In this document: piece by piece, positions 1-64,000 of the stretch | How the letters are laid out: the number at the start of each line of letters is the position of its first letter | Numbering within the stretch: position 1 is the stretch's first letter | Assembly: GCA_048939995.1 (NCBI GenBank) | Contig: JBHLOY010000013.1 | Coordinates: 13,333 to 77,332, forward strand | Direction of reading: 5' to 3' | DNA: 64,000 bases | From: Promethearchaeota archaeon | GTDB taxonomy: Archaea > Asgardarchaeota > Lokiarchaeia > Sigyniarchaeales > SOKP01 | Notes under the pieces: model-generated | Told to the model about the DNA's origin: nothing | What the model saw: only the letters and a program-made list of their open reading frames with translations | Database searches by the model: none | Made by a program: the position numbers and the translations under genes

Positions 1-269
1 ATAATGTCTGTAACCTTCTTAATTCCGGGGATGTGTTCATCGCTATAAATCCCCGTTTGATATTTAAAAGCTCTACCATAAGGATGAACATACATATATC
101 CTAGAATTATTAGCCCAATCTGCCCTTTTGAAAGAATTTTGTACATTTTGACAAAATCGTCAGTTACCTTTCCAGTTTCAGAAGCCATACCTTCGCACGT
201 AGCGGATCGAACAAATCGATTCTCTATCTCCATTTTACCTATTTTCATAGGTTCAAATAGCTTTGACAT
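1..269 (-). CDS. NADH:flavin oxidoreductase (Old Yellow Enzyme family), N-terminal part, runs off window
   Basis: Manual translation MSKLFEPMKIGKMEIENRFVRSATCEGMASETGKVTD...GLIILGYMYVHPYGRAFKYQTGIYSDEHIPG is a typical OYE N-terminus; not in ORF track. Confidence 0.85.
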   Translation of the reverse strand, partial: MSKLFEPMKIGKMEIENRFVRSATCEGMASETGKVTDDFVKMYKILSKGQIGLIILGYMYVHPYGRAFKYQTGIYSDEHIPGIKKVTDI

Positions 270-306
270 AATTATGACATTTATATATTATGAATCAGTT
301 TAAAAA

Positions 307-636
307 TTAAAATTTAAAAAAGTTTAATGGATCATCGAAATACTCTTTATCTAATTTGATTAACTGATGATCATTAATACTCGAAGACTTATAGAGGATT
401 ATCTTAATATGGGAATAAAGTTCCTCCTCTTTCAAGATTTTTAGTAGAAGAGGAAAATATATTAATTTTGGTTCTATTAAAACCACACATATCTCCTTAT
501 GTTGCTTCTTAATAAACTCAAAACCATCTAAAATTGAAGTCTTTACAATTGGCTCAAACCCACCTAATTTTAAAAAGTTTAATGCTTTCTTGTTTGAGAT
601 TTCATCATTATCAATTATTAATGCAATTTTATTCAA
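307..636 (-). CDS. Receiver (REC)-like protein, degenerate
   Basis: 109 aa; ALIIDND acidic pocket and CVVLIE strand with E at the usual phospho-Asp position; TTG start. Confidence 0.45.
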   Translation of the reverse strand: MNKIALIIDNDEISNKKALNFLKLGGFEPIVKTSILDGFEFIKKQHKEICVVLIEPKLIYFPLLLKILKEEELYSHIKIILYKSSSINDHQLIKLDKEYFDDPLNFFKF

Positions 637-678
637 TTTTAGTCTCCTTTATAACATCATAAAGATTGATATAATAGG

Positions 679-1311
679 TTAAGTATTATTTTCATACTTT
701 TTAATTATCATCCTTGTTAAACTCTCAAAAACATTCTTTAAGTTCTCCCCTGTAAGAACATTACATTCGAAATAAGCATCAAGTTGTTCAGATCTTAAAA
801 ATTCTAAAGCTTGTTCTTTAGATACTTGGCTTAGATTATTTGAATTATCATTATTACCCATCAATATTAAAGGAATATTGTTAGTATTATCCCTTATTAT
901 CTGAATCCATTTTGGTAAGATATATAATGTTTTAGAATTTGATATTTCAAACATTAAAAGAGCACCCAATGCACCCCTACAGTAAAGAGGGACCAAAACT
1001 CTCCAGCGTTCTTCAGTTGCTAGATCCCAGATTTGTAATTTAATGTTAAGGCTTTCTATTTTAATTTCTTTTATCTCGAAACTAATCCCGATTGATAGCT
1101 TTGTATTTGCCTTAAACCATGAATTTCCATAATTTTCTAAGTATGTTATCTTTCCCGTATCATTATGCCCTACTAACAAGACTTTAAATAAAAAATGAGG
1201 GTCAAAATGAGCTTTTTTTTTAACTTTCTTTTCCACAAAAGGTTCTTTTTTAATGTTAGATAATTCTTCCCTTAATTTTTCATTATCTATATTGCTCTTC
1301 TTTGATCCCAT
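679..1311 (-). CDS. Rab-like small GTPase with degenerate G motifs
   Basis: FKVLLVGHNDTGKIT, SIGISF, KLQIWDLATEE, YCRGALGALLMFE, LMGNNDN, ECNVLTGENL. Confidence 0.85.
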   Translation of the reverse strand: MGSKKSNIDNEKLREELSNIKKEPFVEKKVKKKAHFDPHFLFKVLLVGHNDTGKITYLENYGNSWFKANTKLSIGISFEIKEIKIESLNIKLQIWDLATEERWRVLVPLYCRGALGALLMFEISNSKTLYILPKWIQIIRDNTNNIPLILMGNNDNSNNLSQVSKEQALEFLRSEQLDAYFECNVLTGENLKNVFESLTRMIIKKYENNT

Positions 1312-1375
1312 GTTAATATAATTCTATTTTTCAATATTAAATTTAACTACATTCTTCTCTACGAATTTTTATAAA

Positions 1376-1696
1376 AATGAATGTCAATGTGATTCTGAAT
1401 GTCCTTATAACGGTAATTTTCTTAAAGCGAAATTAAGAATAAAAACCACCAATCAAAATCGATTAGGTCAATGGGCATGTTATGATGGTCACAATAATGA
1501 ATGGATAGCAGTTCTAACCACAGATCAAGATGGATATCTTACTGCGGAGGTAAGAATGTTATCAATATGGACTTTATTGATCGCTGAGACGGCAACAGTT
1601 CCTATTGAAGGAACCATCGTTATTGCTTTGATATCTATAGTTAGTAGTATAACATTTTTGGGTATTATCTTAAAAAATGGTATTAATAAAAGGTAA
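1376..1696 (+). pseudogene. C-terminal remnant of a membrane-anchored surface protein
   Basis: Stop-free frame with no upstream start: ECQCDSECPYNGNFLKAKLRIKTTNQNRLGQWACYDGHNNEWIAVLTTDQDGYLTAEVRMLSIWTLL...TM...KNGINKR*. Confidence 0.5.
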
Positions 1697-1846
1697 TTTC
1701 CTTTTTTTTTATTTTTCTTCCAATCTTGATTGAATTCTTATTTATTTTAATTTTTTTTGTATTAAGCGCTACATCAGATTAATAAATGAAGATTTATACT
1801 TATTGAAACAAAAATTTTTATTCTAACTTTTTTTTATTAACAAGCC

Positions 1847-2866
1847 ATGATTCTATTATCCTTTATTCTTCTAATCGGTGGATTTATTGGGTTATATTTT
1901 GGGGCAAAATTTGTAATCATTGGACTCGAAAATATTGCAACTCGACTGAAGGTTAGTCATATAATGGTAGGTTTAACAATCCTGTCTATAGGGACAAGTT
2001 TGCCTGAAATCGCTGTTAGTATAATTGGTGGGTTTGATAAATTTTTGGGAATTGACCCTAATATTGATGGAATAGTAATTGGAAATAAAGTTGGATCTTT
2101 TTTAACTAATTTTACTTTGATAATTGGTATTTTAGCGGCGAGTCAGCCAATTTTTGTGAGTAAATGGGAATTACGAAGAGAAGGTCCTATGCTTGTGATT
2201 TCTGTATTAATTTTTCTTGTCTTTTCCCTTGATGGGGTACTTTCTCAGTTTGAAGCACTCTTCATGATAATTATATATATTGCATATCTTTCATTAGTAA
2301 TTTGGAGTGAGAAACGCTTGGTTAAGTCAAAGTGTGAGACTCAATATCTTGAAAAGCAACGTTTAGATCCTGTTTGTACTGAACCAATTGAAGCTCCTCA
2401 CAAAACATCATCAATCTTTAAAGATATTAGCGTTTTTTTGGTCGGTCTTGGGATTTTACTCTTCACTGCGGAGCTTACATTATTATCAGCTCATGATATA
2501 TCTAAGGCGTTTCAGATTCCTGAGAATGTGATTGGAATTTTGGTAGTTGGTCTTGGTACAAGTCTGCCAGAATTAATTGCTGATTTAACCGCAATTAGGA
2601 GAGAATCGTATGGGCTTGCTGTAGGAGATATATTAGGATCCAATATATGTGATCTTTTATTGGCTACAGGATCAGGGGCAATATTCATTAATTTTAATAT
2701 TCCAATGATCATTTTAATTTTTGATATCCCCGTTCTATTCATAGCATTGTTTCTCGGGTTGTATTTATTATGGAGCCAAAAAACATTAAAAAGATGGGAA
2801 GGAGCACTATTGATTAGTTTTTATGGTGTGTATGTCTTTTTGAAATTGCTATTATTTCAAATTTAA
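1847..2866 (+). CDS. Calcium/sodium antiporter (CaCA, YrbG-like)
   Basis: Two GTSLPE alpha-repeats with GNKVGS/GDILGSN; ~10 TM segments. Confidence 0.92.
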   Translation: MILLSFILLIGGFIGLYFGAKFVIIGLENIATRLKVSHIMVGLTILSIGTSLPEIAVSIIGGFDKFLGIDPNIDGIVIGNKVGSFLTNFTLIIGILAASQPIFVSKWELRREGPMLVISVLIFLVFSLDGVLSQFEALFMIIIYIAYLSLVIWSEKRLVKSKCETQYLEKQRLDPVCTEPIEAPHKTSSIFKDISVFLVGLGILLFTAELTLLSAHDISKAFQIPENVIGILVVGLGTSLPELIADLTAIRRESYGLAVGDILGSNICDLLLATGSGAIFINFNIPMIILIFDIPVLFIALFLGLYLLWSQKTLKRWEGALLISFYGVYVFLKLLLFQI

Positions 2867-2877
2867 GTGATTAGAGA

Positions 2878-3690
2878 TTAAAGATCAAATTTACTACCTA
2901 TCAGTTCTTCGGTTCTATTCCAAAGCATTTTCTGAATTGTTTTATTGTAGGTGATGTCTTTTGAGAGCTCTGGATGATTACTTACAAGATATTTACCAGT
3001 TACAGTTTCCAGTTCTTGTGATGTAGCAGCAAATATCAAAGTTTTAGCTCCTTCTAAAACTGGCACTCCATATGAACCATAAGCAGCTCTTAACAATTTT
3101 GTATTTATCACCCCTGGATGAAGACAATTTGCAACGACATTTGTATTTTTTAATTTATCTGCAAGCAAATAAGTGAATAAAATGAGAGCTGTTTTCGATT
3201 GTGCGTACGCTTTAACACCAGTATACCCCCTCTCAAATTGTAAATTTTTAAAATCAAATTGATTAGAGTGAACTCTAGATGCCACATTTACTATTCTACT
3301 AGATGTGCTTTTTTTCAATAATTCAATCAAGAGGTTTGTAAGTAGAAAGGGAGCAATATAGTTTACCGCAAAGGTCGTTTCAAATCCTTCTTCAGTTGTA
3401 GAACGCACTGGTTTATACACTCCAGCATTATTAATAAGTACGTCTAGCCTATTAAATTTATTTGTAATGTCGTTGGTCATCTTAATTATTTGATTAAAAA
3501 AGCGTAGATCAGCATAGAATGCACTGATACTTTTTTTCTGGGTCATCCGTGTAATACGATTCAGTGCTAAATCAACCTTTTCTTGATTTCTGCCATGAAT
3601 AATAACGTGAAAGTTTGATTTAACTAATTCTATTGCTGTCTGATACCCTATACCATCTGTGGAACCCGTAACCAGAATAACTTTTTGCAT
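2878..3690 (-). CDS. SDR family oxidoreductase (retinol dehydrogenase-like)
   Basis: TGSTDGIG, LINNAG, YAQSK, LHPGVINT. Confidence 0.92.
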   Translation of the reverse strand: MQKVILVTGSTDGIGYQTAIELVKSNFHVIIHGRNQEKVDLALNRITRMTQKKSISAFYADLRFFNQIIKMTNDITNKFNRLDVLINNAGVYKPVRSTTEEGFETTFAVNYIAPFLLTNLLIELLKKSTSSRIVNVASRVHSNQFDFKNLQFERGYTGVKAYAQSKTALILFTYLLADKLKNTNVVANCLHPGVINTKLLRAAYGSYGVPVLEGAKTLIFAATSQELETVTGKYLVSNHPELSKDITYNKTIQKMLWNRTEELIGSKFDL

Positions 3691-3851
3691 TAATATTAAT
3701 CACTTAACTATTGATTACCAATTAACTTCAATTCCAATTTCATTATAAGGTTCGTTTATATGTAGGAATACTCTTTTTGGTTTTATTTGTTTTACATTAA
3801 CTTGGGTTAGATTAGCTTAATAATAATAATAAAAAAAAAATGAATTGACTA

Positions 3852-4367
3852 CTATTTCTTTGTTGTTGCTTTCTTTTTAGGGGCTTTTTTTGGGCTCTTT
3901 TTAGGTGTTGTTTTCCGGGGCTCTTTTTTAGGGCTCTCTCTCGATTCTTCTTGAAAATTCAATTGCCACCCTACTCCCTCTGAATCTTCGAATCGTGCAT
4001 ACCAAGCGCCCCAAAATGTCTTTTGAAGTTCCATTTTAATTTTAAACTTTTTAGCCTTCGCTTTCTTATAGATTTCTTCAAGATCTTTCTTATTATCTAG
4101 ATGAAGAACGATTTCAACATTTCCACTACCAGGGGCTCCCATTGTATTGTCAGCGAGCATTATCTCAGCACTTTTTACATCTAATACTGCATGCATAGTG
4201 GAATTATTATAATCAAAATTCTTAGGAAATCCAAATTCTTTGCCCATTTCTTTGGTAAAGGGCATGTGATCTACTAATTTTGCTCCTAGTAATTCTTTAT
4301 ATAACTCAATAGCAGCTTTTCCATTCTTTACTAATAAAAAAGGATTTGCTTTAATCAAATTTTTCAC
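3852..4367 (-). CDS. VOC/PhnB-like protein with Lys/Pro-rich tail
   Basis: PFLLVKNGKAAIELY, MHAVL, MELQKTFWGAWYARFEDSEGVGWQL; tail KKSPKKAPKKKATTKK. Confidence 0.85.
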   Translation of the reverse strand: MKNLIKANPFLLVKNGKAAIELYKELLGAKLVDHMPFTKEMGKEFGFPKNFDYNNSTMHAVLDVKSAEIMLADNTMGAPGSGNVEIVLHLDNKKDLEEIYKKAKAKKFKIKMELQKTFWGAWYARFEDSEGVGWQLNFQEESRESPKKEPRKTTPKKSPKKAPKKKATTKK

Positions 4368-4472
4368 CTTTCTTCTTTTCGTAAATTATAACAAACTTAT
4401 CTATTAAAGAGCTATGTTAATATTTTATAAAACTCTGAAAATAACATATAAAACAAACGCGAAAAGCGTCTT

Positions 4473-5762
4473 TCAACCTAATAAAAGTGTGTAAACCATA
4501 GTATATCCTAAAATGATGAGGAAATGAATTGTCGCGAAAATCGCACCATTTTTTAAAAGGCGTCTGTAATTTAAATTGGCTACTTTGTACTTTTTTGCCA
4601 GTGATAAAGTGAGTAGATCACATGCAGAACCTTGTGGTAAAAAATTGCCAGCCATATTTACTCCACTGATGAATGCTATTATAATCGGGTTGGGAAGAGT
4701 GAATTCTCCGACTATTGCCGTAAAAATAGGGAGAAGAATGATGGTAACTGGTGTACCCGCAAGAAATGCAGATAACAAAGAAGAAAGTCCTAATGTGATC
4801 AGAACGGCAAGATAAATGTTATTATTTACAAAACTGATCAGCCCCGTAGAGATCAACTCTGAGAAGCCTAACCGTGCCAAGGAATTTGAAATGATAAACA
4901 TAATCGCAAATACGATAATGAGTTTCCATTCAATTTCATTCTTTACATCTGAGAATTCGGAAGTTTTAAAATGAAGGAGGAGAAGAATAGCTGCGGAGAT
5001 AATCGCAACAATAGCAGGTTCAAATCCTATGATCATAAACACGAATGTAGCTAAGAGAATGATAGTTGTCAGAAAAAAATATTTTCGGTCTCTGATTACG
5101 ATTCCAGGTTTTAGCATTGATAATAATATTTTTTTATTTTTCTCTGTTGGTTTCTCTTCTTTTCTTAGTATGAACCTGTCAATTAAAAAAAGCGTGATTA
5201 TTAAGGAGATCACAAATAAGATACCCATATTAGCGAAATATTCACCAAATCCCCACCCAAATTGTTTACCAATTATTAGATTTTTCAAGCTTGAAACTGG
5301 TGTAAGTATTGCACCAATATTTATAGTAATCGTCATTCCCATCATATAGGTGCCTGCACGTATCTCTAAAATTCTACAAGTCCTATAGATCAATGGTACT
5401 AAAATCAATGAGAGAGTTAAATCCTCAATAAAAGCTACCATAATGCTTGTAAACACGCAAATCATATAAAAGAACAACCGATTATTCCCTTTCGTAATAT
5501 GAATTAATTTAATTGCAAGGTATTCTAAAACTCTGTCACTAATTGCATAAAAAATAATTATTTGCATAGCAAAAATGAAGATTAGAGTGTTAAAGTTGAT
5601 AAATCCGAGTATTTCACCCTCTGTTATACCCAAAATCATCATTGAAATCACTGCAATGGTTCCAATAATTAATGCGATGGGAAAATAATCGATCTTACTT
5701 TGAGAATAAAATGCCATTAAAATCGCAAATAAGACCAAATTCAGTATTATTACGGGAAGCAT
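4473..5762 (-). CDS. SLC13/ArsB/NhaD (IT superfamily) permease
   Basis: ~12 TM; NIGAILTPVSSLKN and NMAGNFLPQGSA repeats. Confidence 0.8.
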   Translation of the reverse strand: MLPVIILNLVLFAILMAFYSQSKIDYFPIALIIGTIAVISMMILGITEGEILGFINFNTLIFIFAMQIIIFYAISDRVLEYLAIKLIHITKGNNRLFFYMICVFTSIMVAFIEDLTLSLILVPLIYRTCRILEIRAGTYMMGMTITINIGAILTPVSSLKNLIIGKQFGWGFGEYFANMGILFVISLIITLFLIDRFILRKEEKPTEKNKKILLSMLKPGIVIRDRKYFFLTTIILLATFVFMIIGFEPAIVAIISAAILLLLHFKTSEFSDVKNEIEWKLIIVFAIMFIISNSLARLGFSELISTGLISFVNNNIYLAVLITLGLSSLLSAFLAGTPVTIILLPIFTAIVGEFTLPNPIIIAFISGVNMAGNFLPQGSACDLLTLSLAKKYKVANLNYRRLLKNGAIFATIHFLIILGYTMVYTLLLG

Positions 5763-5823
5763 TAAATAAATAGAAGGGGTTTCAAATATAAAAAAGAAGT
5801 TATTATAATTTTTATTGAACTTA

Positions 5824-5906
5824 TGGTCACTTAATGACCAAAAGTTTAAATATGATCTTAATTTTATATTAAATAATGACTGATGGTCAATAAAAAACCC
5901 TTGGTC
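5824..5906. promoter_or_regulatory. Putative TetR operators flanking a BRE/TATA promoter
   Basis: TGGTCA-N5-TGACCA (5824-5840), AAAAGTTTAAATA (5840-5852), TGAC-N5-GTCA (5877-5889), a further TGGTCA near 5902; upstream of tetR. Confidence 0.55.
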
Positions 5907-5929
5907 AAATACTGAAAAAAAGGATTATA

Positions 5930-6628
5930 ATGAAAAAGAGTGAAGATGATAAGAAAAATAGAATCCAACAACGAAAGGAAAAGGAAAGAGAACTCAGACG
6001 AAACCAGATCATAAATGCAGCAGAAAGCTTATTCCTCTCGAAAGGATTTAACGATACAAAGATTGAACAAATCGCCTATGAAGCTTCTTTAAGTAAAGGA
6101 ACGGTATATAATTATTTTGATTCAAAAGATCAACTCTATTTGGCAATTGCTAGTATTGCGTACTCCAAACTTTTCGAGTACACTAAAAGGTCAATTAAAG
6201 GATTTAAACCTGGAATAAATAAATTAAATGCTTTTGGAAAAGCGTTTTATACCTTCTCAAAAGAATATCCTAATTATGCGAAAGTAGTGCATAATTATGA
6301 TTCCAAGACAAATTTAACCAAGGCTATCATAGAAAAAAAGGATCCAATTCTTAATTCACGTGAATTTGAGGATTTAAATAAAGTTGTAAACCAATACAGA
6401 ATGCTTTTTATTCAGATCATTACTGAAGGAATAGAAAGTAATTCTATTCGAAAAGATCTCGACCCAAATTTGCTTGCCTTAACTTTAAGCATGTTAACTG
6501 GTGGAATAATTGAAGAATTAACAAAAAACAGATTTTTTTTGAAGAATCTAAAAATTCTGGAGGAGGATATAATTGCATTAGTATTTGACTGGATTGGTGA
6601 GGGTTTACGACCAAAATCGCAAAAGTGA
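5930..6628 (+). CDS. TetR/AcrR family transcriptional regulator
   Basis: IINAAESLFLSKGFNDTKIEQIAYEASLSKGTVYNYFDSKDQL. Confidence 0.95.
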   Translation: MKKSEDDKKNRIQQRKEKERELRRNQIINAAESLFLSKGFNDTKIEQIAYEASLSKGTVYNYFDSKDQLYLAIASIAYSKLFEYTKRSIKGFKPGINKLNAFGKAFYTFSKEYPNYAKVVHNYDSKTNLTKAIIEKKDPILNSREFEDLNKVVNQYRMLFIQIITEGIESNSIRKDLDPNLLALTLSMLTGGIIEELTKNRFFLKNLKILEEDIIALVFDWIGEGLRPKSQK

Positions 6629-6702
6629 ATGGTTGCCAATTTGGCACTATTGTTTAAAAAAAAATAAAATTAAGTAAAAATAAACGAAGGAGGTATATTG
6701 AA

Positions 6703-7113
6703 ATGTCTAAAAATATAGTAATAAATACTCTAAATGGATTAGCTAATAATAAATACATAAGCTTAACGACTTTCAGAAATAATGGGGAAGGAGTTCCAAC
6801 TCCAGTTATGTTTGCGATAGAAAATAATAAATTATACGTTGAAACTCGCGCGTCGCGTTATAAAGTAAATCGTATTAAAAATAATCCTAAAGTCCAGTTC
6901 GCTCCATGTAGATTGAAAGGGAAAGTAATAGGTCCGGTAATTGAGGGAAGAGCAAGAGTTTTACCAGCTTCCGAGCAAGAAGTTGCATTTAATGCATTAA
7001 GAAAACGATATTTTCGTTTTAGATTAGGAGACACCATCTCTAAGATAAAGTCATCTAATAAAAAACAAGATATTGATGATAGAGTCTATCTTGAAATTAT
7101 TCCCGAGTTTTAA
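6703..7113 (+). CDS. PPOX-class F420-dependent oxidoreductase
   Basis: YISLTTFRNNGEGVPTPV, KVNRIKNNPKV, PC..KG. Confidence 0.85.
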   Translation: MSKNIVINTLNGLANNKYISLTTFRNNGEGVPTPVMFAIENNKLYVETRASRYKVNRIKNNPKVQFAPCRLKGKVIGPVIEGRARVLPASEQEVAFNALRKRYFRFRLGDTISKIKSSNKKQDIDDRVYLEIIPEF

Positions 7114-7142
7114 TTAAAAAAATAATTTAAAATTGTGGCAAA

Positions 7143-7946
7143 ATGATGAAAAATATAATTAAAAAATATCCATTAATAAGTTATTTTATCATTGCTTGGA
7201 TATCAACATGGATTTTGGTCTTACCCTTAATTCTTACCAATTTTGGTCTTCTTTCGGTAGATATGAATTGGCATTTTCTAGGTGCACTTGGACCAACTAT
7301 CTCAGCGATTATTGTAGTTTATATTACTGCTAAAAAGCAAGGGCTTAAGGAATTAAAAAATACGAGTTTTAAATGGAGAATAGGAGCTTTTTGGATTCTC
7401 TTTTCCGCTTTGATAATGCCATTTTTCTTGTTGTTAGCTATTTTACTAAATTTCTTTTTTACAGGGAATTTCATAGATTTAATTGGATATCTTATTGATA
7501 ATGGCATCTCAAGTCCACTTACATTTTTCATATGGATATGGGTTGGGGCTATTGCGTATGGATTATTTGAAGAAATTGGATGGAGAGGGTATGCCTTACC
7601 CAAATTACAAGAGAAGTATAACTCACTAATCGCTACCATTATTCTTACAATTGGTTGGGCCTTTTGGCACTTCCCTATGTTTCTTTATCACTTTTCAGTT
7701 GATATGTTATTTGGATGGCTTTATAGCCTATTTATGGGCTCAATAATAGTAACCTTCCTCTTTAATAGCTCTGGAGGAAGTGCATTTGCAACCATCTTAT
7801 TCCATATCACGAATAATCTTGTATGGCTCTTTAATATTGCTGAGCTACAAATCTACTTAACCATAATGATAACTATATTCGCTTTTATTATATTGGTTGT
7901 GTGGAGAACAAGGGTATCAACAAGAAAAGATATTCTAAAAAAATAA
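7143..7946 (+). CDS. CPBP (Abi/CAAX type II) intramembrane protease
   Basis: EEIGWRGY, WAFWH, FHITNN; multi-TM. Confidence 0.9.
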   Translation: MMKNIIKKYPLISYFIIAWISTWILVLPLILTNFGLLSVDMNWHFLGALGPTISAIIVVYITAKKQGLKELKNTSFKWRIGAFWILFSALIMPFFLLLAILLNFFFTGNFIDLIGYLIDNGISSPLTFFIWIWVGAIAYGLFEEIGWRGYALPKLQEKYNSLIATIILTIGWAFWHFPMFLYHFSVDMLFGWLYSLFMGSIIVTFLFNSSGGSAFATILFHITNNLVWLFNIAELQIYLTIMITIFAFIILVVWRTRVSTRKDILKK

Positions 7947-8061
7947 TTTAATCTTTTTTTCTTAAATTTTTTCTTAATTGTATGATAATTACTCTTTAAG
8001 TTATTGAGGTAATTTTTAAATAGAATTTTATACTACATTTTGATTAATAAATACTACATAG

Positions 8062-8709
8062 GTGAATTTATTGTTTAAGAAATTTATGGACGCTTTAGGT
8101 TTAACAAGTAACAAGATTAGTGATTTAGTTAAGGAGAGTAATCACTATATCAATGCCGAAGAAAATGTGACCAAAGATATTAACAAAACTATGACTGCCT
8201 TAAAAAGTTATGCAGAGACAGAAACACCTTCATTGGGAGAAGCCATAAATTCATTGGCTCAAACTTTTGAAATCATTGAAATAGAACGCAAGGAGAAAGT
8301 ATCCAAGCTAAGAGAGCAATATATTGCTCCTTTGAATAATTTGATCGCACATTTAAAAAGGTTACAAACTGAGCAAGACGAGGCAACAAAAGCAGTTAAA
8401 GAAGTTGAAAAAGCTGAAAAAACTCTTAGTAAGGCTCAGAGTAAACCCAATGAAAAATTAAAACCGGGCGAAATAGAAAGTGCTGAGACTGCTTTAAAAG
8501 CCGCGAAACAAAAAGCAAAAAAAGAAGAAAACGATGCAAAGACTGCCGCAGAAGAATTTAACAAGGTAAAATTAGAAACAATCCAGAAAGTTCTCCGTAA
8601 TATGGTAGAGATTGAAAAATTATACCATGAAAAGATACTCACCGCTATCTCAAATGTCAAACAAAAAGCTGAAGCAATAAAGATCGAGGAAGAATCTAAG
8701 ATAGCATAA
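8062..8709 (+). CDS. BAR-domain-like coiled-coil protein (FAM92/CIBAR-like)
   Basis: All-helical 215 aa; YAETETPSL, KLREQYIAPL, IESAETAL, FNKVKLETIQKVL..VEIEKLYHEKIL fit a BAR three-helix pattern. Confidence 0.7.
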   Translation: MNLLFKKFMDALGLTSNKISDLVKESNHYINAEENVTKDINKTMTALKSYAETETPSLGEAINSLAQTFEIIEIERKEKVSKLREQYIAPLNNLIAHLKRLQTEQDEATKAVKEVEKAEKTLSKAQSKPNEKLKPGEIESAETALKAAKQKAKKEENDAKTAAEEFNKVKLETIQKVLRNMVEIEKLYHEKILTAISNVKQKAEAIKIEEESKIA

Positions 8710-8741
8710 TTTAGAAATTTTTTTCTCTTTTTTTTCTAATT

Positions 8742-10010
8742 TTAACTTTCCGTGTTAATTGCATTATAATACTCATCTTTTATCTTTTGGAGAGTTCTTT
8801 TCTTTTGAATACGATAAAACATCAAACATAAAGAACCACTTATTATACTTAAACTGATAACCAACACAAGCACACCATCCAGATCTAGAGGATAAAAGCC
8901 TACTGAAGGGAAGATATAATCTACTAATAATCTTATATATTGAAATTCTCTATTACCAGTAAATATTACTATTGAATTCAGGTCAGGAATCACAGCAATT
9001 ACTTGATCATTTGAACCTCGCGCAGTATACGCATTAAACCATCTGTAGATCCACCACTTGTATCCATAACCAGAACCTTCTCCTTGATCAAATTCCACAT
9101 TCATAAAAGGAGTTATAGATTCGGCTATCCATTCTGAAGGGATAAGTTGAGTACCATTCCAATAACCATTATTTAAGTATAAAAATCCAAATTTAGCCAT
9201 AGCCCTCGGAGTAAGATGCAATAAGGTACCACCATTGGGAATTCCCTGATTATCTGTATACCATTTGTAGTTAATATTTAAAGGATCAAATATCTTAGCT
9301 TCAGCATAAGCACGAGTTCCATTTGGAGTCACCTGGTCAAGAATAGCAGATAAAACATGCGATCCTCCAGAATTATAATTCCAAACTGTTCCTGGTTGAT
9401 GTTCCATAGGTCGATCTAATACATATTTAACCCAATCTGAGGTTCCATCCATCTGATAATAATTAATATTATCATTCCATGATAATCCAGAAGTCATAGT
9501 AATTAGGTGCTTAATAGTGATGGCTTCTTTTTGCGAATCTAAATTAGCAAAGGTTTTATTAGGGAAGAAATCAAGAACGTGCTCATCAACTCCCGAGATA
9601 TAATTTTCCTCAATTGCAACCCCTATCAAGGCAGAAATGAACACTTTGGTGCACGAAAAGATATGATGCCTACGATTTTGATGATAAGAGCCTGAAGGAT
9701 ATTTCTCATATACTATATAACCGTTCCGGATAATAAGTAAAGAATCAATATAACGCCTTATATTATAATTTTCTATAAATACTTCCATCTCTCTCAATTT
9801 TGATATGGCGACTCCTTGATCTCCTGGTAATGAACTCCTCCAGCCTGAAGTCGGCCAATAGGCGGGATCTGAGCTTTTGAATTTTAAATCATTAACAAGG
9901 GGAACCTGCTTAAAACTTATATTGTGAATGGAGCTTAAATAAAATAAATTGGAAAAAATGAACCCTAAGCTCAAAATAAATATAAATAACTGCTTAGAAA
10001 TTTGTTTCAT
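8742..10010 (-). CDS. Membrane-anchored serine hydrolase (beta-lactamase class C/AmpC-like)
   Basis: FSCTK (SxxK), HLITMTSGL, WNYNS, LHLTPRAMAKFGFLYL, GYGYKWW; N- and C-terminal hydrophobic segments. Confidence 0.88.
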   Translation of the reverse strand: MKQISKQLFIFILSLGFIFSNLFYLSSIHNISFKQVPLVNDLKFKSSDPAYWPTSGWRSSLPGDQGVAISKLREMEVFIENYNIRRYIDSLLIIRNGYIVYEKYPSGSYHQNRRHHIFSCTKVFISALIGVAIEENYISGVDEHVLDFFPNKTFANLDSQKEAITIKHLITMTSGLSWNDNINYYQMDGTSDWVKYVLDRPMEHQPGTVWNYNSGGSHVLSAILDQVTPNGTRAYAEAKIFDPLNINYKWYTDNQGIPNGGTLLHLTPRAMAKFGFLYLNNGYWNGTQLIPSEWIAESITPFMNVEFDQGEGSGYGYKWWIYRWFNAYTARGSNDQVIAVIPDLNSIVIFTGNREFQYIRLLVDYIFPSVGFYPLDLDGVLVLVISLSIISGSLCLMFYRIQKKRTLQKIKDEYYNAINTES

Positions 10011-10121
10011 AATTAATCAATTATATATTTGTAAATATAAGATATTAATAGTCCAGTTTCTAAAATCATGATTCTTGAATATTAAAAATTTATTTATAAC
10101 AATTGAGAATTATAAACAATT

Positions 10122-10535
10122 ATGCCTAAACCATTTCCTATGAAAATGAAAGGGTTCCACAAATTTGGAGATTTACTCGGAATTGAATTTACTAAGTTTG
10201 AAGAGGGCTATTCGCAGTGTGTTTTACAGATAGATGAAAAACATTTTAATCCACATAGGATAGTACATGGAGGGGTGTTATACTCAATGGCAGATACATG
10301 TATGGGAGCCGCATTATATTCTCTGTTGGAAAGAGATGAATTATGCGCAACAATTGAGATTAAAATAAGTTATTTTAAATCTGCGAAAGAAGGAAAAATT
10401 ACTTGCGATACTAAGGTTATTCAAAGGGGAAAAGCTATAGGTTTCCTTGAATCAGAGATCCTGAATGAGGGAAATCTTGTAGCAAAAGCTTATGGAACTT
10501 TCTCAATTTTTAAAATTAAAAAGAAAATTGATTAA
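10122..10535 (+). CDS. PaaI family thioesterase (hotdog fold)
   Basis: NPHRIVHGGVLYSMAD, TIEIKISY. Confidence 0.92.
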   Translation: MPKPFPMKMKGFHKFGDLLGIEFTKFEEGYSQCVLQIDEKHFNPHRIVHGGVLYSMADTCMGAALYSLLERDELCATIEIKISYFKSAKEGKITCDTKVIQRGKAIGFLESEILNEGNLVAKAYGTFSIFKIKKKID

Positions 10536-10536
10536 T

Positions 10537-11058
10537 ATGCTACCAAGACCCAATACACCACTTTATAATTTAACTCATGAAGATAATGAAATTAAGGCCA
10601 AAACCCTAAAAAGATGGAGAAGATTGAATAAATACCTCGTTCTTCCACTATATAGATGCTATTTATTACCTTTCTTTGGCTTCGGGAGAATCTTCCTCAT
10701 ATTAACTACAAAAGGAAGGAAAACTGGAAAGAAAAGAAGAACTCCATTAGAATATCATCGAATAGATAATATTATTATGGTTATTTCGGGTAGAGGAGAA
10801 GATGCCGGGTGGATGAAAAATATAAGGCTCAATCCCGATTCTGTATCAGTTAGGCACGGTTTTCATCGCTTCAAACCAAAAATAGACTACGTTATTGATG
10901 AAGACAAAAAACTTCAAATCATTAAATGGTATGTTAAAAAACATGGAAGATCCGCTAAACTTTTATTTGGGTGGGATCCTAAAATAGATGATCTTGAGAC
11001 TACAGACTTTTCAAATATATTAAGATTGATCTCAATCATTAGATTTATAAGAGAGTAA
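10537..11058 (+). CDS. Deazaflavin (F420)-dependent nitroreductase-family oxidoreductase
   Basis: LTTKGRKTGKKRRTPL, WMKNIRLNP; in-frame ATG 10537 preferred to 10492 because it removes the overlap with the PaaI gene. Confidence 0.85.
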   Translation: MLPRPNTPLYNLTHEDNEIKAKTLKRWRRLNKYLVLPLYRCYLLPFFGFGRIFLILTTKGRKTGKKRRTPLEYHRIDNIIMVISGRGEDAGWMKNIRLNPDSVSVRHGFHRFKPKIDYVIDEDKKLQIIKWYVKKHGRSAKLLFGWDPKIDDLETTDFSNILRLISIIRFIRE

Positions 11059-11181
11059 AGAAGATTTAGAAAAAAATTATAAAAACTAAATTAAAACAAG
11101 AATTTTTAAAAAAATATGAGAAAATATTTTTATACAAGAGAAATGTATATATTATTATTCACTTTTTAAAAAGGGTCGAGA

Positions 11182-13257
11182 ATGTTGAAATCATATCATT
11201 ATTTTGTCCTAATATTACCACTATTACTTATCAGCTTGATTTTTATTAATGTTTTTATTGTTTGGTTTCCTACTAAGGAACCAATCAAGATTATCGATAA
11301 CATATACAATAATGAAAATATAGAATTGATTAACTCATCAGTACAGATAAAAAATGAAACAATTAATACAGATGAGACATGGAGTGGAAATATACTTATA
11401 ACTCGAAGTATCACGATATCTAAGGGAGCTGCACTAAGTATTTTGCCCGGGACGATTATCAGATTTAAACATTATAGAGGATATAAATTTCCAGATGCAA
11501 GGTTAAGCCTTTTTGTTGCAGGGACTATAAAAGCCTTAGGAACATCAGATCAGCAGATTTGGTTTACTTCTGATGCTGAACCACCAATAAATGGGGATTG
11601 GGATGGAATCTATATGAATGGTACTACAGATTCTATATTTAATTATACAATTGTGGAATATGGACTCGTAGGTATTGTCCAGTTCCACTCTGAATCTATA
11701 GTTGCGAATTCAATAGTGAGATGGGTTAATACAGAAGGACTTTATGCAGAGTATTCCAATGTGGAGTATGTGAATAATACTTTATATGGAAATGGGTATC
11801 ACGAAATTGCTTTAGAACAATTTAATAACGCTACTGTTAGAAGGAATATATTTAAAAATGGAATTGTTGCTTTTCACTCAGAAAATTCAGAAGCATATCT
11901 TAAACGAAATTACTTTACTAATTATAGTGGAGACATTGTATCGATTGCCGCTCATTCAAATGCAACTTTAGAAGAAAACATTTTTGATCCATCTTTAACG
12001 AGTCCTCAAGTCACAGTGACCCCAAATGCCAATGTTACTTTAATTAATAATGATAATGGAACTATGACTTTACCAATTCCAGTATTTGATTATCTGGACA
12101 TGCAAAACTATACATTGGGTTATATACCAGGGGATCCAGAAGATCAATACCCATATGTTTATGACACTATAGATGAGACGAGAAAGGTTATAAAAAGAGT
12201 AGGATTAGGTCTAAGTTTTGGCTGGGCTTTAGAATTTGCTATGGGTTACCTTTGGCGATTTGACTTTTGGAATGCTCAGATTGGGAGTGCATTAAATTTT
12301 ATAAGAATGGAACCAGATACGGGGAACTATATTGAAATCAAAAATGATGTCATTGAAAATGCGCGAGGCTTAGCTTGGGATGGAGAATATTTTTTCGCAT
12401 ACGATCATAGTCAACTCAAGATTTTCAAATTTAATATCTCTGGGAACGAAATCTTAATTAATGATTTTTTCGATCTACCCAAAAAAGAAGAAGGTGGCGT
12501 ACAAGGATTGACTTCTGATGGAGAATTTCTCTATATTCCAAGTAGAGGGGGAGCGCTAGTAAGAAAAGTAAATAAGTCTGGAGCAATTATTGACGAGATT
12601 AACATTACTGGAGAAGGTGTTAGTGGGGGGCTAGTATGGACAGGGACACATTTTTGGGGCGTTACGGGGGGAGGAAATTTAACCAAATATACACATGATT
12701 GGCAAATCGTTGGGCAATTTTATCCGGTAGCCGATGGGACATGGGCAATTGCTTGGGATAGAGATTATTTATGGGCCCTTCAGAGAACGTGTGAAAGCTG
12801 GGTTGATGCAAAAATGTTCCAAATTAAGCCATTAATATCAACTAAAACTGATTATTTAATAATAAAAGATGACAGCCCTCATACAATAACAGTTAAATCT
12901 AATTCCTCTGATTATGGACTTCGGTTTAATGAATCCCGGGATGAAATTAGCTTTGAAATTTACGGTAGAGCTGGGAGCAAAGGAAAATGTGATGTTTCTA
13001 TTCCCAAAGCATTAGTACTTACACCATACGCGGTATCTATTGATGGAATTCCAATCGACTTTAGTATAAGCACCAAGGAAACACAAATTGTAGTTCATTT
13101 CGAATATCAGCATAGTTATCATGAAATTAAAATTCACTTGGAAATTGAATCAACAACACCTACTATTCCGTGGATTCACATTCTTCCTTATTCTATGATC
13201 TCTATTGCGATATTTAATGTTTGGGTGTATTATAAGAGGAAAAAAAGTTTTGAATGA
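11182..13257 (+). CDS. Surface protein: right-handed beta-helix plus beta-propeller-like region, C-terminal TM anchor
   Basis: N-terminal TM; GTIKALGT..QIWFTS..GDWDGI beta-helix; GLAWDG/GLTSDG/AIAWD repeats; TM-KRKK end. Confidence 0.7.
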   Translation: MLKSYHYFVLILPLLLISLIFINVFIVWFPTKEPIKIIDNIYNNENIELINSSVQIKNETINTDETWSGNILITRSITISKGAALSILPGTIIRFKHYRGYKFPDARLSLFVAGTIKALGTSDQQIWFTSDAEPPINGDWDGIYMNGTTDSIFNYTIVEYGLVGIVQFHSESIVANSIVRWVNTEGLYAEYSNVEYVNNTLYGNGYHEIALEQFNNATVRRNIFKNGIVAFHSENSEAYLKRNYFTNYSGDIVSIAAHSNATLEENIFDPSLTSPQVTVTPNANVTLINNDNGTMTLPIPVFDYLDMQNYTLGYIPGDPEDQYPYVYDTIDETRKVIKRVGLGLSFGWALEFAMGYLWRFDFWNAQIGSALNFIRMEPDTGNYIEIKNDVIENARGLAWDGEYFFAYDHSQLKIFKFNISGNEILINDFFDLPKKEEGGVQGLTSDGEFLYIPSRGGALVRKVNKSGAIIDEINITGEGVSGGLVWTGTHFWGVTGGGNLTKYTHDWQIVGQFYPVADGTWAIAWDRDYLWALQRTCESWVDAKMFQIKPLISTKTDYLIIKDDSPHTITVKSNSSDYGLRFNESRDEISFEIYGRAGSKGKCDVSIPKALVLTPYAVSIDGIPIDFSISTKETQIVVHFEYQHSYHEIKIHLEIESTTPTIPWIHILPYSMISIAIFNVWVYYKRKKSFE

Positions 13258-13358
13258 AAATTGTTATAAATTTTTTTTTTTTTAAAATAGATACTAGTTC
13301 CAATCCACATATATATTAAAAGCAGTGGATTCTTTTATCATCAATTTTTTTTTTTATT

Positions 13359-14159
13359 ATGACAGAAAGAATGCCCATCCTTTTCATAGGGCATGGTTCA
13401 CCTATGAATATCATCTCCGATAATGCATTTACACGCAGTCTGAAAACTTTAGGGATAAGTCTACCTAAACCAAAAGCTATTCTAGTAATCTCTGCTCATT
13501 GGTTGACTTCTGGGACTAAAATATTATGTAATAAACATCCAGAAACGATACACGATTTTTATGGGTTTCCAGAAAAGCTTTATCAGCTCCGTTATTCAAG
13601 TCTAGGACAACCAGAATTAGCAGGTAAGATCAGCCAAAAGTTTGATAATTATAATGTTAAGTGTGACTATAATTGGGGATATGATCATGCTTCTTGGGCA
13701 ATTTTAAAACATATGTATCCCGAAGCAGACATCCCTATGATAGAGCTAAGCTTAGATTATGACTTTAATAGTTGGCGAATCAAACCAATTGAATACCATT
13801 ATCAATTAGCTCAAAATTTAGCATTTTTGCGGAAGGAAGGGGTTCTGATCATAGGAAGTGGAAATATTGTACATAACCTCAGGATGATTGATTTTAATGT
13901 TAATGCCCCAGTTATGGATTGGGCAAAAGAACTCGATGCACATGTTAAAGAGAAAATAATAAATAAAGATCATAATAATCTGATTCATATTGAAAAATTA
14001 GGAGTAAATGCGCGATTAGGAATTCCCACTTGGGATCATTATCTTCCTATGATTTATATTTTGGGGCTTCAGGAGGAGGAGGACCCAATAAAATTTGTGC
14101 ATGAAGGATTTCAACACGGTTCAATCTCGATGCGATGTTTCCAAATCGGTATTGAATGA
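13359..14159 (+). CDS. ygiD: 4,5-DOPA extradiol dioxygenase (LigB family)
   Basis: FIGHGSPMN, ISAHW, TIHDFYGFP, YDHASW, GSGNIVHNL, DHYLP. Confidence 0.93.
   Translation: MTERMPILFIGHGSPMNIISDNAFTRSLKTLGISLPKPKAILVISAHWLTSGTKILCNKHPETIHDFYGFPEKLYQLRYSSLGQPELAGKISQKFDNYNVKCDYNWGYDHASWAILKHMYPEADIPMIELSLDYDFNSWRIKPIEYHYQLAQNLAFLRKEGVLIIGSGNIVHNLRMIDFNVNAPVMDWAKELDAHVKEKIINKDHNNLIHIEKLGVNARLGIPTWDHYLPMIYILGLQEEEDPIKFVHEGFQHGSISMRCFQIGIE
14002..14159 (+). repeat. Left copy of 158-bp imperfect direct repeat (ygiD 3' end)
   Basis: Aligns without gaps to 21085-21242. Confidence 0.9.
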
Positions 14160-14195
14160 TGTCTTAAAAAAATAGTTTCCATTAATCACATACTT

Positions 14196-14756
14196 TTATT
14201 TTAATTTTGTTGGCCTTCTTTTCCAGAGTTTAATCGATTCGAGAATAAATACTCCTGTTCCAAAAATTAAGAAAATTAAAAAAAGAAAACCTCCTGGATG
14301 CGTGATAAAATCATCACCATAGACGCTTGCTAAAAAAAGATATGCTATAAAACCAAGAATATAAAAAATTAAGTAAAGCGAAAATCGAGGGACCATAATA
14401 TATCCAACTCGGATGTAAAATCCCAACATTCCTTTTTTTGATTCCTCACAGGGATAATACTTTCCATTTATTTCGTTTTTTTTTATGATTCCAGCTCTAG
14501 ATAACTTTTTTATTTGATATGAAACGGTTCCGGGAGAAGAAAAGTTCAATGATTTCTGAATTTCTCTAACTCCCGCATGTTTATGAGTTAGTATATACCA
14601 ATAGATTTGAAGTGCTTTACCTCTTAATACTTTTCCTTTATTAAAATCGGGATTTATTTCAATATTTGATTTTAACTCATAGATTTCATTTCGGAACGCA
14701 GACTCAGACGATATTTCAAATTTTTCCTCCTTACTTTCAGCTTCTTCAGAAGTCAA
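14196..14756 (-). CDS. Membrane-tethered winged-helix regulator (wHTH + 2 TM)
   Basis: GVREIQKSLNFSSPGTVSYQIKKL...GKY wing, then two hydrophobic helices; TTG start overlaps the TGA of the upstream SBP gene. Confidence 0.82.
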   Translation of the reverse strand: MTSEEAESKEEKFEISSESAFRNEIYELKSNIEINPDFNKGKVLRGKALQIYWYILTHKHAGVREIQKSLNFSSPGTVSYQIKKLSRAGIIKKNEINGKYYPCEESKKGMLGFYIRVGYIMVPRFSLYLIFYILGFIAYLFLASVYGDDFITHPGGFLFLIFLIFGTGVFILESIKLWKRRPTKLK

Positions 14757-16873
14757 GTTAAATCAAACTCTTTTTTAACATTTTTCATTATTTTTCGATT
14801 TTTAATAATAGTTAAACTAGCTAAGACTATTATTGGCCCAATAATAATAAGAATGATTGGTAAATAAACAAAGGTTAATAAAATTAAGTTTTTCTGACCT
14901 AGACGAAGAATCGCATTTCCTTTTAGTTTAACTTCGGAAAAACGGAGATTAGGATTTGAAGAGACAACTTCTAACTTATTCCAAGACTGAGTTGTATAGT
15001 TCCATTGAAACACTTCTTGTTCTTCGAGGGGATTAGAATAATCTATTTCATCTAAATCGTAATAACAACGTAATAGATATTGAGATTTAGATCTATTAAC
15101 TTGGAGTTCATAAAATTTACCTGTTTCTTGTTGATTAGAGATGAGATTACTTAAATCATGGGTCATTGTCATATTCCCTTCAAAATGTTGGCTTTCCAAG
15201 GCTATAACTCCATCTGTAAAGGGTAAATAAATTGGATCAGAACTAACTTCTATTTTTTCCATTTTATAGATATCTATATCTTGTAATTGAACCGTATAAT
15301 TAAAAATAATTCGTCCCATCCTATTCATCTGAACAAATGGAGTTACCTCCTTTGCTCTTAGATATATCCCTTTTGTTTCCTGTATTAAAAGAAGAGGAGC
15401 ATCTTCCTGAGCGAGCCGTTGCACCTGAAAGTAATAATATTCACGTTCTTGCCGAATGGGCGTTTGTTGACCTAAAGATGTAAATAAATCAGCCTCAGAA
15501 TTTGAATACCTCCCATAATTAATATCCCCTGAAGTATGAAGAAGTCTTCTGGATAGGCTAGGATCTGTTATAGGAACCCATCCAACAACAAAAAGATCAA
15601 AATTACCTGCTTTGAGGTTTTGTCTCGTACCATTGATAGTTGTGCAATGGATACCCACAAGATTGAGATCTGCTTTAATCGCGCTTACTTTCTCATAGGA
15701 ACGTTCAAATCCTACGAGCTCGATATCAAAGCGATATCCATCTCCAAGTCTGGGATATCCCGAACTATCTAATATAGTATTTGCTAGATCAACATTATAT
15801 GGATATCCCTGAATTGATTTATCATTGTATAAATCTCCAGAATAAATAACACTACGAAGTGGGTGCACTCCCTTGTTTAGATTTTCAAAATAGTAATTGG
15901 TAAACATTTGCTTATTCACAGCATAATTAATCGCTAACCTTACATTTTGGTCATTTAGAATCGGGTGAAGATGATTAAAATAACCATATTGAATTCCATC
16001 AATAGCCAAAGATTCTTCCCAGTAAGTATCATTTTCGGGTAATGGATTAATACCAATTGTAGTGAACTCTCCTTCATGATTCTCAACAGCAGCTTGAAAA
16101 TTTCCCATGGATCCATATTTGATATATTGAATTTCTTCAAAAGGAGGAACCCCACGGAAATATTGGTCGTTTCTGATAAATTTTTGAAATGTTGAATTAC
16201 TCGAAATCTTATCTAAATAATATGGCCCAGTTCCAATTGGTTCAGTAATGTTCGGACCTCCACTAAAACTGTTTGGGGAATAAATCCCACACAATGCAGC
16301 CTCTTGATATATAAAGGGAGCATAGGATTGGTTGAAGTTAATAGACACTTTATATTCGTCTAAAATTTCAATAGATTCTAATGGCATCTGACTAAAATCT
16401 ATAAATGGATCAGCTACATATGCAGGATGGGTGGGATCAATAAATCGATCATAAGTGAATTTAACTGAAGTTGCATTAAATTTTGTACCATCACTGAAAT
16501 TGACATCATCTCGGAGTGTAAAAATCCAGTTCCTACTATTATTTGTGACCACCCATTGTTTAGCTAATGCTGGTATAAGTTCTCCTGTATTAAATGAATA
16601 TTCAACCAAAGGATCGAAAATTATGGTAGCTAAAAATGAAAATTCACGAATCATATCATAATTAATCCCAAAATCTAATTGTGGTGGCGAAATGTACCTT
16701 AGTACTTGAGGGGGGTCGAATTTCGCTGATGATTTAATCTCCTGAGAATTTATTTGTACAGAATCACTTTCTACAATTTTTTCAATTGACATATTTATTG
16801 GAATTATCTGTATTGTAATTAGTACAATAATACAAACTAAAGCAATACGGTTATATTTCATACTATTAGACAC
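14753..16873 (-). CDS. Family-5 (DppA/OppA-like) solute-binding protein with C-terminal TM anchor
   Basis: PALAKQW..WIFTLRDDVNFSDGTKFNATSVKFT, PIGTGPY, VRLAINYAVN; extra C-terminal domain + TM. Confidence 0.9.
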   Translation of the reverse strand: MSNSMKYNRIALVCIIVLITIQIIPINMSIEKIVESDSVQINSQEIKSSAKFDPPQVLRYISPPQLDFGINYDMIREFSFLATIIFDPLVEYSFNTGELIPALAKQWVVTNNSRNWIFTLRDDVNFSDGTKFNATSVKFTYDRFIDPTHPAYVADPFIDFSQMPLESIEILDEYKVSINFNQSYAPFIYQEAALCGIYSPNSFSGGPNITEPIGTGPYYLDKISSNSTFQKFIRNDQYFRGVPPFEEIQYIKYGSMGNFQAAVENHEGEFTTIGINPLPENDTYWEESLAIDGIQYGYFNHLHPILNDQNVRLAINYAVNKQMFTNYYFENLNKGVHPLRSVIYSGDLYNDKSIQGYPYNVDLANTILDSSGYPRLGDGYRFDIELVGFERSYEKVSAIKADLNLVGIHCTTINGTRQNLKAGNFDLFVVGWVPITDPSLSRRLLHTSGDINYGRYSNSEADLFTSLGQQTPIRQEREYYYFQVQRLAQEDAPLLLIQETKGIYLRAKEVTPFVQMNRMGRIIFNYTVQLQDIDIYKMEKIEVSSDPIYLPFTDGVIALESQHFEGNMTMTHDLSNLISNQQETGKFYELQVNRSKSQYLLRCYYDLDEIDYSNPLEEQEVFQWNYTTQSWNKLEVVSSNPNLRFSEVKLKGNAILRLGQKNLILLTFVYLPIILIIIGPIIVLASLTIIKNRKIMKNVKKEFDLT

Positions 16874-16950
16874 TTCTTTTTTTATAATATTTCAATAATT
16901 TGCTTTTAATTGTTAAATAGTTCATTTTTTTGCTGTTTTATATAATTATC

Positions 16951-16980
16951 TTTTGAACAATATGTTCAAAATGTTGTACA
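16951..16980. promoter_or_regulatory. Palindromic operator upstream of the SBP-wHTH pair
   Basis: TTTTGAACA-ATA-TGTTCAAAA then N3-TGTACA; next to a TATA-like TTATATAAAA on the - strand. Confidence 0.7.
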
Positions 16981-17124
16981 CTTATTTCTTTTATAAGATT
17001 ATGATCCCTCTTAATAAATTTAGAGAATAAAGGTATGACACAAGGAGATTTTTTTGTGCCAAATCCATTTTGAGAGATTTTGTAAATTAAAATAAATTCC
17101 ATTTTATCACTCCTCATTTGTATT

Positions 17125-19839
17125 TTATTTTGACTTTGATGGCCTAGTTTTCCAAACTTTAATCGATTCAAAAATAAACACGGCAGTTCCAAAAATCAAG
17201 AAAACTAATAGAAGTATACTGCCTGGATTGGTAATGAAGTTATCGCCATATATACTAGCAAAAATTAGGTACCCTATAAAGCCTAACACATTGATAACTA
17301 AGTATAATGAAAATCGAGGTATCATTAGAAAACCAATATGAGTGTAAAACCCTAAAATTCCTTTTTTTAATTCTTTATTCACGTAATATTTTCCGTCTTT
17401 ATCGCTTTTTGATATAATTCCAGTTTTTAATAACTTATCTATTTGATAAGATACGGTTCCTGGCGATGAAAACTTTAATGATTTCTGGATTTCTCGTACT
17501 CCGGCACGACTATGAGTCAAAATATACCAATAAACTCGAAGCGTTTTACCTTGTAATACTTTTTCTGGGCTAACATTAAGAGGCTTAGTTTTAACTTTAG
17601 TTAATATCTTTATATGAACGAGTCTCTCTTTAACTTTGGACCTTGGTAGTGTCTTTCTCTTTCCCTTGGTTAGTTTTTTCCGTTGGACGTACCATTCAAT
17701 AGATAGAATACCAACAAAAATGAGGGAAACACTTATTAAAATGCCAAATTGTAAAATTAAATAATAACCTGGAATTAATGGACCTTCAGTATCGATAGAT
17801 TCAGGTTTTTCATAATAGTCAGTAATTGTATTGTTAATAAATATGTTCCCAATTACATTGTTATAACACGAAAGTTCAAGATATATCCCAATCTCGTTGT
17901 TACTTACTATATTTCCTAAAACTAAATTGGATTTACTCACATTTAAACCAATACCTATCCAAAAATTATTATCTACGGTATTCAAATATATAGTATTATT
18001 ATTGCTATCTTGTAAAGCTATACCAGCAAGAACATTATAGTTTGCAATGTTTCTAGTAATATTGTTATTTTTGCTGTTAATTAAGCCTATTCCAACAATA
18101 TCATTGTTATTTACGATGTTTCCCGATATTATATTATTATTGCTGTCTTGTAAGACTGCTCCAGCCAGACCATTACAGTTTGCATAATTCTCAGAAATCA
18201 GATTTCCACTACTATTTTCAACGAGTATTATACCAACTAGATTATTATCTACGATATTTTTTGTAATGTTATTATAATGACTATTTAATACAAATATCCC
18301 ATTACTGTTGTTGTTGATAATGTTTCCCATTATAATGTTATTAATATGATTATAAAAGCCTATTTGAATCCCATTAGTATTATTATTTACAGTGTTACCA
18401 GAAATAATGCAATTATCTCCGCGCAGGAGTATCCCATTCTCACTATTATTTACCATATTTCCCGAAACAATATTATTATCGCCTAGGATTCGAATACCTT
18501 CTCCATAAAAGTTATGAACACCATTTGAGGAAACTTTGTTTTTCAGGATGTTATTCTTATTCCCTTTAATTTCGATGCCATTATATTCGTTATATTTTAC
18601 CGTATTTTCTGTGATAATAGTTTCATTTCCATCAAATATACTTATTCCAACCCCATCATTATTAAAGGTATTTCCAGAGAGCATGATGTTATCGCAATAA
18701 AATAATTTTATCCCATTGTTAAAATTGTAATTTGCGGTGCTTCCTGAAATACTATTGTTATTACTCTCAATTAAGCTTATTCCGTTATAACCATTACTTG
18801 CGTTAATTCCTAAAATAGTGTTGTTATTAGAGAAATATAATGCAACTCCCGTATTGGCATAGGAAACATCCAAATTTGAGATATTTGAATTATTACAATT
18901 AACTAAAATAACTTGACCAGCATTAGTAAAATTGTTTGAACTTAGACTTTTTTCATTCTTATAATAGTATAAAGGTTTGCCATTAACTAAATTTGAATTG
19001 TCTATATCGTGGGAATCTAATTCGTCAATTGATCCTCTTACCTCTAACCCATTATTATTTAAGATATTTTTGGACACTGTATAATTTACACCTTCTCTGG
19101 CAATAATTCCGCCCCAGCGATTATTTATGACAAAATTTCCTGAAATTGTTGTACTTTCGCTCTGTTCTAATAAAATTCCATTAAGATTATTACTTAGAAA
19201 GTTTCCAGTAAGATTATTGTTCCCACCACCATTTAATGATATTCCATAACCGTTATCAGTTAATGAGTTCCCCTCAATATTGTTTCTATTACTATTAAAC
19301 ATGATATTTATCCCTATCTCGTTTTTATTTACGTCGTTTCCTAAGATACTGCTATCATTACAATTTTCCAAGAATATCCCATTATAATTAAGTGAAAGAT
19401 TGTTATTAATTAATTGAGCATTACTAACATTTGACAATACAATTGCCCCTCCCCAACCATATTCATAACGATCAACAGCTAATGAGTTATAAATGGTACA
19501 ATTTTCAATTTTAAAAAAAAATCTTGAATTCTCAATCAAGATACCGTAGACCATTCCGTCGACCTCAATTATAAGATCTTCTATAATATAAGGATCGGTA
19601 AAATTCCCATAACCTGTGACTATTTTCGCAATCTTCGTTTCAGACCAATTATTATTGATGTGAATAATTCTTGATACTTTTGAGATTTTCAAAGTTTTGC
19701 CATCTAAGTCAATATCATCAAGATTTTCTAAATTTTTCTTGTTATCTCCGTAATTATTTATAAGGTGGATTTTTGTTGAAAATACAAAAATAAATCCAAA
19801 TATGGCTATTAAATTTATTATTTTTATGATTCTTTTCAT
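17125..19839 (-). CDS. NosD-type beta-helix ectodomain - TM - wHTH - 2 TM fusion (candidate transmembrane one-component regulator)
   Basis: Signal peptide, many NNxxGIxL repeats, NLVNGKPLYY, IPGY-TM-basic segment, then ~145 aa about two-thirds identical to 14196-14756. Confidence 0.85.
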   Translation of the reverse strand: MKRIIKIINLIAIFGFIFVFSTKIHLINNYGDNKKNLENLDDIDLDGKTLKISKVSRIIHINNNWSETKIAKIVTGYGNFTDPYIIEDLIIEVDGMVYGILIENSRFFFKIENCTIYNSLAVDRYEYGWGGAIVLSNVSNAQLINNNLSLNYNGIFLENCNDSSILGNDVNKNEIGINIMFNSNRNNIEGNSLTDNGYGISLNGGGNNNLTGNFLSNNLNGILLEQSESTTISGNFVINNRWGGIIAREGVNYTVSKNILNNNGLEVRGSIDELDSHDIDNSNLVNGKPLYYYKNEKSLSSNNFTNAGQVILVNCNNSNISNLDVSYANTGVALYFSNNNTILGINASNGYNGISLIESNNNSISGSTANYNFNNGIKLFYCDNIMLSGNTFNNDGVGISIFDGNETIITENTVKYNEYNGIEIKGNKNNILKNKVSSNGVHNFYGEGIRILGDNNIVSGNMVNNSENGILLRGDNCIISGNTVNNNTNGIQIGFYNHINNIIMGNIINNNSNGIFVLNSHYNNITKNIVDNNLVGIILVENSSGNLISENYANCNGLAGAVLQDSNNNIISGNIVNNNDIVGIGLINSKNNNITRNIANYNVLAGIALQDSNNNTIYLNTVDNNFWIGIGLNVSKSNLVLGNIVSNNEIGIYLELSCYNNVIGNIFINNTITDYYEKPESIDTEGPLIPGYYLILQFGILISVSLIFVGILSIEWYVQRKKLTKGKRKTLPRSKVKERLVHIKILTKVKTKPLNVSPEKVLQGKTLRVYWYILTHSRAGVREIQKSLKFSSPGTVSYQIDKLLKTGIISKSDKDGKYYVNKELKKGILGFYTHIGFLMIPRFSLYLVINVLGFIGYLIFASIYGDNFITNPGSILLLVFLIFGTAVFIFESIKVWKTRPSKSK

Positions 19840-20099
19840 TTTACTTTCTCTAAATATTATCCATGTAGGGTAATTGTTAAGTTAAGTAAAGTGGTACTGC
19901 TATATTCTAAATAATTCGGTACTTTTCTATTTTATAAAGTTTTACTAAGTTTTTAGTATAATAAATGTTGTTATTATAAAACTGTAATTGGTTTCAGTTT
20001 GAATCTAATTCATATTATTAAGTTGAGAATTTAAGCTAATTCCTTTGATATAAAAAAAAATGTAAATAATATTTATTTTTCATTATGTGCAAGTATCGT

Positions 20100-20816
20100 T
20101 TACGTATTTGATTTTTTTAACTTTTTACCGATTAGGAATATCACAATCGAAAGTGTCCCAACTAGAATTAATATACTATATCCTGGAATTCCTGATATTA
20201 GTGGTCCAGTTAGGGCATTAGTACTAACAAAAATTGCTTTCTTCCAAAATCCGCTATATTGAAATGTACCATTTAAGAAAATTCCTGTGCTTTTTTCATA
20301 CCAAACTGCGCTTCCATTAGAATCCTCTAATTTCCATACTTCTATTTGGCCATAACCAGGCATAGTCCAATTTAATTCGGCAGTAACATTAAAATTTTGG
20401 TCTCCGCCTGAATAAATAAATATTTGAACAATATCATTAAGTGAAATATTAGTTAAAATCCTAGTCCATGTATGAGACCCAGCAACGGGACTCGGCAGGT
20501 CTGTATTTGATACAATTCTTGAGCTTAATTCCTCATCCCAAGAACCTTGTTCTGCTGGGGTTCCTAAAGTTCCCTCTCCTAAGAACCATATAACATGATA
20601 AACATCATCTGAAACTCTGCTGAATTCGATGTTAGCTTCTTGTGTTTCAAATATGTGAAAAGAATCAGAGTGGATATAATTAACGTACATCCCATCAAAA
20701 ACTCCTGTTGTACTAGAATAACCCAATGCTATAAAATGAGAAAAGAATACAAATGAAATTATCGACACAAGAATATACTTCATGATTTTCTGCCTATATT
20801 TGCCTTTTTCTTTCAT
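20100..20816 (-). CDS. Secreted protein with IPGY-TM-basic (Loki-CTERM/PGF-CTERM-like) anchor
   Basis: Signal peptide; WYEKSTGIFLNG; ends GIPGYSILILVGTLSIVIFLIGKKLKK. Confidence 0.8.
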   Translation of the reverse strand: MKEKGKYRQKIMKYILVSIISFVFFSHFIALGYSSTTGVFDGMYVNYIHSDSFHIFETQEANIEFSRVSDDVYHVIWFLGEGTLGTPAEQGSWDEELSSRIVSNTDLPSPVAGSHTWTRILTNISLNDIVQIFIYSGGDQNFNVTAELNWTMPGYGQIEVWKLEDSNGSAVWYEKSTGIFLNGTFQYSGFWKKAIFVSTNALTGPLISGIPGYSILILVGTLSIVIFLIGKKLKKSNT

Positions 20817-20900
20817 ATTTTTTACCTACTTTACTCAATTTAGTGGTTTTTTTATAAATTTCTTAAATATTTGTTTTGATTTCTATTTCTTAAATCTATT

Positions 20901-20930
20901 TTTTGAACGCCCCGTTCAAAATTCTGTACA
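20901..20930. promoter_or_regulatory. Second copy of the palindromic operator
   Basis: TTTTGAACG-CCC-CGTTCAAAA then N3-TGTACA; same geometry as 16951-16980. Confidence 0.7.
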
Positions 20931-21084
20931 TTCGCATAACATAGTTTTAAGTTTCAAATTGAAACTTATTACTGTTTCAAAGTATAGTCTTGAAAGTTAT
21001 CCCAATTTAATAAAAAGGTATTAACTTAAAAAAAAGAAAAACTACAATGTAATTATTTTATTCTTTATATTTCTTTACTCTTAT

Positions 21085-21242
21085 GAGTAAATGCATATTT
21101 AGGAATTCCTAACGGGGATCACTATCTTCCTATGATTTATATTCTGGCGCTTCAAGATGAGAAAGACGCGATAAAATTTATGTATGAAGGCTTTCAACAT
21201 GGTTCTATTTCAATGAGATGCTTCCAAATTATCATTGAATAA
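21085..21242 (+). pseudogene. ygiD 3' fragment (right copy of the direct repeat)
   Basis: VNAYLGIPNGDHYLPMIYILALQDEKDAIKFMYEGFQHGSISMRCFQIIIE*; 41/51 aa identical to the YgiD C-terminus by hand count; no start. Confidence 0.9.
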
Positions 21243-21274
21243 CATTGTAAGGATTGCGTGAGAATAAAAAAAAA

Positions 21275-21721
21275 TTATTTAATTAATTTAAATCCAAATT
21301 CTTTGCATTTTGGAAGATCTTCTTCAGATATTGGTCCTTTCATACCATCAACTTTGATAGACAATCCTGGACTTGCTTTTATTAAATCGGGGATCTTTTT
21401 ACTGATCTGATTCTCCATCTTTTTGACTGCTTTCTCAAAATCCTTCGATAAGTACGTATCAAATACTGCAAATGAATTTACTTTTACTTGAGCTTTTGAA
21501 AGATTATTGATGAATTTCTTTACTGAACTTATATGACTTCCCATATGGTTTGGAGATCCAATTAAAATTAGATCATAGGCATCAGTTTTATTTAATTCAA
21601 TGTCTTTAACATTTCTGACAATCACTTCGTTACCTTCAATAGAATTAATTCCATCTGCAATTAATTGGCCTACTTTTTCAGTATTTCCATATTTTGTATC
21701 ATAAGCTATTAGAACTTTCAT
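21275..21721 (-). CDS. Flavodoxin family protein
   Basis: IAYDTKYGNTEKV, LILIGSPNH, FAVFDT. Confidence 0.9.
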   Translation of the reverse strand: MKVLIAYDTKYGNTEKVGQLIADGINSIEGNEVIVRNVKDIELNKTDAYDLILIGSPNHMGSHISSVKKFINNLSKAQVKVNSFAVFDTYLSKDFEKAVKKMENQISKKIPDLIKASPGLSIKVDGMKGPISEEDLPKCKEFGFKLIK

Positions 21722-22010
21722 TTTAAAACACTGCTTTTAATACTTATACTTATTGTAATTTAATTTATATAATTAACCCTTGCAATAGAACTTTTTCAGT
21801 AATTCTTTTTAACTATTTAATTGAGCTTTGCTCATGGATTTTCAATGAGAGTGAGTATTAATGAAAGAGACTAATGAACCTAAAAAATTGAAACAATAAA
21901 AGATTTACTCAAATTTATATAATCATTTGGTTATAATAATATCAAACAACCAATTAATCCGTAATTATAATTTTTCTGATCTACAATCATTTTCTTTTGA
22001 TTTATACATC

Positions 22011-23558
22011 ATGTCAATAAATAGAAATAAATTATTAATGGAATTATTCGCGAATTTCATACAGGCAAATAAGGAAGTTGAAGCTATTATAGTTTCCGAT
22101 AAAGATGGATTAATAATTTCCGGAGAACGAAGAAAAGATGTGGATATAGAGTTAGTTTCGATAATGACTGCGGTGGTTAACCCTGTTATTGAGCGATTTC
22201 GTGATGAATTTTCCTATAAGAAATTTGGGACCGCAAGTTTTGATACTGAAAATAATCGTCTTTTGTTCATCACTATAACAGAAAATGTAACATTAACTTT
22301 AGTTATTGAAAATCTTGGCTCGATTGAGAAAATAGCCCCCTATGCGTATTTTCTTGCTGAAAAAGTGGCACAGATTATAGTTGCAACTAATGAAGATCTA
22401 ATTGAGGTATCAATTCCTAATTTTGATTATAAAACTGAAGGATATTATGGAAGTGATGCTCAACTTTTTCAAATTGGTTTAGAACCAGGTGGAGAATATA
22501 GATTTAAATTTATAGTTATAGGTGACCATGAAGTTGGTAAGACTTCAATTCTACGTAGATTTGTAGAAGGGAGATTCTTAGTAGATTATCGTACTACTAT
22601 TGGATTGAACGTTTTGACTCATAATTTCGAATTTTTTGGCAACAAAATTAACGTATTTCTCTGGGATATAGGAGCTCAACAATATTTTAAAAGATACCGT
22701 AAAGTTTATTACAAAGGTGCACAAGCTGCTTTTATCATTTTTGATTTAACAAACAAGGATTCTTTTTATAACGTAATGAATTGGTTTAATGAATTGAATG
22801 AGTTTAAGGAACATGAAATCTCAATAGTAGTCGTTGGAAATAAAAAAGATTTAGAACAGCAAAGAGAAGTTGATTATGAAGAGGCAACTACTTTAGCTGA
22901 AATGTTATCTGAAAAATATAACAAGAAAATTTCTTATATTGAAACCAGTGCTTTAACAGGAGAGAATATTGAAGAAGCATTTGGAATTGTATCCTATCAT
23001 TTTATAATGCTAAGCAAAGAATTTGAGGAAAAAAATTTAAGAGAAAAGATTTTTACTGAAATTAATTCGGTATTAGATACACGAAATTCACTTTCAATTG
23101 CATTTATATCAAAAAATTTCCAAAAGAATCCTATTATAATGCTTTTAAAAGAGATAGAACCTTTAGGATTGTCTTTAAAAATGGAAAAAAAAGATAAAGT
23201 GATCTATCAATTTGCAAATGGATTAACCTTGGAAAGTTACAATTTCGATTCAATGAAAGTTTCTGATTCTGATGGAGCTTTTGTAATTTTTGATGGGAAG
23301 GATAGAGATTCCATTGACCCGAAATGGAATAGTATTATATTACAAATTTTAAAAACAATCAAGGATAACACTGTGATTTTAATCGGTATAATTACTAAAA
23401 AAGATGTAAATTGGTCAAAAATGATGAGTGAGTTTAACTTTTATACAAAGTTAGAAGCAAAGCAAATCTCGTATTTTGTATTTAAAATTGACTCCGATTC
23501 TAAAATAGAATTATATGAACACATAAATACTATGTTCAATACTATTAGGAATCTTTAA
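22011..23558 (+). CDS. Roadblock - Rab-like GTPase - degenerate G-like domain fusion
   Basis: AIIVSDKDGLII (roadblock); GDHEVGKTS, TTIG, WDIGAQ, NKKD, ETSA; ATG 22011 preferred to TTG 21927. Confidence 0.88.
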   Translation: MSINRNKLLMELFANFIQANKEVEAIIVSDKDGLIISGERRKDVDIELVSIMTAVVNPVIERFRDEFSYKKFGTASFDTENNRLLFITITENVTLTLVIENLGSIEKIAPYAYFLAEKVAQIIVATNEDLIEVSIPNFDYKTEGYYGSDAQLFQIGLEPGGEYRFKFIVIGDHEVGKTSILRRFVEGRFLVDYRTTIGLNVLTHNFEFFGNKINVFLWDIGAQQYFKRYRKVYYKGAQAAFIIFDLTNKDSFYNVMNWFNELNEFKEHEISIVVVGNKKDLEQQREVDYEEATTLAEMLSEKYNKKISYIETSALTGENIEEAFGIVSYHFIMLSKEFEEKNLREKIFTEINSVLDTRNSLSIAFISKNFQKNPIIMLLKEIEPLGLSLKMEKKDKVIYQFANGLTLESYNFDSMKVSDSDGAFVIFDGKDRDSIDPKWNSIILQILKTIKDNTVILIGIITKKDVNWSKMMSEFNFYTKLEAKQISYFVFKIDSDSKIELYEHINTMFNTIRNL

Positions 23559-23592
23559 ATAAAGAAAAATAGATACTATGATAAGTTTAAAC

Positions 23593-26500
23593 TTATCTAG
23601 AGAAATATTCCTTTAACTCATGCTTAACTGAACCTTTTCCTTTGAGATCATAGAGTAATTCATCAGTACTATGAATAATTACCTCACTTAATTCGTGAGT
23701 CTCACGTAAGATATCAAATTGTCCTTTATAATACAGATCGATAATCTCATTAAATGCCTCCTCATATACTCCTTTCAATCCTATTGATTGAATAAATGCC
23801 TTATAATGATTGATTCTAACATTTTTCATAGGACCTTGAAATGAAAAAGACTCATTATTTTCTAGCAATTTAATAACAACAATGATTAAGAGCGTGTTTG
23901 CATTCTGAAAATCTTTACTTGATTTGATAATATCTTCATTAGATGTATCCTCAGTGTAAATTATTTGAATCGATCTAATTCTGTCCCTAATTGATGGATC
24001 TATATTTAGGAACGAAACTTGATCATCAAAAAGAATTAATCCATGGATTTTATTTTGAATATCATCATAGATTTGAGGATTGGAATAATATTTAATACCA
24101 ATTTCATCAAAATACTTCGTCAATAAATCGTTAATGCAGGAATAAACAAGTTCTACTTCTCCCATAACTAGTGGTGTTCCTGTTATTTCTAATTTTCGGT
24201 CTTGTTCATGTTTAGATTCTTGATTGTCAACATACATTTTAAGATTTTCAGAGACTATCTTACTTTCATTATATAGTTCAAGTGATTTTGAATAATCTCC
24301 AGATATTGCAGCTTTTTTGGATTCAATCTCATATTGATCCTTCAAATAGTTAAGACCTTTAATTGCGATATCGATTTGTTTTTGACGGTAAAAATCTGCA
24401 TTTTGAGAGTTTCCAAGAATCTCTTCAATAATAATAATTTCACCTGCAAATCCTGCTGCTTTGACATAATCTTTCTCTTCTGTTAATTTGTTAACATAAG
24501 CAATTACTTTCTCTCTTCTGGCAAGTAGATCTGCTTCAGTCTTATCTTTGAGCGTTTCATAATCTAATAAACTTAATTCTTCATAAATTTTCAACTTTGC
24601 CTTAGTTACTGGCTGCTTTTCTGATATTTGAATACCTATTTCCTTCTTCTTACTCTTTGATTTTTTTAGCACTACAATTCCTACTACCCCACCTATAGCT
24701 GCTCCTATTACAACAAATATTATCCATAATGGAAATTCAGATGGTTGAGAAGTGGATGTTATAGAAAAGCTATCTGTTGCGGCAGGACTCTGATGACCTG
24801 CACCATCAATTTGATATAAAAAGTAATAATAAATTCCTGGTTGAAGAGATTCCATATACTCATAATAATTACCCGTTAAGTTTATTGCAAACACGAATCC
24901 AGGGGTAGCTAAAGGATTTGCTTCATTATCTATAATTAATCTATACTTAATTATCCCAGAAGGATCGGAACCATCTTGCCATTCAAATATTAAAGTACCA
25001 CTTACAGCTCCTTGGGGAGCCTGTATTAACGACGGTGCTGGAGGAGCAATTGTATCTTTATATAAAACTATTAGCACAGGGTCGCTCAAATGATTAAGAG
25101 TATCATTTGCATAGATATAAACATAAAATCTTCCTTCTGGTAAACTATTCCAAATTAAATTATTGAATGGTTGGTTAATATTATTTCCCAACAAGATGTT
25201 AGTTGTGTTTACTTGATACCAAATTAGATCTAGATTAGCATCTGTAGCTAAAACATTGATAATAGGTGCTGCTCTGCAGTAAGTGTTATTCAACGGGAAA
25301 TTTAATGCAATTGAAGGTGCTATTGTATCTTTTATTATCGTTATCTCATCAAATCCAATAACTCCTAAAGTATTATTTATATAAAAACTAATCGTAATAG
25401 TACCATCTGATTTAGCGTCCCATGCTAATTGATTTATAGTCCCAGTTAGCCCTGTAAATGTATAATTTACTATTCCATTATCTAAAGTATACCAACTTGT
25501 ATCTAGATTGCTTCCACTTATATTAACAGCATAATTCGGCGCTGTATTACCATACACACCGTCTGAAATAGGAGTATTAATCATTATCATGGGAAAGAAG
25601 ATATCTTTATAAACAATAACTTCTGCTGTTCCTAAATTGCCTACTGTATCATTAGCATAAAATTTGATCATTATTGTTCCATTACCAACTTGCTCCCAAA
25701 CACTCTGAGCGATTGCTCCTGTCCATGTGTAATTATTAGTAACAATAGTTCCATTGTCCAATTGATACCATTCATTATCTAAATTAGCGTCATTAATATT
25801 AATAGTAATGCTTGGAGGTGAAATCCCAAACAAGTCATAATTATTTGGTTCTGTAATAATTATAGTAGGAGTAATTGAATCTCTATTGATTACCACACTC
25901 GCAGCATCCCAGTTACCAGCAGAATCATTTACATAAAATAGTATCGTAATAGAACCTTGACCTGCAGTATTCCATGCCGTAGAATCGATCGTTCCGCTCA
26001 ATGCTCCTGTGAAGTTATTTAGACCTCCATCAAGTGTGTACCAAATCCTATCTCTATTCGATTCAGTGATAGAAAGAGTATAACTTGGAGGAAGGCTACT
26101 GAACCATGCTCCAGGTAATGGTGAATCGATACTATCTATTGAAGGATTAACGGTATCTCTATAAATTGCTACGCTCGCAGTATCCCAGTTACCCGCAGAA
26201 TCATTTACATAAAATATAATTGTAATGGAACCTTGGCCTGCATTATTCCATGCTAAAGAGTTGATTGTTCCGCTTAATGCTCCGGTATAGTTATTTAAGC
26301 CTCCATCAAGCGTATACCAAATCCTATCTCTATTCGATTCAGTGATAGAAAGACTATAACTTGGAGGGAGGCTACTGAACCATGCTCCAGATAATGGTGA
26401 ATTGATACTATCTATTGAAGGATTAATGGTATCTCTATAAATTGCTACGCTTGCAGTATCCCAGTTACCCGCAGAATCATTTACATAAAATATAATTGTA

Positions 26501-29500
26501 ATGGAACCTTGGCCTGCATTATTCCATGCTAAAGAGTTGATCGTTCCGCTTAATGCTCCGGTATAGTTATTTACCCCTCCATCAAGCGTATACCAAATCC
26601 TATCTCTATTCGATTCAGTGATAGAAAGACTATAGCTTGGAGGGAGACTACTGAACCATGCTCCAGATAATGGTGAATCGATACTATCTATTGAAGGATT
26701 GATAGTATCTTTATAAATTTGTACGGTATCAGAGGTTTCAATGCCAAAATTGTTGTTTAAATAAAATGTAAGAGTAATAGAACCTTGACCAGCATTATCC
26801 CATGCTGTGGAATCAATTACACCAAACCAAGAATTAGATTGATTAGCATTACTAGTAATAGTATAATTGTTAAGTCCATTATCAAGAGTATACCATATAG
26901 AATCACGATCGTTCCCGCTCACATAAACATCATAATCTGGAATAGATCCAAACCATTCGGCAGTACTAGGTGAATTAATAGAAATTGATAAATCTGAAGT
27001 TTTTGTTACTCCTACACTTGCAGAATCCCAATTACCCAAGGAATCATTTACAAAAAATGTAATCGTGACAGCACCTAAACCAGCATTGCCCCATGCGATA
27101 TAATCAATTGTTCCACTCGTTGCTCCCGTGTAGTTGTTTAAACCATCATTGAGGGTATACCAAATCTCATCTAAATTCGCTTCGGTAATGGAAAGACTAT
27201 AACTTGGTGGGGTTGAATGGTTTGAGCCAGATGAAGGTGAATCGATACTAACTGAAGGTTTGATAATATCTTTTCTAACTATTACTTCTTCATAATTAAT
27301 ATTACCTAATGTATCATTTGCGTAGAATCGAATTATTACTGTTCCATTTGGTCTTCCGTTCCACGTAGTCTGATCGAGACTCCCTATTGCAGCGACAGGA
27401 GTGGAATTAGTGGTTCCACCATCTAAGCTATACCAAATAGAATCTAAATTGGGATCTGTAACTGTAAGATTATAATTAGGCGCCATCGATCCAAATAACT
27501 CATTCGGGTTAGGAGAGTTAATGTTTATATCTGGTGCTGTGGTATCTTCACCTACTTGATATTCAGCTCCAATTGAGTAAAAACTGCTTGGGTCATATTG
27601 ATTGTTGTATTCAGTAGCAATCCAATCTACTGAACGAGCAATATTAGATAATCGAACTTCATCCATGATACCTTCTAAGTTATCAGGACTTCTAGCAATA
27701 GTTAGAGAATCTATTATTGTTTCAATCATTTCTGAAAAAGTGGCCGTATTTGGATCTTGAGTCCCATTAATAAAAATTTTCATTGTATTGCCAACTCTAA
27801 CACATGTGATACTAACCCATTTATTAAGCGAAATCAATGTCTGACTCTTTAAACTAGTTGAACCAATCCCATTTAATCTAAAATAAATAGCTCTATCCCT
27901 ATAAATAAAAGAGGAATAAGCATCAGTATAAATACCTTTGGTTACTGTATCAGGATCATTACTTACATCATATGCCATTACCCAATATTGGATAGTTAAA
28001 TTCTCGGTCAAATCTAATGAAACATCATTTCCACAATCAACATAATCATCGATTCCGTCAAGTTCTAGACTCCCATCAAGTCTTCCAGGAATTTGATCTC
28101 CAGGATCCATCGTTCCATACGAAGTACCATCATTATTGTTGGTTGTGGAATCCTTTATTGGATTTGTAGGATCTTCAGATAAATGCCATACTCCAACATA
28201 ATTAGTATCCCATACTCCATCGGGGTTTTGAATTGAATACATGGTTGAATTTCCATAATACATATAGATTTTAGTGTCTACCATGGGTGAAAGAGAAGGA
28301 ATGCGTACCCAAGATACTAAAAATGCATGTGTTGTATTATGATCTCGATTAAATAATTCAATTTCATGATCAAGCCAATTCTTACCATCATAAAAAGCTA
28401 TATCGTTACCATTAGATTGAACATCAGTATGTAAGTCCATATCATAAAGAGATATTAAAATAGGAAAATTAGTGAGATTACTCGATCCAGAGATTTTAGT
28501 ATGATCAATTATTATTTCTTTATAATATTTAAAGCTATTCAAAGAAGGTCGAAGTAATTCTTCAGTGCTTAGTGTAAGTGTTGGTTCTGGCTCTACAAAT
28601 ATCCTTAAGTAGATATCATCCACAAATAGCGTGTTAAATTCATTAGGTGATGCCCAATAAATACCTGTGGAGAATTTATCGGTTGGTTCAGAACCTAAAT
28701 TAATCGAAGTGTTATGAATCTCTAAGTTACCATCTAACCATAGCTTAGCCAATCCATAACTACTGGAAACGTTAACTTGTACATCCAATGTATGCCAGGT
28801 ACCCTTAGATATAGTGTTGGTCTCTAAATAACCATAGGCTTCTCCTGCAACAGCATTCCACATATATAAAGTCATATCATCATTTATAGTAACACTAATC
28901 AAATTTTGCCATACTGTGGCTGTGTCAACAAACTGTATAACTGTTACCCTGTCTGTAGTACTAAAACTAGGATCAAGATAAATATGTACGTGGGCATAAA
29001 GGCTTGCTTCATCTGGAAAATCCTCAAAAACCATAGCCTGAGGAGTAGTAACATTGTCCATATCACACTTTGCAGCATAATTGCCTGTGTGAACCTGATC
29101 AGTTGATGCTATGATTGAATCCCCTACAGATCCAGTACTATTTCCATCCCATCCGTTCAAATTACCGCTTTCGAAACCATCATAAAAAAAGAATATATTA
29201 CTTGGGTCAACCAACGGGGAATTAGCTAATTTATTGCCGTAGTATAGATAATAATTATTATCAAATGACAAGGCTTGTATTGGTTTCTGGGTTTTAAACC
29301 ATATTTTAGTTGATTCATTGTTCCATGAGGAGTCAAGATCCAACATTCTATCCAGAACATTCCACATAGTGCCATTCCAATATACTAATCGGATATCATC
29401 ACCATCTGCTTGACTTTTACCCTTAATGACCAGATCAGCGTGATCGAAAGTCAAAGAAACTGTATAGCCAGAAGGTATATCAGAACTACCAGTTGTCACA

Positions 29501-30663
29501 GTAACTTTTCTACGATATTTCCAGTTTTGATTAAACCAAGAACCGTATGTTTCTTCAGATTCAAGTGTTAAACTTGGTGATGTTGCGACTAATAACCTAA
29601 TCTTTAGATCATCATAATATGAGGGTATAGTAGTCCAAGTTAAGAAACCAATTTGTCCAGCATTCAAATGAGAAGTATTTGTATTATCAATTCTTAATTG
29701 ATCATCTAAATATATCTTAAATCGTGATCCAAGAGCCTCTACTTTTAAGTTATACCATTGGTCACTCACTAAATTCGATTCATCTACACCATCATAAACA
29801 GGTGTCTCCCAAATACCACCAGTACAATCACCATACGCTACTTCTCTGTCCCAATATCCAATTCCCGCACAATAGAAATTATTTGAGTCAGAGTAACGAA
29901 ATAATATTCCTACTCCAAAACTAATGCCAACATTTTTTATACGGACCTCTATTGATGCATTTTCGACAGTATAGGAATTTAATAAACTTCTACGATCTGT
30001 AAGACCTGAATTTTCGCGATATTCATTATTTATAACAGACCAAGTTCCGCTTATAACCGTCCATCCATTAGCAGGTCCATCAGCCTGTGTAAAATCATCG
30101 TAATAATCATATACTTTACTTTTATTTGTTGGGGGACTACCAGCAACCTCATTACCATAATAGAGATAATAATTAGTGTCAGTAGCACCCACGCTTATGG
30201 AACTTTGAGTTTTAAACCAAATTTGAGTACTAATAGTATTAAAATTTGTTTCATTTACACGATCGAGTTCTAACCATGTCTTATTAGTTGAGTTATACCA
30301 TAAGATTCGAAGGTCATTTCCATCAGCTCGAAGTTTTCCTACAGAAATTAATTCAGCTGAATTAACTGATAAATTAACCGAATATCCTTTAGGAAGAATT
30401 TTCGTATTTACATTTGTAATATTTATTTGAACACGATACATATATGATGAATCCCACCAATTTTTTAAATTTGGTGGTTGACTAGTCTGCAGCTTATCGG
30501 GATAAAAATTATCGCGAGTATTATTGAAACCGTTAATCTTTATAAAATTATCAGCAATATCAATTGTTGATATTATATTACACGCCAAGATAATAGTTAA
30601 AACCAAAATTTTAGATTTAACCTTTTTCAACTTAATTCCTCCATTCTTATACCTATATTTCAT
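23593..30663 (-). CDS. Giant single-pass surface protein: DUF2341/ConA-LamG modules, Ig-like stalk, TM, ~350-aa cytoplasmic domain
   Basis: DGNDLRI, YYLYYGN, YVGVWHL, DEVRLS..WIATEYNNQ; WYTLD/FYxND repeats; GAAIGGVVG TM followed by KKSKSKKK. Confidence 0.85.
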   Translation of the reverse strand: MKYRYKNGGIKLKKVKSKILVLTIILACNIISTIDIADNFIKINGFNNTRDNFYPDKLQTSQPPNLKNWWDSSYMYRVQINITNVNTKILPKGYSVNLSVNSAELISVGKLRADGNDLRILWYNSTNKTWLELDRVNETNFNTISTQIWFKTQSSISVGATDTNYYLYYGNEVAGSPPTNKSKVYDYYDDFTQADGPANGWTVISGTWSVINNEYRENSGLTDRRSLLNSYTVENASIEVRIKNVGISFGVGILFRYSDSNNFYCAGIGYWDREVAYGDCTGGIWETPVYDGVDESNLVSDQWYNLKVEALGSRFKIYLDDQLRIDNTNTSHLNAGQIGFLTWTTIPSYYDDLKIRLLVATSPSLTLESEETYGSWFNQNWKYRRKVTVTTGSSDIPSGYTVSLTFDHADLVIKGKSQADGDDIRLVYWNGTMWNVLDRMLDLDSSWNNESTKIWFKTQKPIQALSFDNNYYLYYGNKLANSPLVDPSNIFFFYDGFESGNLNGWDGNSTGSVGDSIIASTDQVHTGNYAAKCDMDNVTTPQAMVFEDFPDEASLYAHVHIYLDPSFSTTDRVTVIQFVDTATVWQNLISVTINDDMTLYMWNAVAGEAYGYLETNTISKGTWHTLDVQVNVSSSYGLAKLWLDGNLEIHNTSINLGSEPTDKFSTGIYWASPNEFNTLFVDDIYLRIFVEPEPTLTLSTEELLRPSLNSFKYYKEIIIDHTKISGSSNLTNFPILISLYDMDLHTDVQSNGNDIAFYDGKNWLDHEIELFNRDHNTTHAFLVSWVRIPSLSPMVDTKIYMYYGNSTMYSIQNPDGVWDTNYVGVWHLSEDPTNPIKDSTTNNNDGTSYGTMDPGDQIPGRLDGSLELDGIDDYVDCGNDVSLDLTENLTIQYWVMAYDVSNDPDTVTKGIYTDAYSSFIYRDRAIYFRLNGIGSTSLKSQTLISLNKWVSITCVRVGNTMKIFINGTQDPNTATFSEMIETIIDSLTIARSPDNLEGIMDEVRLSNIARSVDWIATEYNNQYDPSSFYSIGAEYQVGEDTTAPDININSPNPNELFGSMAPNYNLTVTDPNLDSIWYSLDGGTTNSTPVAAIGSLDQTTWNGRPNGTVIIRFYANDTLGNINYEEVIVRKDIIKPSVSIDSPSSGSNHSTPPSYSLSITEANLDEIWYTLNDGLNNYTGATSGTIDYIAWGNAGLGAVTITFFVNDSLGNWDSASVGVTKTSDLSISINSPSTAEWFGSIPDYDVYVSGNDRDSIWYTLDNGLNNYTITSNANQSNSWFGVIDSTAWDNAGQGSITLTFYLNNNFGIETSDTVQIYKDTINPSIDSIDSPLSGAWFSSLPPSYSLSITESNRDRIWYTLDGGVNNYTGALSGTINSLAWNNAGQGSITIIFYVNDSAGNWDTASVAIYRDTINPSIDSINSPLSGAWFSSLPPSYSLSITESNRDRIWYTLDGGLNNYTGALSGTINSLAWNNAGQGSITIIFYVNDSAGNWDTASVAIYRDTVNPSIDSIDSPLPGAWFSSLPPSYTLSITESNRDRIWYTLDGGLNNFTGALSGTIDSTAWNTAGQGSITILFYVNDSAGNWDAASVVINRDSITPTIIITEPNNYDLFGISPPSITININDANLDNEWYQLDNGTIVTNNYTWTGAIAQSVWEQVGNGTIMIKFYANDTVGNLGTAEVIVYKDIFFPMIMINTPISDGVYGNTAPNYAVNISGSNLDTSWYTLDNGIVNYTFTGLTGTINQLAWDAKSDGTITISFYINNTLGVIGFDEITIIKDTIAPSIALNFPLNNTYCRAAPIINVLATDANLDLIWYQVNTTNILLGNNINQPFNNLIWNSLPEGRFYVYIYANDTLNHLSDPVLIVLYKDTIAPPAPSLIQAPQGAVSGTLIFEWQDGSDPSGIIKYRLIIDNEANPLATPGFVFAINLTGNYYEYMESLQPGIYYYFLYQIDGAGHQSPAATDSFSITSTSQPSEFPLWIIFVVIGAAIGGVVGIVVLKKSKSKKKEIGIQISEKQPVTKAKLKIYEELSLLDYETLKDKTEADLLARREKVIAYVNKLTEEKDYVKAAGFAGEIIIIEEILGNSQNADFYRQKQIDIAIKGLNYLKDQYEIESKKAAISGDYSKSLELYNESKIVSENLKMYVDNQESKHEQDRKLEITGTPLVMGEVELVYSCINDLLTKYFDEIGIKYYSNPQIYDDIQNKIHGLILFDDQVSFLNIDPSIRDRIRSIQIIYTEDTSNEDIIKSSKDFQNANTLLIIVVIKLLENNESFSFQGPMKNVRINHYKAFIQSIGLKGVYEEAFNEIIDLYYKGQFDILRETHELSEVIIHSTDELLYDLKGKGSVKHELKEYFSR
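25882..26709 (-). repeat. Three tandem 276-bp intragenic repeats (92-aa Ig-like unit)
   Basis: GAAGGATT marker at 26141, 26417, 26693 (period 276). Confidence 0.92.
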
Positions 30664-31103
30664 TCTTGTAAATTTTAAAAATATACAAGAAAGTATATAT
30701 AATATAGTGTATGTTTATTTAAATCTTTCAAAAATAAAGGAGGCACTAATGGAGATAATTCTAAATAAGATCCAAGTAATTAAAGGGAATAAAAGGAGAA
30801 TTTTAAAATAAAAAAACTAAAATTTTCCTTCTTATGTAAACTTTATCGGAATTTATGAAGTAATTAAAAAAGAAATAAATGGTGTAAACGCTTCAGAAGC
30901 AGTTGCAAGGATTTAGGACGGTTAAGAGGACAATTTCAATTTTAAGTTTATACAATTTTATCTTTATTAAGATAGAAAGTACTTATAAAATAATATTAGA
31001 ACCTTAAACTTATGTAAATTAATACTAGGATTAACCTATTAAGAACCTTTAGATAAAAAAAGAAATATCAAAAATAAAAATAGATTTAATATTAAGGTTA
31101 TAT

Positions 31104-34100
31104 TTATCGATGAAGATATTCTTTTAACTCATACATAACTAAACCCTTTTCTTTGAGATCATAGAGTAATTCATCAGTACTATGAATAATTACTTCACTT
31201 AATTCATGAGTCTCACGTAAGATATCAAATTGTCCTTTAAAATAGAGATCGATAATTTCATTAAATGCCTCCTCATACACTCCCTTCAATCCAATTGATT
31301 CAATGAATGCCTTATAATGATTTATTCTGACATTTTTCATAGGACCTTGAAATGAAAAAGACTCATTATTTTCTAGCCATTTAATAACAACAAGGATTAA
31401 GAGCGTATATTCATTCTGAAATTCTTTACTTAATTTAATAATAGCTTCATTAGATGTATCCTCAGTGTAAATTATTTGAATCGATCTAATTCTGTCTCTT
31501 ATTGATGGATCTATATTTAGGAATGAAATTCGATCATCAAAAAGTATTAATCCATGTATTTTGCTTTGAACATCGTCATAGATTTGAGGATTGGAATAAT
31601 ATTTAATACCAACTTCATCAAAATACTTTGTCAGTAAATCATTTATGCAAGAATAAACAATTTCTACTTCTCCCACAACTATTGGCGTTTCCGCTACTTC
31701 TAATTTTCGGTCTTGTTCAAGTTTAGCTTGATTGTCCATATACCTTTTAAGATTTTCTGATACTATCTTACTTTCATTATATAGTTTAAGTGATTTTGAA
31801 TAATCTCCAGATATTGCAGCTTTTTTGGATTCAATCTCATATTGATCCTTCAAATAGTTAAGTCCTTTAATTGCGATATCGATTTGCTTCTGACGGTAAA
31901 AATCTGCATTTTGAGAGTTTCCAAGAATCTCTTCAATAATAATAGTTTCACCTGCAAATTCTGCTGCTTTGACATAATCGTTTTCTTCTGTTAGTTTATT
32001 AACATGAGTAATTACCTTCTCTCTCCTAATAAGTAAATCTGCTTCAGTCTTATCTTTGAGTGTTTCATAATCTAATGATTTAAATTCTTCATATACTTTC
32101 AATTTAGGCTTAGTTATTGGCTGTTTTTCCGTTATTTGAATAGGTACTGCTTTCTTCTTCTTCTTACTCTTTGACTTTTTTAGAACTATAGCTCCCACGA
32201 CTCCACCGATAGCAACTCCTATTACAATGAATATAATCCAGAATGGAAATTCTGATGGTTGAGAACTGGACATTATCGAAAAACTGTCTGTTTCAGCAGG
32301 ACTCACATTACCTGCTCCATCAATCTGATATAAAAAGAAATAATAAGTTCCTGGTTGAAGAGATCCAGTATATTCATAATAATTCCCAGTTATGTTTATT
32401 TCAAATACAAATCCAGGTGTGATCAAAGGATTTGCTTCATTATCTATAATAAGTCTATATCTTAGTATCCCAGAAGGATCAGAACCTTCATACCATTCGA
32501 ATATTAATGTACCACTTACTTCTCCTTGAGGAAAATTTATTAAAATTGGTACTGAGGGAGCAATTGTGTCCTTGTATAAAACTAACAAGATATAGTTACT
32601 CAAATGATTAACAGTATCATTTGCATAGATGTAAACATAAAATTGTCCTTCTGATAAACTATTCCAAATTGAAATATCTAATTGCTGATTGATATTATTT
32701 CCCAGTAATATACTAATTGAGTTAACTTGATACCAAATTGAATCTAGATTTGGATCTATAGCTAATACATTGATCATTGGTGATATTCGACAATATGAAT
32801 TATTCAATGGGAGATTTAATATAACCGATGGTGCTAAAGTGTCTTTTATAATAGTTATCTCATCAAATCCTATAACTCCTAACGTGTTATTTATATAGAA
32901 TCTAATTATTACATCACCATCACTTTGGGCGCTCCATGCTAATTGGCTTATAGTTCCTGTTAATCCTGTAAACGTATAATTAACTAACCCATCATCTAGC
33001 GTATACCACCTTGAATCTAAATTACTTCCACTTACACTAACAATAAAACTAGGTGCTGTACTGTTAAAAACCTCGTTAAAATTGGGATTGTTAATTGTTA
33101 TTATAGGAGCGAAGACATCCTTATAAACTATCACTTCTGCAGATCCTAAATTACCCAGCGTGTCATTTGCATAAAACCTAATGATAACTGTACCATTACC
33201 AACTTGATCCCATACGCTTTGAGCGATAAAACCTGTCCATGTGTAATTATTAGTAATAATAGTTCCGTTGTCCAATTGATACCATTCATTATCTAAATTA
33301 GGGTCATTAATATTTATGGTAATGTCTGGAGGTTCATTTCCAAACAATTCATAATTAGTTGGTTCTATAATAGTAACGGTAGGAGAAATTGTATCTCTAT
33401 TAATTACTACACTCGCAGCGTCCCAGTTACCTGCAGAATCATTTACATAAAATATAATCGTAATAGAACCTTGACCTGCATTATTCCATGCCGTAGAGTC
33501 GATCGTTCCGCTCAATGCTCCTGTGTAGTTATTTAAGCCTCCATCGAGCGTATACCAAATGTTATCTCTATTCGATTCAGTGATAGAAAGAGTATAACTT
33601 GGAGAGAGGTTACTGAACCATGCTCCAGACAATGGTGAATCGATACTATCTATTGAAGGATTAATTGAGTCTCTATAAATTACTACGCTTGCAGTATCCC
33701 AGTTACCCGCAGAATCATTTACATAAAATATAATTGTAATAGAACCTTGACCTGCATTATTCCATGCTATAGAGTCGATCGTTCCGCTCAATGCTCCTGT
33801 GTAGTTATTTAAGCCTCCATCAAGCGTATACCAAATCCTATCTCTATTCGATTCAGTGATAGAAAGAGTATAACTTGGAGGGAGGCTACTGAACCATGCT
33901 CCAGACAATGGTGAATCGATACTATCTATTGAAGGATTAATTGAGTCTCTATAAATTACTACGCTTGCAGTATCCCAGTTACCCGCAGAATCATTTACAT
34001 AAAATATAATTGTAATAGAACCTTGACCTGCATTATTCCATGCTATAGAGTCGATCGTTCCGCTCAATGCTCCTGTGTAGTTATTTAAGCCTCCATCAAG

Positions 34101-37100
34101 CGTATACCAAATCCTATCTCTATTCGATTCAGTGATAGAAAGAGTATAACTTGGAGGAAGGGTACTAAACCATGCTCCAGATAATGGTGAATCGATACTA
34201 TCTATTGAAGGATTGATAGTATCTTTGTAAATTTGTACGGAATCAGAGGTTTCAATACCAAACGTATTGTTTAAATAAAATGTAATCGTATTAGAACCTT
34301 GACCAGCATTATCCCATGCTGTAGAATCAAATATTCCAAACCAAGTATCTGTTAGATTAGCACTACTCGTAATAGTATAATTGTTAAGTCCATTATCAAA
34401 AGTATACCATATGGAATCACGATCATTTCCGCTCACATAAACATCATAATCAGGATTAGATCTAAACCATTCGGCAGCATTAGGTAAATTAATAGAAATT
34501 GATAAATCTGAAGTTTTTGTTACTCCCACACTCGCTGAATCCCAATTTCCCACGGAATCGTTTACATAGAATGTAATTGTGACTGCACCTAAACCTGCAT
34601 TACCCCAAGCTATAGAATTAATTGTCCCACTCAATGCCCCTGTGTAGTTGTTTAAACCATCATTAAGGGTATACCAAATCTTATCTCTATTCGCTTCGGT
34701 AATGGAAAGACTATAACTTGGTGGGGTTGAATGGTTTGAACCAGGCGAGGGCGAGTTGATACTGATTGAAGGTTTAATAATATCTTTCCTAACGATTATT
34801 TCTTTATAACTAATATTACCTAATGTATCATTTGCATAAAATCGAATTGTTACTGTTCCATTACCTAATGCACTCCACATGTTTTGATCAATGGTTCCAC
34901 TAGCGCTAACAGGCGTAGAATTAGTGGCCCCTCCATCTAAGGTATACCAAATAGAATCTAAATTGGGATCCGTAACTGTAAGATCATAATTAGGCGCGCT
35001 CGATCCAAATATATCATTCAAGTTTGGAGAATTAATAGTTATTTCTGGTCCTGAAGTATCTTCACTCTGATATTCAGCTCCTACAGAGTAAAAGCTATCT
35101 GGATCATATTGATTGTTGTATTCGGTAGCAATCCAATCTGCAGAACGACCAACCTGAGAAATCCGAACCTCATCAATTTGTCCTAACCACGGATATGACC
35201 ATGCTACTCCTTCAGGTTGATCTCCATGCCCGATTCTAAAAGAAAACGGCAGAGCACTTACAATATTATTTGTTTTAGATAAGGTGGCAGGATCTGGTAT
35301 TCCATCTACATATATTCTCATTTCAGTTCCATTATATGTAGCAACGACATGATGCCATATATCTGATGAGATGGTTTGTGCAGTTTCTAAATCACTCTCA
35401 TTTCCAGGAAGTTGAAAGCTCATCAACTGACTATTAAGATCCATTACAAGGCGATATCCATTATAAAAACCTTTATGGTTGAGAGGACCCATCCAAGGAT
35501 GAGTTAAAGGATATTTCATCCATAACTGTATAGTTATTTGATTAGTTGTAAGATCTAAGCTTGTATCATTTCCGCAATCGATAAAGTGATCACTAAAATT
35601 TTGGCCATAACCAATAGATCCCGTAACTTTGCTTGGAATATAAGTTATATTTCCTAATCCACCTTGACCATGATTCCCATAGTGACTACTATCTGCATAT
35701 TCATTCACTGTTCCTATTCCTATCTCTTTAAGATGCCAAACTCCAACATAATTTGGATTCCATACTCCCATGGGGTTCTCTTGAGACCCCATCGTTGAAT
35801 TTCCATAATACATAGTGATGTTAGTATCAATTGAAGATGATAGAGATGGAATTCGAACCCAAATAATTAATTGAGCATGAGTAGCACTATAACTTTGATT
35901 GAATAGTTCAATTTCATGATCTAACCACGTATCTCCGCTATAAAAGGCAATATCATCACCATCTGTTTGAGTATGAATATGTAAATCTGAATCAAACAAA
36001 GAAATTAGTACGGGAAAATTAATTAGATCGTTTAATCCAGTTACCATTGTTGAGTTAATTGTTATGACTTTATAATAAGCGAAATAATTCACATTCCGAG
36101 CTAAATTTGTTTCTTCAATTCCCACAGAATAAAAAGATTTAGGATCATTTTGATTATTATATTCGGTGGCAATCCAATCTGCAGAATGTGTTTTACTAGA
36201 AATACGTATTTCATCGTATTTGCCTTCAAAATGACCAAGTTGACTGATATTAACAGAAGCACCCCATAACCAATCCTCCAGTTGAGCTAATTGGGTCCAA
36301 TAGGTATCAACATTAATAATATCAAATGTACTAGGAGATCCATCAAGATACATTGTTACATTTCTGTTAGAATAATTAAATGTAACAATCAGATAATGCC
36401 AGATTCCATTAGTAAAGGGGTTTGTTTTTAAGTTATAATTAAGACTATTTCCTCCCCAGGGATAGAAGAAATTATCTCCATTTTGATTAACAGACCATTC
36501 AAAACCGTCTCTATGATTAGGAGCTATTCTATTAAAACGATTACTAGTAGTCATGATTCTTTGATATTCACCAGTTTTAGACGAATTTACCCAATTAATC
36601 CATAGGGATAAAGTTCCCTCATCGTTTATTGAATTTAAAGATGAACTTCTTGAAATATTGATAAAATCATCAATCCCATCAAAATCATAACCCTTTCCAA
36701 TTTGAGAATTAACTAAATCTATATTATCCATTGAACCATTAGTTATTCCATTATTTCCATGGTATGTACTATCATATACATCATTCATTATTCCAGTTGG
36801 AGCATCATTTAAATGATAAACTCCAACATAATTTGGATTCCATACTCCCATAGGGTTTTCTTGAGGACCCATAGTTGAATTTCCATAATACATATAGATT
36901 TTTGTGTCAGTGGATGTCGAGAGCGAAGGAATGCGAACCCAAGCAATTAATTGGGCATGGGTAATGTTAAAATCTTGATTAAATAGTTCTATTTCGTGAT
37001 CTAACCATTCAATACCATTGGTAAAAACAATATCATCTCCATCTGGTTGAGCATGGTCATGTAAGTCTGAGTCATACATAGAAATTAGTACAGAAAAATT

Positions 37101-38408
37101 AATAAGAGAGCTTGAACCAGAGACTTTGGTATGGTCAATTGTAATTTCTTTGCGAAAATTAAAAGAGTTCACATTTGGAGGGCGTTTAAATGTCGTATAT
37201 TCTCTACTTACTGAATAAAATGAGCTAGGTTCGTATTGATTATTAAATTCCGTTGCAATCCAATCTGCAGAGCATGTTGTATTTAAGAGTCTTAATTCAT
37301 CAATTTTGCCTTTATAGAGTTGTAGGCTAGGACTATCTAAATTTATACCTATAGTAGCATTATTAGCATTAAAATCTATATTGTTAACAAATTCATCAAC
37401 TTGTTTGGAACCATTAATATATAATTTTAGAGTTGTTCCATCATATGTTCCTACTAAATGAGTCCAAATGTTATCATTTATACCATAATCAGAAATGGCA
37501 TATCCCATATTAAGCCCATCACCAATAGCTATTCTTGCATTTCTGCTAGATGATGAATGAAAGCCTTGAACCCTAATCCCTATCTGATCACCCCATGAAA
37601 AACCGCTACAAAAAATTGGAGAACGTGTGTCTATTGTTGTATTAAAAATTCCATTATACCATGTTTCAATGGTGAATGAGTTTATAGGTTTTAATCCTGA
37701 ATTGTTTCCTAAACTTATATAATCATTTCTTCCATCAAATTCTAAACTTCCAGCAATATGTCCTTTTACTTGATCATTACTACTCATTGACCCATGGGGA
37801 GTCCCATGATAAGAGTTGGATGTACTGTCCTTAACTTGAGATATAGATGGATCCTCCTTTAAATGCCATACCCCTTTATAGTTATTATTCCAAACACCTG
37901 TAGGATTTTCTCGAGCGTCCATAGTAGGATTTCCATAATACATAGTGATTTCAGTGTCCACTGATGTAGACAAGGAAGGTATTCGAACCCAGGCAACTAA
38001 ATGAGCATGAGTAGCGCTATAATTTTGATTAAATACTTCAATTTCATGGTCTAACCACTCATTCCCTATTGCAAATGCAATATCATTTCCATTAGATTGA
38101 ACATTTTGTCGTAAATCTTTATCGATAATCGAGATTAATAAAGGAAAATTCGTATGGCTTCCTATACCACTAACTTTCGTATTATCAATAGTTATTACTT
38201 TATAAAAATTGAAGTCAGTATAATTAATAGGAGAATTAGCTAGAGGAATCTTGATATTTAAATTATCTAGATTATTATGTGAGCGATTATTTTTTATAAG
38301 AATGTCTGATAAATTAATAATCGATAATGAACTACACGTAAAAAGGAGAATTAAAATTATAGCTTTAAAATTTACTTTTTTCAACCTACTTACCCTATTC
38401 TTATACAT
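31104..38408 (-). CDS. Paralogous giant surface protein: 3x(DUF2341+LamG), Ig-like stalk, TM, cytoplasmic domain
   Basis: Three KxITI..NF.V/LLIS..WLDHEIE..GVW/YHL..WIATE units; C-terminal half closely similar to 23593-30663. Confidence 0.85.
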   Translation of the reverse strand: MYKNRVSRLKKVNFKAIILILLFTCSSLSIINLSDILIKNNRSHNNLDNLNIKIPLANSPINYTDFNFYKVITIDNTKVSGIGSHTNFPLLISIIDKDLRQNVQSNGNDIAFAIGNEWLDHEIEVFNQNYSATHAHLVAWVRIPSLSTSVDTEITMYYGNPTMDARENPTGVWNNNYKGVWHLKEDPSISQVKDSTSNSYHGTPHGSMSSNDQVKGHIAGSLEFDGRNDYISLGNNSGLKPINSFTIETWYNGIFNTTIDTRSPIFCSGFSWGDQIGIRVQGFHSSSSRNARIAIGDGLNMGYAISDYGINDNIWTHLVGTYDGTTLKLYINGSKQVDEFVNNIDFNANNATIGINLDSPSLQLYKGKIDELRLLNTTCSADWIATEFNNQYEPSSFYSVSREYTTFKRPPNVNSFNFRKEITIDHTKVSGSSSLINFSVLISMYDSDLHDHAQPDGDDIVFTNGIEWLDHEIELFNQDFNITHAQLIAWVRIPSLSTSTDTKIYMYYGNSTMGPQENPMGVWNPNYVGVYHLNDAPTGIMNDVYDSTYHGNNGITNGSMDNIDLVNSQIGKGYDFDGIDDFINISRSSSLNSINDEGTLSLWINWVNSSKTGEYQRIMTTSNRFNRIAPNHRDGFEWSVNQNGDNFFYPWGGNSLNYNLKTNPFTNGIWHYLIVTFNYSNRNVTMYLDGSPSTFDIINVDTYWTQLAQLEDWLWGASVNISQLGHFEGKYDEIRISSKTHSADWIATEYNNQNDPKSFYSVGIEETNLARNVNYFAYYKVITINSTMVTGLNDLINFPVLISLFDSDLHIHTQTDGDDIAFYSGDTWLDHEIELFNQSYSATHAQLIIWVRIPSLSSSIDTNITMYYGNSTMGSQENPMGVWNPNYVGVWHLKEIGIGTVNEYADSSHYGNHGQGGLGNITYIPSKVTGSIGYGQNFSDHFIDCGNDTSLDLTTNQITIQLWMKYPLTHPWMGPLNHKGFYNGYRLVMDLNSQLMSFQLPGNESDLETAQTISSDIWHHVVATYNGTEMRIYVDGIPDPATLSKTNNIVSALPFSFRIGHGDQPEGVAWSYPWLGQIDEVRISQVGRSADWIATEYNNQYDPDSFYSVGAEYQSEDTSGPEITINSPNLNDIFGSSAPNYDLTVTDPNLDSIWYTLDGGATNSTPVSASGTIDQNMWSALGNGTVTIRFYANDTLGNISYKEIIVRKDIIKPSISINSPSPGSNHSTPPSYSLSITEANRDKIWYTLNDGLNNYTGALSGTINSIAWGNAGLGAVTITFYVNDSVGNWDSASVGVTKTSDLSISINLPNAAEWFRSNPDYDVYVSGNDRDSIWYTFDNGLNNYTITSSANLTDTWFGIFDSTAWDNAGQGSNTITFYLNNTFGIETSDSVQIYKDTINPSIDSIDSPLSGAWFSTLPPSYTLSITESNRDRIWYTLDGGLNNYTGALSGTIDSIAWNNAGQGSITIIFYVNDSAGNWDTASVVIYRDSINPSIDSIDSPLSGAWFSSLPPSYTLSITESNRDRIWYTLDGGLNNYTGALSGTIDSIAWNNAGQGSITIIFYVNDSAGNWDTASVVIYRDSINPSIDSIDSPLSGAWFSNLSPSYTLSITESNRDNIWYTLDGGLNNYTGALSGTIDSTAWNNAGQGSITIIFYVNDSAGNWDAASVVINRDTISPTVTIIEPTNYELFGNEPPDITININDPNLDNEWYQLDNGTIITNNYTWTGFIAQSVWDQVGNGTVIIRFYANDTLGNLGSAEVIVYKDVFAPIITINNPNFNEVFNSTAPSFIVSVSGSNLDSRWYTLDDGLVNYTFTGLTGTISQLAWSAQSDGDVIIRFYINNTLGVIGFDEITIIKDTLAPSVILNLPLNNSYCRISPMINVLAIDPNLDSIWYQVNSISILLGNNINQQLDISIWNSLSEGQFYVYIYANDTVNHLSNYILLVLYKDTIAPSVPILINFPQGEVSGTLIFEWYEGSDPSGILRYRLIIDNEANPLITPGFVFEINITGNYYEYTGSLQPGTYYFFLYQIDGAGNVSPAETDSFSIMSSSQPSEFPFWIIFIVIGVAIGGVVGAIVLKKSKSKKKKKAVPIQITEKQPITKPKLKVYEEFKSLDYETLKDKTEADLLIRREKVITHVNKLTEENDYVKAAEFAGETIIIEEILGNSQNADFYRQKQIDIAIKGLNYLKDQYEIESKKAAISGDYSKSLKLYNESKIVSENLKRYMDNQAKLEQDRKLEVAETPIVVGEVEIVYSCINDLLTKYFDEVGIKYYSNPQIYDDVQSKIHGLILFDDRISFLNIDPSIRDRIRSIQIIYTEDTSNEAIIKLSKEFQNEYTLLILVVIKWLENNESFSFQGPMKNVRINHYKAFIESIGLKGVYEEAFNEIIDLYFKGQFDILRETHELSEVIIHSTDELLYDLKEKGLVMYELKEYLHR
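33396..34223 (-). repeat. Three tandem 276-bp intragenic repeats
   Basis: GAAGGA marker at 33655, 33931, 34207; long identical stretches between copies. Confidence 0.92.
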
Positions 38409-38554
38409 TAAATTAATACCTTACAAAAGTAATATGAATATCATATAGTGGGTGAATTTTTAAATAATCGCAATGCGTAGTGATTTAAGGTTATTAATTT
38501 ATATCTTAATTGTTGAACTTTAATGAATTAATTATGAAATTATCCAGTAGGAAT

Positions 38555-39127
38555 CTATCGTAAAAAAAATTTTGATTTATTAGGAATAGGAAGTGAATTA
38601 GGAATTTCCTCAAGATTAATATTCTTTAACATTAACCTAGTTAAAGTATTAAACACTTTTTCTATATTTACCCCTGTCTTGCTAGAGCACTCTATAAAAT
38701 CATCAAGCCCCATTAATTTTGCGCTGTTCTCGCCTTTCTCGAATGATACTTTTCTTTGATTCTCTAGATCAGTCTTTCCACCGACTAGAATGATTGGAAA
38801 TATCTGTTTTGATTCACTAATGATCGATAACCAATCACTCAAATGATAGAGTGAAGATTGATTCGTGATATCATACATCATTACTCCGCCCATTGCTCCA
38901 AGCACATATTGAGGAAAGAGGAACCTAAAACTCTTTTCCCCACCAAAATCCCAGATCATTAGCTTTACGTTAAATCCATCTATCGAAAGGCTTGTAGCAT
39001 CAAAATCGACTCCAATTGTTTTATAAGTATTTGGGATGAATTTTGTTGTTAAAAACCGCTGAGTTAAGGTTGTTTTGCCACACCCAGCATCACCAAAAAT
39101 AACAACTTTGAAAATTGCATCAAACAT
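38555..39127 (-). CDS. Rab-like small GTPase
   Basis: GDAGCGKTT, YKTIGVDF, WDFGGE, GGKTD, ECSSK. Confidence 0.92.
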   Translation of the reverse strand: MFDAIFKVVIFGDAGCGKTTLTQRFLTTKFIPNTYKTIGVDFDATSLSIDGFNVKLMIWDFGGEKSFRFLFPQYVLGAMGGVMMYDITNQSSLYHLSDWLSIISESKQIFPIILVGGKTDLENQRKVSFEKGENSAKLMGLDDFIECSSKTGVNIEKVFNTLTRLMLKNINLEEIPNSLPIPNKSKFFLR

Positions 39128-39158
39128 TTTAAATATCGATTTTTAATTAAATTTTAAA

Positions 39159-39671
39159 TTATGAATAATGTATTAATTCAATTGCACAGTTCCCCTTAAA
39201 TTTTATCCCATTACACAATTTTCCTGTTATTTCAATTTGACAGAATTGTTGCGGCTCAAGAAGATCTATTAACGTACTTCTATCAAACTTTACCATCAAT
39301 TCTGGAATATTATCATTATTAATAACCTTAATTGAGCATGGTCTCATTTCGGGGACTATTATTTGATTTAAAGAAATTGTATTAATATTAATTTCATTAA
39401 GATCATACTCATATGGAGGAGGTAAACTAATATATGCTAAAATCCATTTTCCTTTACTCTTACAGTTAAGCCTACCTGGATGAATATTAATTGTTGCTAT
39501 GATAGTTTTTGATTTTTTTTTCTCTTCTTCTTGAAAAGTTCCCATTGCTTTGTCTATTTCTGTAATTTCTTCAGAATAACTTGTTATAAATAATAAAGTA
39601 TTGAAACTTGGTATCAATACTATGCCTAGACTAACTAGTGTTAAAACTAACCCTGTTAGTATCCTTTTCAT
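39159..39671 (-). CDS. Small secreted or membrane-anchored protein
   Basis: MKRILTGLVLTLVSLGIVLIP signal after a GGGGT SD-like site; IHPGRLNCKSKGKWILAYISLP...LMVKFDR domain typical of extracellular proteins. Confidence 0.65.
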   Translation of the reverse strand: MKRILTGLVLTLVSLGIVLIPSFNTLLFITSYSEEITEIDKAMGTFQEEEKKKSKTIIATINIHPGRLNCKSKGKWILAYISLPPPYEYDLNEININTISLNQIIVPEMRPCSIKVINNDNIPELMVKFDRSTLIDLLEPQQFCQIEITGKLCNGIKFKGNCAIELIHYS

Positions 39672-39883
39672 TATTACCCCTTTGTGTAATAGACTAATGC
39701 AAAAATAAAAATAATAATATTCATATATAAATCTTTTCAATAAAAATGCTCAATTTATCGTTTTTTTCACAGAAGTTAATGCTATTTTGTTTTTCATGAG
39801 ATATTTTAATTTTATTCCTTTTTATCCTACGAAATACACGAAATATTCTTCTTGCAAGAAAACGTCTAAAAACTAAGGTTCTA

Positions 39884-40006
39884 GACTTAGATATCCAAAG
39901 TTTCAGACTTGGAGTATTTATGTTAAAAGAGATAATTGAATTAAATTATGGTAAGATAAGCATTGAATCATTAGGGAGAAATAGAGGAAGTAGGCAGGAC
40001 CTTTAA
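39884..40006 (+). pseudogene. Histidine kinase HATPase C-terminal remnant
   Basis: DLDIQSFRLGVFMLKEIIELNYGKISIESLGRNRGS resembles the G2-box end GxGLGLxIxKEIxELHxGxIxxESxGRNxGS. Confidence 0.5.
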
Positions 40007-40138
40007 ATAAAAGATATTCACTACCTGCTGCTTCAACCAAAATAATTGCGAAAATAGAAGTAATATACCTTAATTATAATTTTCTTACCTTTTATAAAGA
40101 CAAAAAAGTTTTAATTTTTAGCAAAAAACCCAATACCT

Positions 40139-40747
40139 ATGAATCTATTTCAAATTTTAGCAATATGTGGAATACTTAGTCCGATTATATATACTGCGAT
40201 GTGGGCTATTATTGGTAGTGTTCAGAAGGATTATAGTCATATTCGCGATGATATAAGCTCACTTTTTGCAGTCGGTGCTCCCTACAGACGTTTTGCACAA
40301 GCGCTCATGATAATATCAAGTATTTTATTGCTTGTGTTTTATATTGGATTACATGAGGGTATAAACGATGTAGGAGGTTCAATCTTAGGCCCTATTTTAT
40401 TCTTGATCAGTTCCATTTTAGGCACTCTCGTGGCTCTCTTTTTCCCTCTTGATGAAGGAGGTGAAATAAAAACTTTTAGAGGAAAAATGCATATAGCACT
40501 GGTAATCGCGATGGGATTATTAACAATCGCAGGCATGGTGGCATTGTGGATTCGATTACAATTTGTAACCGGTTGGAGCGTTTTTGCCACATACTCACTT
40601 GTTTCAGCTGTAGTTTCTTTAGTTTTAACAGTTGCCTCTGGTATTTTCGCTACAGGTAAATATAGGGGTATACTCGAGAGAATAGGAGTGACTCCTTATC
40701 AGTTATACTATTTTGTTCTTGGTCTGATGCTTTTTTTGTCTAATTAA
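40139..40747 (+). CDS. DUF998-family membrane protein
   Basis: YSHIRDDISSL, FPLD, MH, GILER; about 6 TM. Confidence 0.8.
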   Translation: MNLFQILAICGILSPIIYTAMWAIIGSVQKDYSHIRDDISSLFAVGAPYRRFAQALMIISSILLLVFYIGLHEGINDVGGSILGPILFLISSILGTLVALFFPLDEGGEIKTFRGKMHIALVIAMGLLTIAGMVALWIRLQFVTGWSVFATYSLVSAVVSLVLTVASGIFATGKYRGILERIGVTPYQLYYFVLGLMLFLSN

Positions 40748-40842
40748 TCAGCAAAGTAATCTTCGCTTACTCATCAAAAGGAAAAATTAAAAAAAAATTA
40801 ATAATAAATTCCTATTCTTTACCACGCATCGTTTATTCCATC

Positions 40843-40859
40843 TTGAACATAGAGTTCAA
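40843..40859. promoter_or_regulatory. Third copy of the TTGAAC-N5-GTTCAA palindrome core
   Basis: TTGAAC-ATAGA-GTTCAA ~70 bp upstream of the 40927 gene, ahead of an AT-rich TATA-like stretch. Confidence 0.45.
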
Positions 40860-40926
40860 TCAACTCTCTTTTTAAAAAACTTTTAAAATGATATACTCAA
40901 ATTATGACTAAACTAAATTATTTAAT

Positions 40927-41703
40927 TTGGAGAGGGAGAATTTGAACAACGAAATTGATAGCTCTATTTATAGTGAGAATTTTTATCTAAAAAATAAAAA
41001 AAAGATATTCAAAGAATTTAATCTATTAATAAAAACTGCAAAAACAGTTCTCTCATCAAAAAATAGTGAATTAATTCTTGATTCTATTGAAAAAGAGGCT
41101 CAAATTGAGTTTGAAAACCTTCTTTCAAGACTTCCTTATGTTGGTGGTAATAGATCACCCTTTACTTCTTTTATGATCCAATCTGCAGAAACGATCGCAC
41201 TTTACAAAGCGAGTAAATCACTCAACTTATCTAGGCGAGAAATAGGTGAACTTATTTATGACATAGCTGAGAATTCTGCTCAATCTATTCCCTCCCTTAA
41301 AAAATGGTTATTTAGGAAAGCTGTTTTTTCTAAAAAGATGAAGAACTCTTGGAGAGAGTGGTTAAAGGAGAGCCAAAAGCGTGAATATCCTGAAAATTGG
41401 GTTGGTGATTTTATTGATGGTGAGGGCAAAATGTTTGATTATGGGTTTAACTTTACGGAGTGTGGTTGGATTAAACTTATAAAGAATGAGGGTGCCGAAG
41501 ATATTGCTCCATATGCATGTTTATGCGATTTTGCTAGAATGAAAGCAATTGGTGTAGGATTTAAAAGAACTAAAACGATTGCAAATGGAGCTGAAATCTG
41601 TGACTTTCGATTTGTCAAAAATTTTCCAACTTCTTCTGGTTGGCCACCAGAAGCTCTTGAAGAAAGTAAAAAACGAACGGACAAAAATGTAGATTCCAGA
41701 TAA
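40927..41703 (+). CDS. L-2-amino-thiazoline-4-carboxylic acid hydrolase-family (V4R-like) protein
   Basis: FTECG, PYACLCD, FKRTKTIANGAEICDFRF. Confidence 0.82.
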   Translation: MERENLNNEIDSSIYSENFYLKNKKKIFKEFNLLIKTAKTVLSSKNSELILDSIEKEAQIEFENLLSRLPYVGGNRSPFTSFMIQSAETIALYKASKSLNLSRREIGELIYDIAENSAQSIPSLKKWLFRKAVFSKKMKNSWREWLKESQKREYPENWVGDFIDGEGKMFDYGFNFTECGWIKLIKNEGAEDIAPYACLCDFARMKAIGVGFKRTKTIANGAEICDFRFVKNFPTSSGWPPEALEESKKRTDKNVDSR

Positions 41704-41861
41704 CCTTCAATAGAGCGTAAGTGAGAGGTTTTTTATGTTATTCCATGCAAATTTTGCACTTATAATTAAAAATGGCTCTACTTTAACTAAAAAATTAGAT
41801 TTAATATTGAAAATGAAATAGATAAATAAAATTTACCTCAAAAAGTAGGTTGCTTAATTAA

Positions 41862-42452
41862 ATGAGTGAAAAAAGTTTTGGATCCTCATTAAAAGTTAAA
41901 GAATCAAAACCAAAAGCTAAATTATATCAAAAGTATCCAATCTATCGAGTATTAATTTATGAAGCTTCAACAATTTTACATTATTTAATAGGAGGAATAG
42001 GATTAATAATTGGGTATACATTTTTGTGGTTGGGATATCTAATTGGTTCAATCTATATTATTTTTGCTTTTCTACAGATGTATATTCTTATGCCATTGAC
42101 TGTGTGCCCAAATTGTGTCTATTACAGAATGGAAAATTCATGCTGTGTATCTGGTTTGAATAAAATCTCAAGAGTGTTAGCGAAGGAAGGGAATCCGGAA
42201 GATTTTCCAAAAAGGGCTAAGGGTTTATTGTGTTACAATAACATTTATATGGCTACTTTATTCTTCCCAATCATAGCCTTAATCCCTGCTTTAATTTTAA
42301 ATTTCTCTCTAGTTCTATTAATCATGTTTCTGATAGTCTTGGGCTTACTAGTATTTCGTTTCTTTGTTATTTTTCCTAAAATAGCATGTTTACACTGTCA
42401 AGCAAAGTATACTTGTCCTATTGGTGAAAAAATAGGTGTTCGAGATAAGTGA
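41862..42452 (+). CDS. Four-TM membrane protein with Cys clusters, unknown function
   Basis: VCPNCVYY..CCVSG and ACLHC...CP after TM pairs. Confidence 0.7.
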   Translation: MSEKSFGSSLKVKESKPKAKLYQKYPIYRVLIYEASTILHYLIGGIGLIIGYTFLWLGYLIGSIYIIFAFLQMYILMPLTVCPNCVYYRMENSCCVSGLNKISRVLAKEGNPEDFPKRAKGLLCYNNIYMATLFFPIIALIPALILNFSLVLLIMFLIVLGLLVFRFFVIFPKIACLHCQAKYTCPIGEKIGVRDK

Positions 42453-42556
42453 GAATTGAAAATTAAATTGTTATTTAGTTTTTATTCTATTAATAAAGTG
42501 TTTTTAAATGAGGAATTTTATTTTCTTAATAAAACAAAGTGATGAGGTGAACTATT

Positions 42557-42895
42557 ATTCCAAATTTACTAAATATAAAATGTGTACCATGTGAAGGTGG
42601 TATACCTCCACTTCTTGAAGGAAAAGAAAATGAGTATCTCAAGGAAGTAGAAGGATGGTCCCTAATTAGGGATGGTGTTCATCGAATTAAAAAGGAATTC
42701 TTTTTTGAAGATTTCAAGGAGTCTATGAAATTTGTAAATAAAGTAGCAGATCTTGCAGAGGAAGAGGGTCATCATCCTGATATCTATATATTCTATGATG
42801 AAGTTGTCTTAGAATTACATACACACGCAATAAAAGGACTCCATCTTAATGATTTTGTTATGGCTGCAAAAATTAATGCTATAAATCAAGAATAG
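42557..42895 (+). CDS. Pterin-4-alpha-carbinolamine dehydratase (PhhB/PCD family), apparently with an ATT start
   Basis: KCVPCEGGIPPL..W..FEDFKESMKFVNKVADLAEEEGHHPDI..THAIKGLHLNDFVMAAKI; missed by the ORF track; GAGGTGA SD at 42544-42550. Confidence 0.88.
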   Translation: MPNLLNIKCVPCEGGIPPLLEGKENEYLKEVEGWSLIRDGVHRIKKEFFFEDFKESMKFVNKVADLAEEEGHHPDIYIFYDEVVLELHTHAIKGLHLNDFVMAAKINAINQE

Positions 42896-42927
42896 AGAAG
42901 AAAAAGGGGTTTATACTTATTTTCCTT

Positions 42928-43377
42928 CTAAGAATTAAGGAATTTTTCAAGGATTTCTAATTTATGTTTGTCAAACCTTCCCTCAGTGCGCCAGATAATC
43001 TCTCCTTTTTTATTTATTAGAAATAAATAAATTGTATCTTCAGAAAGTATTTTTAATTTCTTTTTAAACAGACTTTTATTTATATATAATGTTATTGTTC
43101 TTTCCCTCACTGCCTTATCTGGGATTCCAGCCCTCATTCCACCATCAATCATAAATCTCATTACTTTATAACCCTTACTTAATGTTGGTATTTCATAATA
43201 CTTAAAGTTTGAATATTGCTTTTCTAGGGAATTCAAGTGAAAACTCCACTCATCTACTAAACTTTGATGCCAGCGGTGGAAAGGTATAATTAGTAAATTA
43301 AGTGTGCCTTCTAGATTATAAGGTAAATTAAAATTTTCAAATTCTAAATTTTGCCCGGAAACTTCTGGAAACATCAT
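42928..43377 (-). CDS. Thioredoxin-fold protein, ATP10-like family
   Basis: FPEVSGQNL..LP, QSLVDEW, YEIP, IDGGMRAGIP, LFLINKKGEIIWRTEG. Confidence 0.55.
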   Translation of the reverse strand: MMFPEVSGQNLEFENFNLPYNLEGTLNLLIIPFHRWHQSLVDEWSFHLNSLEKQYSNFKYYEIPTLSKGYKVMRFMIDGGMRAGIPDKAVRERTITLYINKSLFKKKLKILSEDTIYLFLINKKGEIIWRTEGRFDKHKLEILEKFLNS

Positions 43378-43631
43378 TTTTATGACTTTTATTGAATTCT
43401 TTATTTTTATATAATATAATTTGGTATAAAAAAATTAATATAATGAAGAATATGTTTTAAGTTAGTTTCGTCTACCTAAATTATTAAAAATAAGCAAAAG
43501 AATTACAAATTATTAATTTCAACTAATGAACAGCTCTATAGCCTACAATAAAGAATTTTAAGTAAATACTGAAATAATAATAAAAAAGAATTATAGCTTG
43601 ATTTACCCTTCAAGTATGACAATTATCAATT

Positions 43632-43856
43632 CTATAACTTCATATATAAGTTATTGACTTGAACACATCCAGTATTGCTTCCATTCTCAGCATTTGCGAA
43701 GCATCTTTTCTCAGGGCTTTTAGTGAATTTTGCACAACCCCAACACCACAATTTATTAAAAGAGATCAATTTTTTCTTATTAGTAGCACGAACTTTTTCA
43801 CACAGTGCTAATGCCTCATCAAATTCTAAATTTAGTTTACTCATTATCTTTTTCAC
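43632..43856 (-). CDS. Small Cys-rich hypothetical protein
   Basis: C..CWGC..RC..GC; abuts upstream gene 43858-44508. Confidence 0.6.
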   Translation of the reverse strand: MKKIMSKLNLEFDEALALCEKVRATNKKKLISFNKLWCWGCAKFTKSPEKRCFANAENGSNTGCVQVNNLYMKL

Positions 43857-43857
43857 C

Positions 43858-44508
43858 TTATTTTCTTACTTGAATATTCATTCTGATTTTAAGATAATTT
43901 GCTATATACCATCCCATAAAACCCCCCATGATTCCTTGAATGATTGAATATGGTATCATAAAATATCCATATGTGAGAAAATGCTCAACTTCAGGTGACG
44001 TTGGTTTATATAAAGTCTCCAAAGCTAAAATACTTAATAATATAAAACCAACTGAAGCAATTAAGGAAGAGATTAAAATTGCCCTTCTCTCATTTTTAGC
44101 AGGTTTCAATAACCATAGAGATAAATCTATAATTAATCCATATGCAATATAGATTAATGCCCAATATACCGCAGACCAGGGAGTTTTTAAAGTGTTCTCT
44201 ATCTGCCATTCTATTATAAATTCAATTGGAATACCTATAATCCCATTCATTCCAAAAAAGAAAACAGCTGTGCCTTTTGTTTTGAGATAAACACAGAAAA
44301 AGTAGGTTACCCCCATTAGAAAAATCATGACAAAATAAAGATATATATAGCCTATTCCTATCATGATAATATCAAAAAACACAGTAAAGATTGCTGATAA
44401 TATCGCTATAATCATAAATCCAAGAATATTCAAAGCTAAGGATCTCTTATCCCAAGGTTTATACCAACTTGAGTCTTTTATTCGATCCAACATTACTATT
44501 TCTTTCAT
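43858..44508 (-). CDS. Integral membrane protein (about 6 TM; possibly ECF S-component-like)
   Basis: Hydrophobic pattern; GAGGTAG SD upstream; C-terminal GxxGGxxG helix. Confidence 0.65.
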   Translation of the reverse strand: MKEIVMLDRIKDSSWYKPWDKRSLALNILGFMIIAILSAIFTVFFDIIMIGIGYIYLYFVMIFLMGVTYFFCVYLKTKGTAVFFFGMNGIIGIPIEFIIEWQIENTLKTPWSAVYWALIYIAYGLIIDLSLWLLKPAKNERRAILISSLIASVGFILLSILALETLYKPTSPEVEHFLTYGYFMIPYSIIQGIMGGFMGWYIANYLKIRMNIQVRK

Positions 44509-44631
44509 GCTTTCTACCTCCTTTTAATTAGATTTAACTTCTTTAAGAAAAACAGAGAATATTTACTCCATTTTTCCCATTTATCAAGAAAGATATGCTT
44601 TATTTAAAGAATATGACAATTTCAATCACTT

Positions 44632-44696
44632 AAAGTGGACATAAATTTTAGATAAAATGTCCAGTTTCATAAAAGTAAATAAGGAAGTTGGACAAT
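44632..44696. promoter_or_regulatory. Inverted repeat between divergent genes, candidate Lrp/AsnC operator
   Basis: AAAGTGGACAT (44632-44642) and ATGTCCAGTTT (44657-44667), plus TGGACA near 44689. Confidence 0.45.
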
Positions 44697-44729
44697 AATT
44701 AAATTAAAAAAATTATAAGTTAGCTTAAA

Positions 44730-45623
44730 ATGGATGATAGAGACTTAGAACTTTTAAAATTACTACTTTTCGATGGACGTATTTCATATGAATCAATTGC
44801 AAAGAAAATTAAGATAACTCCCTATTTAGTTAAAAAACGGATTAAAGAGCTTATGGATTTGGGAGTAATAATGAAATTCACAACAAATCTCAATTTTTTA
44901 ATGTTTCAAAAATCAGTGTGCTATACTCTTGCTGAAGTAAAAAATAGTACCGATCAACATGATTTAATTAATCGTATTGGAAAATTAGATGAGGTCACTG
45001 GAGGGGCAATTTCTCTTCAAAATAAAATGCAAATTATTCATACCTATTCTAATGACTATGACTTTAAGAAAAATCTTGAAACTTTAATGCAATTTGAAGA
45101 AATTGAAAGCATAGAAAATTTCATTTTACTCATTCCTCCAGATTTAGGCTTCAAAAATAAAAGATTGACTAAAACAGATTGGAAGATAATTAATATTATC
45201 AAAGACGATTGTAGAAAAACCGATATAGAAATCGCAAATGAGCTAAGGATCTCATCTAAGACTGTCAAAAGAAGACTAAGCTATCTCACAGGAAATAAAA
45301 TCATTCTTTTCATGATCGACCTTGATACCAGTGCCGCAGACTTCCTCTCTTATTTGCTAATCGTTAAATTCCAGAGAATTGCATCTGAATCCTATAATAA
45401 AGTCTTAAGTATAATTAAAAATTACTTCTACGTATGGAAAGTTGCTAACCAAGAAGCATTCATTTTCACAGTATTTATAAACCAATTGAGAGAAATTGAC
45501 GAACAAGTAAAAGAAATTCAAGAGATTCCATATGTAAAAGATGCAATCAGTTTTGTACCCATTAAAATGTTTTATTTTGAGAATTGGATTGATGATCTGA
45601 TTAAAAAAAATGCTTTGGATTAA
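44730..45623 (+). CDS. Lrp/AsnC-family regulator with two tandem HTH-RAM units
   Basis: MDDRDLELLKLL..DGRISYESIA..VKKRI and LTKTDWKII..DCR..EIANELRISSKTVKRRL. Confidence 0.88.
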   Translation: MDDRDLELLKLLLFDGRISYESIAKKIKITPYLVKKRIKELMDLGVIMKFTTNLNFLMFQKSVCYTLAEVKNSTDQHDLINRIGKLDEVTGGAISLQNKMQIIHTYSNDYDFKKNLETLMQFEEIESIENFILLIPPDLGFKNKRLTKTDWKIINIIKDDCRKTDIEIANELRISSKTVKRRLSYLTGNKIILFMIDLDTSAADFLSYLLIVKFQRIASESYNKVLSIIKNYFYVWKVANQEAFIFTVFINQLREIDEQVKEIQEIPYVKDAISFVPIKMFYFENWIDDLIKKNALD

Positions 45624-45656
45624 GCAGCTTTTTCTTAAAAAAAGAAATTGTAAGGA

Positions 45657-46331
45657 CTATGCAATCATGACAAAAGCACCTAAAATATGGGAAAGAATAC
45701 TCCACCAAATTGTATTAGTCCATTTAGCTAATAATGAAAGATATATTCCAAAAAATGCAGATCCTATAACTAAGCCTAGAGCATTAGAATTTGGGGACAG
45801 AGATCCTGATGCAAAGTGAAACAAGGCATACCAGATAGTGGGATAGATAATTCTTAAGAAATTATTGTTAGGATAGAGTTCCATATACACCCCACGCCAT
45901 AAAATCTCTTCGAAGGTACCATTCCCGAAAGCACTTATAACCAAAAATATTACTCCAAGAATACTTATTTTATCAAATTCGATCCCCGAAATAAACCTGA
46001 AAATCAATGCCATAAACACTGGAAATAAAATTGCTGGGATTAATTTCGGTTTGAATTTTTGAGGAGAACTTAATTTTTTAATATTTTCAAATCCAATAAG
46101 CCAGTTGGAAAATATTAATCCACAAAGCATCCAATACACAAACAATCCTAAATACCAACCAAGCTCTGCTCCAAAAAACATACCGAATAAGGTATAAATA
46201 AAATACATGATCAGCATTAAAATAGGAGGTGCGACTATTCCTGCAATTCTTTTAATTTTTTTCTTTGGTCTTGGAGTTACATCTCGCTTTTTTATAGTTT
46301 CGTTCAAATCTTCATACTTTAATTCATTCAT
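45657..46331 (-). CDS. CPBP intramembrane protease
   Basis: EEILWRG, WYALFH, ILSH. Confidence 0.85.
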   Translation of the reverse strand: MNELKYEDLNETIKKRDVTPRPKKKIKRIAGIVAPPILMLIMYFIYTLFGMFFGAELGWYLGLFVYWMLCGLIFSNWLIGFENIKKLSSPQKFKPKLIPAILFPVFMALIFRFISGIEFDKISILGVIFLVISAFGNGTFEEILWRGVYMELYPNNNFLRIIYPTIWYALFHFASGSLSPNSNALGLVIGSAFFGIYLSLLAKWTNTIWWSILSHILGAFVMIA

Positions 46332-46531
46332 TATGAATCACAAGATTCTATAGAAATTTATCTTCATATAAATCAATGTTTACAGTAAAACAAATAAAAG
46401 AGATAAATAGTAGATGACTAATCTAATAATTTTTATTTTACTAAGGTAATAAATAATAATAAAATGACAACTTTTTCAACTTAAAAGGAAAAAAAAACTA
46501 AATATCAAAAAGCCAATATGGTGGAATTCAT

Positions 46532-47839
46532 ATGACTGGAAAAAACAGTATCTCATATGACTGGAAGAAACTATTTTCTCAAAAATGTACCTCAAAAGAG
46601 GAAGCGATCTCAAATATAGAGTCTGGGAATAGAGTGGTCTTTGGACATGCTGCGGGGGAACCAATTGTTTTAGTAGATGAACTTGTAAAACAAAAAGATC
46701 GTTTATATAATGTTGAGATTGTACATATGGTTCCTCTTAGAGAGTGCCAATATTGCCTTCCTGAAATGAAATCCCATTTTCGCCACAACTCTTTGTTTGC
46801 AGGACCAGGAACGCGACAAGCAATAAGGGAAGGCAGAGCAGATTATACTCCAACATACTTTTCTGAAATTCCACGTCTCTTTAGAGACAATCTTTTACCA
46901 ATTGATATCGCTCTTATCCAACTTTCTCCGCCAAATGAACAGGGGTTCATGAGTTTTGGGATATCTGTGGATTATACCGTACAAGCAGCAAGATCTTCGA
47001 AAGTAGTAATTGCTGAAGTAAATAAGCAAATGCCTAAAACTAACGGGGTGAGTATCCACGTTTCAGATATTGATTATATAGTAGAAACTGACAGGCCCTT
47101 AATAGAAATTCCTCCTCCAAAAATAACACAAGTCGAAGAAAAAATTGGAAAAAATATTGCTAAGTTGATCCCAGATCAAGCAAATCTGCAATTAGGTATT
47201 GGTGGAATTCCAGATGCGTCATTGAAATTTCTTCATGAAAAGAAAGATCTAGGAATCCATACCGAAATGTTTTCTGATGGTGTAGTGGAACTATACGAAG
47301 GAGGAGTTATAACTAATAAATACAATAACCTACATAACGGAAAATTTATTGCTACTTTCTTAATGGGTACCAAGAAACTCTATCATTTTGTAGATAATAA
47401 TCCCAATGTTGAAATGCATACTGTTGATTATACCAATAACATTATAATAGCTGGTAAGGTTAAAAACTTAATTTCTATTAATTCTGCTCTCCAAGTGGAC
47501 TTATTTGGTCAAATATGTGCTGATACCCTCGGATATCAGCAATACTCTGGAGTTGGGGGGCAAGTTGATTTTGTTAGAGCGTCAGCTCTCTCTCCAGGAG
47601 GTAAATCTATTATTGCCTTGCCATCAACAAACAAAAAAGAAACAATTAGTAGAATTGTTTCTAAGTTGGACGATGGATCATGTGTAACTACCTCACGGAA
47701 TGATGTTCATTACATTGTAACTGAATATGGGATTGCTAATTTGCGGGGAAAAACAGTACGTCAACGGGCAAATGATTTAATTAGTATTGCTCATCCAGCT
47801 TTTCGTGCTCAACTTAAAGAATGTTTTTTAAATTATTGA
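46532..47839 (+). CDS. 4-hydroxybutyrate/acetyl-CoA hydrolase-transferase family (Cat2-like)
   Basis: LQLGIGGIP, LGIHTEM, SINSALQVDLFGQ, SGVGGQVDF, VTEYGIANLRGK, IAHP. Confidence 0.93.
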   Translation: MTGKNSISYDWKKLFSQKCTSKEEAISNIESGNRVVFGHAAGEPIVLVDELVKQKDRLYNVEIVHMVPLRECQYCLPEMKSHFRHNSLFAGPGTRQAIREGRADYTPTYFSEIPRLFRDNLLPIDIALIQLSPPNEQGFMSFGISVDYTVQAARSSKVVIAEVNKQMPKTNGVSIHVSDIDYIVETDRPLIEIPPPKITQVEEKIGKNIAKLIPDQANLQLGIGGIPDASLKFLHEKKDLGIHTEMFSDGVVELYEGGVITNKYNNLHNGKFIATFLMGTKKLYHFVDNNPNVEMHTVDYTNNIIIAGKVKNLISINSALQVDLFGQICADTLGYQQYSGVGGQVDFVRASALSPGGKSIIALPSTNKKETISRIVSKLDDGSCVTTSRNDVHYIVTEYGIANLRGKTVRQRANDLISIAHPAFRAQLKECFLNY

Positions 47840-47915
47840 TCAAAAACAGGAGAATATTACAAAAATGTCAAACTAAATCGTAAAGCTATTTAAAGATAAA
47901 CTCTAAATTGATTTT

Positions 47916-48746
47916 ATGACTGAACAAAATGCACAAATTGGTGATATTAAACTCTGTTATGAAATTTTAGGAAAGGAGGATGGATATCCCATACTCTTAA
48001 TTCATGGATTTGGCGTTAAAAAAGAAGTATGGATGTGTCAAGTGGGGGAATTATCTCAACATTTTAGAGTAATTAGATTTGATAACAGAGGATCTGGAAA
48101 AAGTAGTCGACCAGCAGGAACTACTATGGAAATGTTTGCAGATGATACGGCAAATTTACTTGATTATCTTAAGATTGAAAAAGCTCATGTTATGGGCTGG
48201 AGCCTTGGAGGCATGATTGCTCAAAATTTTGTTTTAAAGTACCCAGAAAAAGTAGACAAGCTAATTCTTATTTGTACAGTACCAGGATACCCAACAGAAG
48301 AAGGTCCAGAGATGTATCAAAAAATGCGTCTTTACGAACTCGAAATTGGACCCGAAAAAGCATTTTGGGAAACTGCCCGAGCTAACTTCCATTCTACTTA
48401 TAGGAGAGAAATGGAAAAAGATCCAAAGAAGAAGTTTTTTGGAATCTGGTCTGCACAAGAGTTTATTGAATTCCTAAGTATGGATCCTGCAACTCCTCAA
48501 GATATCAAAAATCAAGCAGCAGCACTTAAAACGCATAATACTTATGAAAGATTGAAAGAAATTAAAAATGAAACGCTTCTTATCGCAGCTTCTCATGATA
48601 GATTAACTGCTCAAATAACTATGGAAGAAATGAACCAGAAAATCCCAAATAGCTCTCTTATTGTCATTCAAAAGGCAGGTCATTATGCTCCGATGACTAG
48701 AACTCCTGAAGTTAATAAAGCTATAATGGAGTTTTTGCAAAAATGA
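47916..48746 (+). CDS. Alpha/beta hydrolase
   Basis: LIHGFG, FDNRGSG, GWSLGG nucleophile, HD, AGH. Confidence 0.92.
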   Translation: MTEQNAQIGDIKLCYEILGKEDGYPILLIHGFGVKKEVWMCQVGELSQHFRVIRFDNRGSGKSSRPAGTTMEMFADDTANLLDYLKIEKAHVMGWSLGGMIAQNFVLKYPEKVDKLILICTVPGYPTEEGPEMYQKMRLYELEIGPEKAFWETARANFHSTYRREMEKDPKKKFFGIWSAQEFIEFLSMDPATPQDIKNQAAALKTHNTYERLKEIKNETLLIAASHDRLTAQITMEEMNQKIPNSSLIVIQKAGHYAPMTRTPEVNKAIMEFLQK

Positions 48747-48777
48747 TTTTTAATTAATTTTTTTCTTATTTTTTATT

Positions 48778-51700
48778 CTAAACTTCAGGAATTAAAATGA
48801 CAAAATTATCTCCTTCTACCCATATTCGCCCATTGTAATTATTTAAAATACGCACTACTAAGAGAAAGCCTAAAATTATTTCTTTAATTCTGCTATTTTG
48901 AATTCCTTTCTGAAAGATCATATGTTTCTCTATATTTGAGATTTCTTTTTTATAGTCAACAAATTTTATTTTAACATAATTTAGGTCATTTTCTTCACTT
49001 CTATTAATAATGATTTTAAAATTAATTGAAGGTTTTTTACTATATCTAATCGAGCTTATAAGAATATTAACAATCACATCTATTAGAAACTTATCAGCTT
49101 TTACATATAAGCGCTCAGTGGGGTGTTCAACTATTATGTTAATTTTTTTATTAGTATAACTACTAGTTATAAAATCTATAACATCATCAATAATACTATA
49201 TAGATCTACTTTTCCAATTACAATTTTAGCTTCATTAAGTACTGTTAATTTTTGTATTATGTATATTAAAAGTTGTGCGTTTATACATTGACTCTTTATA
49301 CTATCTAATAATTCTCCTGAAATTTGTGGAAGAAATTGATTATCTCGTTTGAAATATTCATCTAATGATGATTGAAGGGTACTTATTATATTATTCATGT
49401 CATTAACAAATAATTCTTTATAGAAATACTCTCTATCAAATTCTTCATGGAAAGATTCTTCACTAGAACGTAAATTATCTTCAGCTAACTTACGCAATAT
49501 AGCATTTTTAAGGATGTCTGAAAAAATACCTAGTATTTCAAGATTTCCTTCATTCCAGTAATCTTTTTCTGATAAATTATCAAAACAAATTATACCTTCT
49601 AATTCATCGTTAATTTTTATTGAAAATACCAGTATATCTTCAACATTTTGCTTTTCAAGGAAGCCTTTAAAACTGTTAGCGTAATAAGGAAGTTTAGTAA
49701 CTTCATTAATATAAAAGTGGTCAGAGGTCTCTAATTTCTCAATTACCCATGGAAAATTGTTTATTGATATAAATGGAGGTAATTCAATTTGAGGATAAAT
49801 CAATTTACCATACCAAAGATAATTTCTTCTCATGAAATTATAATTATTACTAAAAATATAAATATAGGCTCGAGCAGCATTAAGAAATTCTCCAATCTCT
49901 CTAAGAGAATCGTAAATAGCTTGGTTAAAGTCTTTTAAACCAACAAATCTCGAAATAATTCTCGCAAGAATACCTTCTAACTTAGAGATTGACTTGAGAT
50001 CCTGCTCTGTCTTTTTTTGCTCTGTTACATCATGACAAATTATTTGATAGAACGTTTCATTACCAATCTCGACAAAAGATGATTGCATATTTACCCAAAT
50101 GAGATTTCCATCTTTCTGATAAAGCTGAATTTCCAATGGTGGAAAATCTGTATTTCTCTCTTCTTTTTTAAACCTATTAAGAACCTCTATTAGATAATTT
50201 TCATGTAATATCGAAAGATCAACGAACTTCTTCCCTATTAATTCTTCCCTTGTATAACCCAAAGTTTTTTCTAAAGCAGGATTGCAATCAACTATGGAAC
50301 CATTTGGATTAATTAAAAGAATTGAAAAAGGTGAATCTTTAAATAGATGACGATATCTAATTTCTGAGTTTTTTAGTTTAATTTCAGCTTCCATTCTTTT
50401 ACTAATATCTCGAATTATGTATTGAATGAAGACCTGTCCTCCCATTTGAACTTCACTTACACTTATTTCAACCGGAATTAGGTTACCCGCATTATCTACA
50501 ACATCTAATCTTAAAGGAAGTGGATTATTAAGTTCATCGAATATTTCAGCATTAAAGTCTATGTTAATTATATCACTTAGTAATTGATTTGAATGGGATC
50601 CAATAAAATCTTCAAAAGGACGTTGAAATAATTCTTCTGCTTGTTCATTAGCATCTATTATAATTCCTGATTTTTTATCAATTATTAAAATTGCATCTCG
50701 AGCAGCCTTAAATAAAACCTCATATCTTAATTCAGCAATTTTAAGTGCTTCAATTGAAGGTTTATATATATCAATTTGATGAATTATGGTACTATGAGTC
50801 TCTCTAAGAACGTCTAGTACTTGAGTATTATTTAAATAGTTATTTTTTATGTGATCAAATTGTTTAAGAATAAAATGACTAAATTGGTTTATAATAGTTT
50901 TCGGAATCTTATCATTGTAATAAATTATTAATGATAAAGGTAATATGCCCCCTCTAATACTTTCATCGGCTACATAATCAAAATAAATCGCAGCATTTGA
51001 ATTTAAGTGAGGAAATGGTAAAATTACTGAAGCGCGCTTAAATTCTCCTCCTCCAAAAATATATTGTGAAATTGAAAAGCTTTTTACAGATATTAGTTCA
51101 GGATTCTCGAAAGCATCTTTAGGGTAAACTTCTTCGATCTTAACTCCTAAATTCTCGTCCCATCGACAAAATATTATCCCAATCTCTCTTCTTGGGGTAT
51201 AAGTTTCAATCCTCTCTGCTATTTTAAGCGAAAGCCAATTAAATGCTTCATCAATATTAATATTATTAACTCCGCTTGTTAGGAAGTATTTCAATGGGGT
51301 TTTTCCGAGTTTTTCCAAACCCATAACTTCTACTAGGTCATTTATATTTGGTTCTTCCAAATCAATCTTATTAAAGAGAATGAGAAGAGGCAATTCACTT
51401 AATTCTGGCATCGCTACTACTTCATGTAATAGTTTACGTGCATCCGGAAATTTTATTTTATCTGTAATATCTAATACAAAGACCAAACCATCTTGTCCTT
51501 TTAGATAAGGTTTCCATATTTCCTTAAATTTTGTCTGTCCAGGCGTATCATAAGTTAGTAATGATACGTTATTAACTAAGAATCTTGAAATATCAACACT
51601 TATGGTTGGAAATAATGTTTTTGATACTGATTTTCTTCTTGTTCGAATAATAGTTGTTTTTCCTGCCAATGAAAGTCCAAAAAGTAAAATTTTTGCCTCC

Positions 51701-52146
51701 TTTTGCTCAAATATGACTTGTTCTTCTGGAAAAGATAAATTAAAAGTGTTTAACAGCTCTTTGATTTCTTCTAACTTTTCTCGATCTCCTTGATAAACTT
51801 GAGAATCCACATAAAAAGCTTTATAGGCTTTTTTAATTTTACTAAATTCTTCCACAAATCCTTCTAAAAGCTCTTGAGCTAAAGTGCTTTTAATTTTATT
51901 TTTATTATCAACTATTATTGATATTAAAAGGCGTTCCTTTTTTGTTCTTGAATATTTACTTGGTATATCAAACAATAAATTAGCCGTTTTAAAAGTTCCA
52001 AACATATGAATAAAAAAACCATGGTCATAAAGCTCTATTAAGGTCGGTACTTGCTTAATATCCTCCCTTTCAATTGTTTCAGGCACTTTTAGAAACATAT
52101 ATGGGGGGAAAAACGGATTCCGGTGACTCAGCATTAAAATTCTCAA
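48778..52146 (-). CDS. Multidomain signalling protein: longin/uDENN-like, Arf-like GTPase, longin/uDENN-like, PAS-PAS, GAF, degenerate HisKA/HATPase
   Basis: GLSLAGKTT, DTPGQ, NKID, TSG; IIFCRWDENLGVKIEEVYP; IIDANEQA..RDIS, DCNPA..HDVT; RAYIY..GIICFD; LFVNDMNN. Confidence 0.85.
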   Translation of the reverse strand: MRILMLSHRNPFFPPYMFLKVPETIEREDIKQVPTLIELYDHGFFIHMFGTFKTANLLFDIPSKYSRTKKERLLISIIVDNKNKIKSTLAQELLEGFVEEFSKIKKAYKAFYVDSQVYQGDREKLEEIKELLNTFNLSFPEEQVIFEQKEAKILLFGLSLAGKTTIIRTRRKSVSKTLFPTISVDISRFLVNNVSLLTYDTPGQTKFKEIWKPYLKGQDGLVFVLDITDKIKFPDARKLLHEVVAMPELSELPLLILFNKIDLEEPNINDLVEVMGLEKLGKTPLKYFLTSGVNNINIDEAFNWLSLKIAERIETYTPRREIGIIFCRWDENLGVKIEEVYPKDAFENPELISVKSFSISQYIFGGGEFKRASVILPFPHLNSNAAIYFDYVADESIRGGILPLSLIIYYNDKIPKTIINQFSHFILKQFDHIKNNYLNNTQVLDVLRETHSTIIHQIDIYKPSIEALKIAELRYEVLFKAARDAILIIDKKSGIIIDANEQAEELFQRPFEDFIGSHSNQLLSDIINIDFNAEIFDELNNPLPLRLDVVDNAGNLIPVEISVSEVQMGGQVFIQYIIRDISKRMEAEIKLKNSEIRYRHLFKDSPFSILLINPNGSIVDCNPALEKTLGYTREELIGKKFVDLSILHENYLIEVLNRFKKEERNTDFPPLEIQLYQKDGNLIWVNMQSSFVEIGNETFYQIICHDVTEQKKTEQDLKSISKLEGILARIISRFVGLKDFNQAIYDSLREIGEFLNAARAYIYIFSNNYNFMRRNYLWYGKLIYPQIELPPFISINNFPWVIEKLETSDHFYINEVTKLPYYANSFKGFLEKQNVEDILVFSIKINDELEGIICFDNLSEKDYWNEGNLEILGIFSDILKNAILRKLAEDNLRSSEESFHEEFDREYFYKELFVNDMNNIISTLQSSLDEYFKRDNQFLPQISGELLDSIKSQCINAQLLIYIIQKLTVLNEAKIVIGKVDLYSIIDDVIDFITSSYTNKKINIIVEHPTERLYVKADKFLIDVIVNILISSIRYSKKPSINFKIIINRSEENDLNYVKIKFVDYKKEISNIEKHMIFQKGIQNSRIKEIILGFLLVVRILNNYNGRIWVEGDNFVILIPEV

Positions 52147-52324
52147 AGATAATAGCCCTTATGCATCATTATAAAATTACTTTTTCTTACTAATTAATCG
52201 AGTTATCTAATAAAAATATATTTGATATTAAAATTGCAAATGGTCCTCTTCGAGATAGAACAAAAAGGTCGCAATTTATATATAACTTCTAAATATAACT
52301 ATTTTAAATCTATAAGATTCTTCA

Positions 52325-52524
52325 ATGATGATTAAAATGAAAAATAAATTCATTTTAATTTTAGGAATCTAGTTATCATTACCTTGATAACACCCTTACA
52401 CCCAAATCAAAACAACAGCAGAGTAAAAAAAGAACTAAAGACATCTGCATTGACTGAAATAAGTGTTGTGATAACTATTAATGATTTGCCCAGGAGCTCT
52501 ACAAATTGGACTTGGGCAGGTTAA
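52325..52524 (+). pseudogene. Frameshifted N-terminal remnant of a secreted (NosD-type) surface protein
   Basis: MKNKFILILGI / frameshift / LVIITLITP...ELKTSALTEISVVITINDLPRSSTNWTWAG*. Confidence 0.45.
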
Positions 52525-52761
52525 GGAAAAATTGTTATTGGAATAATGGGGCTGTTAATTCAGTTTAATGGGGAAATAAGAATGACATAAATTTATTAGA
52601 AAATTCAAATTTTTTATTTTCCAAAAATAAGTACTCAAATTCAAATTTTATATTATATGAAAAATAAGTATTTTAATATCATTATTTTTATCTCAAATGT
52701 GAGTAATAAAATCGCAAGATTAATTTACAAAATAAAGGAAAATCTTTACGGTTGATATAAA

Positions 52762-53484
52762 GTGGCAATAAATTATGACTATCTTTTTAAGACAATTGCT
52801 ATAGGAGATGGTGGCGTAGGTAAAACTGCATTAACTGTAAGATTTTCAACGGGATTATTTGCTGAAGATTATAAAATGACAATTGGGGTAGACTTTCATG
52901 TTAAAACACTTCCTATAGAAACGACTGAAGGTACATTTAAATGCAAATTACAATTATGGGATACTGGAGGGCAAGAAAGGTTCAATGCAATCAGACCTGT
53001 TTATTATCGAGGTTCTTCAGGGGGGGTGTTAGTTTTTGATCTTACTAATTATTTAAGTTTTAAGCATCTTCCTCGATGGATAGAAGAGGTTCGGACTAAT
53101 ACAACCAGTAATATCCCTTTATTACTTGTAGGTAATAAAAGTGATCTATCAGAGCTAAGAACTGTCTCGATTAGAGAAATCAATGAGTTTACTAAAGATT
53201 CCAACCTTTATTATATGGAAACCTCAGCTAAAACCGGTGAGGGTGTTGGAGATTGCTTCTATATCATGGCATGTCTTATGATTGGGGCTGGAGTGCCTGA
53301 AAAATTAATAGCCAGTGAAACCGTTTTTAGTCCAGGGAGAATCACATTAAAAGAGCATCCAGTATCTAGCCCAACACATAAACCTCCATCTGATGATAAG
53401 CTTCTTTTTCCTTCTATTTTTAAACCTCCAGATGATTTAGGTTTTGATACTAAAGCAAGTAAAAATAAAAAAAGTAGGAAGTAA
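52762..53484 (+). CDS. Rab-like small GTPase with Pro-rich tail
   Basis: YDYLFK, GDGGVGKT, YKMTIGVDF, WDTGGQERF, YYRG, GNKSD, ETSAK. Confidence 0.95.
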   Translation: MAINYDYLFKTIAIGDGGVGKTALTVRFSTGLFAEDYKMTIGVDFHVKTLPIETTEGTFKCKLQLWDTGGQERFNAIRPVYYRGSSGGVLVFDLTNYLSFKHLPRWIEEVRTNTTSNIPLLLVGNKSDLSELRTVSIREINEFTKDSNLYYMETSAKTGEGVGDCFYIMACLMIGAGVPEKLIASETVFSPGRITLKEHPVSSPTHKPPSDDKLLFPSIFKPPDDLGFDTKASKNKKSRK

Positions 53485-53584
53485 ACTTTATTCCCTAGAC
53501 TTTAATATTGAAACATGCATTTATTGGCAGATTAATATCATAAAACCCCAAATTCTTTAAGTTTTAGATTTCTTAGAAGATATT

Positions 53585-54382
53585 ATGAAAGGTGAGAGAT
53601 TACGATCAGTTAGAGTAAATCCGACTATTGAATCATTATTTTACGACTACATCAAAGATGATTTTGCTGAATATTTTTTCTTCCACGTGGATTATGCTCA
53701 ATACCCCAAGGATACTGAAATTTACATGGCATTAGATGATAACAATAAGATTCACGGTATGATCCTAATCTGGAAGAATCGTAGGCTTCAATTGAGAGGA
53801 TCAAATGAGAGTTTGGAACTTTTATTGAATGAGGAATTATATACGCCAATTTCTGTGACTGGTTTTGAAGATCATAAAGAAATAATAACAAGATACTTTC
53901 CTGATTATACAAAAGAAATTGCAATGTACCGTATGAGTTTGAAGAAAGGTGAACAGAAGGATTTTGAAAAATATCCATATGAAATCTTAAAAGAAGCTAA
54001 CAGAAAAGATATTGCTTTGTTCATGAGAAATGCGGATCCTATATATTGGGGCTCTCGTAGTTTAGAGGATATTTTAATGGATGAGAATAACAAGTGGTTT
54101 GGCATTCTTAAGAATGGAAAATTGATATGTGTTACAGCGGTTTGGAACTATCAAAATGTTGGATATATAACGGTTGTTGGAACTGATCCTGATCATTGGA
54201 ATAAAGGATTCGCCAGTTCATTAGTTTCTTCAGTATTGAGAGAAATGTTCCAAGATAAAGAGCAAGCTTTAATCACAGTTCGGATTAAGAATGATCCCGC
54301 TGTTCATACTTATAAAAAATTAGGCTTTTCAATTCGTAATACTCAATACTCTTTTGAGAGAGACCCTTTTATTAAAAAATAG
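53585..54382 (+). CDS. GNAT family N-acetyltransferase
   Basis: VGTDPDHWNKGFAS, NDPAVHTYKKLGF. Confidence 0.88.
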   Translation: MKGERLRSVRVNPTIESLFYDYIKDDFAEYFFFHVDYAQYPKDTEIYMALDDNNKIHGMILIWKNRRLQLRGSNESLELLLNEELYTPISVTGFEDHKEIITRYFPDYTKEIAMYRMSLKKGEQKDFEKYPYEILKEANRKDIALFMRNADPIYWGSRSLEDILMDENNKWFGILKNGKLICVTAVWNYQNVGYITVVGTDPDHWNKGFASSLVSSVLREMFQDKEQALITVRIKNDPAVHTYKKLGFSIRNTQYSFERDPFIKK

Positions 54383-54439
54383 ATAAAAATATCTATAAAA
54401 AATTCTATATATTTTTTAAAGGCTTTAATTCTGACTAAT

Positions 54440-54991
54440 TTGTTAAATAAAATGAAAAAAGATAATGAAAAGAACATATTTGACGATGTTTTAAAAAAAC
54501 TTTTGGCAGCTATCCCGGAAATAAAAGCCGCAGCAATAGTTTCTGCTGAAGGACTTCCCGTTGCTTCAGCGCTGCCCCGTAATTTAGATGAGGTAAGAGT
54601 AGCCGCTATGACTGGTGCTTTACTCTCCTTATCTGAAAGGGCTATTATCGAGATGAATAAAGGCGATTTTGATCAATTCTATATTAAAGGAAGCAATGGT
54701 TATCTCTTAATTCTACAAATTAATCCTGATTTAGCGTTAATAGTATCAGCAGATAAAGATGTTCGTCTTGGTCTAGCATTATTAGACTTAAGACGTACAT
54801 TTGGAGGGGATGATTTTCCATATCCGTATATATTCAAACCACCAGGACCAGGAGATTTAGGAGCTGTATCTCAAGCCCAAATAAAACCCAAAGTTAAGGA
54901 ATCAGGATATAAAACCTACTGTCAATATTGTGGTAAAGAAATCCTAAAAGAGGAGCAATTTCATCATAACTGCAGAAAAAAACCTAAATAG
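54440..54991 (+). CDS. Roadblock/LC7 protein with Pro-rich linker and zinc-ribbon tail
   Basis: AAAIVSAEGLPVASALP, RVAAMTGALLSLSERA, IKGSNGY, VRLGL; CQYCG..HHNC. Confidence 0.92.
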   Translation: MLNKMKKDNEKNIFDDVLKKLLAAIPEIKAAAIVSAEGLPVASALPRNLDEVRVAAMTGALLSLSERAIIEMNKGDFDQFYIKGSNGYLLILQINPDLALIVSADKDVRLGLALLDLRRTFGGDDFPYPYIFKPPGPGDLGAVSQAQIKPKVKESGYKTYCQYCGKEILKEEQFHHNCRKKPK

Positions 54992-55300
54992 AAAAAAAAC
55001 TCTAATAGAACTGAAGAAAACGTAAAAAGTCAAGAAGAGCATGATTGTTAATATCCTACTCTATAGTAAAATCTAATAAACTTCCAATTTCTAAGGTTTT
55101 TGGTTTAGAAATTACTTACTTTTTCTTTTTGTGAAAATTAAAAGTTAAATCAAAAATGTAAAAATTTCCATAGATATTATAAATGATTATGGTTTCTATC
55201 ATTATTACTTTTATTATCCAATGATGGATATATTCGAAAAAACCATAATTTTTACAGATAAATCAAAAAGTTTTCAATTATAGGAGTGAGAGAGTAAAAA

Positions 55301-64000: not shown

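Follow-up and report, generated by a model that had tools for sequence, protein, structure and literature searches.

A FAM92/CIBAR-related classical BAR protein encoded in a Lokiarchaeia genome

The window, a stretch of 64,000 nucleotides from a Promethearchaeota archaeon of the class Lokiarchaeia, carries at 8071..8709 (+) a gene for a FAM92/CIBAR-like, stand-alone classical BAR protein of 212 amino acids (24.0 kDa), present in one copy in its genome, where our search found no other. The BAR domain is a banana-shaped dimer by which eukaryotes sense and bend membranes, and FAM92/CIBAR is a family of the cilium base. Taken as a whole, the best explanation in our judgement, and a reasonably probable one, is a FAM92-related classical BAR dimer that would work as a tip-docked curvature sensor or scaffold in an accessory role. 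What is new is one more lokiarchaeial BAR protein and the placement of its family on the FAM92 side; lokiarchaeial BAR proteins have been known since 2015.

The gene and its kinship with FAM92/CIBAR

The initial annotation described an ORF of 215 amino acids at 8062-8709 (+). The ORF of 215 codons counted from GTG is indeed intact, but the GTG was not upheld as the start. It lies inside an AGGTGA ribosome-binding site (8060..8065 (+)), which ends five bases ahead of a TTG at 8071, and 25 related loci start at the corresponding MFKK position (20 with ATG, four with TTG, and one with GTG), most of them with a GGTG-like site at the same spacing. For these reasons the true start is most likely TTG 8071, giving a protein of 212 residues that begins MFKKF and is numbered from this codon throughout. 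The gene is flanked by an Rce1-like protease gene and a convergent beta-lactamase-family gene, and oligo-T tracts between its stop codon and the latter (8718..8735 (+)) read as a candidate archaeal terminator. With a GC3 of 0.29, the gene sits at the top end of the values found across the window. Third codon positions hold 63 of the 90 differences from the closest related locus, indicating purifying selection on the BAR gene.

Profile comparisons make FAM92/CIBAR very probably the closest eukaryotic BAR family. The Pfam FAM92 model (PF06730) matches the protein at 29.7 bits against a gathering cut-off of 23.6, over profile columns 29-219 of 225, and an NCBIfam scan of the protein gave no match. 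In a sequence search of the PDB the sole significant matches were CIBAR1 entries (9UHD, E 4.2e-9, query residues 15-201; 8CEG, E 9.3e-8; next match 0.03), and the identity to CIBAR1/FAM92A is about 20% over 200 residues. The four sequence blocks that had been quoted as matching FAM92A in order are aligned in the same way with the solved CIBAR1. A broad profile of 77 archaeal domains scored CIBAR1 at 84 and 79 bits, and amphiphysin, the next BAR family, at 25. In the reverse direction, eukaryotic FAM92 profiles gave 90-92 bits for this protein and 31 or less for other solved BARs; this reciprocal score is inflated because the eukaryotic alignments were picked with the archaeal profile, a selection bias of which the 77-domain result and the Pfam match are free. 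The profile-profile alignment of the archaeal family with FAM92 reached a probability of 99.4% over 201 columns, and the two families have an identical majority residue in 25 columns. The profile check proposed in the initial annotation thus came out in favor of its reading of a BAR protein resembling FAM92/CIBAR.

A search of 1.84 billion proteins returned 116 matches, with the archaeal family first and eukaryotic proteins after it. Pfam FAM92 was matched by 33 of the 34 eukaryote-type matches that were aligned and scanned, and the named eukaryotic matches include molluscs, the chytrid Gonapodya, the rhizarian Mataza, and the metamonad Blattamonas. A search with a protist FAM92 profile returned only its own members.

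Chance matches are common for lysine/glutamate-rich helical proteins, and we considered whether a generic coiled coil, a PspA/ESCRT-III protein, or eukaryotic contamination could account for the result. On the eukaryotic FAM92 profiles, 500 plain and 500 heptad-preserving shuffles scored at most 5.2 bits and the reversed sequence scored below zero. There are 207 close homologues, the named ones mostly from Promethearchaeota/Lokiarchaeia (a few MAG records carry labels of other Asgard groups). The gene is intact on contigs from independent metagenome studies, and it lies in a window rich in genes for Rab-like GTPases and roadblock-like proteins, in which no introns were found. Shuffle controls, homologues, independent contigs, and gene context together refute such an artefact, whose probability we put at next to nothing. 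PspA/Vipp1/ESCRT-III families are absent from the Pfam and fold match tables, an absence from a list that does not exclude them, and the BAR assignment is far stronger. The search results that had been named as speaking against the initial annotation, a generic coiled coil or PspA/ESCRT-III only, did not occur; FAM92 profiles and BAR folds were matched instead.

The family might also be a slow-evolving relic near the root of all BARs, with FAM92 the nearest only through its own slow evolution. The 77 members are spread over the Pfam models FAM92 (26), BAR_3 (22), and BAR (18), with rare matches to arfaptin, IMD, and Vps5 (one of 77). Single divergent members score equally well or better on BAR or BAR_3, so the assignment to FAM92 rests on profiles. 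Structural Z-scores fail to separate the classical BAR families, and the tree described below was built without outgroup BAR sequences, both in keeping with such a relic. The gap of about 60 bits in both directions and the 25 columns with a common majority residue argue against it, and we regard this origin as unlikely.

Fold, predicted dimer, and lipid-facing residues

In the AlphaFold2 monomer model (pLDDT 93), helices span residues 2-48, 53-124, and 134-201 and are followed by a short C-terminal helix, in agreement with the purely helical protein expected earlier. The fold is almost certainly that of a BAR domain. The best Foldseek match is FAM92A (TM 0.87, rmsd 2.0). VIA-align places arfaptin at the top (Z 17.0, rmsd 2.2, 194 residues aligned), with SNX5, FAM92A1, Bin1, and ACAP1 tied at Z 15.1-15.6 (FAM92A1: Z 15.3, rmsd 2.9, 188 aligned). 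Because other families tie with or out-rank FAM92A in this comparison, the fold is that of a classical BAR but does not single out a family. I-BARs superimpose on the monomer with TM 0.5 and rmsd 6-8, and F-BARs with TM 0.4-0.6; these values against 0.87 for FAM92A, and the presence of only three long helices, argue against an I-BAR or F-BAR identity. The observations that relate to a crescent shape, the low rmsd to FAM92A and a kept kink proline, concern the monomer only.

The protein is highly likely to be a homodimer, judged from modeling. The homodimer model scored 0.80 against 0.00 for the best control, with a pLDDT of 90 and at least 98% of contacts agreeing between runs; in a benchmark 20 of 30 solved pairs came up to this mark, as did one of 23 single chains. 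In the model the chains run antiparallel through helices 1 and 3, with H186 on the two-fold axis. Mouse FAM92A has 20 distinct hydrophobic interface positions, and offset mapping puts 19 of them, and K109/K116 as well, on contacts of the model (PMC12269497). Mouse L99, Y106, Y127, E131, K245, H264, and L268 are kept as L19, Y26, Y47, E51, K167, H186, and L190, and interface residues that differ include I102 (E22), M261 (K183), and Y275 (K197). A dimer, in the form of a crescent six-helix bundle, is what the initial annotation had expected, but FAM92A dimers have been solved (8CEG/9UHD) and may be remembered by the model, so the agreement shows likeness, not binding.

Several conserved positions follow the helices of FAM92A. 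The Y47-P53 motif (8209..8229 (+)) forms the turn between helices 1 and 2, and its Y47, A48, and E51 (mouse E131) are common to both families. P87 (8329..8331 (+)) aligns with the helix-2 kink proline of FAM92A, mouse P167 (PMC12269497), and the share of proline in this column is 75% for the archaeal rows and 76% for the eukaryotic ones. Helix 3 (residues 134-201, 8470..8673 (+)) contains, in models and alignment, F163, K167 (mouse K245), and H186 (mouse H264).

The lipid-facing residues are only partly shared. FAM92A binds lipids via five basic regions, and charge reversal of the central one cuts liposome binding by about 90% (PMC12269497). The equivalent of its lipid-binding region 1 is, by alignment, residues 28-36 of helix 1 (8152..8178 (+)). 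At the positions of mouse R108, K109, R112, R114, and K116 the archaeal protein has N28, A29, N32, T34, and D36, so the central basic patch is absent. Lysine or arginine occupies the central-patch columns in 78-88% of eukaryotic rows versus 1-52% of archaeal rows, and the median net charge of the region-1 segment is -1 in archaeal versus +2 in eukaryotic rows. The neutral or acidic character of this region, as read from the alignment, is counter-evidence to a curvature role. The lysine-rich distal tip of the arm (residues 114-132, 8410..8466 (+)) is better conserved: K114, K121, and K125 correspond to FAM92A K194, R201, and R205, with Q123 at the R203 position. Tip columns carry lysine or arginine in 60-90% of archaeal rows, and the tip lysines are kept in both families.

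An N-terminal amphipathic helix had been suggested. Residues 1-11 (8071..8103 (+)) are the amphipathic start of helix 1, modeled with low confidence, and may serve as a wedge or in dimer packing. The amphipathicity was confirmed, with a hydrophobic moment of 0.57 (18th of 202 windows in the same protein) and hydrophobic residues at the F2, F5, and L9 columns in 86-89% of the archaeal family; a separate H0 was not. If these turns detached and inserted into the archaeal membrane, they could substitute for the missing basic patch in an N-BAR-like manner. In line with this, the best N-terminal moment has a median of 0.63 in the archaeal family versus 0.41 in eukaryotic FAM92, G/N/S/P/D residues are frequent at positions 10-14 (42-63% in four of the five columns), and pLDDT is lowest here (62-66). 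However, one continuous helix runs through the N-terminus in the AlphaFold models of two family members, residues 5, 8, 11, and 12 contact the partner chain in the dimer model, and the hydrophobic stripe follows the phase of helix 1. In the alignment the segment also falls on the beginning of helix 1 of FAM92A, a protein without an H0 (PMC11266426). We therefore treat the detached wedge as a somewhat unlikely alternative to docking mainly by the arm tips.

Distribution, descent, and known relatives

In a profile scan of 400 Asgard genomes, full-length members occurred only in Lokiarchaeia, the class of the window. The gene is present in 46 of 134 other genomes of the host's own family (one of them a spurious weak match), which leaves about two thirds without it, and in 11 of 41 genomes of its genus, where several genomes of 99-100% completeness have none. 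It occurs in most genomes of three sister families and in both genomes of one family in another order. With three profiles, no full-length member was found in the 234 genomes of other Asgard classes. Weak matches outside Lokiarchaeia were inspected as sequences and rejected as partial, biased coiled coils or, in one case, as a translin. The best of them is a 468-aa coiled-coil protein in a complete genome (G117, L100:3880-5286; 27 bits, bias 16, partial). A positive-control search for Vps5 recovered no clear Thorarchaeia Vps5-BAR, although one is reported (PMC10307638), so far-diverged members could escape the scan. We propose that the protein is accessory and often lost or duplicated.

A 99/99 branch separates the archaeal from the eukaryotic rows in the maximum-likelihood tree (68 rows; near-duplicates, fragments, and redundant rows, 43 in all, were omitted, and a quick tree contains all 111), and the archaeal rows do not branch inside eukaryotic FAM92 diversity. 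Such a split speaks against recent transfer from any of the sampled eukaryotes, but it does not place the root. The phylogeny that had been suggested thus gave the split between the two sides and not a root position. The earlier placement near the root of one eukaryotic BAR family is not sustained, the tree being unrooted and the family found only in Lokiarchaeia. By sequence, the archaeal family is sister-like to FAM92, not a FAM92 member. It is deeply diverse (mean column identity 27%) and spans two orders; this diversity, the absence of nesting, and the GC3 of the gene make a recent transfer unlikely.

Ancient transfer of the gene between the Lokiarchaeia ancestor and a stem or early eukaryote would take the place of descent from a common Asgard ancestor with loss in the other classes. 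The confinement of full-length members to one class, the poor quality of the matches beyond it, and the likeness to one specific eukaryotic BAR paralogue are what such a transfer would leave. On the other hand, the archaeal set stands outside the eukaryotic sequences with the diversity just described, loss is frequent within the class anyway, and the missed Vps5-BAR means that very diverged members could have been overlooked elsewhere. We judge ancient transfer a possible but minority explanation. Descent to eukaryotes is itself unproven, as is a general role in protrusions, since the family is found only in Lokiarchaeia, and patchily.

The tree and the searches also returned unusual forms. 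Short, tail-less FAM92-like proteins from Mataza, Blattamonas, and Eukaryota sp. TZLM1-RC (P0201, P0231, P0235) fall between the archaeal family and the other FAM92 rows, on long branches that make their placement unsure. L. ossiferum, which has three family genes, and its relatives encode single chains with two BAR domains in tandem (L066:4208-5563, L068:3645-5288, L069:4682-6058; P0126, P0128, P0148, P0160), and several C-terminal halves of such proteins cluster in the tree. A genome from another order of the class (G128) has three adjacent, very diverged BAR genes (L062:2941-5411) and a fourth copy at L063. In a HEAT-repeat protein (P0162, L098:5001-6404), the BAR domain of the archaeal family is C-terminal. 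A search for longer or fused forms returned none, a weak negative, as it missed known tandem members too.

The 2015 Lokiarchaeum paper reportedly already listed its BAR/IMD proteins with the FAM92 signature of InterPro. Many close relatives are called "BAR domain-containing protein" at NCBI, and the automatic labels of NCBI and the ESM Atlas give relatives as BAR or FAM92. That BAR proteins are known in Lokiarchaeia, as had been stated, is correct: the literature has mentioned a putative BAR protein in Lokiarchaeum since 2015-2016 (PMC4917890), and Bar1 and Bar2 of L. ossiferum were found in a cross-linked Lokiactin co-IP, not significantly, in which an Arf GTPase was also present (PMC13716822). 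Bar2 is UYP47554.1 (bioRxiv 10.1101/2025.11.30.690169 table), identical to the family match P0126. Bar1 (24.73 kDa) is most likely the 217-aa single-domain member at L067 (computed 24.75 kDa), judging from mass and position. Both are 26-31% identical to the protein described here. The co-IP rows of the preprint give 0.026, 0.075, and 1.66 for Bar2 and 0.093, 0.18, and 0.94 for Bar1, taken as p, adjusted p, and log2 fold change, and both proteins have intensities in all 16 proteome columns shown there (bioRxiv 10.1101/2025.11.30.690169), indicating that the family is expressed in this cultured relative. Our literature search found no paper stating a FAM92 relationship of lokiarchaeial BARs or testing their function, none among the papers and supplements searched that pairs Asgard/Lokiarchaeota with FAM92, and no lipid-binding or tubulation report for any member of the archaeal family.

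Proposed role and comparison with known BAR proteins

We propose that the protein is a cytoplasmic classical BAR domain; its nearest eukaryotic kin, by profiles, is FAM92/CIBAR. In the predicted dimer, helices 1 and 3 of two antiparallel chains pack together to form a crescent of six helices. Residue mapping suggests that the concave side would dock on anionic archaeal lipids mainly via the lysine-rich arm tips, possibly assisted by the hydrophobic N-terminal turns, and not via the central arginine/lysine patch used by eukaryotic FAM92. From classical BAR geometry, the dimer may be a weak sensor of positive or saddle curvature, or a weak scaffold for it, at sites such as necks, constrictions, and branch points of the actin-rich cortex; it would not line the protrusion tube in the manner of an I-BAR. 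The inner wall of such a tube has I-BAR geometry, which a classical BAR does not fit, so a neck or branch point would be the likely site if the protein acts on protrusions. We consider curvature sensing or shaping probable, and action at protrusion necks together with Lokiactin only a tentative possibility. An actin-family gene lies about 4 kb from the diverged member P0205 (L095:5335-6452), in one case only.

The dimer could instead mainly bind protein, such as a small GTPase in the manner of arfaptin, a peptide as in FAM92-Chibby, or actin regulators, with membrane shaping minor or absent. The missing central patch, a net charge of +1 for the whole 212-aa protein, the leading place of arfaptin in VIA-align, and the homologues recovered with an Arf GTPase in the Lokiactin co-IP are compatible with this. 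A small GTPase gene also lies within 1 kb of the BAR gene in seven of about 41 loci versus a 5.4% background in this genome, though these loci (L040, L049, L051, L054, L056, L070, L071) are not independent and their arrangement varies. Against it, the tip lysines are conserved with lipid-binding residues of FAM92, the adjacency is not conserved, and the nearest GTPase gene in the window is 6.8 kb from the BAR gene. Across about 40 loci of the archaeal family no conserved neighbors were found, and no partner is indicated. Protein-binding and membrane roles are not exclusive, and a predominantly protein-binding scaffold seems to us rather unlikely beside the tip-docked curvature sensor.

The window contains further genes of note. 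Three Rab-like small GTPases and one roadblock-like protein were recognized by sequence motifs at 679-1311 (-), 38555-39127 (-), 52762-53484 (+), and 54440-54991 (+). Two tandem giant proteins of 2356 and 2434 aa (23593-30663 and 31104-38408 (-)) have hydrophobic N-termini and laminin-G-like and DUF2341 domains, with a polysaccharide-lyase-like domain in one, and are likely surface adhesins. A 904-aa repeat-rich protein (17125-19839 (-)) has as its C-terminal part a further copy of a 186-aa protein (14196-14756 (-)), in which an HTH-like region is accompanied by two hydrophobic helices.

The relevance to Asgard protrusions in general that had been suggested does not follow, with about two thirds of the genomes in the host's own family lacking the gene. 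The recovery of family members in the Lokiactin co-IP, though not significant, lends the suggestion indirect support. Crawling protrusions have been described in a second Asgard lineage as well, M. peptidophilum (PMC13716822); since it protrudes too and many Lokiarchaeia lack the gene, the protein is unlikely to be a general protrusion shaper. A wider conjecture, improbable in our estimate, makes FAM92/CIBAR the BAR family passed on to eukaryotes by direct inheritance from Asgard archaea. In archaea it would have acted at the necks of actin-filled protrusions, with its tips and N-terminus in contact with archaeal lipids; the central patch would have come later, for phosphoinositides and cardiolipin, and the role at the ciliary base would continue an older one at the protrusion base. 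The restriction to Lokiarchaeia and the frequent loss call for caution against naming the family a proven ancestor. Asgard protrusions need membrane-shaping proteins. A small single-domain member for which the dimer model is confident lends itself well to assays of archaeal BAR function, and a eukaryote-specific central lipid patch beside shared tips suggests a hypothesis on BAR adaptation from archaeal to eukaryotic lipids.

Among known systems, CIBAR1/FAM92A and CIBAR2/FAM92B (PF06730; 9UHD, 8CEG; PMC12269497, PMC11266426) are, like the archaeal protein, classical BARs of three helices and equal length. The archaeal protein has in common with FAM92A the helix-2 kink proline, the equivalents of the E131/K245 pair and of H264, the basic arm tips, and, by prediction, a matching antiparallel interface. 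It differs in its missing central basic patch, in having no long acidic/disordered C-terminal tail, in a more hydrophobic N-terminus, and in its setting, an archaeal host without cilium or mitochondrion. N-BAR proteins (amphiphysin, endophilin), arfaptin, SNX-BAR, and APPL/ACAP share the fold (Z 14.8-17.0), but their sequence likeness to it is much weaker (25 bits or less), and it has no PX, PH, or SH3 domain and no predicted separate H0. The Thorarchaeia Vps5-BAR (PMC10307638) is likewise an Asgard protein of BAR type, reported as Vps5-like and often fused to Vps28, whereas the protein here stands alone and its family hardly ever matches Pfam Vps5. Within Lokiarchaeia, Bar2 is a tandem two-domain protein, and the single-domain protein described here belongs to another subfamily than Bar1 and Bar2.

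Follow-up and report, generated by a model that had tools for sequence, protein, structure and literature searches.

A putative membrane-coupled sensor–regulator cassette with exchangeable surface partners in an Asgard archaeon

The analysed window comprises 64,000 nucleotides of contig JBHLOY010000013.1 from a Promethearchaeota archaeon (positions 13,333 to 77,332). Between two direct repeats it contains four genes, all on the reverse strand. They encode a 238-residue secreted protein that is not assigned to a family and is a putative target of the regulator (20100–20816), a 904-residue fusion of NosD with a winged helix-turn-helix (wHTH) and two transmembrane (TM) segments (17125–19839), a 706-residue family-5 solute-binding protein, SBP_bac_5, which is the partner and putative sensor (14753–16873), and a free wHTH-2TM regulator of 186 residues (14196–14756). 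The stop codon of the partner gene overlaps the TTG start of the regulator gene by 4 nt, in line with the earlier note on this DNA. The C-terminus of the 238-residue protein scores 22.1 bits as a fragment and 17.5 bits within the whole protein against the Loki-CTERM model NF033507 (threshold 19.9). Cargo genes of the same cassettes carry this type of anchor, unlike the tail of the partner.

The free regulator is formed of an extension of about 40 residues, a winged helix (residues ~45–103), a TM hairpin, and a C-terminal tail. The outer loop of the hairpin is short (about ten residues) and acidic, and the tail is basic and predicted to be cytoplasmic. The wing is followed after no more than about 20 residues by the first TM segment (TM1), at the start of which Pro-Arg is invariant. 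The topology was assigned from hydropathy and charge, using the two hydrophobic segments, the acidic loop, and the basic flanks. The flanking charges support a cytoplasmic rather than an extracellular position of the wHTH in both the free and fused forms. The predicted model of the wHTH matches ArsR/MarR/MecI-type folds at Z-scores of about 10–11, and that of the free protein has no separate dimerisation domain. Several Pfam HTH models match the module, each below its own cut-off; LexA_DNA_bind reaches 20.4 bits (cut-off 23.7), and the TrmB and ArsR models score alike. The S24 autopeptidase domain of LexA is absent from the regulator, the C-terminal part of which is the TM hairpin. Neither a Foldseek comparison with the PDB (E ≤ 0.001) nor a profile search of PDB sequences gave a match. 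The TM part is hardly probed by fold searches, and therefore a new fold is not claimed.

The 3.75-Mb genome holds only two copies of wHTH-2TM, the free one and the one inside the NosD fusion. A search of 301 Asgard genomes found the family in 190; individual Hodarchaeales genomes have up to about a dozen copies, and Atlas clusters of the family extend to Bathyarchaeota and Nitrososphaerota. It includes four-TM and solitary members, which have no adjacent partner and no nearby operator.

The fusion protein contains an N-terminal hydrophobic segment (residues 4–22), a NosD/beta-helix domain detected by Pfam, a TM segment (694–712), the wHTH, and two further TM segments, as the earlier note had described. 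It includes the entire regulator together with the N-terminal extension. Its module (residues 760–904; 17125–17562, reverse strand) is identical to the free copy at 98 of 145 positions (68%), which agrees with the two-thirds reported before. The fusion is not an assembly chimera because it recurs, with the same gene order, in several other assemblies; furthermore, a contig of run X2, which belongs to a second study, covers positions 13296–18289 almost letter for letter, including the fusion junction. Other fusions in the family have the module followed by a TM-ectodomain-TM arrangement (L117–L119, P0136) or preceded by an ectodomain and a TM segment (P0204). The first TM segment of the NosD fusion scores 4.8 bits against the motif of the partner tail and thus lacks it. 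For the Rosetta-stone argument put forward earlier, the fusion is therefore weaker evidence than a tail that is common to unrelated ectodomains. The identification of this TM segment, or of the additional hairpin found in four-TM forms, with the partner tail was rejected, as the scores do not exceed 12 bits. Its interpretation as a Loki-CTERM signal is not supported either, since the model does not match it despite an IPGY look-alike. We infer that the fusion is a derived one-chain version of the system, or else that it feeds another input into the same operators.

The partner protein contains a signal segment, a family-5 solute-binding domain, a conserved linker domain of about 130 residues, and a C-terminal TM segment with a tail. 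CBP of Vibrio cholerae is also a family-5 solute-binding protein. The closest relatives of the solute-binding domain with solved structures are distant peptide and nickel binders, at about 80 bits, and the stretch around GWVPITDP differs from partner to partner. There is no permease near the gene in this cassette, as was stated before. However, this carries little weight: the genome has 13 family-5 genes, many of them likewise without a nearby permease, including eight on one contig (C17) far from Opp/Dpp permeases. The argument from an "orphan" binding protein was therefore rejected.

The tail of the partner (14756–14911, reverse strand) follows the pattern aromatic-x-P, about 20 residues, and N, here P672 and N692, and ends with a short basic stretch. 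It is common to four unrelated ectodomains: SBP5, SBP1, SBBP propeller, and NosD. Across Loki-type and Hodarchaeales genomes and all four folds, the asparagine is invariant, the proline nearly so, and their spacing is fixed. A hidden Markov model of the tail, trained on tails of Hodarchaeales solute-binding proteins only, recognises six partner tails from the other folds (SBP1, SBBP propeller, NosD) at 20–42 bits, whereas the highest score among 340 further anchored proteins encoded in this genome is 17.9 bits. The mean identity among partners is 31% in the tail, 23% in the signal segment, and 37–49% in the solute-binding domain. The Loki-CTERM model (NF033507) does not match the tail of the solute-binding protein. 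When the module and the partner tail were modelled as a complex, the prediction scored 0.09 against a mark of 0.32, a value that bears neither way on binding.

All 39 strong matches to the tail model (E < 1e-7, 46 genomes), 13 of which lay outside the training alignment, are encoded directly upstream of a wHTH-2TM gene; the pairs are not independent, because the tail-paired modules form one clade. Conversely, a gene with the tail precedes 38 of the 39 short, close modules, and the remaining module is at a contig edge. The two genes overlap or are separated by a short gap across relatives, and some pairs 30–85 nt apart still keep the tail. Next to distant free modules, a co-oriented gene for an exported protein is found in 27 of 33 cases, compared to 3.6% for genes of this genome. 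These distant partners, which include DUF3160 and alpha-2-macroglobulin proteins, are anchored at the N-terminus and do not have the tail of the SBP type. The module thus recurrently adjoins, or is fused to, ectodomain genes, and the comparative genomics supports the proposal of the earlier note that interchangeable ectodomains are coupled to a membrane-bound wHTH. The tail-paired genes, more than the fusion, are the best new evidence for the putative split sensor–regulator.

The palindrome TTTTGAAC-N5-GTTCAAAA occurs in exactly two perfect copies in the genome, at window positions 16951 and 20901, and no copies with one mismatch were found. The earlier note had placed it upstream of two genes of the cassette, which is correct, but it forms only a part of a larger candidate operator with three half-sites, GTWC-N8-GAAC-N5-GTWC. 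The putative operator of the SBP–regulator operon (16955–16979, reverse strand) has the form GTAC-N8-GAAC-N5-GTTC, and a TATA-like box, TATATAAAA, begins 10 nt past its last half-site (16936–16944, reverse strand). The second putative operator (20905–20929, reverse strand) is located upstream of the gene for the 238-residue protein and has the same 10-nt spacing to a TATA-like box, TTTAAGAA (20887–20894, reverse strand). The last half-site abuts the BRE, and the whole operator is upstream of the TATA box. The archaeal activator TFB-RF1 has a site just upstream of BRE/TATA, like this operator (PMC5937170). A scan for sigma-70 promoters gave results at chance level, using a model unsuited to archaea.

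The operator is conserved before most cassette genes of relatives, and in distant Asgard families that have the regulator it is positioned 62–142 nt upstream of unrelated partner genes. In 28 genomes, all nine matches to the pattern precede cassette-type genes and occur only in genomes with tail-paired modules; a reversed-pattern control also gives nine matches, so the location is informative and the raw count is not. No operator precedes the fusion gene in this window. Sequences of its upstream region (19900–20090, reverse strand) were read by eye, and a similar sequence appears in front of the regulator-bearing gene in two other loci (L001 and L002).

On balance, we favour the reading that the cassette encodes an archaeal co-component transmembrane activator with coupling inside the membrane, which controls genes for secreted proteins in addition to its own operon. 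What was computed is the domain content, the charge topology, the one-to-one pairing with the tail, the swapping of ectodomains, and the conservation and position of the operator. The regulator would contribute the cytoplasmic winged helix and the TM hairpin, with almost no outer domain, and the overlapping upstream gene would provide the outer domain as a single-pass surface protein, here the family-5 solute-binding protein. The conserved TM segment and tail of the partner may dock onto the hairpin inside the membrane, and binding of a ligand outside the cell would alter the packing or clustering of the complex. Oligomers of the regulator, still bound to the membrane, would then occupy the three half-sites, which lie immediately before BRE/TATA, and switch on the regulator's own operon and the neighbouring genes for secreted proteins. 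The wHTH very likely binds this operator, and it is probable that the partner and regulator touch through the tail. Activation rather than repression is reasonably likely, and the odds are slightly better than even that the input is binding of a ligand to the ectodomain.

It is also conceivable, albeit rather unlikely, that the regulator binds the operator and senses a property of the membrane itself, with the partner being a stabiliser or a co-regulated target. The tail, the identity of which is modest overall, overlaps the start of the regulator gene and could therefore partly hitch-hike on the regulator's translation start. Four-TM and solitary members live without a partner, the N-anchored distant partners lack such a tail, and ToxS, TcpH, and PsaF have been proposed to be partly protective chaperones (PMC9214523). 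However, pairs 30–85 nt apart retain the tail, its asparagine and proline persist through Loki-type and Hodarchaeales genomes and four folds, and co-regulated cargo genes use the different, Loki-CTERM-type anchor. We give a still lower probability to the partner being an anti-activator, which holds the regulator inactive through the tail until the ectodomain binds a ligand or is clipped, or to the regulator being a repressor that blocks the BRE until the partner pulls it off the DNA. With the last half-site directly next to the BRE, a bound regulator might occlude TFB; LexA_DNA_bind gives the HTH a weak score, and the core GAAC-N5-GTTC is similar to a repressor site, the LexA box GAAC-N4-GTTC of Gram-positive bacteria (PMC3323433). 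Against this, the site is wholly upstream of the TATA box, as is the case for the activator TFB-RF1, and the LexA peptidase domain is absent.

In SREBP, a DNA-binding domain of the bHLH-Zip type is followed by a TM hairpin, and a separate membrane protein serves as the sensor. The wHTH regulator has a similar layout, with the invariant Pro-Arg at the start of TM1, and release of the wHTH from the hairpin by SREBP-like regulated intramembrane proteolysis can be envisaged. The wHTH is not a bHLH-Zip domain, however, and neither homology nor cleavage is indicated. Two cuts would be needed in NosD fusions and four-TM forms, where the wHTH has an anchor on either side; the model of the free wHTH shows no dimerisation domain of its own, and no protease gene was found in any cassette examined. 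Activation by proteolysis, which had been raised earlier, thus found nothing in its favour, and we regard it as highly improbable. Least credible is that the genes came together by chance in a mobile island or through an error of assembly. The duplicated 3' end of ligB flanks the block, and the site differs from the thiDN–thiC site of relatives, but the gene order and fusion repeat in several assemblies, the second-study contig spans the junction, and different families retain both the pairing and the operator. This reading has already been refuted as far as the fusion and the pairing are concerned.

The favoured membrane-coupled activator resembles VtrA/VtrC, ToxR/ToxS, and TcpP/TcpH, in which a membrane-tethered wHTH factor obtains its extracellular input, without a phosphorelay, from a partner encoded by a separate, overlapping gene (Kinch et al. 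2022, PMC9214523). In the bacterial co-component systems, the factor has an OmpR-type HTH, one TM segment, and a periplasmic domain; outside the membrane, this domain pairs with a lipocalin-like partner (PMC9214523). In contrast to VtrA/VtrC and ToxR/ToxS, the regulator here has two TM segments, a loop of about ten residues, a cytoplasmic C-terminus, and no outer domain, and its partner is C-terminally anchored and encoded upstream. Unlike the lipocalin-like partners, the ectodomain can belong to one of four or more unrelated folds; only the TM segment and tail are shared. The regulator also fits the description of transmembrane transcription regulators (TTRs), which combine a predicted cytoplasmic DNA-binding domain with at least one TM segment (Demey et al. 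2023, PMC10269533). As to control of transcription from within the membrane, which also characterises TTRs, what was observed is the shared distribution of operator and regulator. The TTR census, made by domain content, makes no mention of Asgard archaea, and the passages considered describe no partner genes or operator for the wHTH-2TM family (PMC10269533). Like the regulator, ArnR and ArnR1 of Sulfolobus acidocaldarius are archaeal, with an N-terminal HTH and two C-terminal TM segments, and they bind boxes upstream of BRE/TATA, the position at which the putative operator is found here (PMC6396743). However, ArnR is a one-component protein in which HAMP and sensing domains intervene between HTH and TM segments; in the cassette, the wHTH is followed directly by the hairpin, and a second protein carries the input domain. 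In Vibrio cholerae, loaded CBP activates the membrane-bound DNA-binding regulator ChiS (PMC11856585), as is proposed for the solute-binding protein here. Whereas ChiS, a large hybrid kinase, has a periplasmic domain and its activator CBP is soluble, the partner of the cassette is anchored and its regulator has no outside docking surface. The HTH is weakly similar to that of LexA, below the cut-off, and the putative operator has the GAAC half-site of the LexA box (PMC3323433); the cassette differs in the absent peptidase, the spacer of 5 instead of 4, the third half-site, the membrane anchor, and a putative local regulon of secreted proteins.

Little is known about how archaea transfer signals from outside the cell to transcription. 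The few membrane-bound archaeal regulators studied (ArnR/ArnR1) are one-component proteins. No description of this split sensor–regulator was found in the literature searched, which left most subscription journals outside. The cassette looks like an apparently undescribed route by which outside signals may pass directly to archaeal genes. Because all components, from the regulator and candidate sensor to the coupling motif and operator, come in one cassette, the model is directly testable with small constructs. [quoted passage not shown] Such receptors would constitute a signal transduction class of their own, expanded in Hodarchaeales, in which the adaptor is portable and the operator known. 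Should the tail prove to be a portable element for coupling, single-pass receptors would signal by TM–TM contacts in archaeal relatives of eukaryotes, and some "orphan" solute-binding and surface proteins of these genomes would gain a function.

The direct repeats that had been seen to bound the block are real, but they carry little weight. The left one (13998–14157, forward strand) is the 3' end of an intact ligB/ygiD dioxygenase gene, and the right one (21081–21240, forward strand) is an in-frame remnant of the same 3' end, 81% identical to the left; they are not short att or target-site repeats. None of the four genes between them encodes a recombinase (integrase or transposase) of an integrative element. 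At the ligB loci of relatives, neither a cassette gene nor the same flavodoxin is alongside in any of the ten inspected. In relatives, the cassette is at another site, between thiDN and thiC. A link to thiamine was rejected, as no operator was found before the thi genes, and neither this genome nor the Hodarchaeales loci examined show the link. A shallow contig from run X7 joins position 14059 to 21175 and was considered as an empty-site allele, but 32 unrelated letters separate the two parts; it fits a ligB gene of another organism.

A membrane-tethered regulator and its exported partner form a system that is real and conserved. It is apparently undescribed: the literature searched holds no account of the wHTH-2TM family, the partner tail or the operator, and the earlier note knew of no description of such a signaling system in Asgard archaea. 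The block in the window consists of four minus-strand genes, which encode a secreted 238-aa protein of unknown family (20100-20816), a 904-aa fusion with the order NosD-TM-wHTH-2TM (17125-19839), a 706-aa family-5 solute-binding protein (SBP; 14753-16873), and the free 186-aa module (14196-14756), whose TTG start shares 4 nt with the end of the SBP gene. The free module is 68% identical to fusion residues 760-904, and a search of the genome found no third copy. In the predicted model, the module begins with a winged helix of three helices, behind which come two long ones. Its first 70-90 residues match ArsR/MarR/MecI-type domains in fold searches, and hydropathy indicates two TMs. The inter-TM loop is acidic with basic flanks on both sides, and 11 K/R follow TM1 of the fusion; by the positive-inside rule, this charge pattern places the wHTH in the cytoplasm in both the free and fused forms. 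Close homologs are labeled Promethearchaeota, Lokiarchaeia, Hermodarchaeota, and Hodarchaeota, which identifies the host as an Asgard archaeon.

The fusion is not an assembly chimera. The same architecture occurs in L001, L006, L007, and P0014, and probably in the partial P0011, with 45-53% identity of the full-length proteins to that of the window, and a contig from a second study covers 13296-18289 with four differences. The fusion contains the entire free regulator, including its N-terminal extension, which fits an origin by the joining of two neighboring genes. In the tree, fused copies and free Loki-type copies fall into one unresolved group. The region upstream of the fusion (19900-20090) lacks the operator and resembles those upstream of L001 2628 and L002 3451; in two of the genomes, the gene behind this common region is the NosD fusion, and in the third it is a free module that has no partner.

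Of 301 Asgard genomes, 190 contain matches to a profile of the module. The same profile matches 609 cluster representatives in a global library, and ESM Atlas clusters include relatives from Bathyarchaeota, Thorarchaeota, Nitrososphaerota, and Thermoproteota. There are four architectures: free wHTH-2TM, ectodomain-TM-wHTH-2TM, wHTH-2TM-TM-ectodomain-TM, and 2TM-wHTH-2TM, which has no ectodomain. The third is found in P0136 and others, and in Hodarchaeales (L117:1950-3611, L118:2764-4416, L119:1-1277), where the ~350-aa ectodomain has no Pfam match and each fusion gene comes after a secreted-type gene. The four-TM clade (L010:1168-1932, L015:1495-2217, L026:1495-2232, L122:4417-5106) has no ectodomain, partner gene or operator nearby and is possibly a partner-independent membrane sensor; its extra hairpin was ruled out as a partner tail. 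A frameshifted, partner-less wHTH-2TM copy is present in a single-contig Hodarchaeales genome (L060:5176-5672), and several other copies have internal stops.

Every gene directly upstream of a close free module ends in the same tail motif: a TM between aromatic-x-Pro and an invariant Asn 20 residues on, then a short basic tail. A tail HMM trained on Hodarchaeales SBP5 tails only gave 61 bits for the SBP of the window and 20-42 bits for six non-SBP5 partners (SBBP propellers, NosD beta-helices, and one family-1 SBP). The top score among 340 other anchored proteins of the genome was 17.9, and Loki-CTERM anchors scored ~10. Tail and module were then sought separately in 46 genomes and the tables joined by coordinate. 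All 39 tail matches (E<1e-7; 26 in the training set, 13 outside) end about 80-160 nt before a same-strand module match. Conversely, 38 of 39 short modules (E<1e-53) have a tail gene upstream, the remaining one being at a contig edge. The tail is absent upstream of all twelve longer module forms (the nine inspected are four-TM), and two weak matches (29-30 bits) have no adjoining module. All tail-paired modules fall in one clade, outside which the tail is absent; the tail HMM also does not find it in TM1 of the fusion. Average tail identity is modest. The informative point is that the motif is kept across several ectodomain replacements, whereas the co-regulated cargo uses another anchor. Outside the clade, 27 of 33 free modules, which are related rather than independent, adjoin a co-oriented exported protein, compared to 3.6% of genes in the genome of the window. 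Their partners belong to several families, including DUF3160 and alpha-2-macroglobulin. Recurrent fusion and adjacency to ectodomain genes support the idea of interchangeable sensors. N-anchored DUF3160 proteins (L059:2923-5127, L049:2754-4955, L064:2754-4955) share operons with wHTH-2TM regulators and have the same operator. In a Loki-type genome, a large gene of the alpha-2-macroglobulin family comes immediately after a distant wHTH-2TM gene (L120:4373-9001).

The palindrome noticed upstream of two cassette genes has two perfect copies in the 3.75 Mb genome, both in the block. In an alignment, it proves to be part of a longer element, GTWC-N8-GAAC-N5-GTWC, and an AT-rich TATA-like box begins 10 nt past the last half-site. 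The cassettes of relatives have this operator in front of their SBP, NosD, kelch, and 235-aa genes. When a matrix trained on these Loki-type sites is applied to distant loci, the element turns up 62-142 nt ahead of the partner gene in families f9 (probably Thorarchaeia) and f28 (L044, L047, L049, L051-L053, L056) and in Hodarchaeales (L061, L064, L068, L071, L074, L077). Across all of these loci, the majority of partners show no relation to SBP5 or NosD. Scores there are 16-30 against shuffle maxima of 10-15 (up to about 20 elsewhere), the weakest being marginal. The site is absent in subfamilies with ASLRD or MTARE instead of GVRE in the first HTH helix. The exact pattern matches nine times in 28 family genomes, as does a reversed control, so the count is uninformative; every one of the nine real matches, however, is sited ahead of a cassette-type gene, and each of the genomes concerned has tail-paired modules. 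In one case this is a kelch gene whose contig is not that of the genome's regulators. This co-distribution indicates that the element tracks the regulator, not the cargo. In some Hodarchaeales loci, GTAC-rich half-sites form longer arrays (L126:5298-5721, L127:2033, L067:8355-8395), and one such array is either inside the regulator operon or downstream of it. The Gram-positive LexA box likewise contains GAAC (PMC3323433), and the module HTH scores below the LexA threshold; both are leads only.

Since the regulator has no outer domain, an external signal would have to enter through the partner, and because the TM and tail are the sole element common to different partners, they probably contact the regulator inside the membrane or on its inner surface. 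The presence of three half-sites hints at an oligomer that binds cooperatively and that the membrane hairpin and partner could organize. The operator sits where the activator TFB-RF1 binds, just upstream of BRE/TATA (PMC5937170); this favors activation, and with it a positive feedback on the operon of sensor and regulator, though the regulator may instead occlude the BRE. Proteolytic release, raised in the earlier note, is disfavored because the fused and four-TM forms hold the wHTH at both sides. On the output side, the putative targets (kelch, beta-helix, and the 238-aa protein) are surface proteins that carry Loki-CTERM-type anchors. This hints that what the system responds to is a polymer, solute or surface outside the cell. 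We consider this mechanistic chain as a whole somewhat probable, and a portable intramembrane adaptor able to make any ectodomain a receptor rather doubtful. The regulator fits the definition of transmembrane transcription regulators (PMC10269533). Co-component systems of enteric bacteria work similarly, but their single TM, periplasmic domain, and lipocalin partner are absent here (PMC9214523). ArnR shares the two C-terminal TMs, whereas its HAMP and sensing domains are missing from the regulator (PMC6396743). In ChiS/CBP there is a known case of a membrane-bound regulator being controlled by an SBP (PMC11856585).

The direct repeats reported to bound the block are real and 81% identical; one is the 3'-terminal 160 nt of ligB/ygiD, and the other is an in-frame remnant of that gene. 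In relatives, the cassette, variable in gene content, lies between thiDN and thiC, which are adjacent on another contig in the genome of the window. This arrangement indicates that the block has moved, probably by recombination involving ligB; there is no recombinase among its genes. Just outside the block, a 691-aa secreted protein (11182-13257) combines a beta-helix with additional repeats and is anchored at its C-terminus; no operator was found upstream of its gene. On the other side, a Roadblock-like domain and a small GTPase domain of Ras/Rab type are fused in a 543-aa protein (21927-23558), which also has a C-terminal extension. A 2356-aa secreted protein (23593-30663) has a receptor-like layout, with repeats inside the chain, a TM near residue 1980-2000, and a cytoplasmic part of ~350 aa. 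Elsewhere in the genome of the window (G000), contigs C17 (217157-284946) and C6 (104893-108740) carry ten N-anchored family-5 SBP genes without adjacent permeases, many in tandem, and several of them have as a divergent neighbor a gene for a secreted protein of ~333 aa.

Follow-up and report, generated by a model that had tools for sequence, protein, structure and literature searches.

Two giant tandem genes of an Asgard (Loki-type) archaeon, here called A and B, encode single-pass surface proteins whose lectin-like heads are strongly diverged, whose cytoplasmic tails appear to end in a catalytically dead nuclease fold, and whose nearest relatives recur next to a gene for a Roadblock-Ras/Rab-like GTPase (hereafter RG). 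We propose that A and B are receptors with a dead-nuclease tail functionally coupled to RG and, taken as a whole, we assign this statement a probability of about 0.5. Its descriptive parts, i.e., the architecture, the dead PD-(D/E)xK-like fold, and the conserved pairing, we regard as jointly very probable. All coordinates refer to the window, i.e., the entire 64,000-nt stretch of DNA that was analyzed.

Architecture and divergence of the receptor pair

Both ORFs are open over the coordinates given here and lie in tandem on the minus strand:

23593..30663, minus strand: gene A, 2356 aa; signal/anchor, three DUF2341 plus ConA-like modules, repeat stalk, juxtamembrane module, transmembrane (TM) helix, and cytoplasmic tail
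31104..38408, minus strand: gene B, 2434 aa; the plan of A, but with all three head modules of the Laminin_G_3 type
27604..30546, minus strand: head of A, three DUF2341 plus ConA-like modules (Pfam, identity profile, and dS)
25024..27603, minus strand: stalk of A, ~92-aa repeats (repeat and identity profile)
24739..25023, minus strand: juxtamembrane beta-rich module of A, aa ~1881-1975 (shared motifs)
24667..24732, minus strand: TM helix of A, aa 1978-1999, with two overlapping GxxxG motifs (hydrophobicity)
32181-32246, minus strand: TM helix of B, aa 2055-2076 (hydrophobicity)

The first-pass annotation had described a signal peptide and three DUF2341-linked ConA/LamG-type modules in each protein, and Pfam bore out the modules. 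DUF2341 was found three times per protein in A and B (60.5 and 68.9 bits; cutoff 23.4) and Laminin_G_3 scored above its gathering score in both (53.9 and 135.4 bits, respectively), the head modules of A being of the 3keto-disac_hyd, Polysacc_lyase, and Laminin_G_3 types and those of B being Laminin_G_3 throughout. The heads thus match both models of known DUF2341/LamG surface proteins, and relatives of A and B are annotated as "DUF2341 domain-containing protein"; however, the cytoplasmic tail and the GTPase pairing fall outside that annotation and outside any Pfam model. A and B may be glycan receptors with an intracellular output.

The stalk of A contains three 276-nt copies, 92% identical, at 25867-26719, and B carries 276-nt tandem repeats at 33387-34214; inside each gene, these repeats are 92-96% identical. 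While the repeats themselves, with units of ~92 aa, are clear, the Ig-like identity first given to the stalk is plausible but unproven, since the only Pfam evidence for it was a match to Big_13 below threshold and a PDB sequence search with the stalk repeat produced no match. The juxtamembrane module, which had neither a Pfam nor a PDB sequence match, is common to other receptor families of the same genome (an S8-peptidase receptor and helical-tail receptors).

Beyond the N-terminal signal/anchor, each protein has one hydrophobic helix, followed by KKSKSKKK. The single TM helix with GxxxG motifs was therefore correctly recognized at the outset; the two motifs overlap and are conserved only within the window-type clade of receptors. 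The two ectodomains carry 46 and 54 N-x-S/T sequons, vs. ~35-37 expected, and each tail carries two. Considering this distribution together with the positive-inside rule, the tail lies on the cytoplasmic side, as originally described, and was not predicted to be extracellular.

An identity profile agreed with the earlier description of heads that differ strongly, including in module type, on a stalk, TM helix, and tail that are nearly alike. Identity between A and B was 14-30% in head modules 1-2, 58-64% in the third DUF2341, and 70-94% from residue ~1003 of A and ~1081 of B onward, i.e., through the stalk, TM helix, and tail. Values of dS were 0.2-0.6 in the similar 3' part, vs. 1.1-1.4 (saturated) in the heads. 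Since dS is low in the 3' part, its similarity results partly from recent shared ancestry or gene conversion; the near-identity of stalk, TM helix, and tail stands, but not its interpretation as pure conservation. Very recent gene conversion was rejected, as the longest exact match between A and B is 75 nt. The tail is still under purifying selection (dN/dS of 0.17-0.28). These results bear on the diversification of giant surface proteins, with head modules shuffled and stalk, TM helix, and tail homogenized.

The same divergence could be read as the mark of polymorphic recognition, either of self and non-self or of a partner (a syntrophic partner or kin), with the GTPase controlling receptor polarity or localization and not receiving a signal. 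Heads are mosaic between species, e.g., module 1 of a relative resembles that of A while its next modules resemble those of B, and tandem receptor pairs recur in another genus. Head dN/dS (0.55-0.62) also exceeds that of the tail; however, the head values are unreliable because head dS is saturated. We consider this reading quite unlikely as an alternative, and it overlaps with receptor-GTPase coupling, from which it differs mainly in the direction of control.

A nuclease-like fold in the cytoplasmic tail

The cytoplasmic tails of A and B are each 357 aa long and K-rich:

31107-32180, minus strand: tail of B (ORF and topology)
24175..24666, minus strand: K-rich linker and helical part of the tail of A, aa 2000-2163 (AF2 model)
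23596..24174, minus strand: terminal alpha/beta domain of A, aa 2164-2356 (AF2, structural neighbors, and triad comparison)

In the AF2 model, the first ~27 aa of the helical part of A's tail are disordered and are followed by a TPR/MIT-like three-helix unit and a long helical hairpin. Structural matches to this part in a VIA search with the whole tail were non-specific (TPR, MIT, and SNAP; Z up to 8.9) and do not identify it, as generic helical matches swamped the list. The terminal domain, modeled alone, reached a pLDDT of 90.2 and a pTM of 0.87. Its predicted elements (H6-24, E29-31, E45-48, E68-74, H79-89, and E94-100) form a four-stranded mixed sheet with flanking helices in the order alpha-beta-beta-beta-alpha-beta, which is that of the PD-(D/E)xK fold, and at its C-terminus the domain bears a further helical subdomain, in which an H/E/L motif is invariant.

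Two VIA searches and Foldseek returned a best 50 of structural neighbors that were nearly all PD-(D/E)xK proteins (Z of 4-6.5), including AF1548 (6.5), Bax1 (6.1), TIP26 (5.9), the YqgP N-terminal domain (5.2), the Prp8 endonuclease-like domain (4.8), Can2, McrC, and R2 RLE. These Z-scores are modest, the maximum being 6.5. Foldseek gave nothing at E<=0.001 with either the whole tail or the domain alone, and the ESM Atlas gave sub-threshold, weak leads only, to RE_TaqI and RE_MjaI at 0.84-0.87. At the sequence level, the tail matched no Pfam family at E<=1, its best PDB match (E of 0.45) was to unrelated proteins, and neither database produced a significant match to any known nuclease family. 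Neither Roadblock nor longin was among the matches listed in the fold searches of the tail, which instead held PD-(D/E)xK and generic helical proteins.

The first-pass annotation had tentatively called this domain a dead PD-(D/E)xK, and both the fold and a comparison with soluble relatives support it. With triad positions assigned from strand order in the AF2 model, the acidic residues of the triad are replaced by N, H, and I in both A and B. Soluble relatives keep E in 30 of 31, D in 31 of 31, and D/E in 31 of 31 at the beta1, beta2, and beta3 positions, respectively, while membrane-anchored tails have E in 1/42, D in 3/42, and an acidic third position in 0/42. The K expected at the third motif position is T even in the soluble relatives.

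Soluble relatives often carry HTH arrays, which are limited to them, and also DUF4379 zinc fingers or RNase_T. In a quick tree of tails, the anchored tails formed one clade (SH-aLRT 98) nested among the soluble ones. The terminal domain is nearly confined to one Asgard family, in which the tail was found in 66 of 135 genomes, and this genome holds two more tail paralogs besides A and B; the tail is thus conserved outside the duplication. The best explanation of these comparisons is that the tail domain was recruited from soluble, HTH-linked, nuclease-like proteins that are probably active.

Given a restriction-endonuclease-like fold, and soluble relatives that are fused to DNA-binding modules and keep the acidic triad, the tail might be supposed still to act on nucleic acids, whether as a tethered nuclease or as a DNA or RNA binder, e.g., in DNA uptake, in anti-virus defense at entry, or by Notch-like release of a DNA-binding fragment. 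This we judge highly improbable: essentially none of the 42 anchored tails has kept any of the three acidic residues, a Pfam search of the tail at E<=1 yielded neither HTH nor any other DNA-binding family, and defense-type neighbors did not recur within 6 kb of the receptor genes. In the tails of A and B, the same Pfam search thus did not find the cytoplasmic DNA-binding domain that marks ToxR-like membrane-tethered one-component regulators. Closer parallels to a dead-nuclease tail are the inactive, protein-contacting members of the PD-(D/E)xK superfamily (Prp8 endonuclease-like, TIP26 N-domain, and the cytosolic N-domain of YqgP), which share its alpha-beta-beta-beta-alpha-beta core. The tail domain differs from the superfamily in lacking a family sequence or profile match, in its lost triad, and in its position, as it follows TPR-like helices and ends a giant surface protein that spans the membrane once.

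Recurrent pairing with the RG gene

Small-GTPase genes had been reported on both sides of the A/B pair, and the following features were located there:

22011..23558, plus strand: RG gene, Roadblock-like N domain, Ras/Rab-like G domain, and ~180-aa C-extension (Pfam and PDB profile)
23580..23597, no strand: 18-nt perfect palindrome, GATAAGTTT/AAACTTATC (read off the sequence)
38555..39127, minus strand: Ras/Rab-like GTPase, 190 aa (Pfam Ras, 5e-43), 147 bp upstream of B on the same strand

The RG gene is convergent with gene A. Its ORF is open from a TTG at 21927, with the likely start at M29 (22011) giving 515 aa, as in orthologs. The G domain matched Pfam Ras (2.1e-44) with GDHEVGKTS, GNKKD, and SAL present, and its G3 motif is WDIGAQ, in which A and G have exchanged places compared with DxxGQ. 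The N domain matched Robl_LC7 below the 23-bit cutoff (E of 0.031, 14.5 bits), and the top PDB match of its profile was a Roadblock/LC7 protein, also weakly (E of 0.16). Weak similarity of the C-extension to the C-terminal half of G domains (PDB profile E of 0.04; hhalign probability 23%) suggests that it is possibly a degenerate or pseudo-G domain. RG has no membrane anchor of its own.

We surveyed the two receptor clades nearest A and B (W and C), in which pairs came from 16 sampled genomes of two genera in one family and, being kin, are not independent. A convergent RG gene lay 18-68 bp downstream of the receptor in 26 of 29 genes, and two of the three exceptions are upstream members of tandem pairs. 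The adjacency of a GTPase gene is thus recurrent; indeed, the GTPase cluster was the only neighbor family to recur within 6 kb (27/28 loci, vs. <=5 for any other). In the RG tree, the same division into W and C lineages is seen, and the two unpaired RGs of this genome fall outside both; the genome has only four RG genes, two of which adjoin tail receptors. Of the GTPases flanking the pair, RG is the only recurrent partner. Although both flanks do hold Ras-family genes, the 190-aa Rab-like gene upstream of B is not recurrent and was rejected as a partner, additional small GTPases occurring within ~7 kb at ~8 of 28 loci, approximately the expectation from 63 Ras-like ORFs in 3.75 Mb.

Pairing of this kind need not imply coupling. 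A and B could be plain adhesins or envelope proteins, with the tail as a structural or sorting anchor and RG adjoining for other reasons, e.g., shared regulation or a shared terminator. Archaeal surface proteins typically have such lectin-like heads, a repeat stalk, and a high density of sequons, and the pair does not constitute an operon, as convergent genes do not share a transcript. Only 34 bp separate RG from A; the palindrome lies in this gap, overlaps the stop codon of A, and may be a terminator hairpin that works in both directions. Some RG genes are found with no receptor beside them, two sister receptor clades that share the tail domain (the S8-peptidase type and a small one) lack an RG neighbor, and soluble homologs have no adjacent GTPase (0/32), with small GTPases 2.2 and 3.3 kb away at two loci. 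However, the tail comprises a folded domain of ~190 aa and ~165 aa of helices under purifying selection, and it is clade-matched with its own RG lineage while other neighbors turn over. Such constraint and matching are hard to reconcile with a passive anchor, and we therefore regard the adhesin reading as unlikely.

Proposed receptor-GTPase coupling

In the coupling that we propose, A and B would be tandem paralogs belonging to a family of archaeal single-pass surface proteins that is specific to their lineage. Outside the cell, lectin-like modules, exchanged or diversified as units, would be displayed on a repeat stalk; inside it, a TPR/MIT-like helical segment would be joined by a PD-(D/E)xK-fold domain that is catalytically dead. 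The tail would no longer act on nucleic acid but would be a membrane-anchored docking or regulatory platform, serving one dedicated cytoplasmic switch, the Roadblock-Rab-like (pseudo)GTPase encoded tail to tail with it. The GTPase would then be coupled to events at the ectodomain, either ligand binding or clustering, and clustering may be aided by the GxxxG motifs of the TM helix and by the usual dimer habit of the PD-(D/E)xK fold. Coupling may also run in reverse, with the GTPase setting receptor location. The physical interaction, the direction of signaling, and the ligand are all as we infer them here. In its strongest form, the tail and RG would be a physical outside-in (or inside-out) signaling pair, with a recycled dead nuclease domain directly linking a prokaryotic surface receptor to a Ras-superfamily switch, as one of several parallel Asgard receptor-GTPase modules; this we put forward as tentative and somewhat doubtful.

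Asgard archaea, the closest relatives of eukaryotes, encode dozens of small GTPases (63 Ras-like ORFs here), and the receptor tail and Roadblock-Rab-like GTPase are a specific, clade-matched candidate pair. If they interact, archaea akin to the eukaryotic ancestor would already have coupled surface receptors to Ras-superfamily switches, and an inactivated restriction-endonuclease fold would have acquired a new use. A fusion of a Roadblock-like N domain to a Ras/Rab-like G domain has been listed for a cultured Asgard archaeon, in a structural survey stating that genome layout does not allow individual GTPases to be matched with their partners (Tran et al., 2024; PMC10933270). RG has this same architecture, but its lineage is distinguished by a fixed membrane-protein neighbor and by the ~180-aa C-extension. 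Ragulator-Rag and MglB-MglA offer a likeness in the idea of a membrane-anchored platform for a small GTPase that is associated with Roadblock and has no lipid anchor. In our pair, however, the anchored element would be a dead nuclease fold and not a Roadblock/longin dimer, the Roadblock sits in the GTPase polypeptide, and there is no LAMTOR or MglB homology beyond the weak Roadblock match. Independent support for the theme comes from a second family of receptors in the same genome, which shares the juxtamembrane module and is followed immediately, on the same strand, by a Rag/Arf-like GTPase-Roadblock gene.

Architecture and ancestry of the tandem giants

The window is AT-rich (GC about 30%), and the close relatives of its proteins are annotated in Promethearchaeota/Lokiarchaeota MAGs. 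The two giant receptor-like proteins, A and B, are encoded by long ORFs lying in tandem:

23593-30663, minus strand: gene A, 2356 aa
31104-38408, minus strand: gene B, 2434 aa

Pfam searches identified three DUF2341 domains in each protein. In A, the DUF2341 stretches are followed by ConA-like jelly-roll modules of three differing types (3keto-disac_hyd, Polysacc_lyase, and Laminin_G_3), and in B all three modules are of the Laminin_G_3 type. After these heads come a stalk built of about 92-aa repeats, a beta-rich juxtamembrane module, one hydrophobic helix (aa 1978-1999 in A; aa 2055-2076 in B) and, following an immediate KKSKSKKK, a tail of 357/358 aa. The stalks contain tandem nucleotide repeats, 92-96% identical within each gene:

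25867-26719, in A: three tandem 276-nt copies
33387-34214, in B: three tandem 276-nt copies

The similarity of these copies points to concerted evolution still ongoing in the stalk, and they are the likely cause of contig breaks in relatives. A first-pass annotation had described an Ig-like stalk; the repeat stalk stands, and the sole basis for its Ig-like character is a Big_13 match below threshold.

Outside the tail, N-x-S/T sequons number 46 in A and 54 in B, versus about 35-37 expected, and each tail has a low count of 2. Together with the lysine cluster, this distribution places the predicted tail in the cytoplasm, in agreement with the first-pass annotation.

Protein identity between A and B is 14-30% over head modules 1-2, 58-64% in the third DUF2341, and 70-94% from about A1003/B1081 to the C-terminal end, bearing out the earlier description of variable heads on a conserved stalk, TM, and tail. 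Since dS is saturated in the heads (1.1-1.4) and falls to a patchy 0.17-1.0 across stalk, TM, and tail, constraint alone is insufficient to explain the similarity of the 3' part, which, judged by these substitution rates, is of more recent common ancestry, via gene conversion or head replacement by recombination. The longest exact nucleotide match is just 75 nt, so the homogenizing event was not very recent. Despite the recent ancestry, the tail is under purifying selection (dN/dS 0.17-0.28); hence, the conservation first noted reflects constraint in part and shared recent history in part. A 2349-aa relative from another genus is a mosaic (module 1 A-like, the following modules B-like), indicating that heads evolve through module shuffling, and a tandem pair of such giants is present in another genus, too.

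Fold and origin of the tail domain

The tails of A and B matched no Pfam family at E<=1 and gave no meaningful match to PDB sequences. In AF2 modeling, the full-length tail (pLDDT 80.6) begins with a K-rich linker that is disordered, continues through a TPR/MIT-like three-helix unit and a long helical hairpin, and ends in an alpha/beta domain. Modeled alone with 25 homologs (pLDDT 90.2, pTM 0.87), the terminal domain runs helix, three strands, helix, strand, then a helical subdomain. Foldseek returned no match to it better than E 0.01, its list being dominated by MspJI, R2 RLE, Bax1, EcoT38I, and McrC. In an independent structural search with VIA, the top 50 were almost exclusively PD-(D/E)xK-fold proteins, led by AF1548 (Z 6.5, 128 aligned), Bax1 (6.1), and TIP26 (5.9) and including Can1/Can2, McrC, R2, SfsA, the Prp8 endonuclease-like domain, viral PA endonucleases, and many restriction enzymes; these Z-scores are themselves modest, and the fold class is drawn from how uniform the list is, from the order of the strands, and from the acidic motifs considered below. 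The cytosolic N-domain of rhomboid YqgP is also among the structural neighbors.

When 1.84 billion representatives were scanned in full with HMMER, just 50 proteins reached E<=0.001, and in most of them the domain is C-terminal or nearly so. By profile search, 65 of the 134 other genomes in the same family encode it, well beyond the A/B duplication; in the rest of the phylum, only 2 of 265 genomes do. A TM helix is absent from about half of the homologs, and many of these TM-less proteins bear HTH arrays, four DUF4379 treble-clef zinc fingers, or an RNase_T domain. With triad positions assigned from strand order rather than residue-level superposition, soluble homologs (n = 31) are all but invariant in their acidic residues: E follows beta1 (30/31), D precedes beta2 (31/31), and beta3 contains D/E (31/31), in the motifs YSEP, DGLIL, and QFDFT; T occupies the expected canonical Lys position even in these proteins. 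At the same positions, the 42 membrane-anchored tails carry N/D/Y (E in 1/42), N/H (D in 3/42), and I/L/V (acidic in 0/42), and A and B carry N, H, and I. The tentative first-pass suggestion of a dead PD-(D/E)xK domain is supported by both the structural matches and the missing triad. In a quick ML tree, all anchored tails formed one clade (SH-aLRT 98) nested among soluble homologs; the simplest reading would be that a receptor acquired a DNA-linked, nuclease-like domain once and that its active site was lost.

Inactive PD-(D/E)xK domains are known to serve protein contacts, as in Prp8 and TIP26, and a dimeric habit is usual for the fold. Two overlapping GxxxG motifs in the TM helix are conserved across the clade of window-type receptors (W) only; speculatively, clustering could be the signal transmitted.

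The soluble family is itself lineage-specific, joining HTH arrays, four DUF4379 zinc fingers, or an RNase_T exonuclease to a nuclease-like domain with an intact E/D/D-E triad (e.g., L081:70-2853; L131:4889-8749; L044:8531-10738; P0049). With up to 9 copies per genome, its members could be mobile-element or defense nucleases.

Pairing of receptors with a Roadblock-GTPase gene

With 63 Ras-like ORFs across the 3.75 Mb of the window's genome (G000), the mere presence of a GTPase nearby says little. The genome has only four RG genes, each encoding a Ras/Rab-like G domain between a Roadblock-like N domain and a C-extension. One adjoins A:

ORF from 21927, likely start 22011, convergent with A: RG gene, 515 aa, C-extension about 180 aa
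23580-23597: perfect 18-nt palindrome in the 34-bp gap between RG and A, overlapping the A stop codon

The palindrome may be a terminator serving both genes. On contig C6, a paralogous receptor with a tail 34% identical to that of A has a second RG 19 bp from its 3' end. We surveyed the neighborhoods of 72 homologs from other genomes, scored with the four genes of G000. W and C (receptors like the C6 paralog) are the receptor clades closest to A/B; of their 29 genes, 26 were followed within 18-68 bp by an RG on the opposite strand (two of these RG genes cut by contig ends), the pairs spanning 16 sampled genomes and 2 genera. Among the three genes that lack one, two (B; L115) stand upstream in tandem receptor pairs, and the third, L088 (G102:C68), the one W-clade receptor without RG, has in its place:

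L088:5323-5700, plus strand: stand-alone Roadblock/LC7-like ORF, 125 aa, convergent, about 1 kb downstream of the receptor

A small GTPase lies 5.5 kb away at this locus. The GTPase cluster was the only recurrent neighbor family within 6 kb (27/28 loci versus 5 or fewer for any other); therefore, the pair was retained while its flanks turned over. The RG tree has the same W and C split, with the two unpaired RG genes of G000 outside, so that the conserved pairing is also clade-matched. No RG or other GTPase gene adjoined the soluble homologs (32 loci, two with a small GTPase at 2.2 and 3.3 kb), and no RG neighbor was found in the loci surveyed for the S8-peptidase-type and small third receptor clades.

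GTPase genes had initially been noted on both sides of the pair. The RG convergent with A recurs; on the B side, the upstream gene, plain Rab-like and of 190 aa, was rejected as a partner, extra small GTPases within about 7 kb occurring in roughly 8/28 loci, the background rate.

Proposed role and related loci

Architecture, topology signals, fold class, missing triad, tail constraint, and clade-matched pairing are established by the analysis. Beyond these, we propose that the tail would act as a platform, anchored in the membrane, that docks or regulates its RG GTPase, a protein lacking an anchor. Binding at the cell surface through the lectin-like heads would then be coupled to a GTP switch or, in the alternative direction, the switch would control the receptor. 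Against tail-RG coupling, the genes are convergent and not co-transcribed, the pairs are limited to two genera, and sister receptor clades lack RG. The nearest functional analogies are Ragulator-Rag and MglB-MglA; unlike in these, the anchored element of A/B is neither a Roadblock nor a longin fold. Roadblock-GTPase fusions have been described in Asgard archaea, where GTPase partners are not readable from genome layout (Tran et al., 2024; PMC10933270). Our literature searches found no account of a nuclease-fold-tailed receptor or a receptor-RG gene pair. The earlier view of receptors with diversified heads and a common intracellular output is supported, with signaling as a putative function, and we class the system as a candidate form of receptor-linked small-GTPase control made of unrelated parts.

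Related loci were also seen:

G000:C6:140603-145738, minus strand: DUF2341-type receptor, 1711 aa, with the juxtamembrane module and TM of A/B and a long TPR-like helical tail
G000:C6:139109-140308, minus strand: 399-aa protein after this receptor, Rag/Arf-like G domain and C-terminal Roadblock-like domain
G000:C38:677-4189, minus strand: receptor with subtilisin (Peptidase_S8) ectodomain, juxtamembrane module and TM as in A/B, and a dead-nuclease tail of the same kind (28% identical)
G000:C38:91919-95186, minus strand: two tandem RG-type genes, 521 and 523 aa, no receptor nearby, adjoining a zinc-finger-like ORF
G000:C6:24582-25505, plus strand: 307-aa ORF, Roadblock-like N domain, upstream of the C6 paralog at a distance of about 700 bp
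17125-19839 (window), minus strand: NosD/beta-helix surface protein

The first two form a second receptor-GTPase module, also present at L016, L020, and L022; the gap is 295 nt in G000, and three other species have no gap at all, the two frames being contiguous or sharing as many as 4 nt. The Peptidase_S8 receptor belongs to a 10-member clade in which an RG neighbor is never present; a plain small GTPase lies 3.8 kb from it on C38. The tandem RG genes indicate that RG proteins are not solely receptor-linked, and with the 307-aa ORF, Roadblock-type genes flank the C6 paralog on both sides. The NosD protein has a TM helix, a cytoplasmic winged-helix segment (MarR/TrmB-like, weak), and further TM helices.

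Follow-up and report, generated by a model that had tools for sequence, protein, structure and literature searches.

We identified a single archaeal gene in which an intact Arf-like GTPase lies between two longin domains and is followed by PAS, PAS and GAF sensor domains and the remnant of a histidine kinase. Comparison with homologs shows that the protein descends from a fusion whose kinase was motif-complete. Fold and sequence comparisons further indicate that the longin pair is probably a GAP rather than a GEF for the G domain. The gene lies in a 64,000-nucleotide stretch of a Promethearchaeota genome (the window) and comprises the following features.

48778..52146, minus strand: longin–Arf-like GTPase–longin–PAS–PAS–GAF–pseudo-histidine-kinase gene; one open reading frame, TTG start, 1122 aa
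51709..52146, minus strand: longin domain 1, aa 1–146, NPRL2/folliculin class; model pLDDT 93; PP replaces the GP motif
51946..51948, minus strand: Arg67 in the longin 1 beta4–beta5 loop (model position), candidate arginine finger for the protein's own G domain
51205..51708, minus strand: Arf-like small GTPase domain, aa 147–314; Pfam Arf 146–307, E 1.6e-32; G1–G5 intact
51535..51537, minus strand: Gln204, the catalytic Gln of switch II; some homolog lineages have Lys, His or Tyr here
50737..51204, minus strand: longin domain 2, aa 315–470; model pLDDT 89; WD329–330 and, in the beta4–beta5 loop, Arg398
50377..50736, minus strand: PAS domain 1, aa 471–590; His518 kept in 117 of 121 homologs
49999..50376, minus strand: PAS domain 2, aa 591–716; PAS_9 607–709
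49462..49998, minus strand: GAF domain, aa 717–895; Pfam GAF 741–883, E 3e-4
48781..49461, minus strand: putative pseudo-histidine-kinase, DHp-like helices and HATPase_c-like domain; weak Pfam HATPase_c 1020–1120, E 3e-4, below cut-off
49402–49404, minus strand: Asn915 at the phospho-His (LFVNDMNN at 912), aligned to the His of motif-complete homologs
49054–49056, minus strand: Ser1031 at the N-box Asn (NILISS at 1027), from alignment to motif-complete homologs
48943–48957, minus strand: DYKKE in place of G1 DxGxG, at aa 1064
48865–48876, minus strand: ILGF in place of G2 GxGL, at aa 1091

This domain order had been proposed in an original prediction made from the DNA letters, and Pfam and structure models confirmed it. 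All the motifs quoted there occur in the protein, including IIFCRWDENLGVKIEEVYP, which begins at aa 324, within longin 2. The architecture is not unique to this assembly, since a homolog search recovered about 120 proteins that keep it. These homologs, together with read depth in 30 of 30 bins and no indel listed inside the open reading frame (contigs of runs X1 and X4, from two studies), exclude an assembly artefact. The protein has no transmembrane segment (top 19-residue hydropathy 1.45).

The predicted G domain is indeed intact and Arf-like, with G1–G5 at GLSLAGKT 157, PT 180, DTPGQ 200, NKID 259 and TSG 290 and a Pfam Arf match that outscores Ras (E 2.5e-15). Its best PDB matches are Arf1 and the Asgard GerdArfR1 (8oun). 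A longin precedes the G domain, and the N-terminal amphipathic membrane-binding helix of the Arf family is absent. Among the sensor domains, the GAF is missing from homologs of ~830 and ~950 aa, and a search of the PAS and GAF sequences found no diagnostic cofactor motif.

The kinase decayed after the fusion

The motifs bear out the prediction that the kinase module is catalytically dead, as His, the N-box Asn, G1 and G2 are all lost. Descent from a DHp and HATPase_c kinase is supported by the Pfam HATPase_c match, the tail tree and homology to C22, which is, like C38, a motif-complete kinase of the same genome (E 9e-33 and 3e-25, respectively). Among 115 aligned tails, only P0097, P0101 and P0111 carry all four motifs. 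Decayed tails form one clade (support 97), and motif loss within homolog tails is stepwise. Because basal homologs with motif-complete kinases fall outside the decayed clade, we conclude that the kinase died after fusion; the GTPase was not, as first proposed, grafted onto a kinase already dead. Several independent kinase deaths were considered and are not established, the N-terminal tree suggesting two and the tail tree giving one clade.

Both flanking regions have longin folds

Both flanks were predicted to be longins, and per-domain fold comparison upheld this: both models have longin topology, with matches in Foldseek and VIA. For longin 1, the top Foldseek match is a GATOR1 chain (E 2.5e-5), and VIA gives Z 12.7 to 8yqg_B and 12.5 to 6nzd_H. 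Longin 2 reaches Z 16.0 to 8yqg_B, 12.9 to Lst4, 12.3 to the FLCN complex and 11.2 to C9orf72–SMCR8, and its Atlas rows name Folliculin, NPR2, SMCR8, C9orf72 and Avl9. The FLCN, NPRL2 and SMCR8 class thus holds the top ranks in Foldseek, VIA and Atlas. The two flanks had also been called related, which stands by fold and fails by sequence, where no kinship is detectable (BLASTP E 6.9; hhalign E 0.028, probability 1.8). Longin sequence profiles gave no significant match against PDB or Pfam (best Pfam hit Folliculin, E 0.007, in 2 of 54 members), and Atlas feature searches returned no usable match or leads under 0.9 only (NPR2 in 19% of one cluster). In the model, the long last helix of longin 2 continues into PAS1.

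Arg67 is lost only where Gln204 has been lost

The arginine finger of longin/DENN GAPs sits between beta4 and beta5 (10.64898/2026.01.05.697756), and C9orf72–SMCR8 acts on ARF1 with an Arg from one longin and a Trp-Asp from the other. Here, each longin has a conserved Arg in the beta4–beta5 loop, Arg67 and Arg398, placed by model position without residue-level superposition. The WD of longin 2 is present in 117 of 121 ungapped rows. Arg67 is kept in all 61 homologs with Gln204 and all four with His at this position, and lost from 40 of 50 with Lys and all four with Tyr. The Gln group has 81 columns with conservation of 95% or more; of these, Arg67 is the most relaxed in the Lys group, which is less diverse than the Gln group (80% vs 54% identity), and also in the Tyr group, tied there with one other column. 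Loss of Arg67 is confined to two lineages that had lost Gln204 first; they are separate, and basal members of each still carry Arg67. The window's protein retains both residues. This pattern of co-loss suggests a built-in GAP, although an independent-pairs test of Arg67/Gln204 co-evolution, with 3 pairs and two independent Gln-loss lineages, was not significant. Stand-alone longin-GTPases of the wider family retain the Arg even when the G domain is degenerate, and it is missing from three proteins that keep the Gln; the Arg is therefore not generally tied to the fused GTPase. The linker between longin 1 and the G domain spans only a few residues and may be too short for action in cis. Complex prediction with both longins, the G domain and GTP scored 0.06, short of the mark of 0.32, and so speaks neither for nor against a longin pair cupping the GTPase.

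About 97% of homologs retain Arg398 irrespective of the residue at 204, so Arg398 has another job. It could be the finger of a longin pair that serves in trans as GAP or scaffold for some other Rag-, Rab- or Arf-like GTPase, with the fused G domain as an allosteric nucleotide-dependent gate. Candidates exist, as about 70 open reading frames of the same genome match the G domain, and the next gene in divergent orientation is Rab-like in the window, where it lies at 52762, and at L004 and L027. However, this neighbour is absent at the more distant loci L024–L026 and L028–L031, and the Arg67/Gln204 pattern favours the fused domain as the target. We regard action in trans as fairly unlikely, while noting that it is compatible with action on the fused domain.

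A sensor-gated GTP switch is the preferred reading

We favour a soluble one-protein switch in which the sensor sets GTP hydrolysis via the longin pair, with Arg67 of longin 1 as the finger, and give this reading an even chance of being right. Its observed elements are the order of the domains, two longin folds, an intact G domain, four lost kinase motifs and descent from a motif-complete ancestor. Small-molecule or redox input at PAS/GAF would shift the helix connecting longin 2 with PAS1. Both longins would pair as in FLCN–FNIP or C9orf72–SMCR8, longin 1 supplying Arg67 to its own Arf-like domain, in the same chain or a partner subunit, and longin 2 helping to hold that domain via its WD motif. 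The tail would no longer bind ATP productively or transfer phosphate and may be kept as a dimerising, signal-relaying scaffold; among 64 close homologs its dead CA-like domain is still 72% conserved, similar to the longins. The sensor would then set the hydrolysis rate, and the GTP/GDP state, read by an effector, would be the output; a GTP switch had been proposed as the output, and the evidence supports it as the likely one. In two homolog lineages the hydrolysis pair has decayed too, Gln204 and then Arg67.

A fuller version of this switch is possible, and we advance it tentatively. Here, a sensor-gated Arf GTPase would carry its own working longin-pair GAP of the C9orf72–SMCR8/FLCN type within one chain, which would make the protein self-contained and its GAP the first in archaea for which an Arf substrate is known. 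The family would preserve a full series from longin-GTPase to double-longin GTPase, live histidine kinase fusion, kinase death and loss of the hydrolysis pair in two lineages.

Signals could also flow in reverse, with the pseudo-kinase as input, binding a phosphorylated response regulator or pairing with an active paralogous kinase, or as output, the GTP state controlling phosphorelay partners. Caulobacter DivL offers a precedent (PMC4211667): it too is a multi-PAS protein that keeps a kinase core without kinase activity, a state predicted here from motifs. DivL responds to DivK~P and lacks a GTPase, whereas here four motifs are lost and a GTPase–longin block leads the chain. The genome holds 8 receiver matches as well as motif-complete kinases from this subfamily, and in motif-complete members the kinase must originally have served as the output, the longin-GTPase block being its upstream input. 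In 64 close homologs, conservation reaches 97% or more at 44 positions of the tail, one of them His900, which lies upstream of the H-box. Yet the DHp region is, with the GAF, the least conserved part (60% vs 70–80%), and no response regulator occurs among the called genes of eight homolog loci. Many relatives, moreover, stop after the PAS domains without any kinase, so the longin–G–longin–PAS unit works without the tail. Such reverse flow appears rather improbable to us.

The original prediction took the flanks for DENN- and GEF-like domains; on this reading, they would be built-in GEFs (as Mon1–Ccz1, TRAPP or DENND1) that load the G domain with GTP on sensory input. Longin dimers are mainly GEF platforms (PMC10933270), and DENND1, Mon1–Ccz1 and TRAPP chains do appear in the fold lists (Z 7.4–9.5). 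However, there is no cDENN/dDENN core: the G domain directly follows longin 1, PAS follows longin 2, and no part of the chain is left unassigned. GAP-class longins (FLCN complex, NPRL2, Lst4, C9orf72–SMCR8; Z 9.8–12.9) rank above DENND1A (Z 9.0–9.5), by a small margin of 1–3 units over the GEF class, and a finger-position Arg is present in both longins. The GP motif before strand 2, whose absence here (PP in longin 1, GV in longin 2) weighs against the GAP reading, is present in basal homologs and in 94 of 102 ungapped wider relatives; it is reported missing from adaptin, TRAPP and DENND longins (PMC12290439). Taken together, this evidence makes built-in GEFs improbable.

Comparison with known systems

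Two same-class longins with a beta4–beta5 Arg also occur in C9orf72–SMCR8 (ARF1), FLCN–FNIP/Lst7–Lst4 (RagC/Gtr2) and GATOR1 NPRL2–NPRL3 (RagA). Further shared features are a WD ending strand 1 of one longin and an Arf-type GTPase as candidate substrate. Unlike in those complexes, the longins and GTPase here form one chain without a DENN core, GP is degenerate, both longins carry the Arg and sensor domains follow. Avl9-type monomeric DENN GAPs likewise place an Arg between longin beta4 and beta5, acting on Arf in Avl9, but Avl9 binds its GTPase via a cDENN subdomain that is missing here (10.64898/2026.01.05.697756). Asgard longin-GTPase fusions and ArfR/AArf proteins (PMC10933270, PMC11914678, 10.1101/2024.02.28.582541) share an N-terminal longin, rather than an amphipathic helix, before the Arf-like G domain; the present protein adds a second longin, PAS/GAF and a pseudo-kinase. 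An Asgard NPRL2-like longin fused to two-component domains was described by Liu et al. (10.1101/2020.10.19.343400, Fig. 5c), sharing the pairing of such a longin with prokaryotic sensor domains and the notion of a prokaryotic signalling core that carries eukaryote-like regulators. The accessible text of that study names no Arf between two longins, dead kinase or finger analysis, and Fig. 5c may draw the architecture. Longin-GTPase and NPRL2-longin/two-component fusions are thus already published in outline; the searchable literature text held no description of the exact architecture.

In Asgard archaea, no convincing Arf GAP or GEF emerged from a structural survey (PMC11914678), and GTPases are hard to match with regulators, being rarely in operons (PMC10933270). 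That Asgard GP/Arg longins have GAP activity has been put forward explicitly as an open hypothesis (PMC12290439). Here, a candidate regulator and substrate share one soluble chain, which offers a single-protein test of Asgard Arf GTPase regulation. Natural variants have Gln and Arg intact, Gln lost or both lost, and kinase motifs complete or dead; the question can therefore be settled on one purified fragment. The answer would bear on whether longin GAP chemistry predates eukaryotes, although the fusion, being late and limited to a single lineage, shows no ancestral step.

Distribution and gene neighbours

The module occurs in 55 of 129 genomes of one Lokiarchaeia family and in 1 of 250 other Asgard genomes, and a GTDB search found it only in two families of one order. 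NCBI labels of Hodarchaeota, Thorarchaeota and Odinarchaeota on homologs 70–80% identical were not trusted given this GTDB result. Because it is nearly confined to one family, the module appears derived, and it reads as a late lineage-specific rewiring rather than the intermediate towards eukaryotic signalling that had been proposed, or an ancestor of such signalling. A dispensable fusion slowly losing its kinase, GP motif and, in some lineages, GTPase catalytic pair without new function would fit the patchy presence (13 of 41 genomes of the genus) and stepwise motif loss, but is very improbable given that dozens of genomes keep the frame and a length of about 1123 aa, that G1, G2 and G4 stay intact across homologs and that every domain is 60–80% conserved. 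We also considered and rejected a conserved operon: hydrolase, Rab-like and GNAT neighbours are common to the closest relatives only and differ elsewhere. The nearest wider relatives are stand-alone longin-GTPases of 315 aa.

Architecture and distribution of the fusion protein

The gene under study encodes two longin domains around an Arf-like GTPase, followed by a sensor region and a kinase-like tail.

48778-52146, minus strand: longin-Arf-longin-sensor-pseudokinase gene, a single open frame of 1122 aa

Within the product (P0001), Pfam recognized Arf (146-307, E 1.6e-32), two PAS domains and GAF (741-883), with HATPase_c (1020-1120) below its threshold. No transmembrane segment was found in the 1122-aa protein. 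Every motif quoted in the original prediction was located, each at the role assigned to it. Contigs of two studies span the stretch in all bins, and no indel is listed within the frame. His518 in PAS1 is kept in 117 of 121 homologs.

Residues 1-470, used as a query, brought up 134 proteins. Most are ~1123 or 950 aa long with identical domain order, and the names they carry are mostly Promethearchaeota or Lokiarchaeota; together with the genome itself, these names put the window in Lokiarchaeia. A longin 2 profile, run on draft genomes with ten candidates scored per genome, found matches in 56 of the 379 Asgard genomes searched. Within the window's family these are its own genome and 54 of the 128 others; the 14 genomes of a sister family include 1, and the remaining 236 none. 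The chain is real and conserved, but lineage-specific. Profile searches of representatives revealed a modular series running from many 315-aa longin-GTPases, through longin-GTPase-longins of 470-480 aa, to forms ending in PAS repeats or a kinase module; ~70 ORFs in the window's 3.75-Mb genome match the G domain. Three homologs of 630-641 aa (P0117, P0126 and P0121) carry a Cys-rich CxxC...CxxC tail, without a Pfam match, instead of PAS. Many stand-alone longin-GTPases (P0143-P0256) combine a degenerate P-loop or G3 with retained GP and ARG motifs in the longin; such members are possibly pseudo-GTPase-bearing GAPs.

Decay of the kinase tail

Surveying homologs uncovered both intact and dead kinases. 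The H-box His is kept in 25 of 115 aligned tails, and only three (P0097, P0101 and P0111) passed a test of the H, N, G1 and G2 boxes. P0101 and P0111 have Asp for the first Gly of G2, and the P0123 tail resembles that of P0101. In the tail tree, decayed tails form one clade (support 97), outside which motif-complete homolog tails adjoin motif-complete stand-alone kinases of the window's genome; the N-terminal tree likewise places motif-complete members outside the main decayed clade. It follows from this placement that the original fusion joined a live kinase that decayed later, with G2 lost throughout the decayed clade and the N-box, G1 and His lost piecemeal. The predicted grafting of a GTPase onto a dead kinase is thus borne out for the kinase of the window protein and not for the fusion event. 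Of the 115 tails, 112 retain His900 (window 49447-49449), which lies 15 residues ahead of the lost phospho-His.

The flanking longins

Longins 1 and 2 share no BLAST similarity and marginal profile similarity. Both are modelled with high confidence in a beta-beta-alpha-beta-beta-beta-alpha-alpha longin topology, and Foldseek ranks GATOR1/SEAC chains, the Lokiarchaeota longin 8yqg and Lst4 highest. An Atlas search agrees with this class, as do the VIA scores.

VIA Z scores of longin 1 and longin 2
8yqg_B: 12.7, 16.0
Folliculin-complex chain: 12.5, 12.3
GATOR1: 11.3, 11.6
C9orf72-SMCR8: 9.8, 11.2
DENND1A: 9.5, 9.0

No DENN core follows either longin in the window protein. Arg67 and Arg398 are both modelled between beta4 and beta5 of their longins, where longin and DENN GAPs place the arginine finger (10.64898/2026.01.05.697756). 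Longin 2 ends strand 1 with a conserved Trp-Asp resembling C9orf72 Trp33-Asp34, which, together with SMCR8 Arg147, is required for ARF1 GAP activity. These fold ranks, lacking DENN core, arginines and Trp-Asp place the flanks, as predicted from the models, in the GAP class. The longin half of the original uDENN/longin assignment survives, and its GEF likeness is weakened. Basal homologs still have the GP motif of GAP longins (PMC12290439), as do most of the wider relatives, but in the window protein it reads PP and GV.

Suggestive co-loss of Arg67 and Gln204

At the switch-II catalytic Gln204, ~50 homologs have Lys and eight His or Tyr. All 61 Gln proteins and all four His proteins have Arg67. 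It gives way to Lys, Asn, Gly, Thr, Leu or Pro in 40 of the 50 proteins with Lys and in all four with Tyr. Of the 81 columns with at least 95% conservation in the diverse Gln group, this one shows the greatest relaxation in each derived group, jointly with one other column in the Tyr group. A tree built without either column separates the Lys and His/Tyr lineages, whose basal members still have Arg67, and confines all 18 position-67 changes to them; two Gln204 proteins nested in the Lys clade both have Arg67. This pattern, expected of an arginine finger serving its own G domain, is suggestive only: it involves two lineages, an independent-pairs test of the co-loss was not significant, and members of the wider longin-GTPase family depart from it. 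Both derived groups retain the G1, G2 and G4 motifs. They also retain Arg398, as might be expected were the protein a GAP for another GTPase in trans through Arg398, a reading that we consider unlikely in view of the Arg67 pattern.

A candidate signalling mechanism

From the observed architecture, folds, motif states and order of kinase decay, we infer, at roughly even odds, a sensor-gated GAP built from the longin pair. A ligand would be sensed at PAS/GAF, and the signal would pass through a dimer that the pseudo-kinase holds together and through a long helix joining PAS1 to longin 2. Gated in this way, Arg67 would act on the fused Arf-like domain, whose nucleotide state would be the output to an effector.

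A DivL-like role for the tail is improbable. The DivL kinase has Tyr at the phospho-His with intact N, G1 and G2 boxes, a state matched by homolog P0122. This homolog, of 2317 aa, shares the longin-GTPase-longin head and has numerous PAS and GAF domains besides its kinase. Slightly less probable still are longins acting as a GEF, a reading that their fold admits and that the ranking of GAP-class longins above DENND1A disfavours. Neutral decay, compatible with piecemeal motif loss, is very improbable: the dead CA-like domain is 72% conserved among 64 close homologs, the same as the longins, and so has probably kept a structural role.

Among known systems, the window protein is at best likened to a fused C9orf72-SMCR8-ARF unit, a likeness drawn from sequence and models. 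It is not a DENN GEF family member (no DENN core), and its lost motifs predict that it is not an active histidine kinase. The chain is partly anticipated: Liu et al. (10.1101/2020.10.19.343400) describe many Asgard NPRL2-like longins fused to two-component domains, and longin-GTPase fusions have been described (PMC10933270, PMC11914678). The running text of openly available literature yielded neither the full chain nor graded kinase decay or Arg/Gln co-loss in this family. Asgard longins have known GP and Arg motifs and a proposed GAP activity (PMC12290439); this protein should be a good test object for that proposal.

Gene neighbourhood

Neighbouring genes are conserved among the closest relatives only, and none of those called at the window gene or at eight homolog loci encodes a response regulator. 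A divergent Rab-like GTPase (52762-53484, plus strand; Pfam Ras E 3.6e-50) recurs at two homolog loci only (L004 and L027); its tail shares an IFKPP...DLG motif with that of a roadblock protein two genes beyond (54440-54991, plus). Elsewhere in the genome, a receiver domain fused to a C-terminal longin-like domain of this type (contig C17, 327051-328010, minus) directly adjoins two histidine kinase genes, so that two-component signalling is connected to such longins a second time. A signal-anchored protein (55301-57793, plus) combines GH25, two C-type lectins, Amidase_6 and SH3; although archaeal, it is laid out like a bacterial cell-wall hydrolase. At 23593-38408 (minus), two 2400-aa proteins bearing DUF2341 and LamG domains lie in tandem and adjoin a 543-aa Ras-family fusion (21927-23558).
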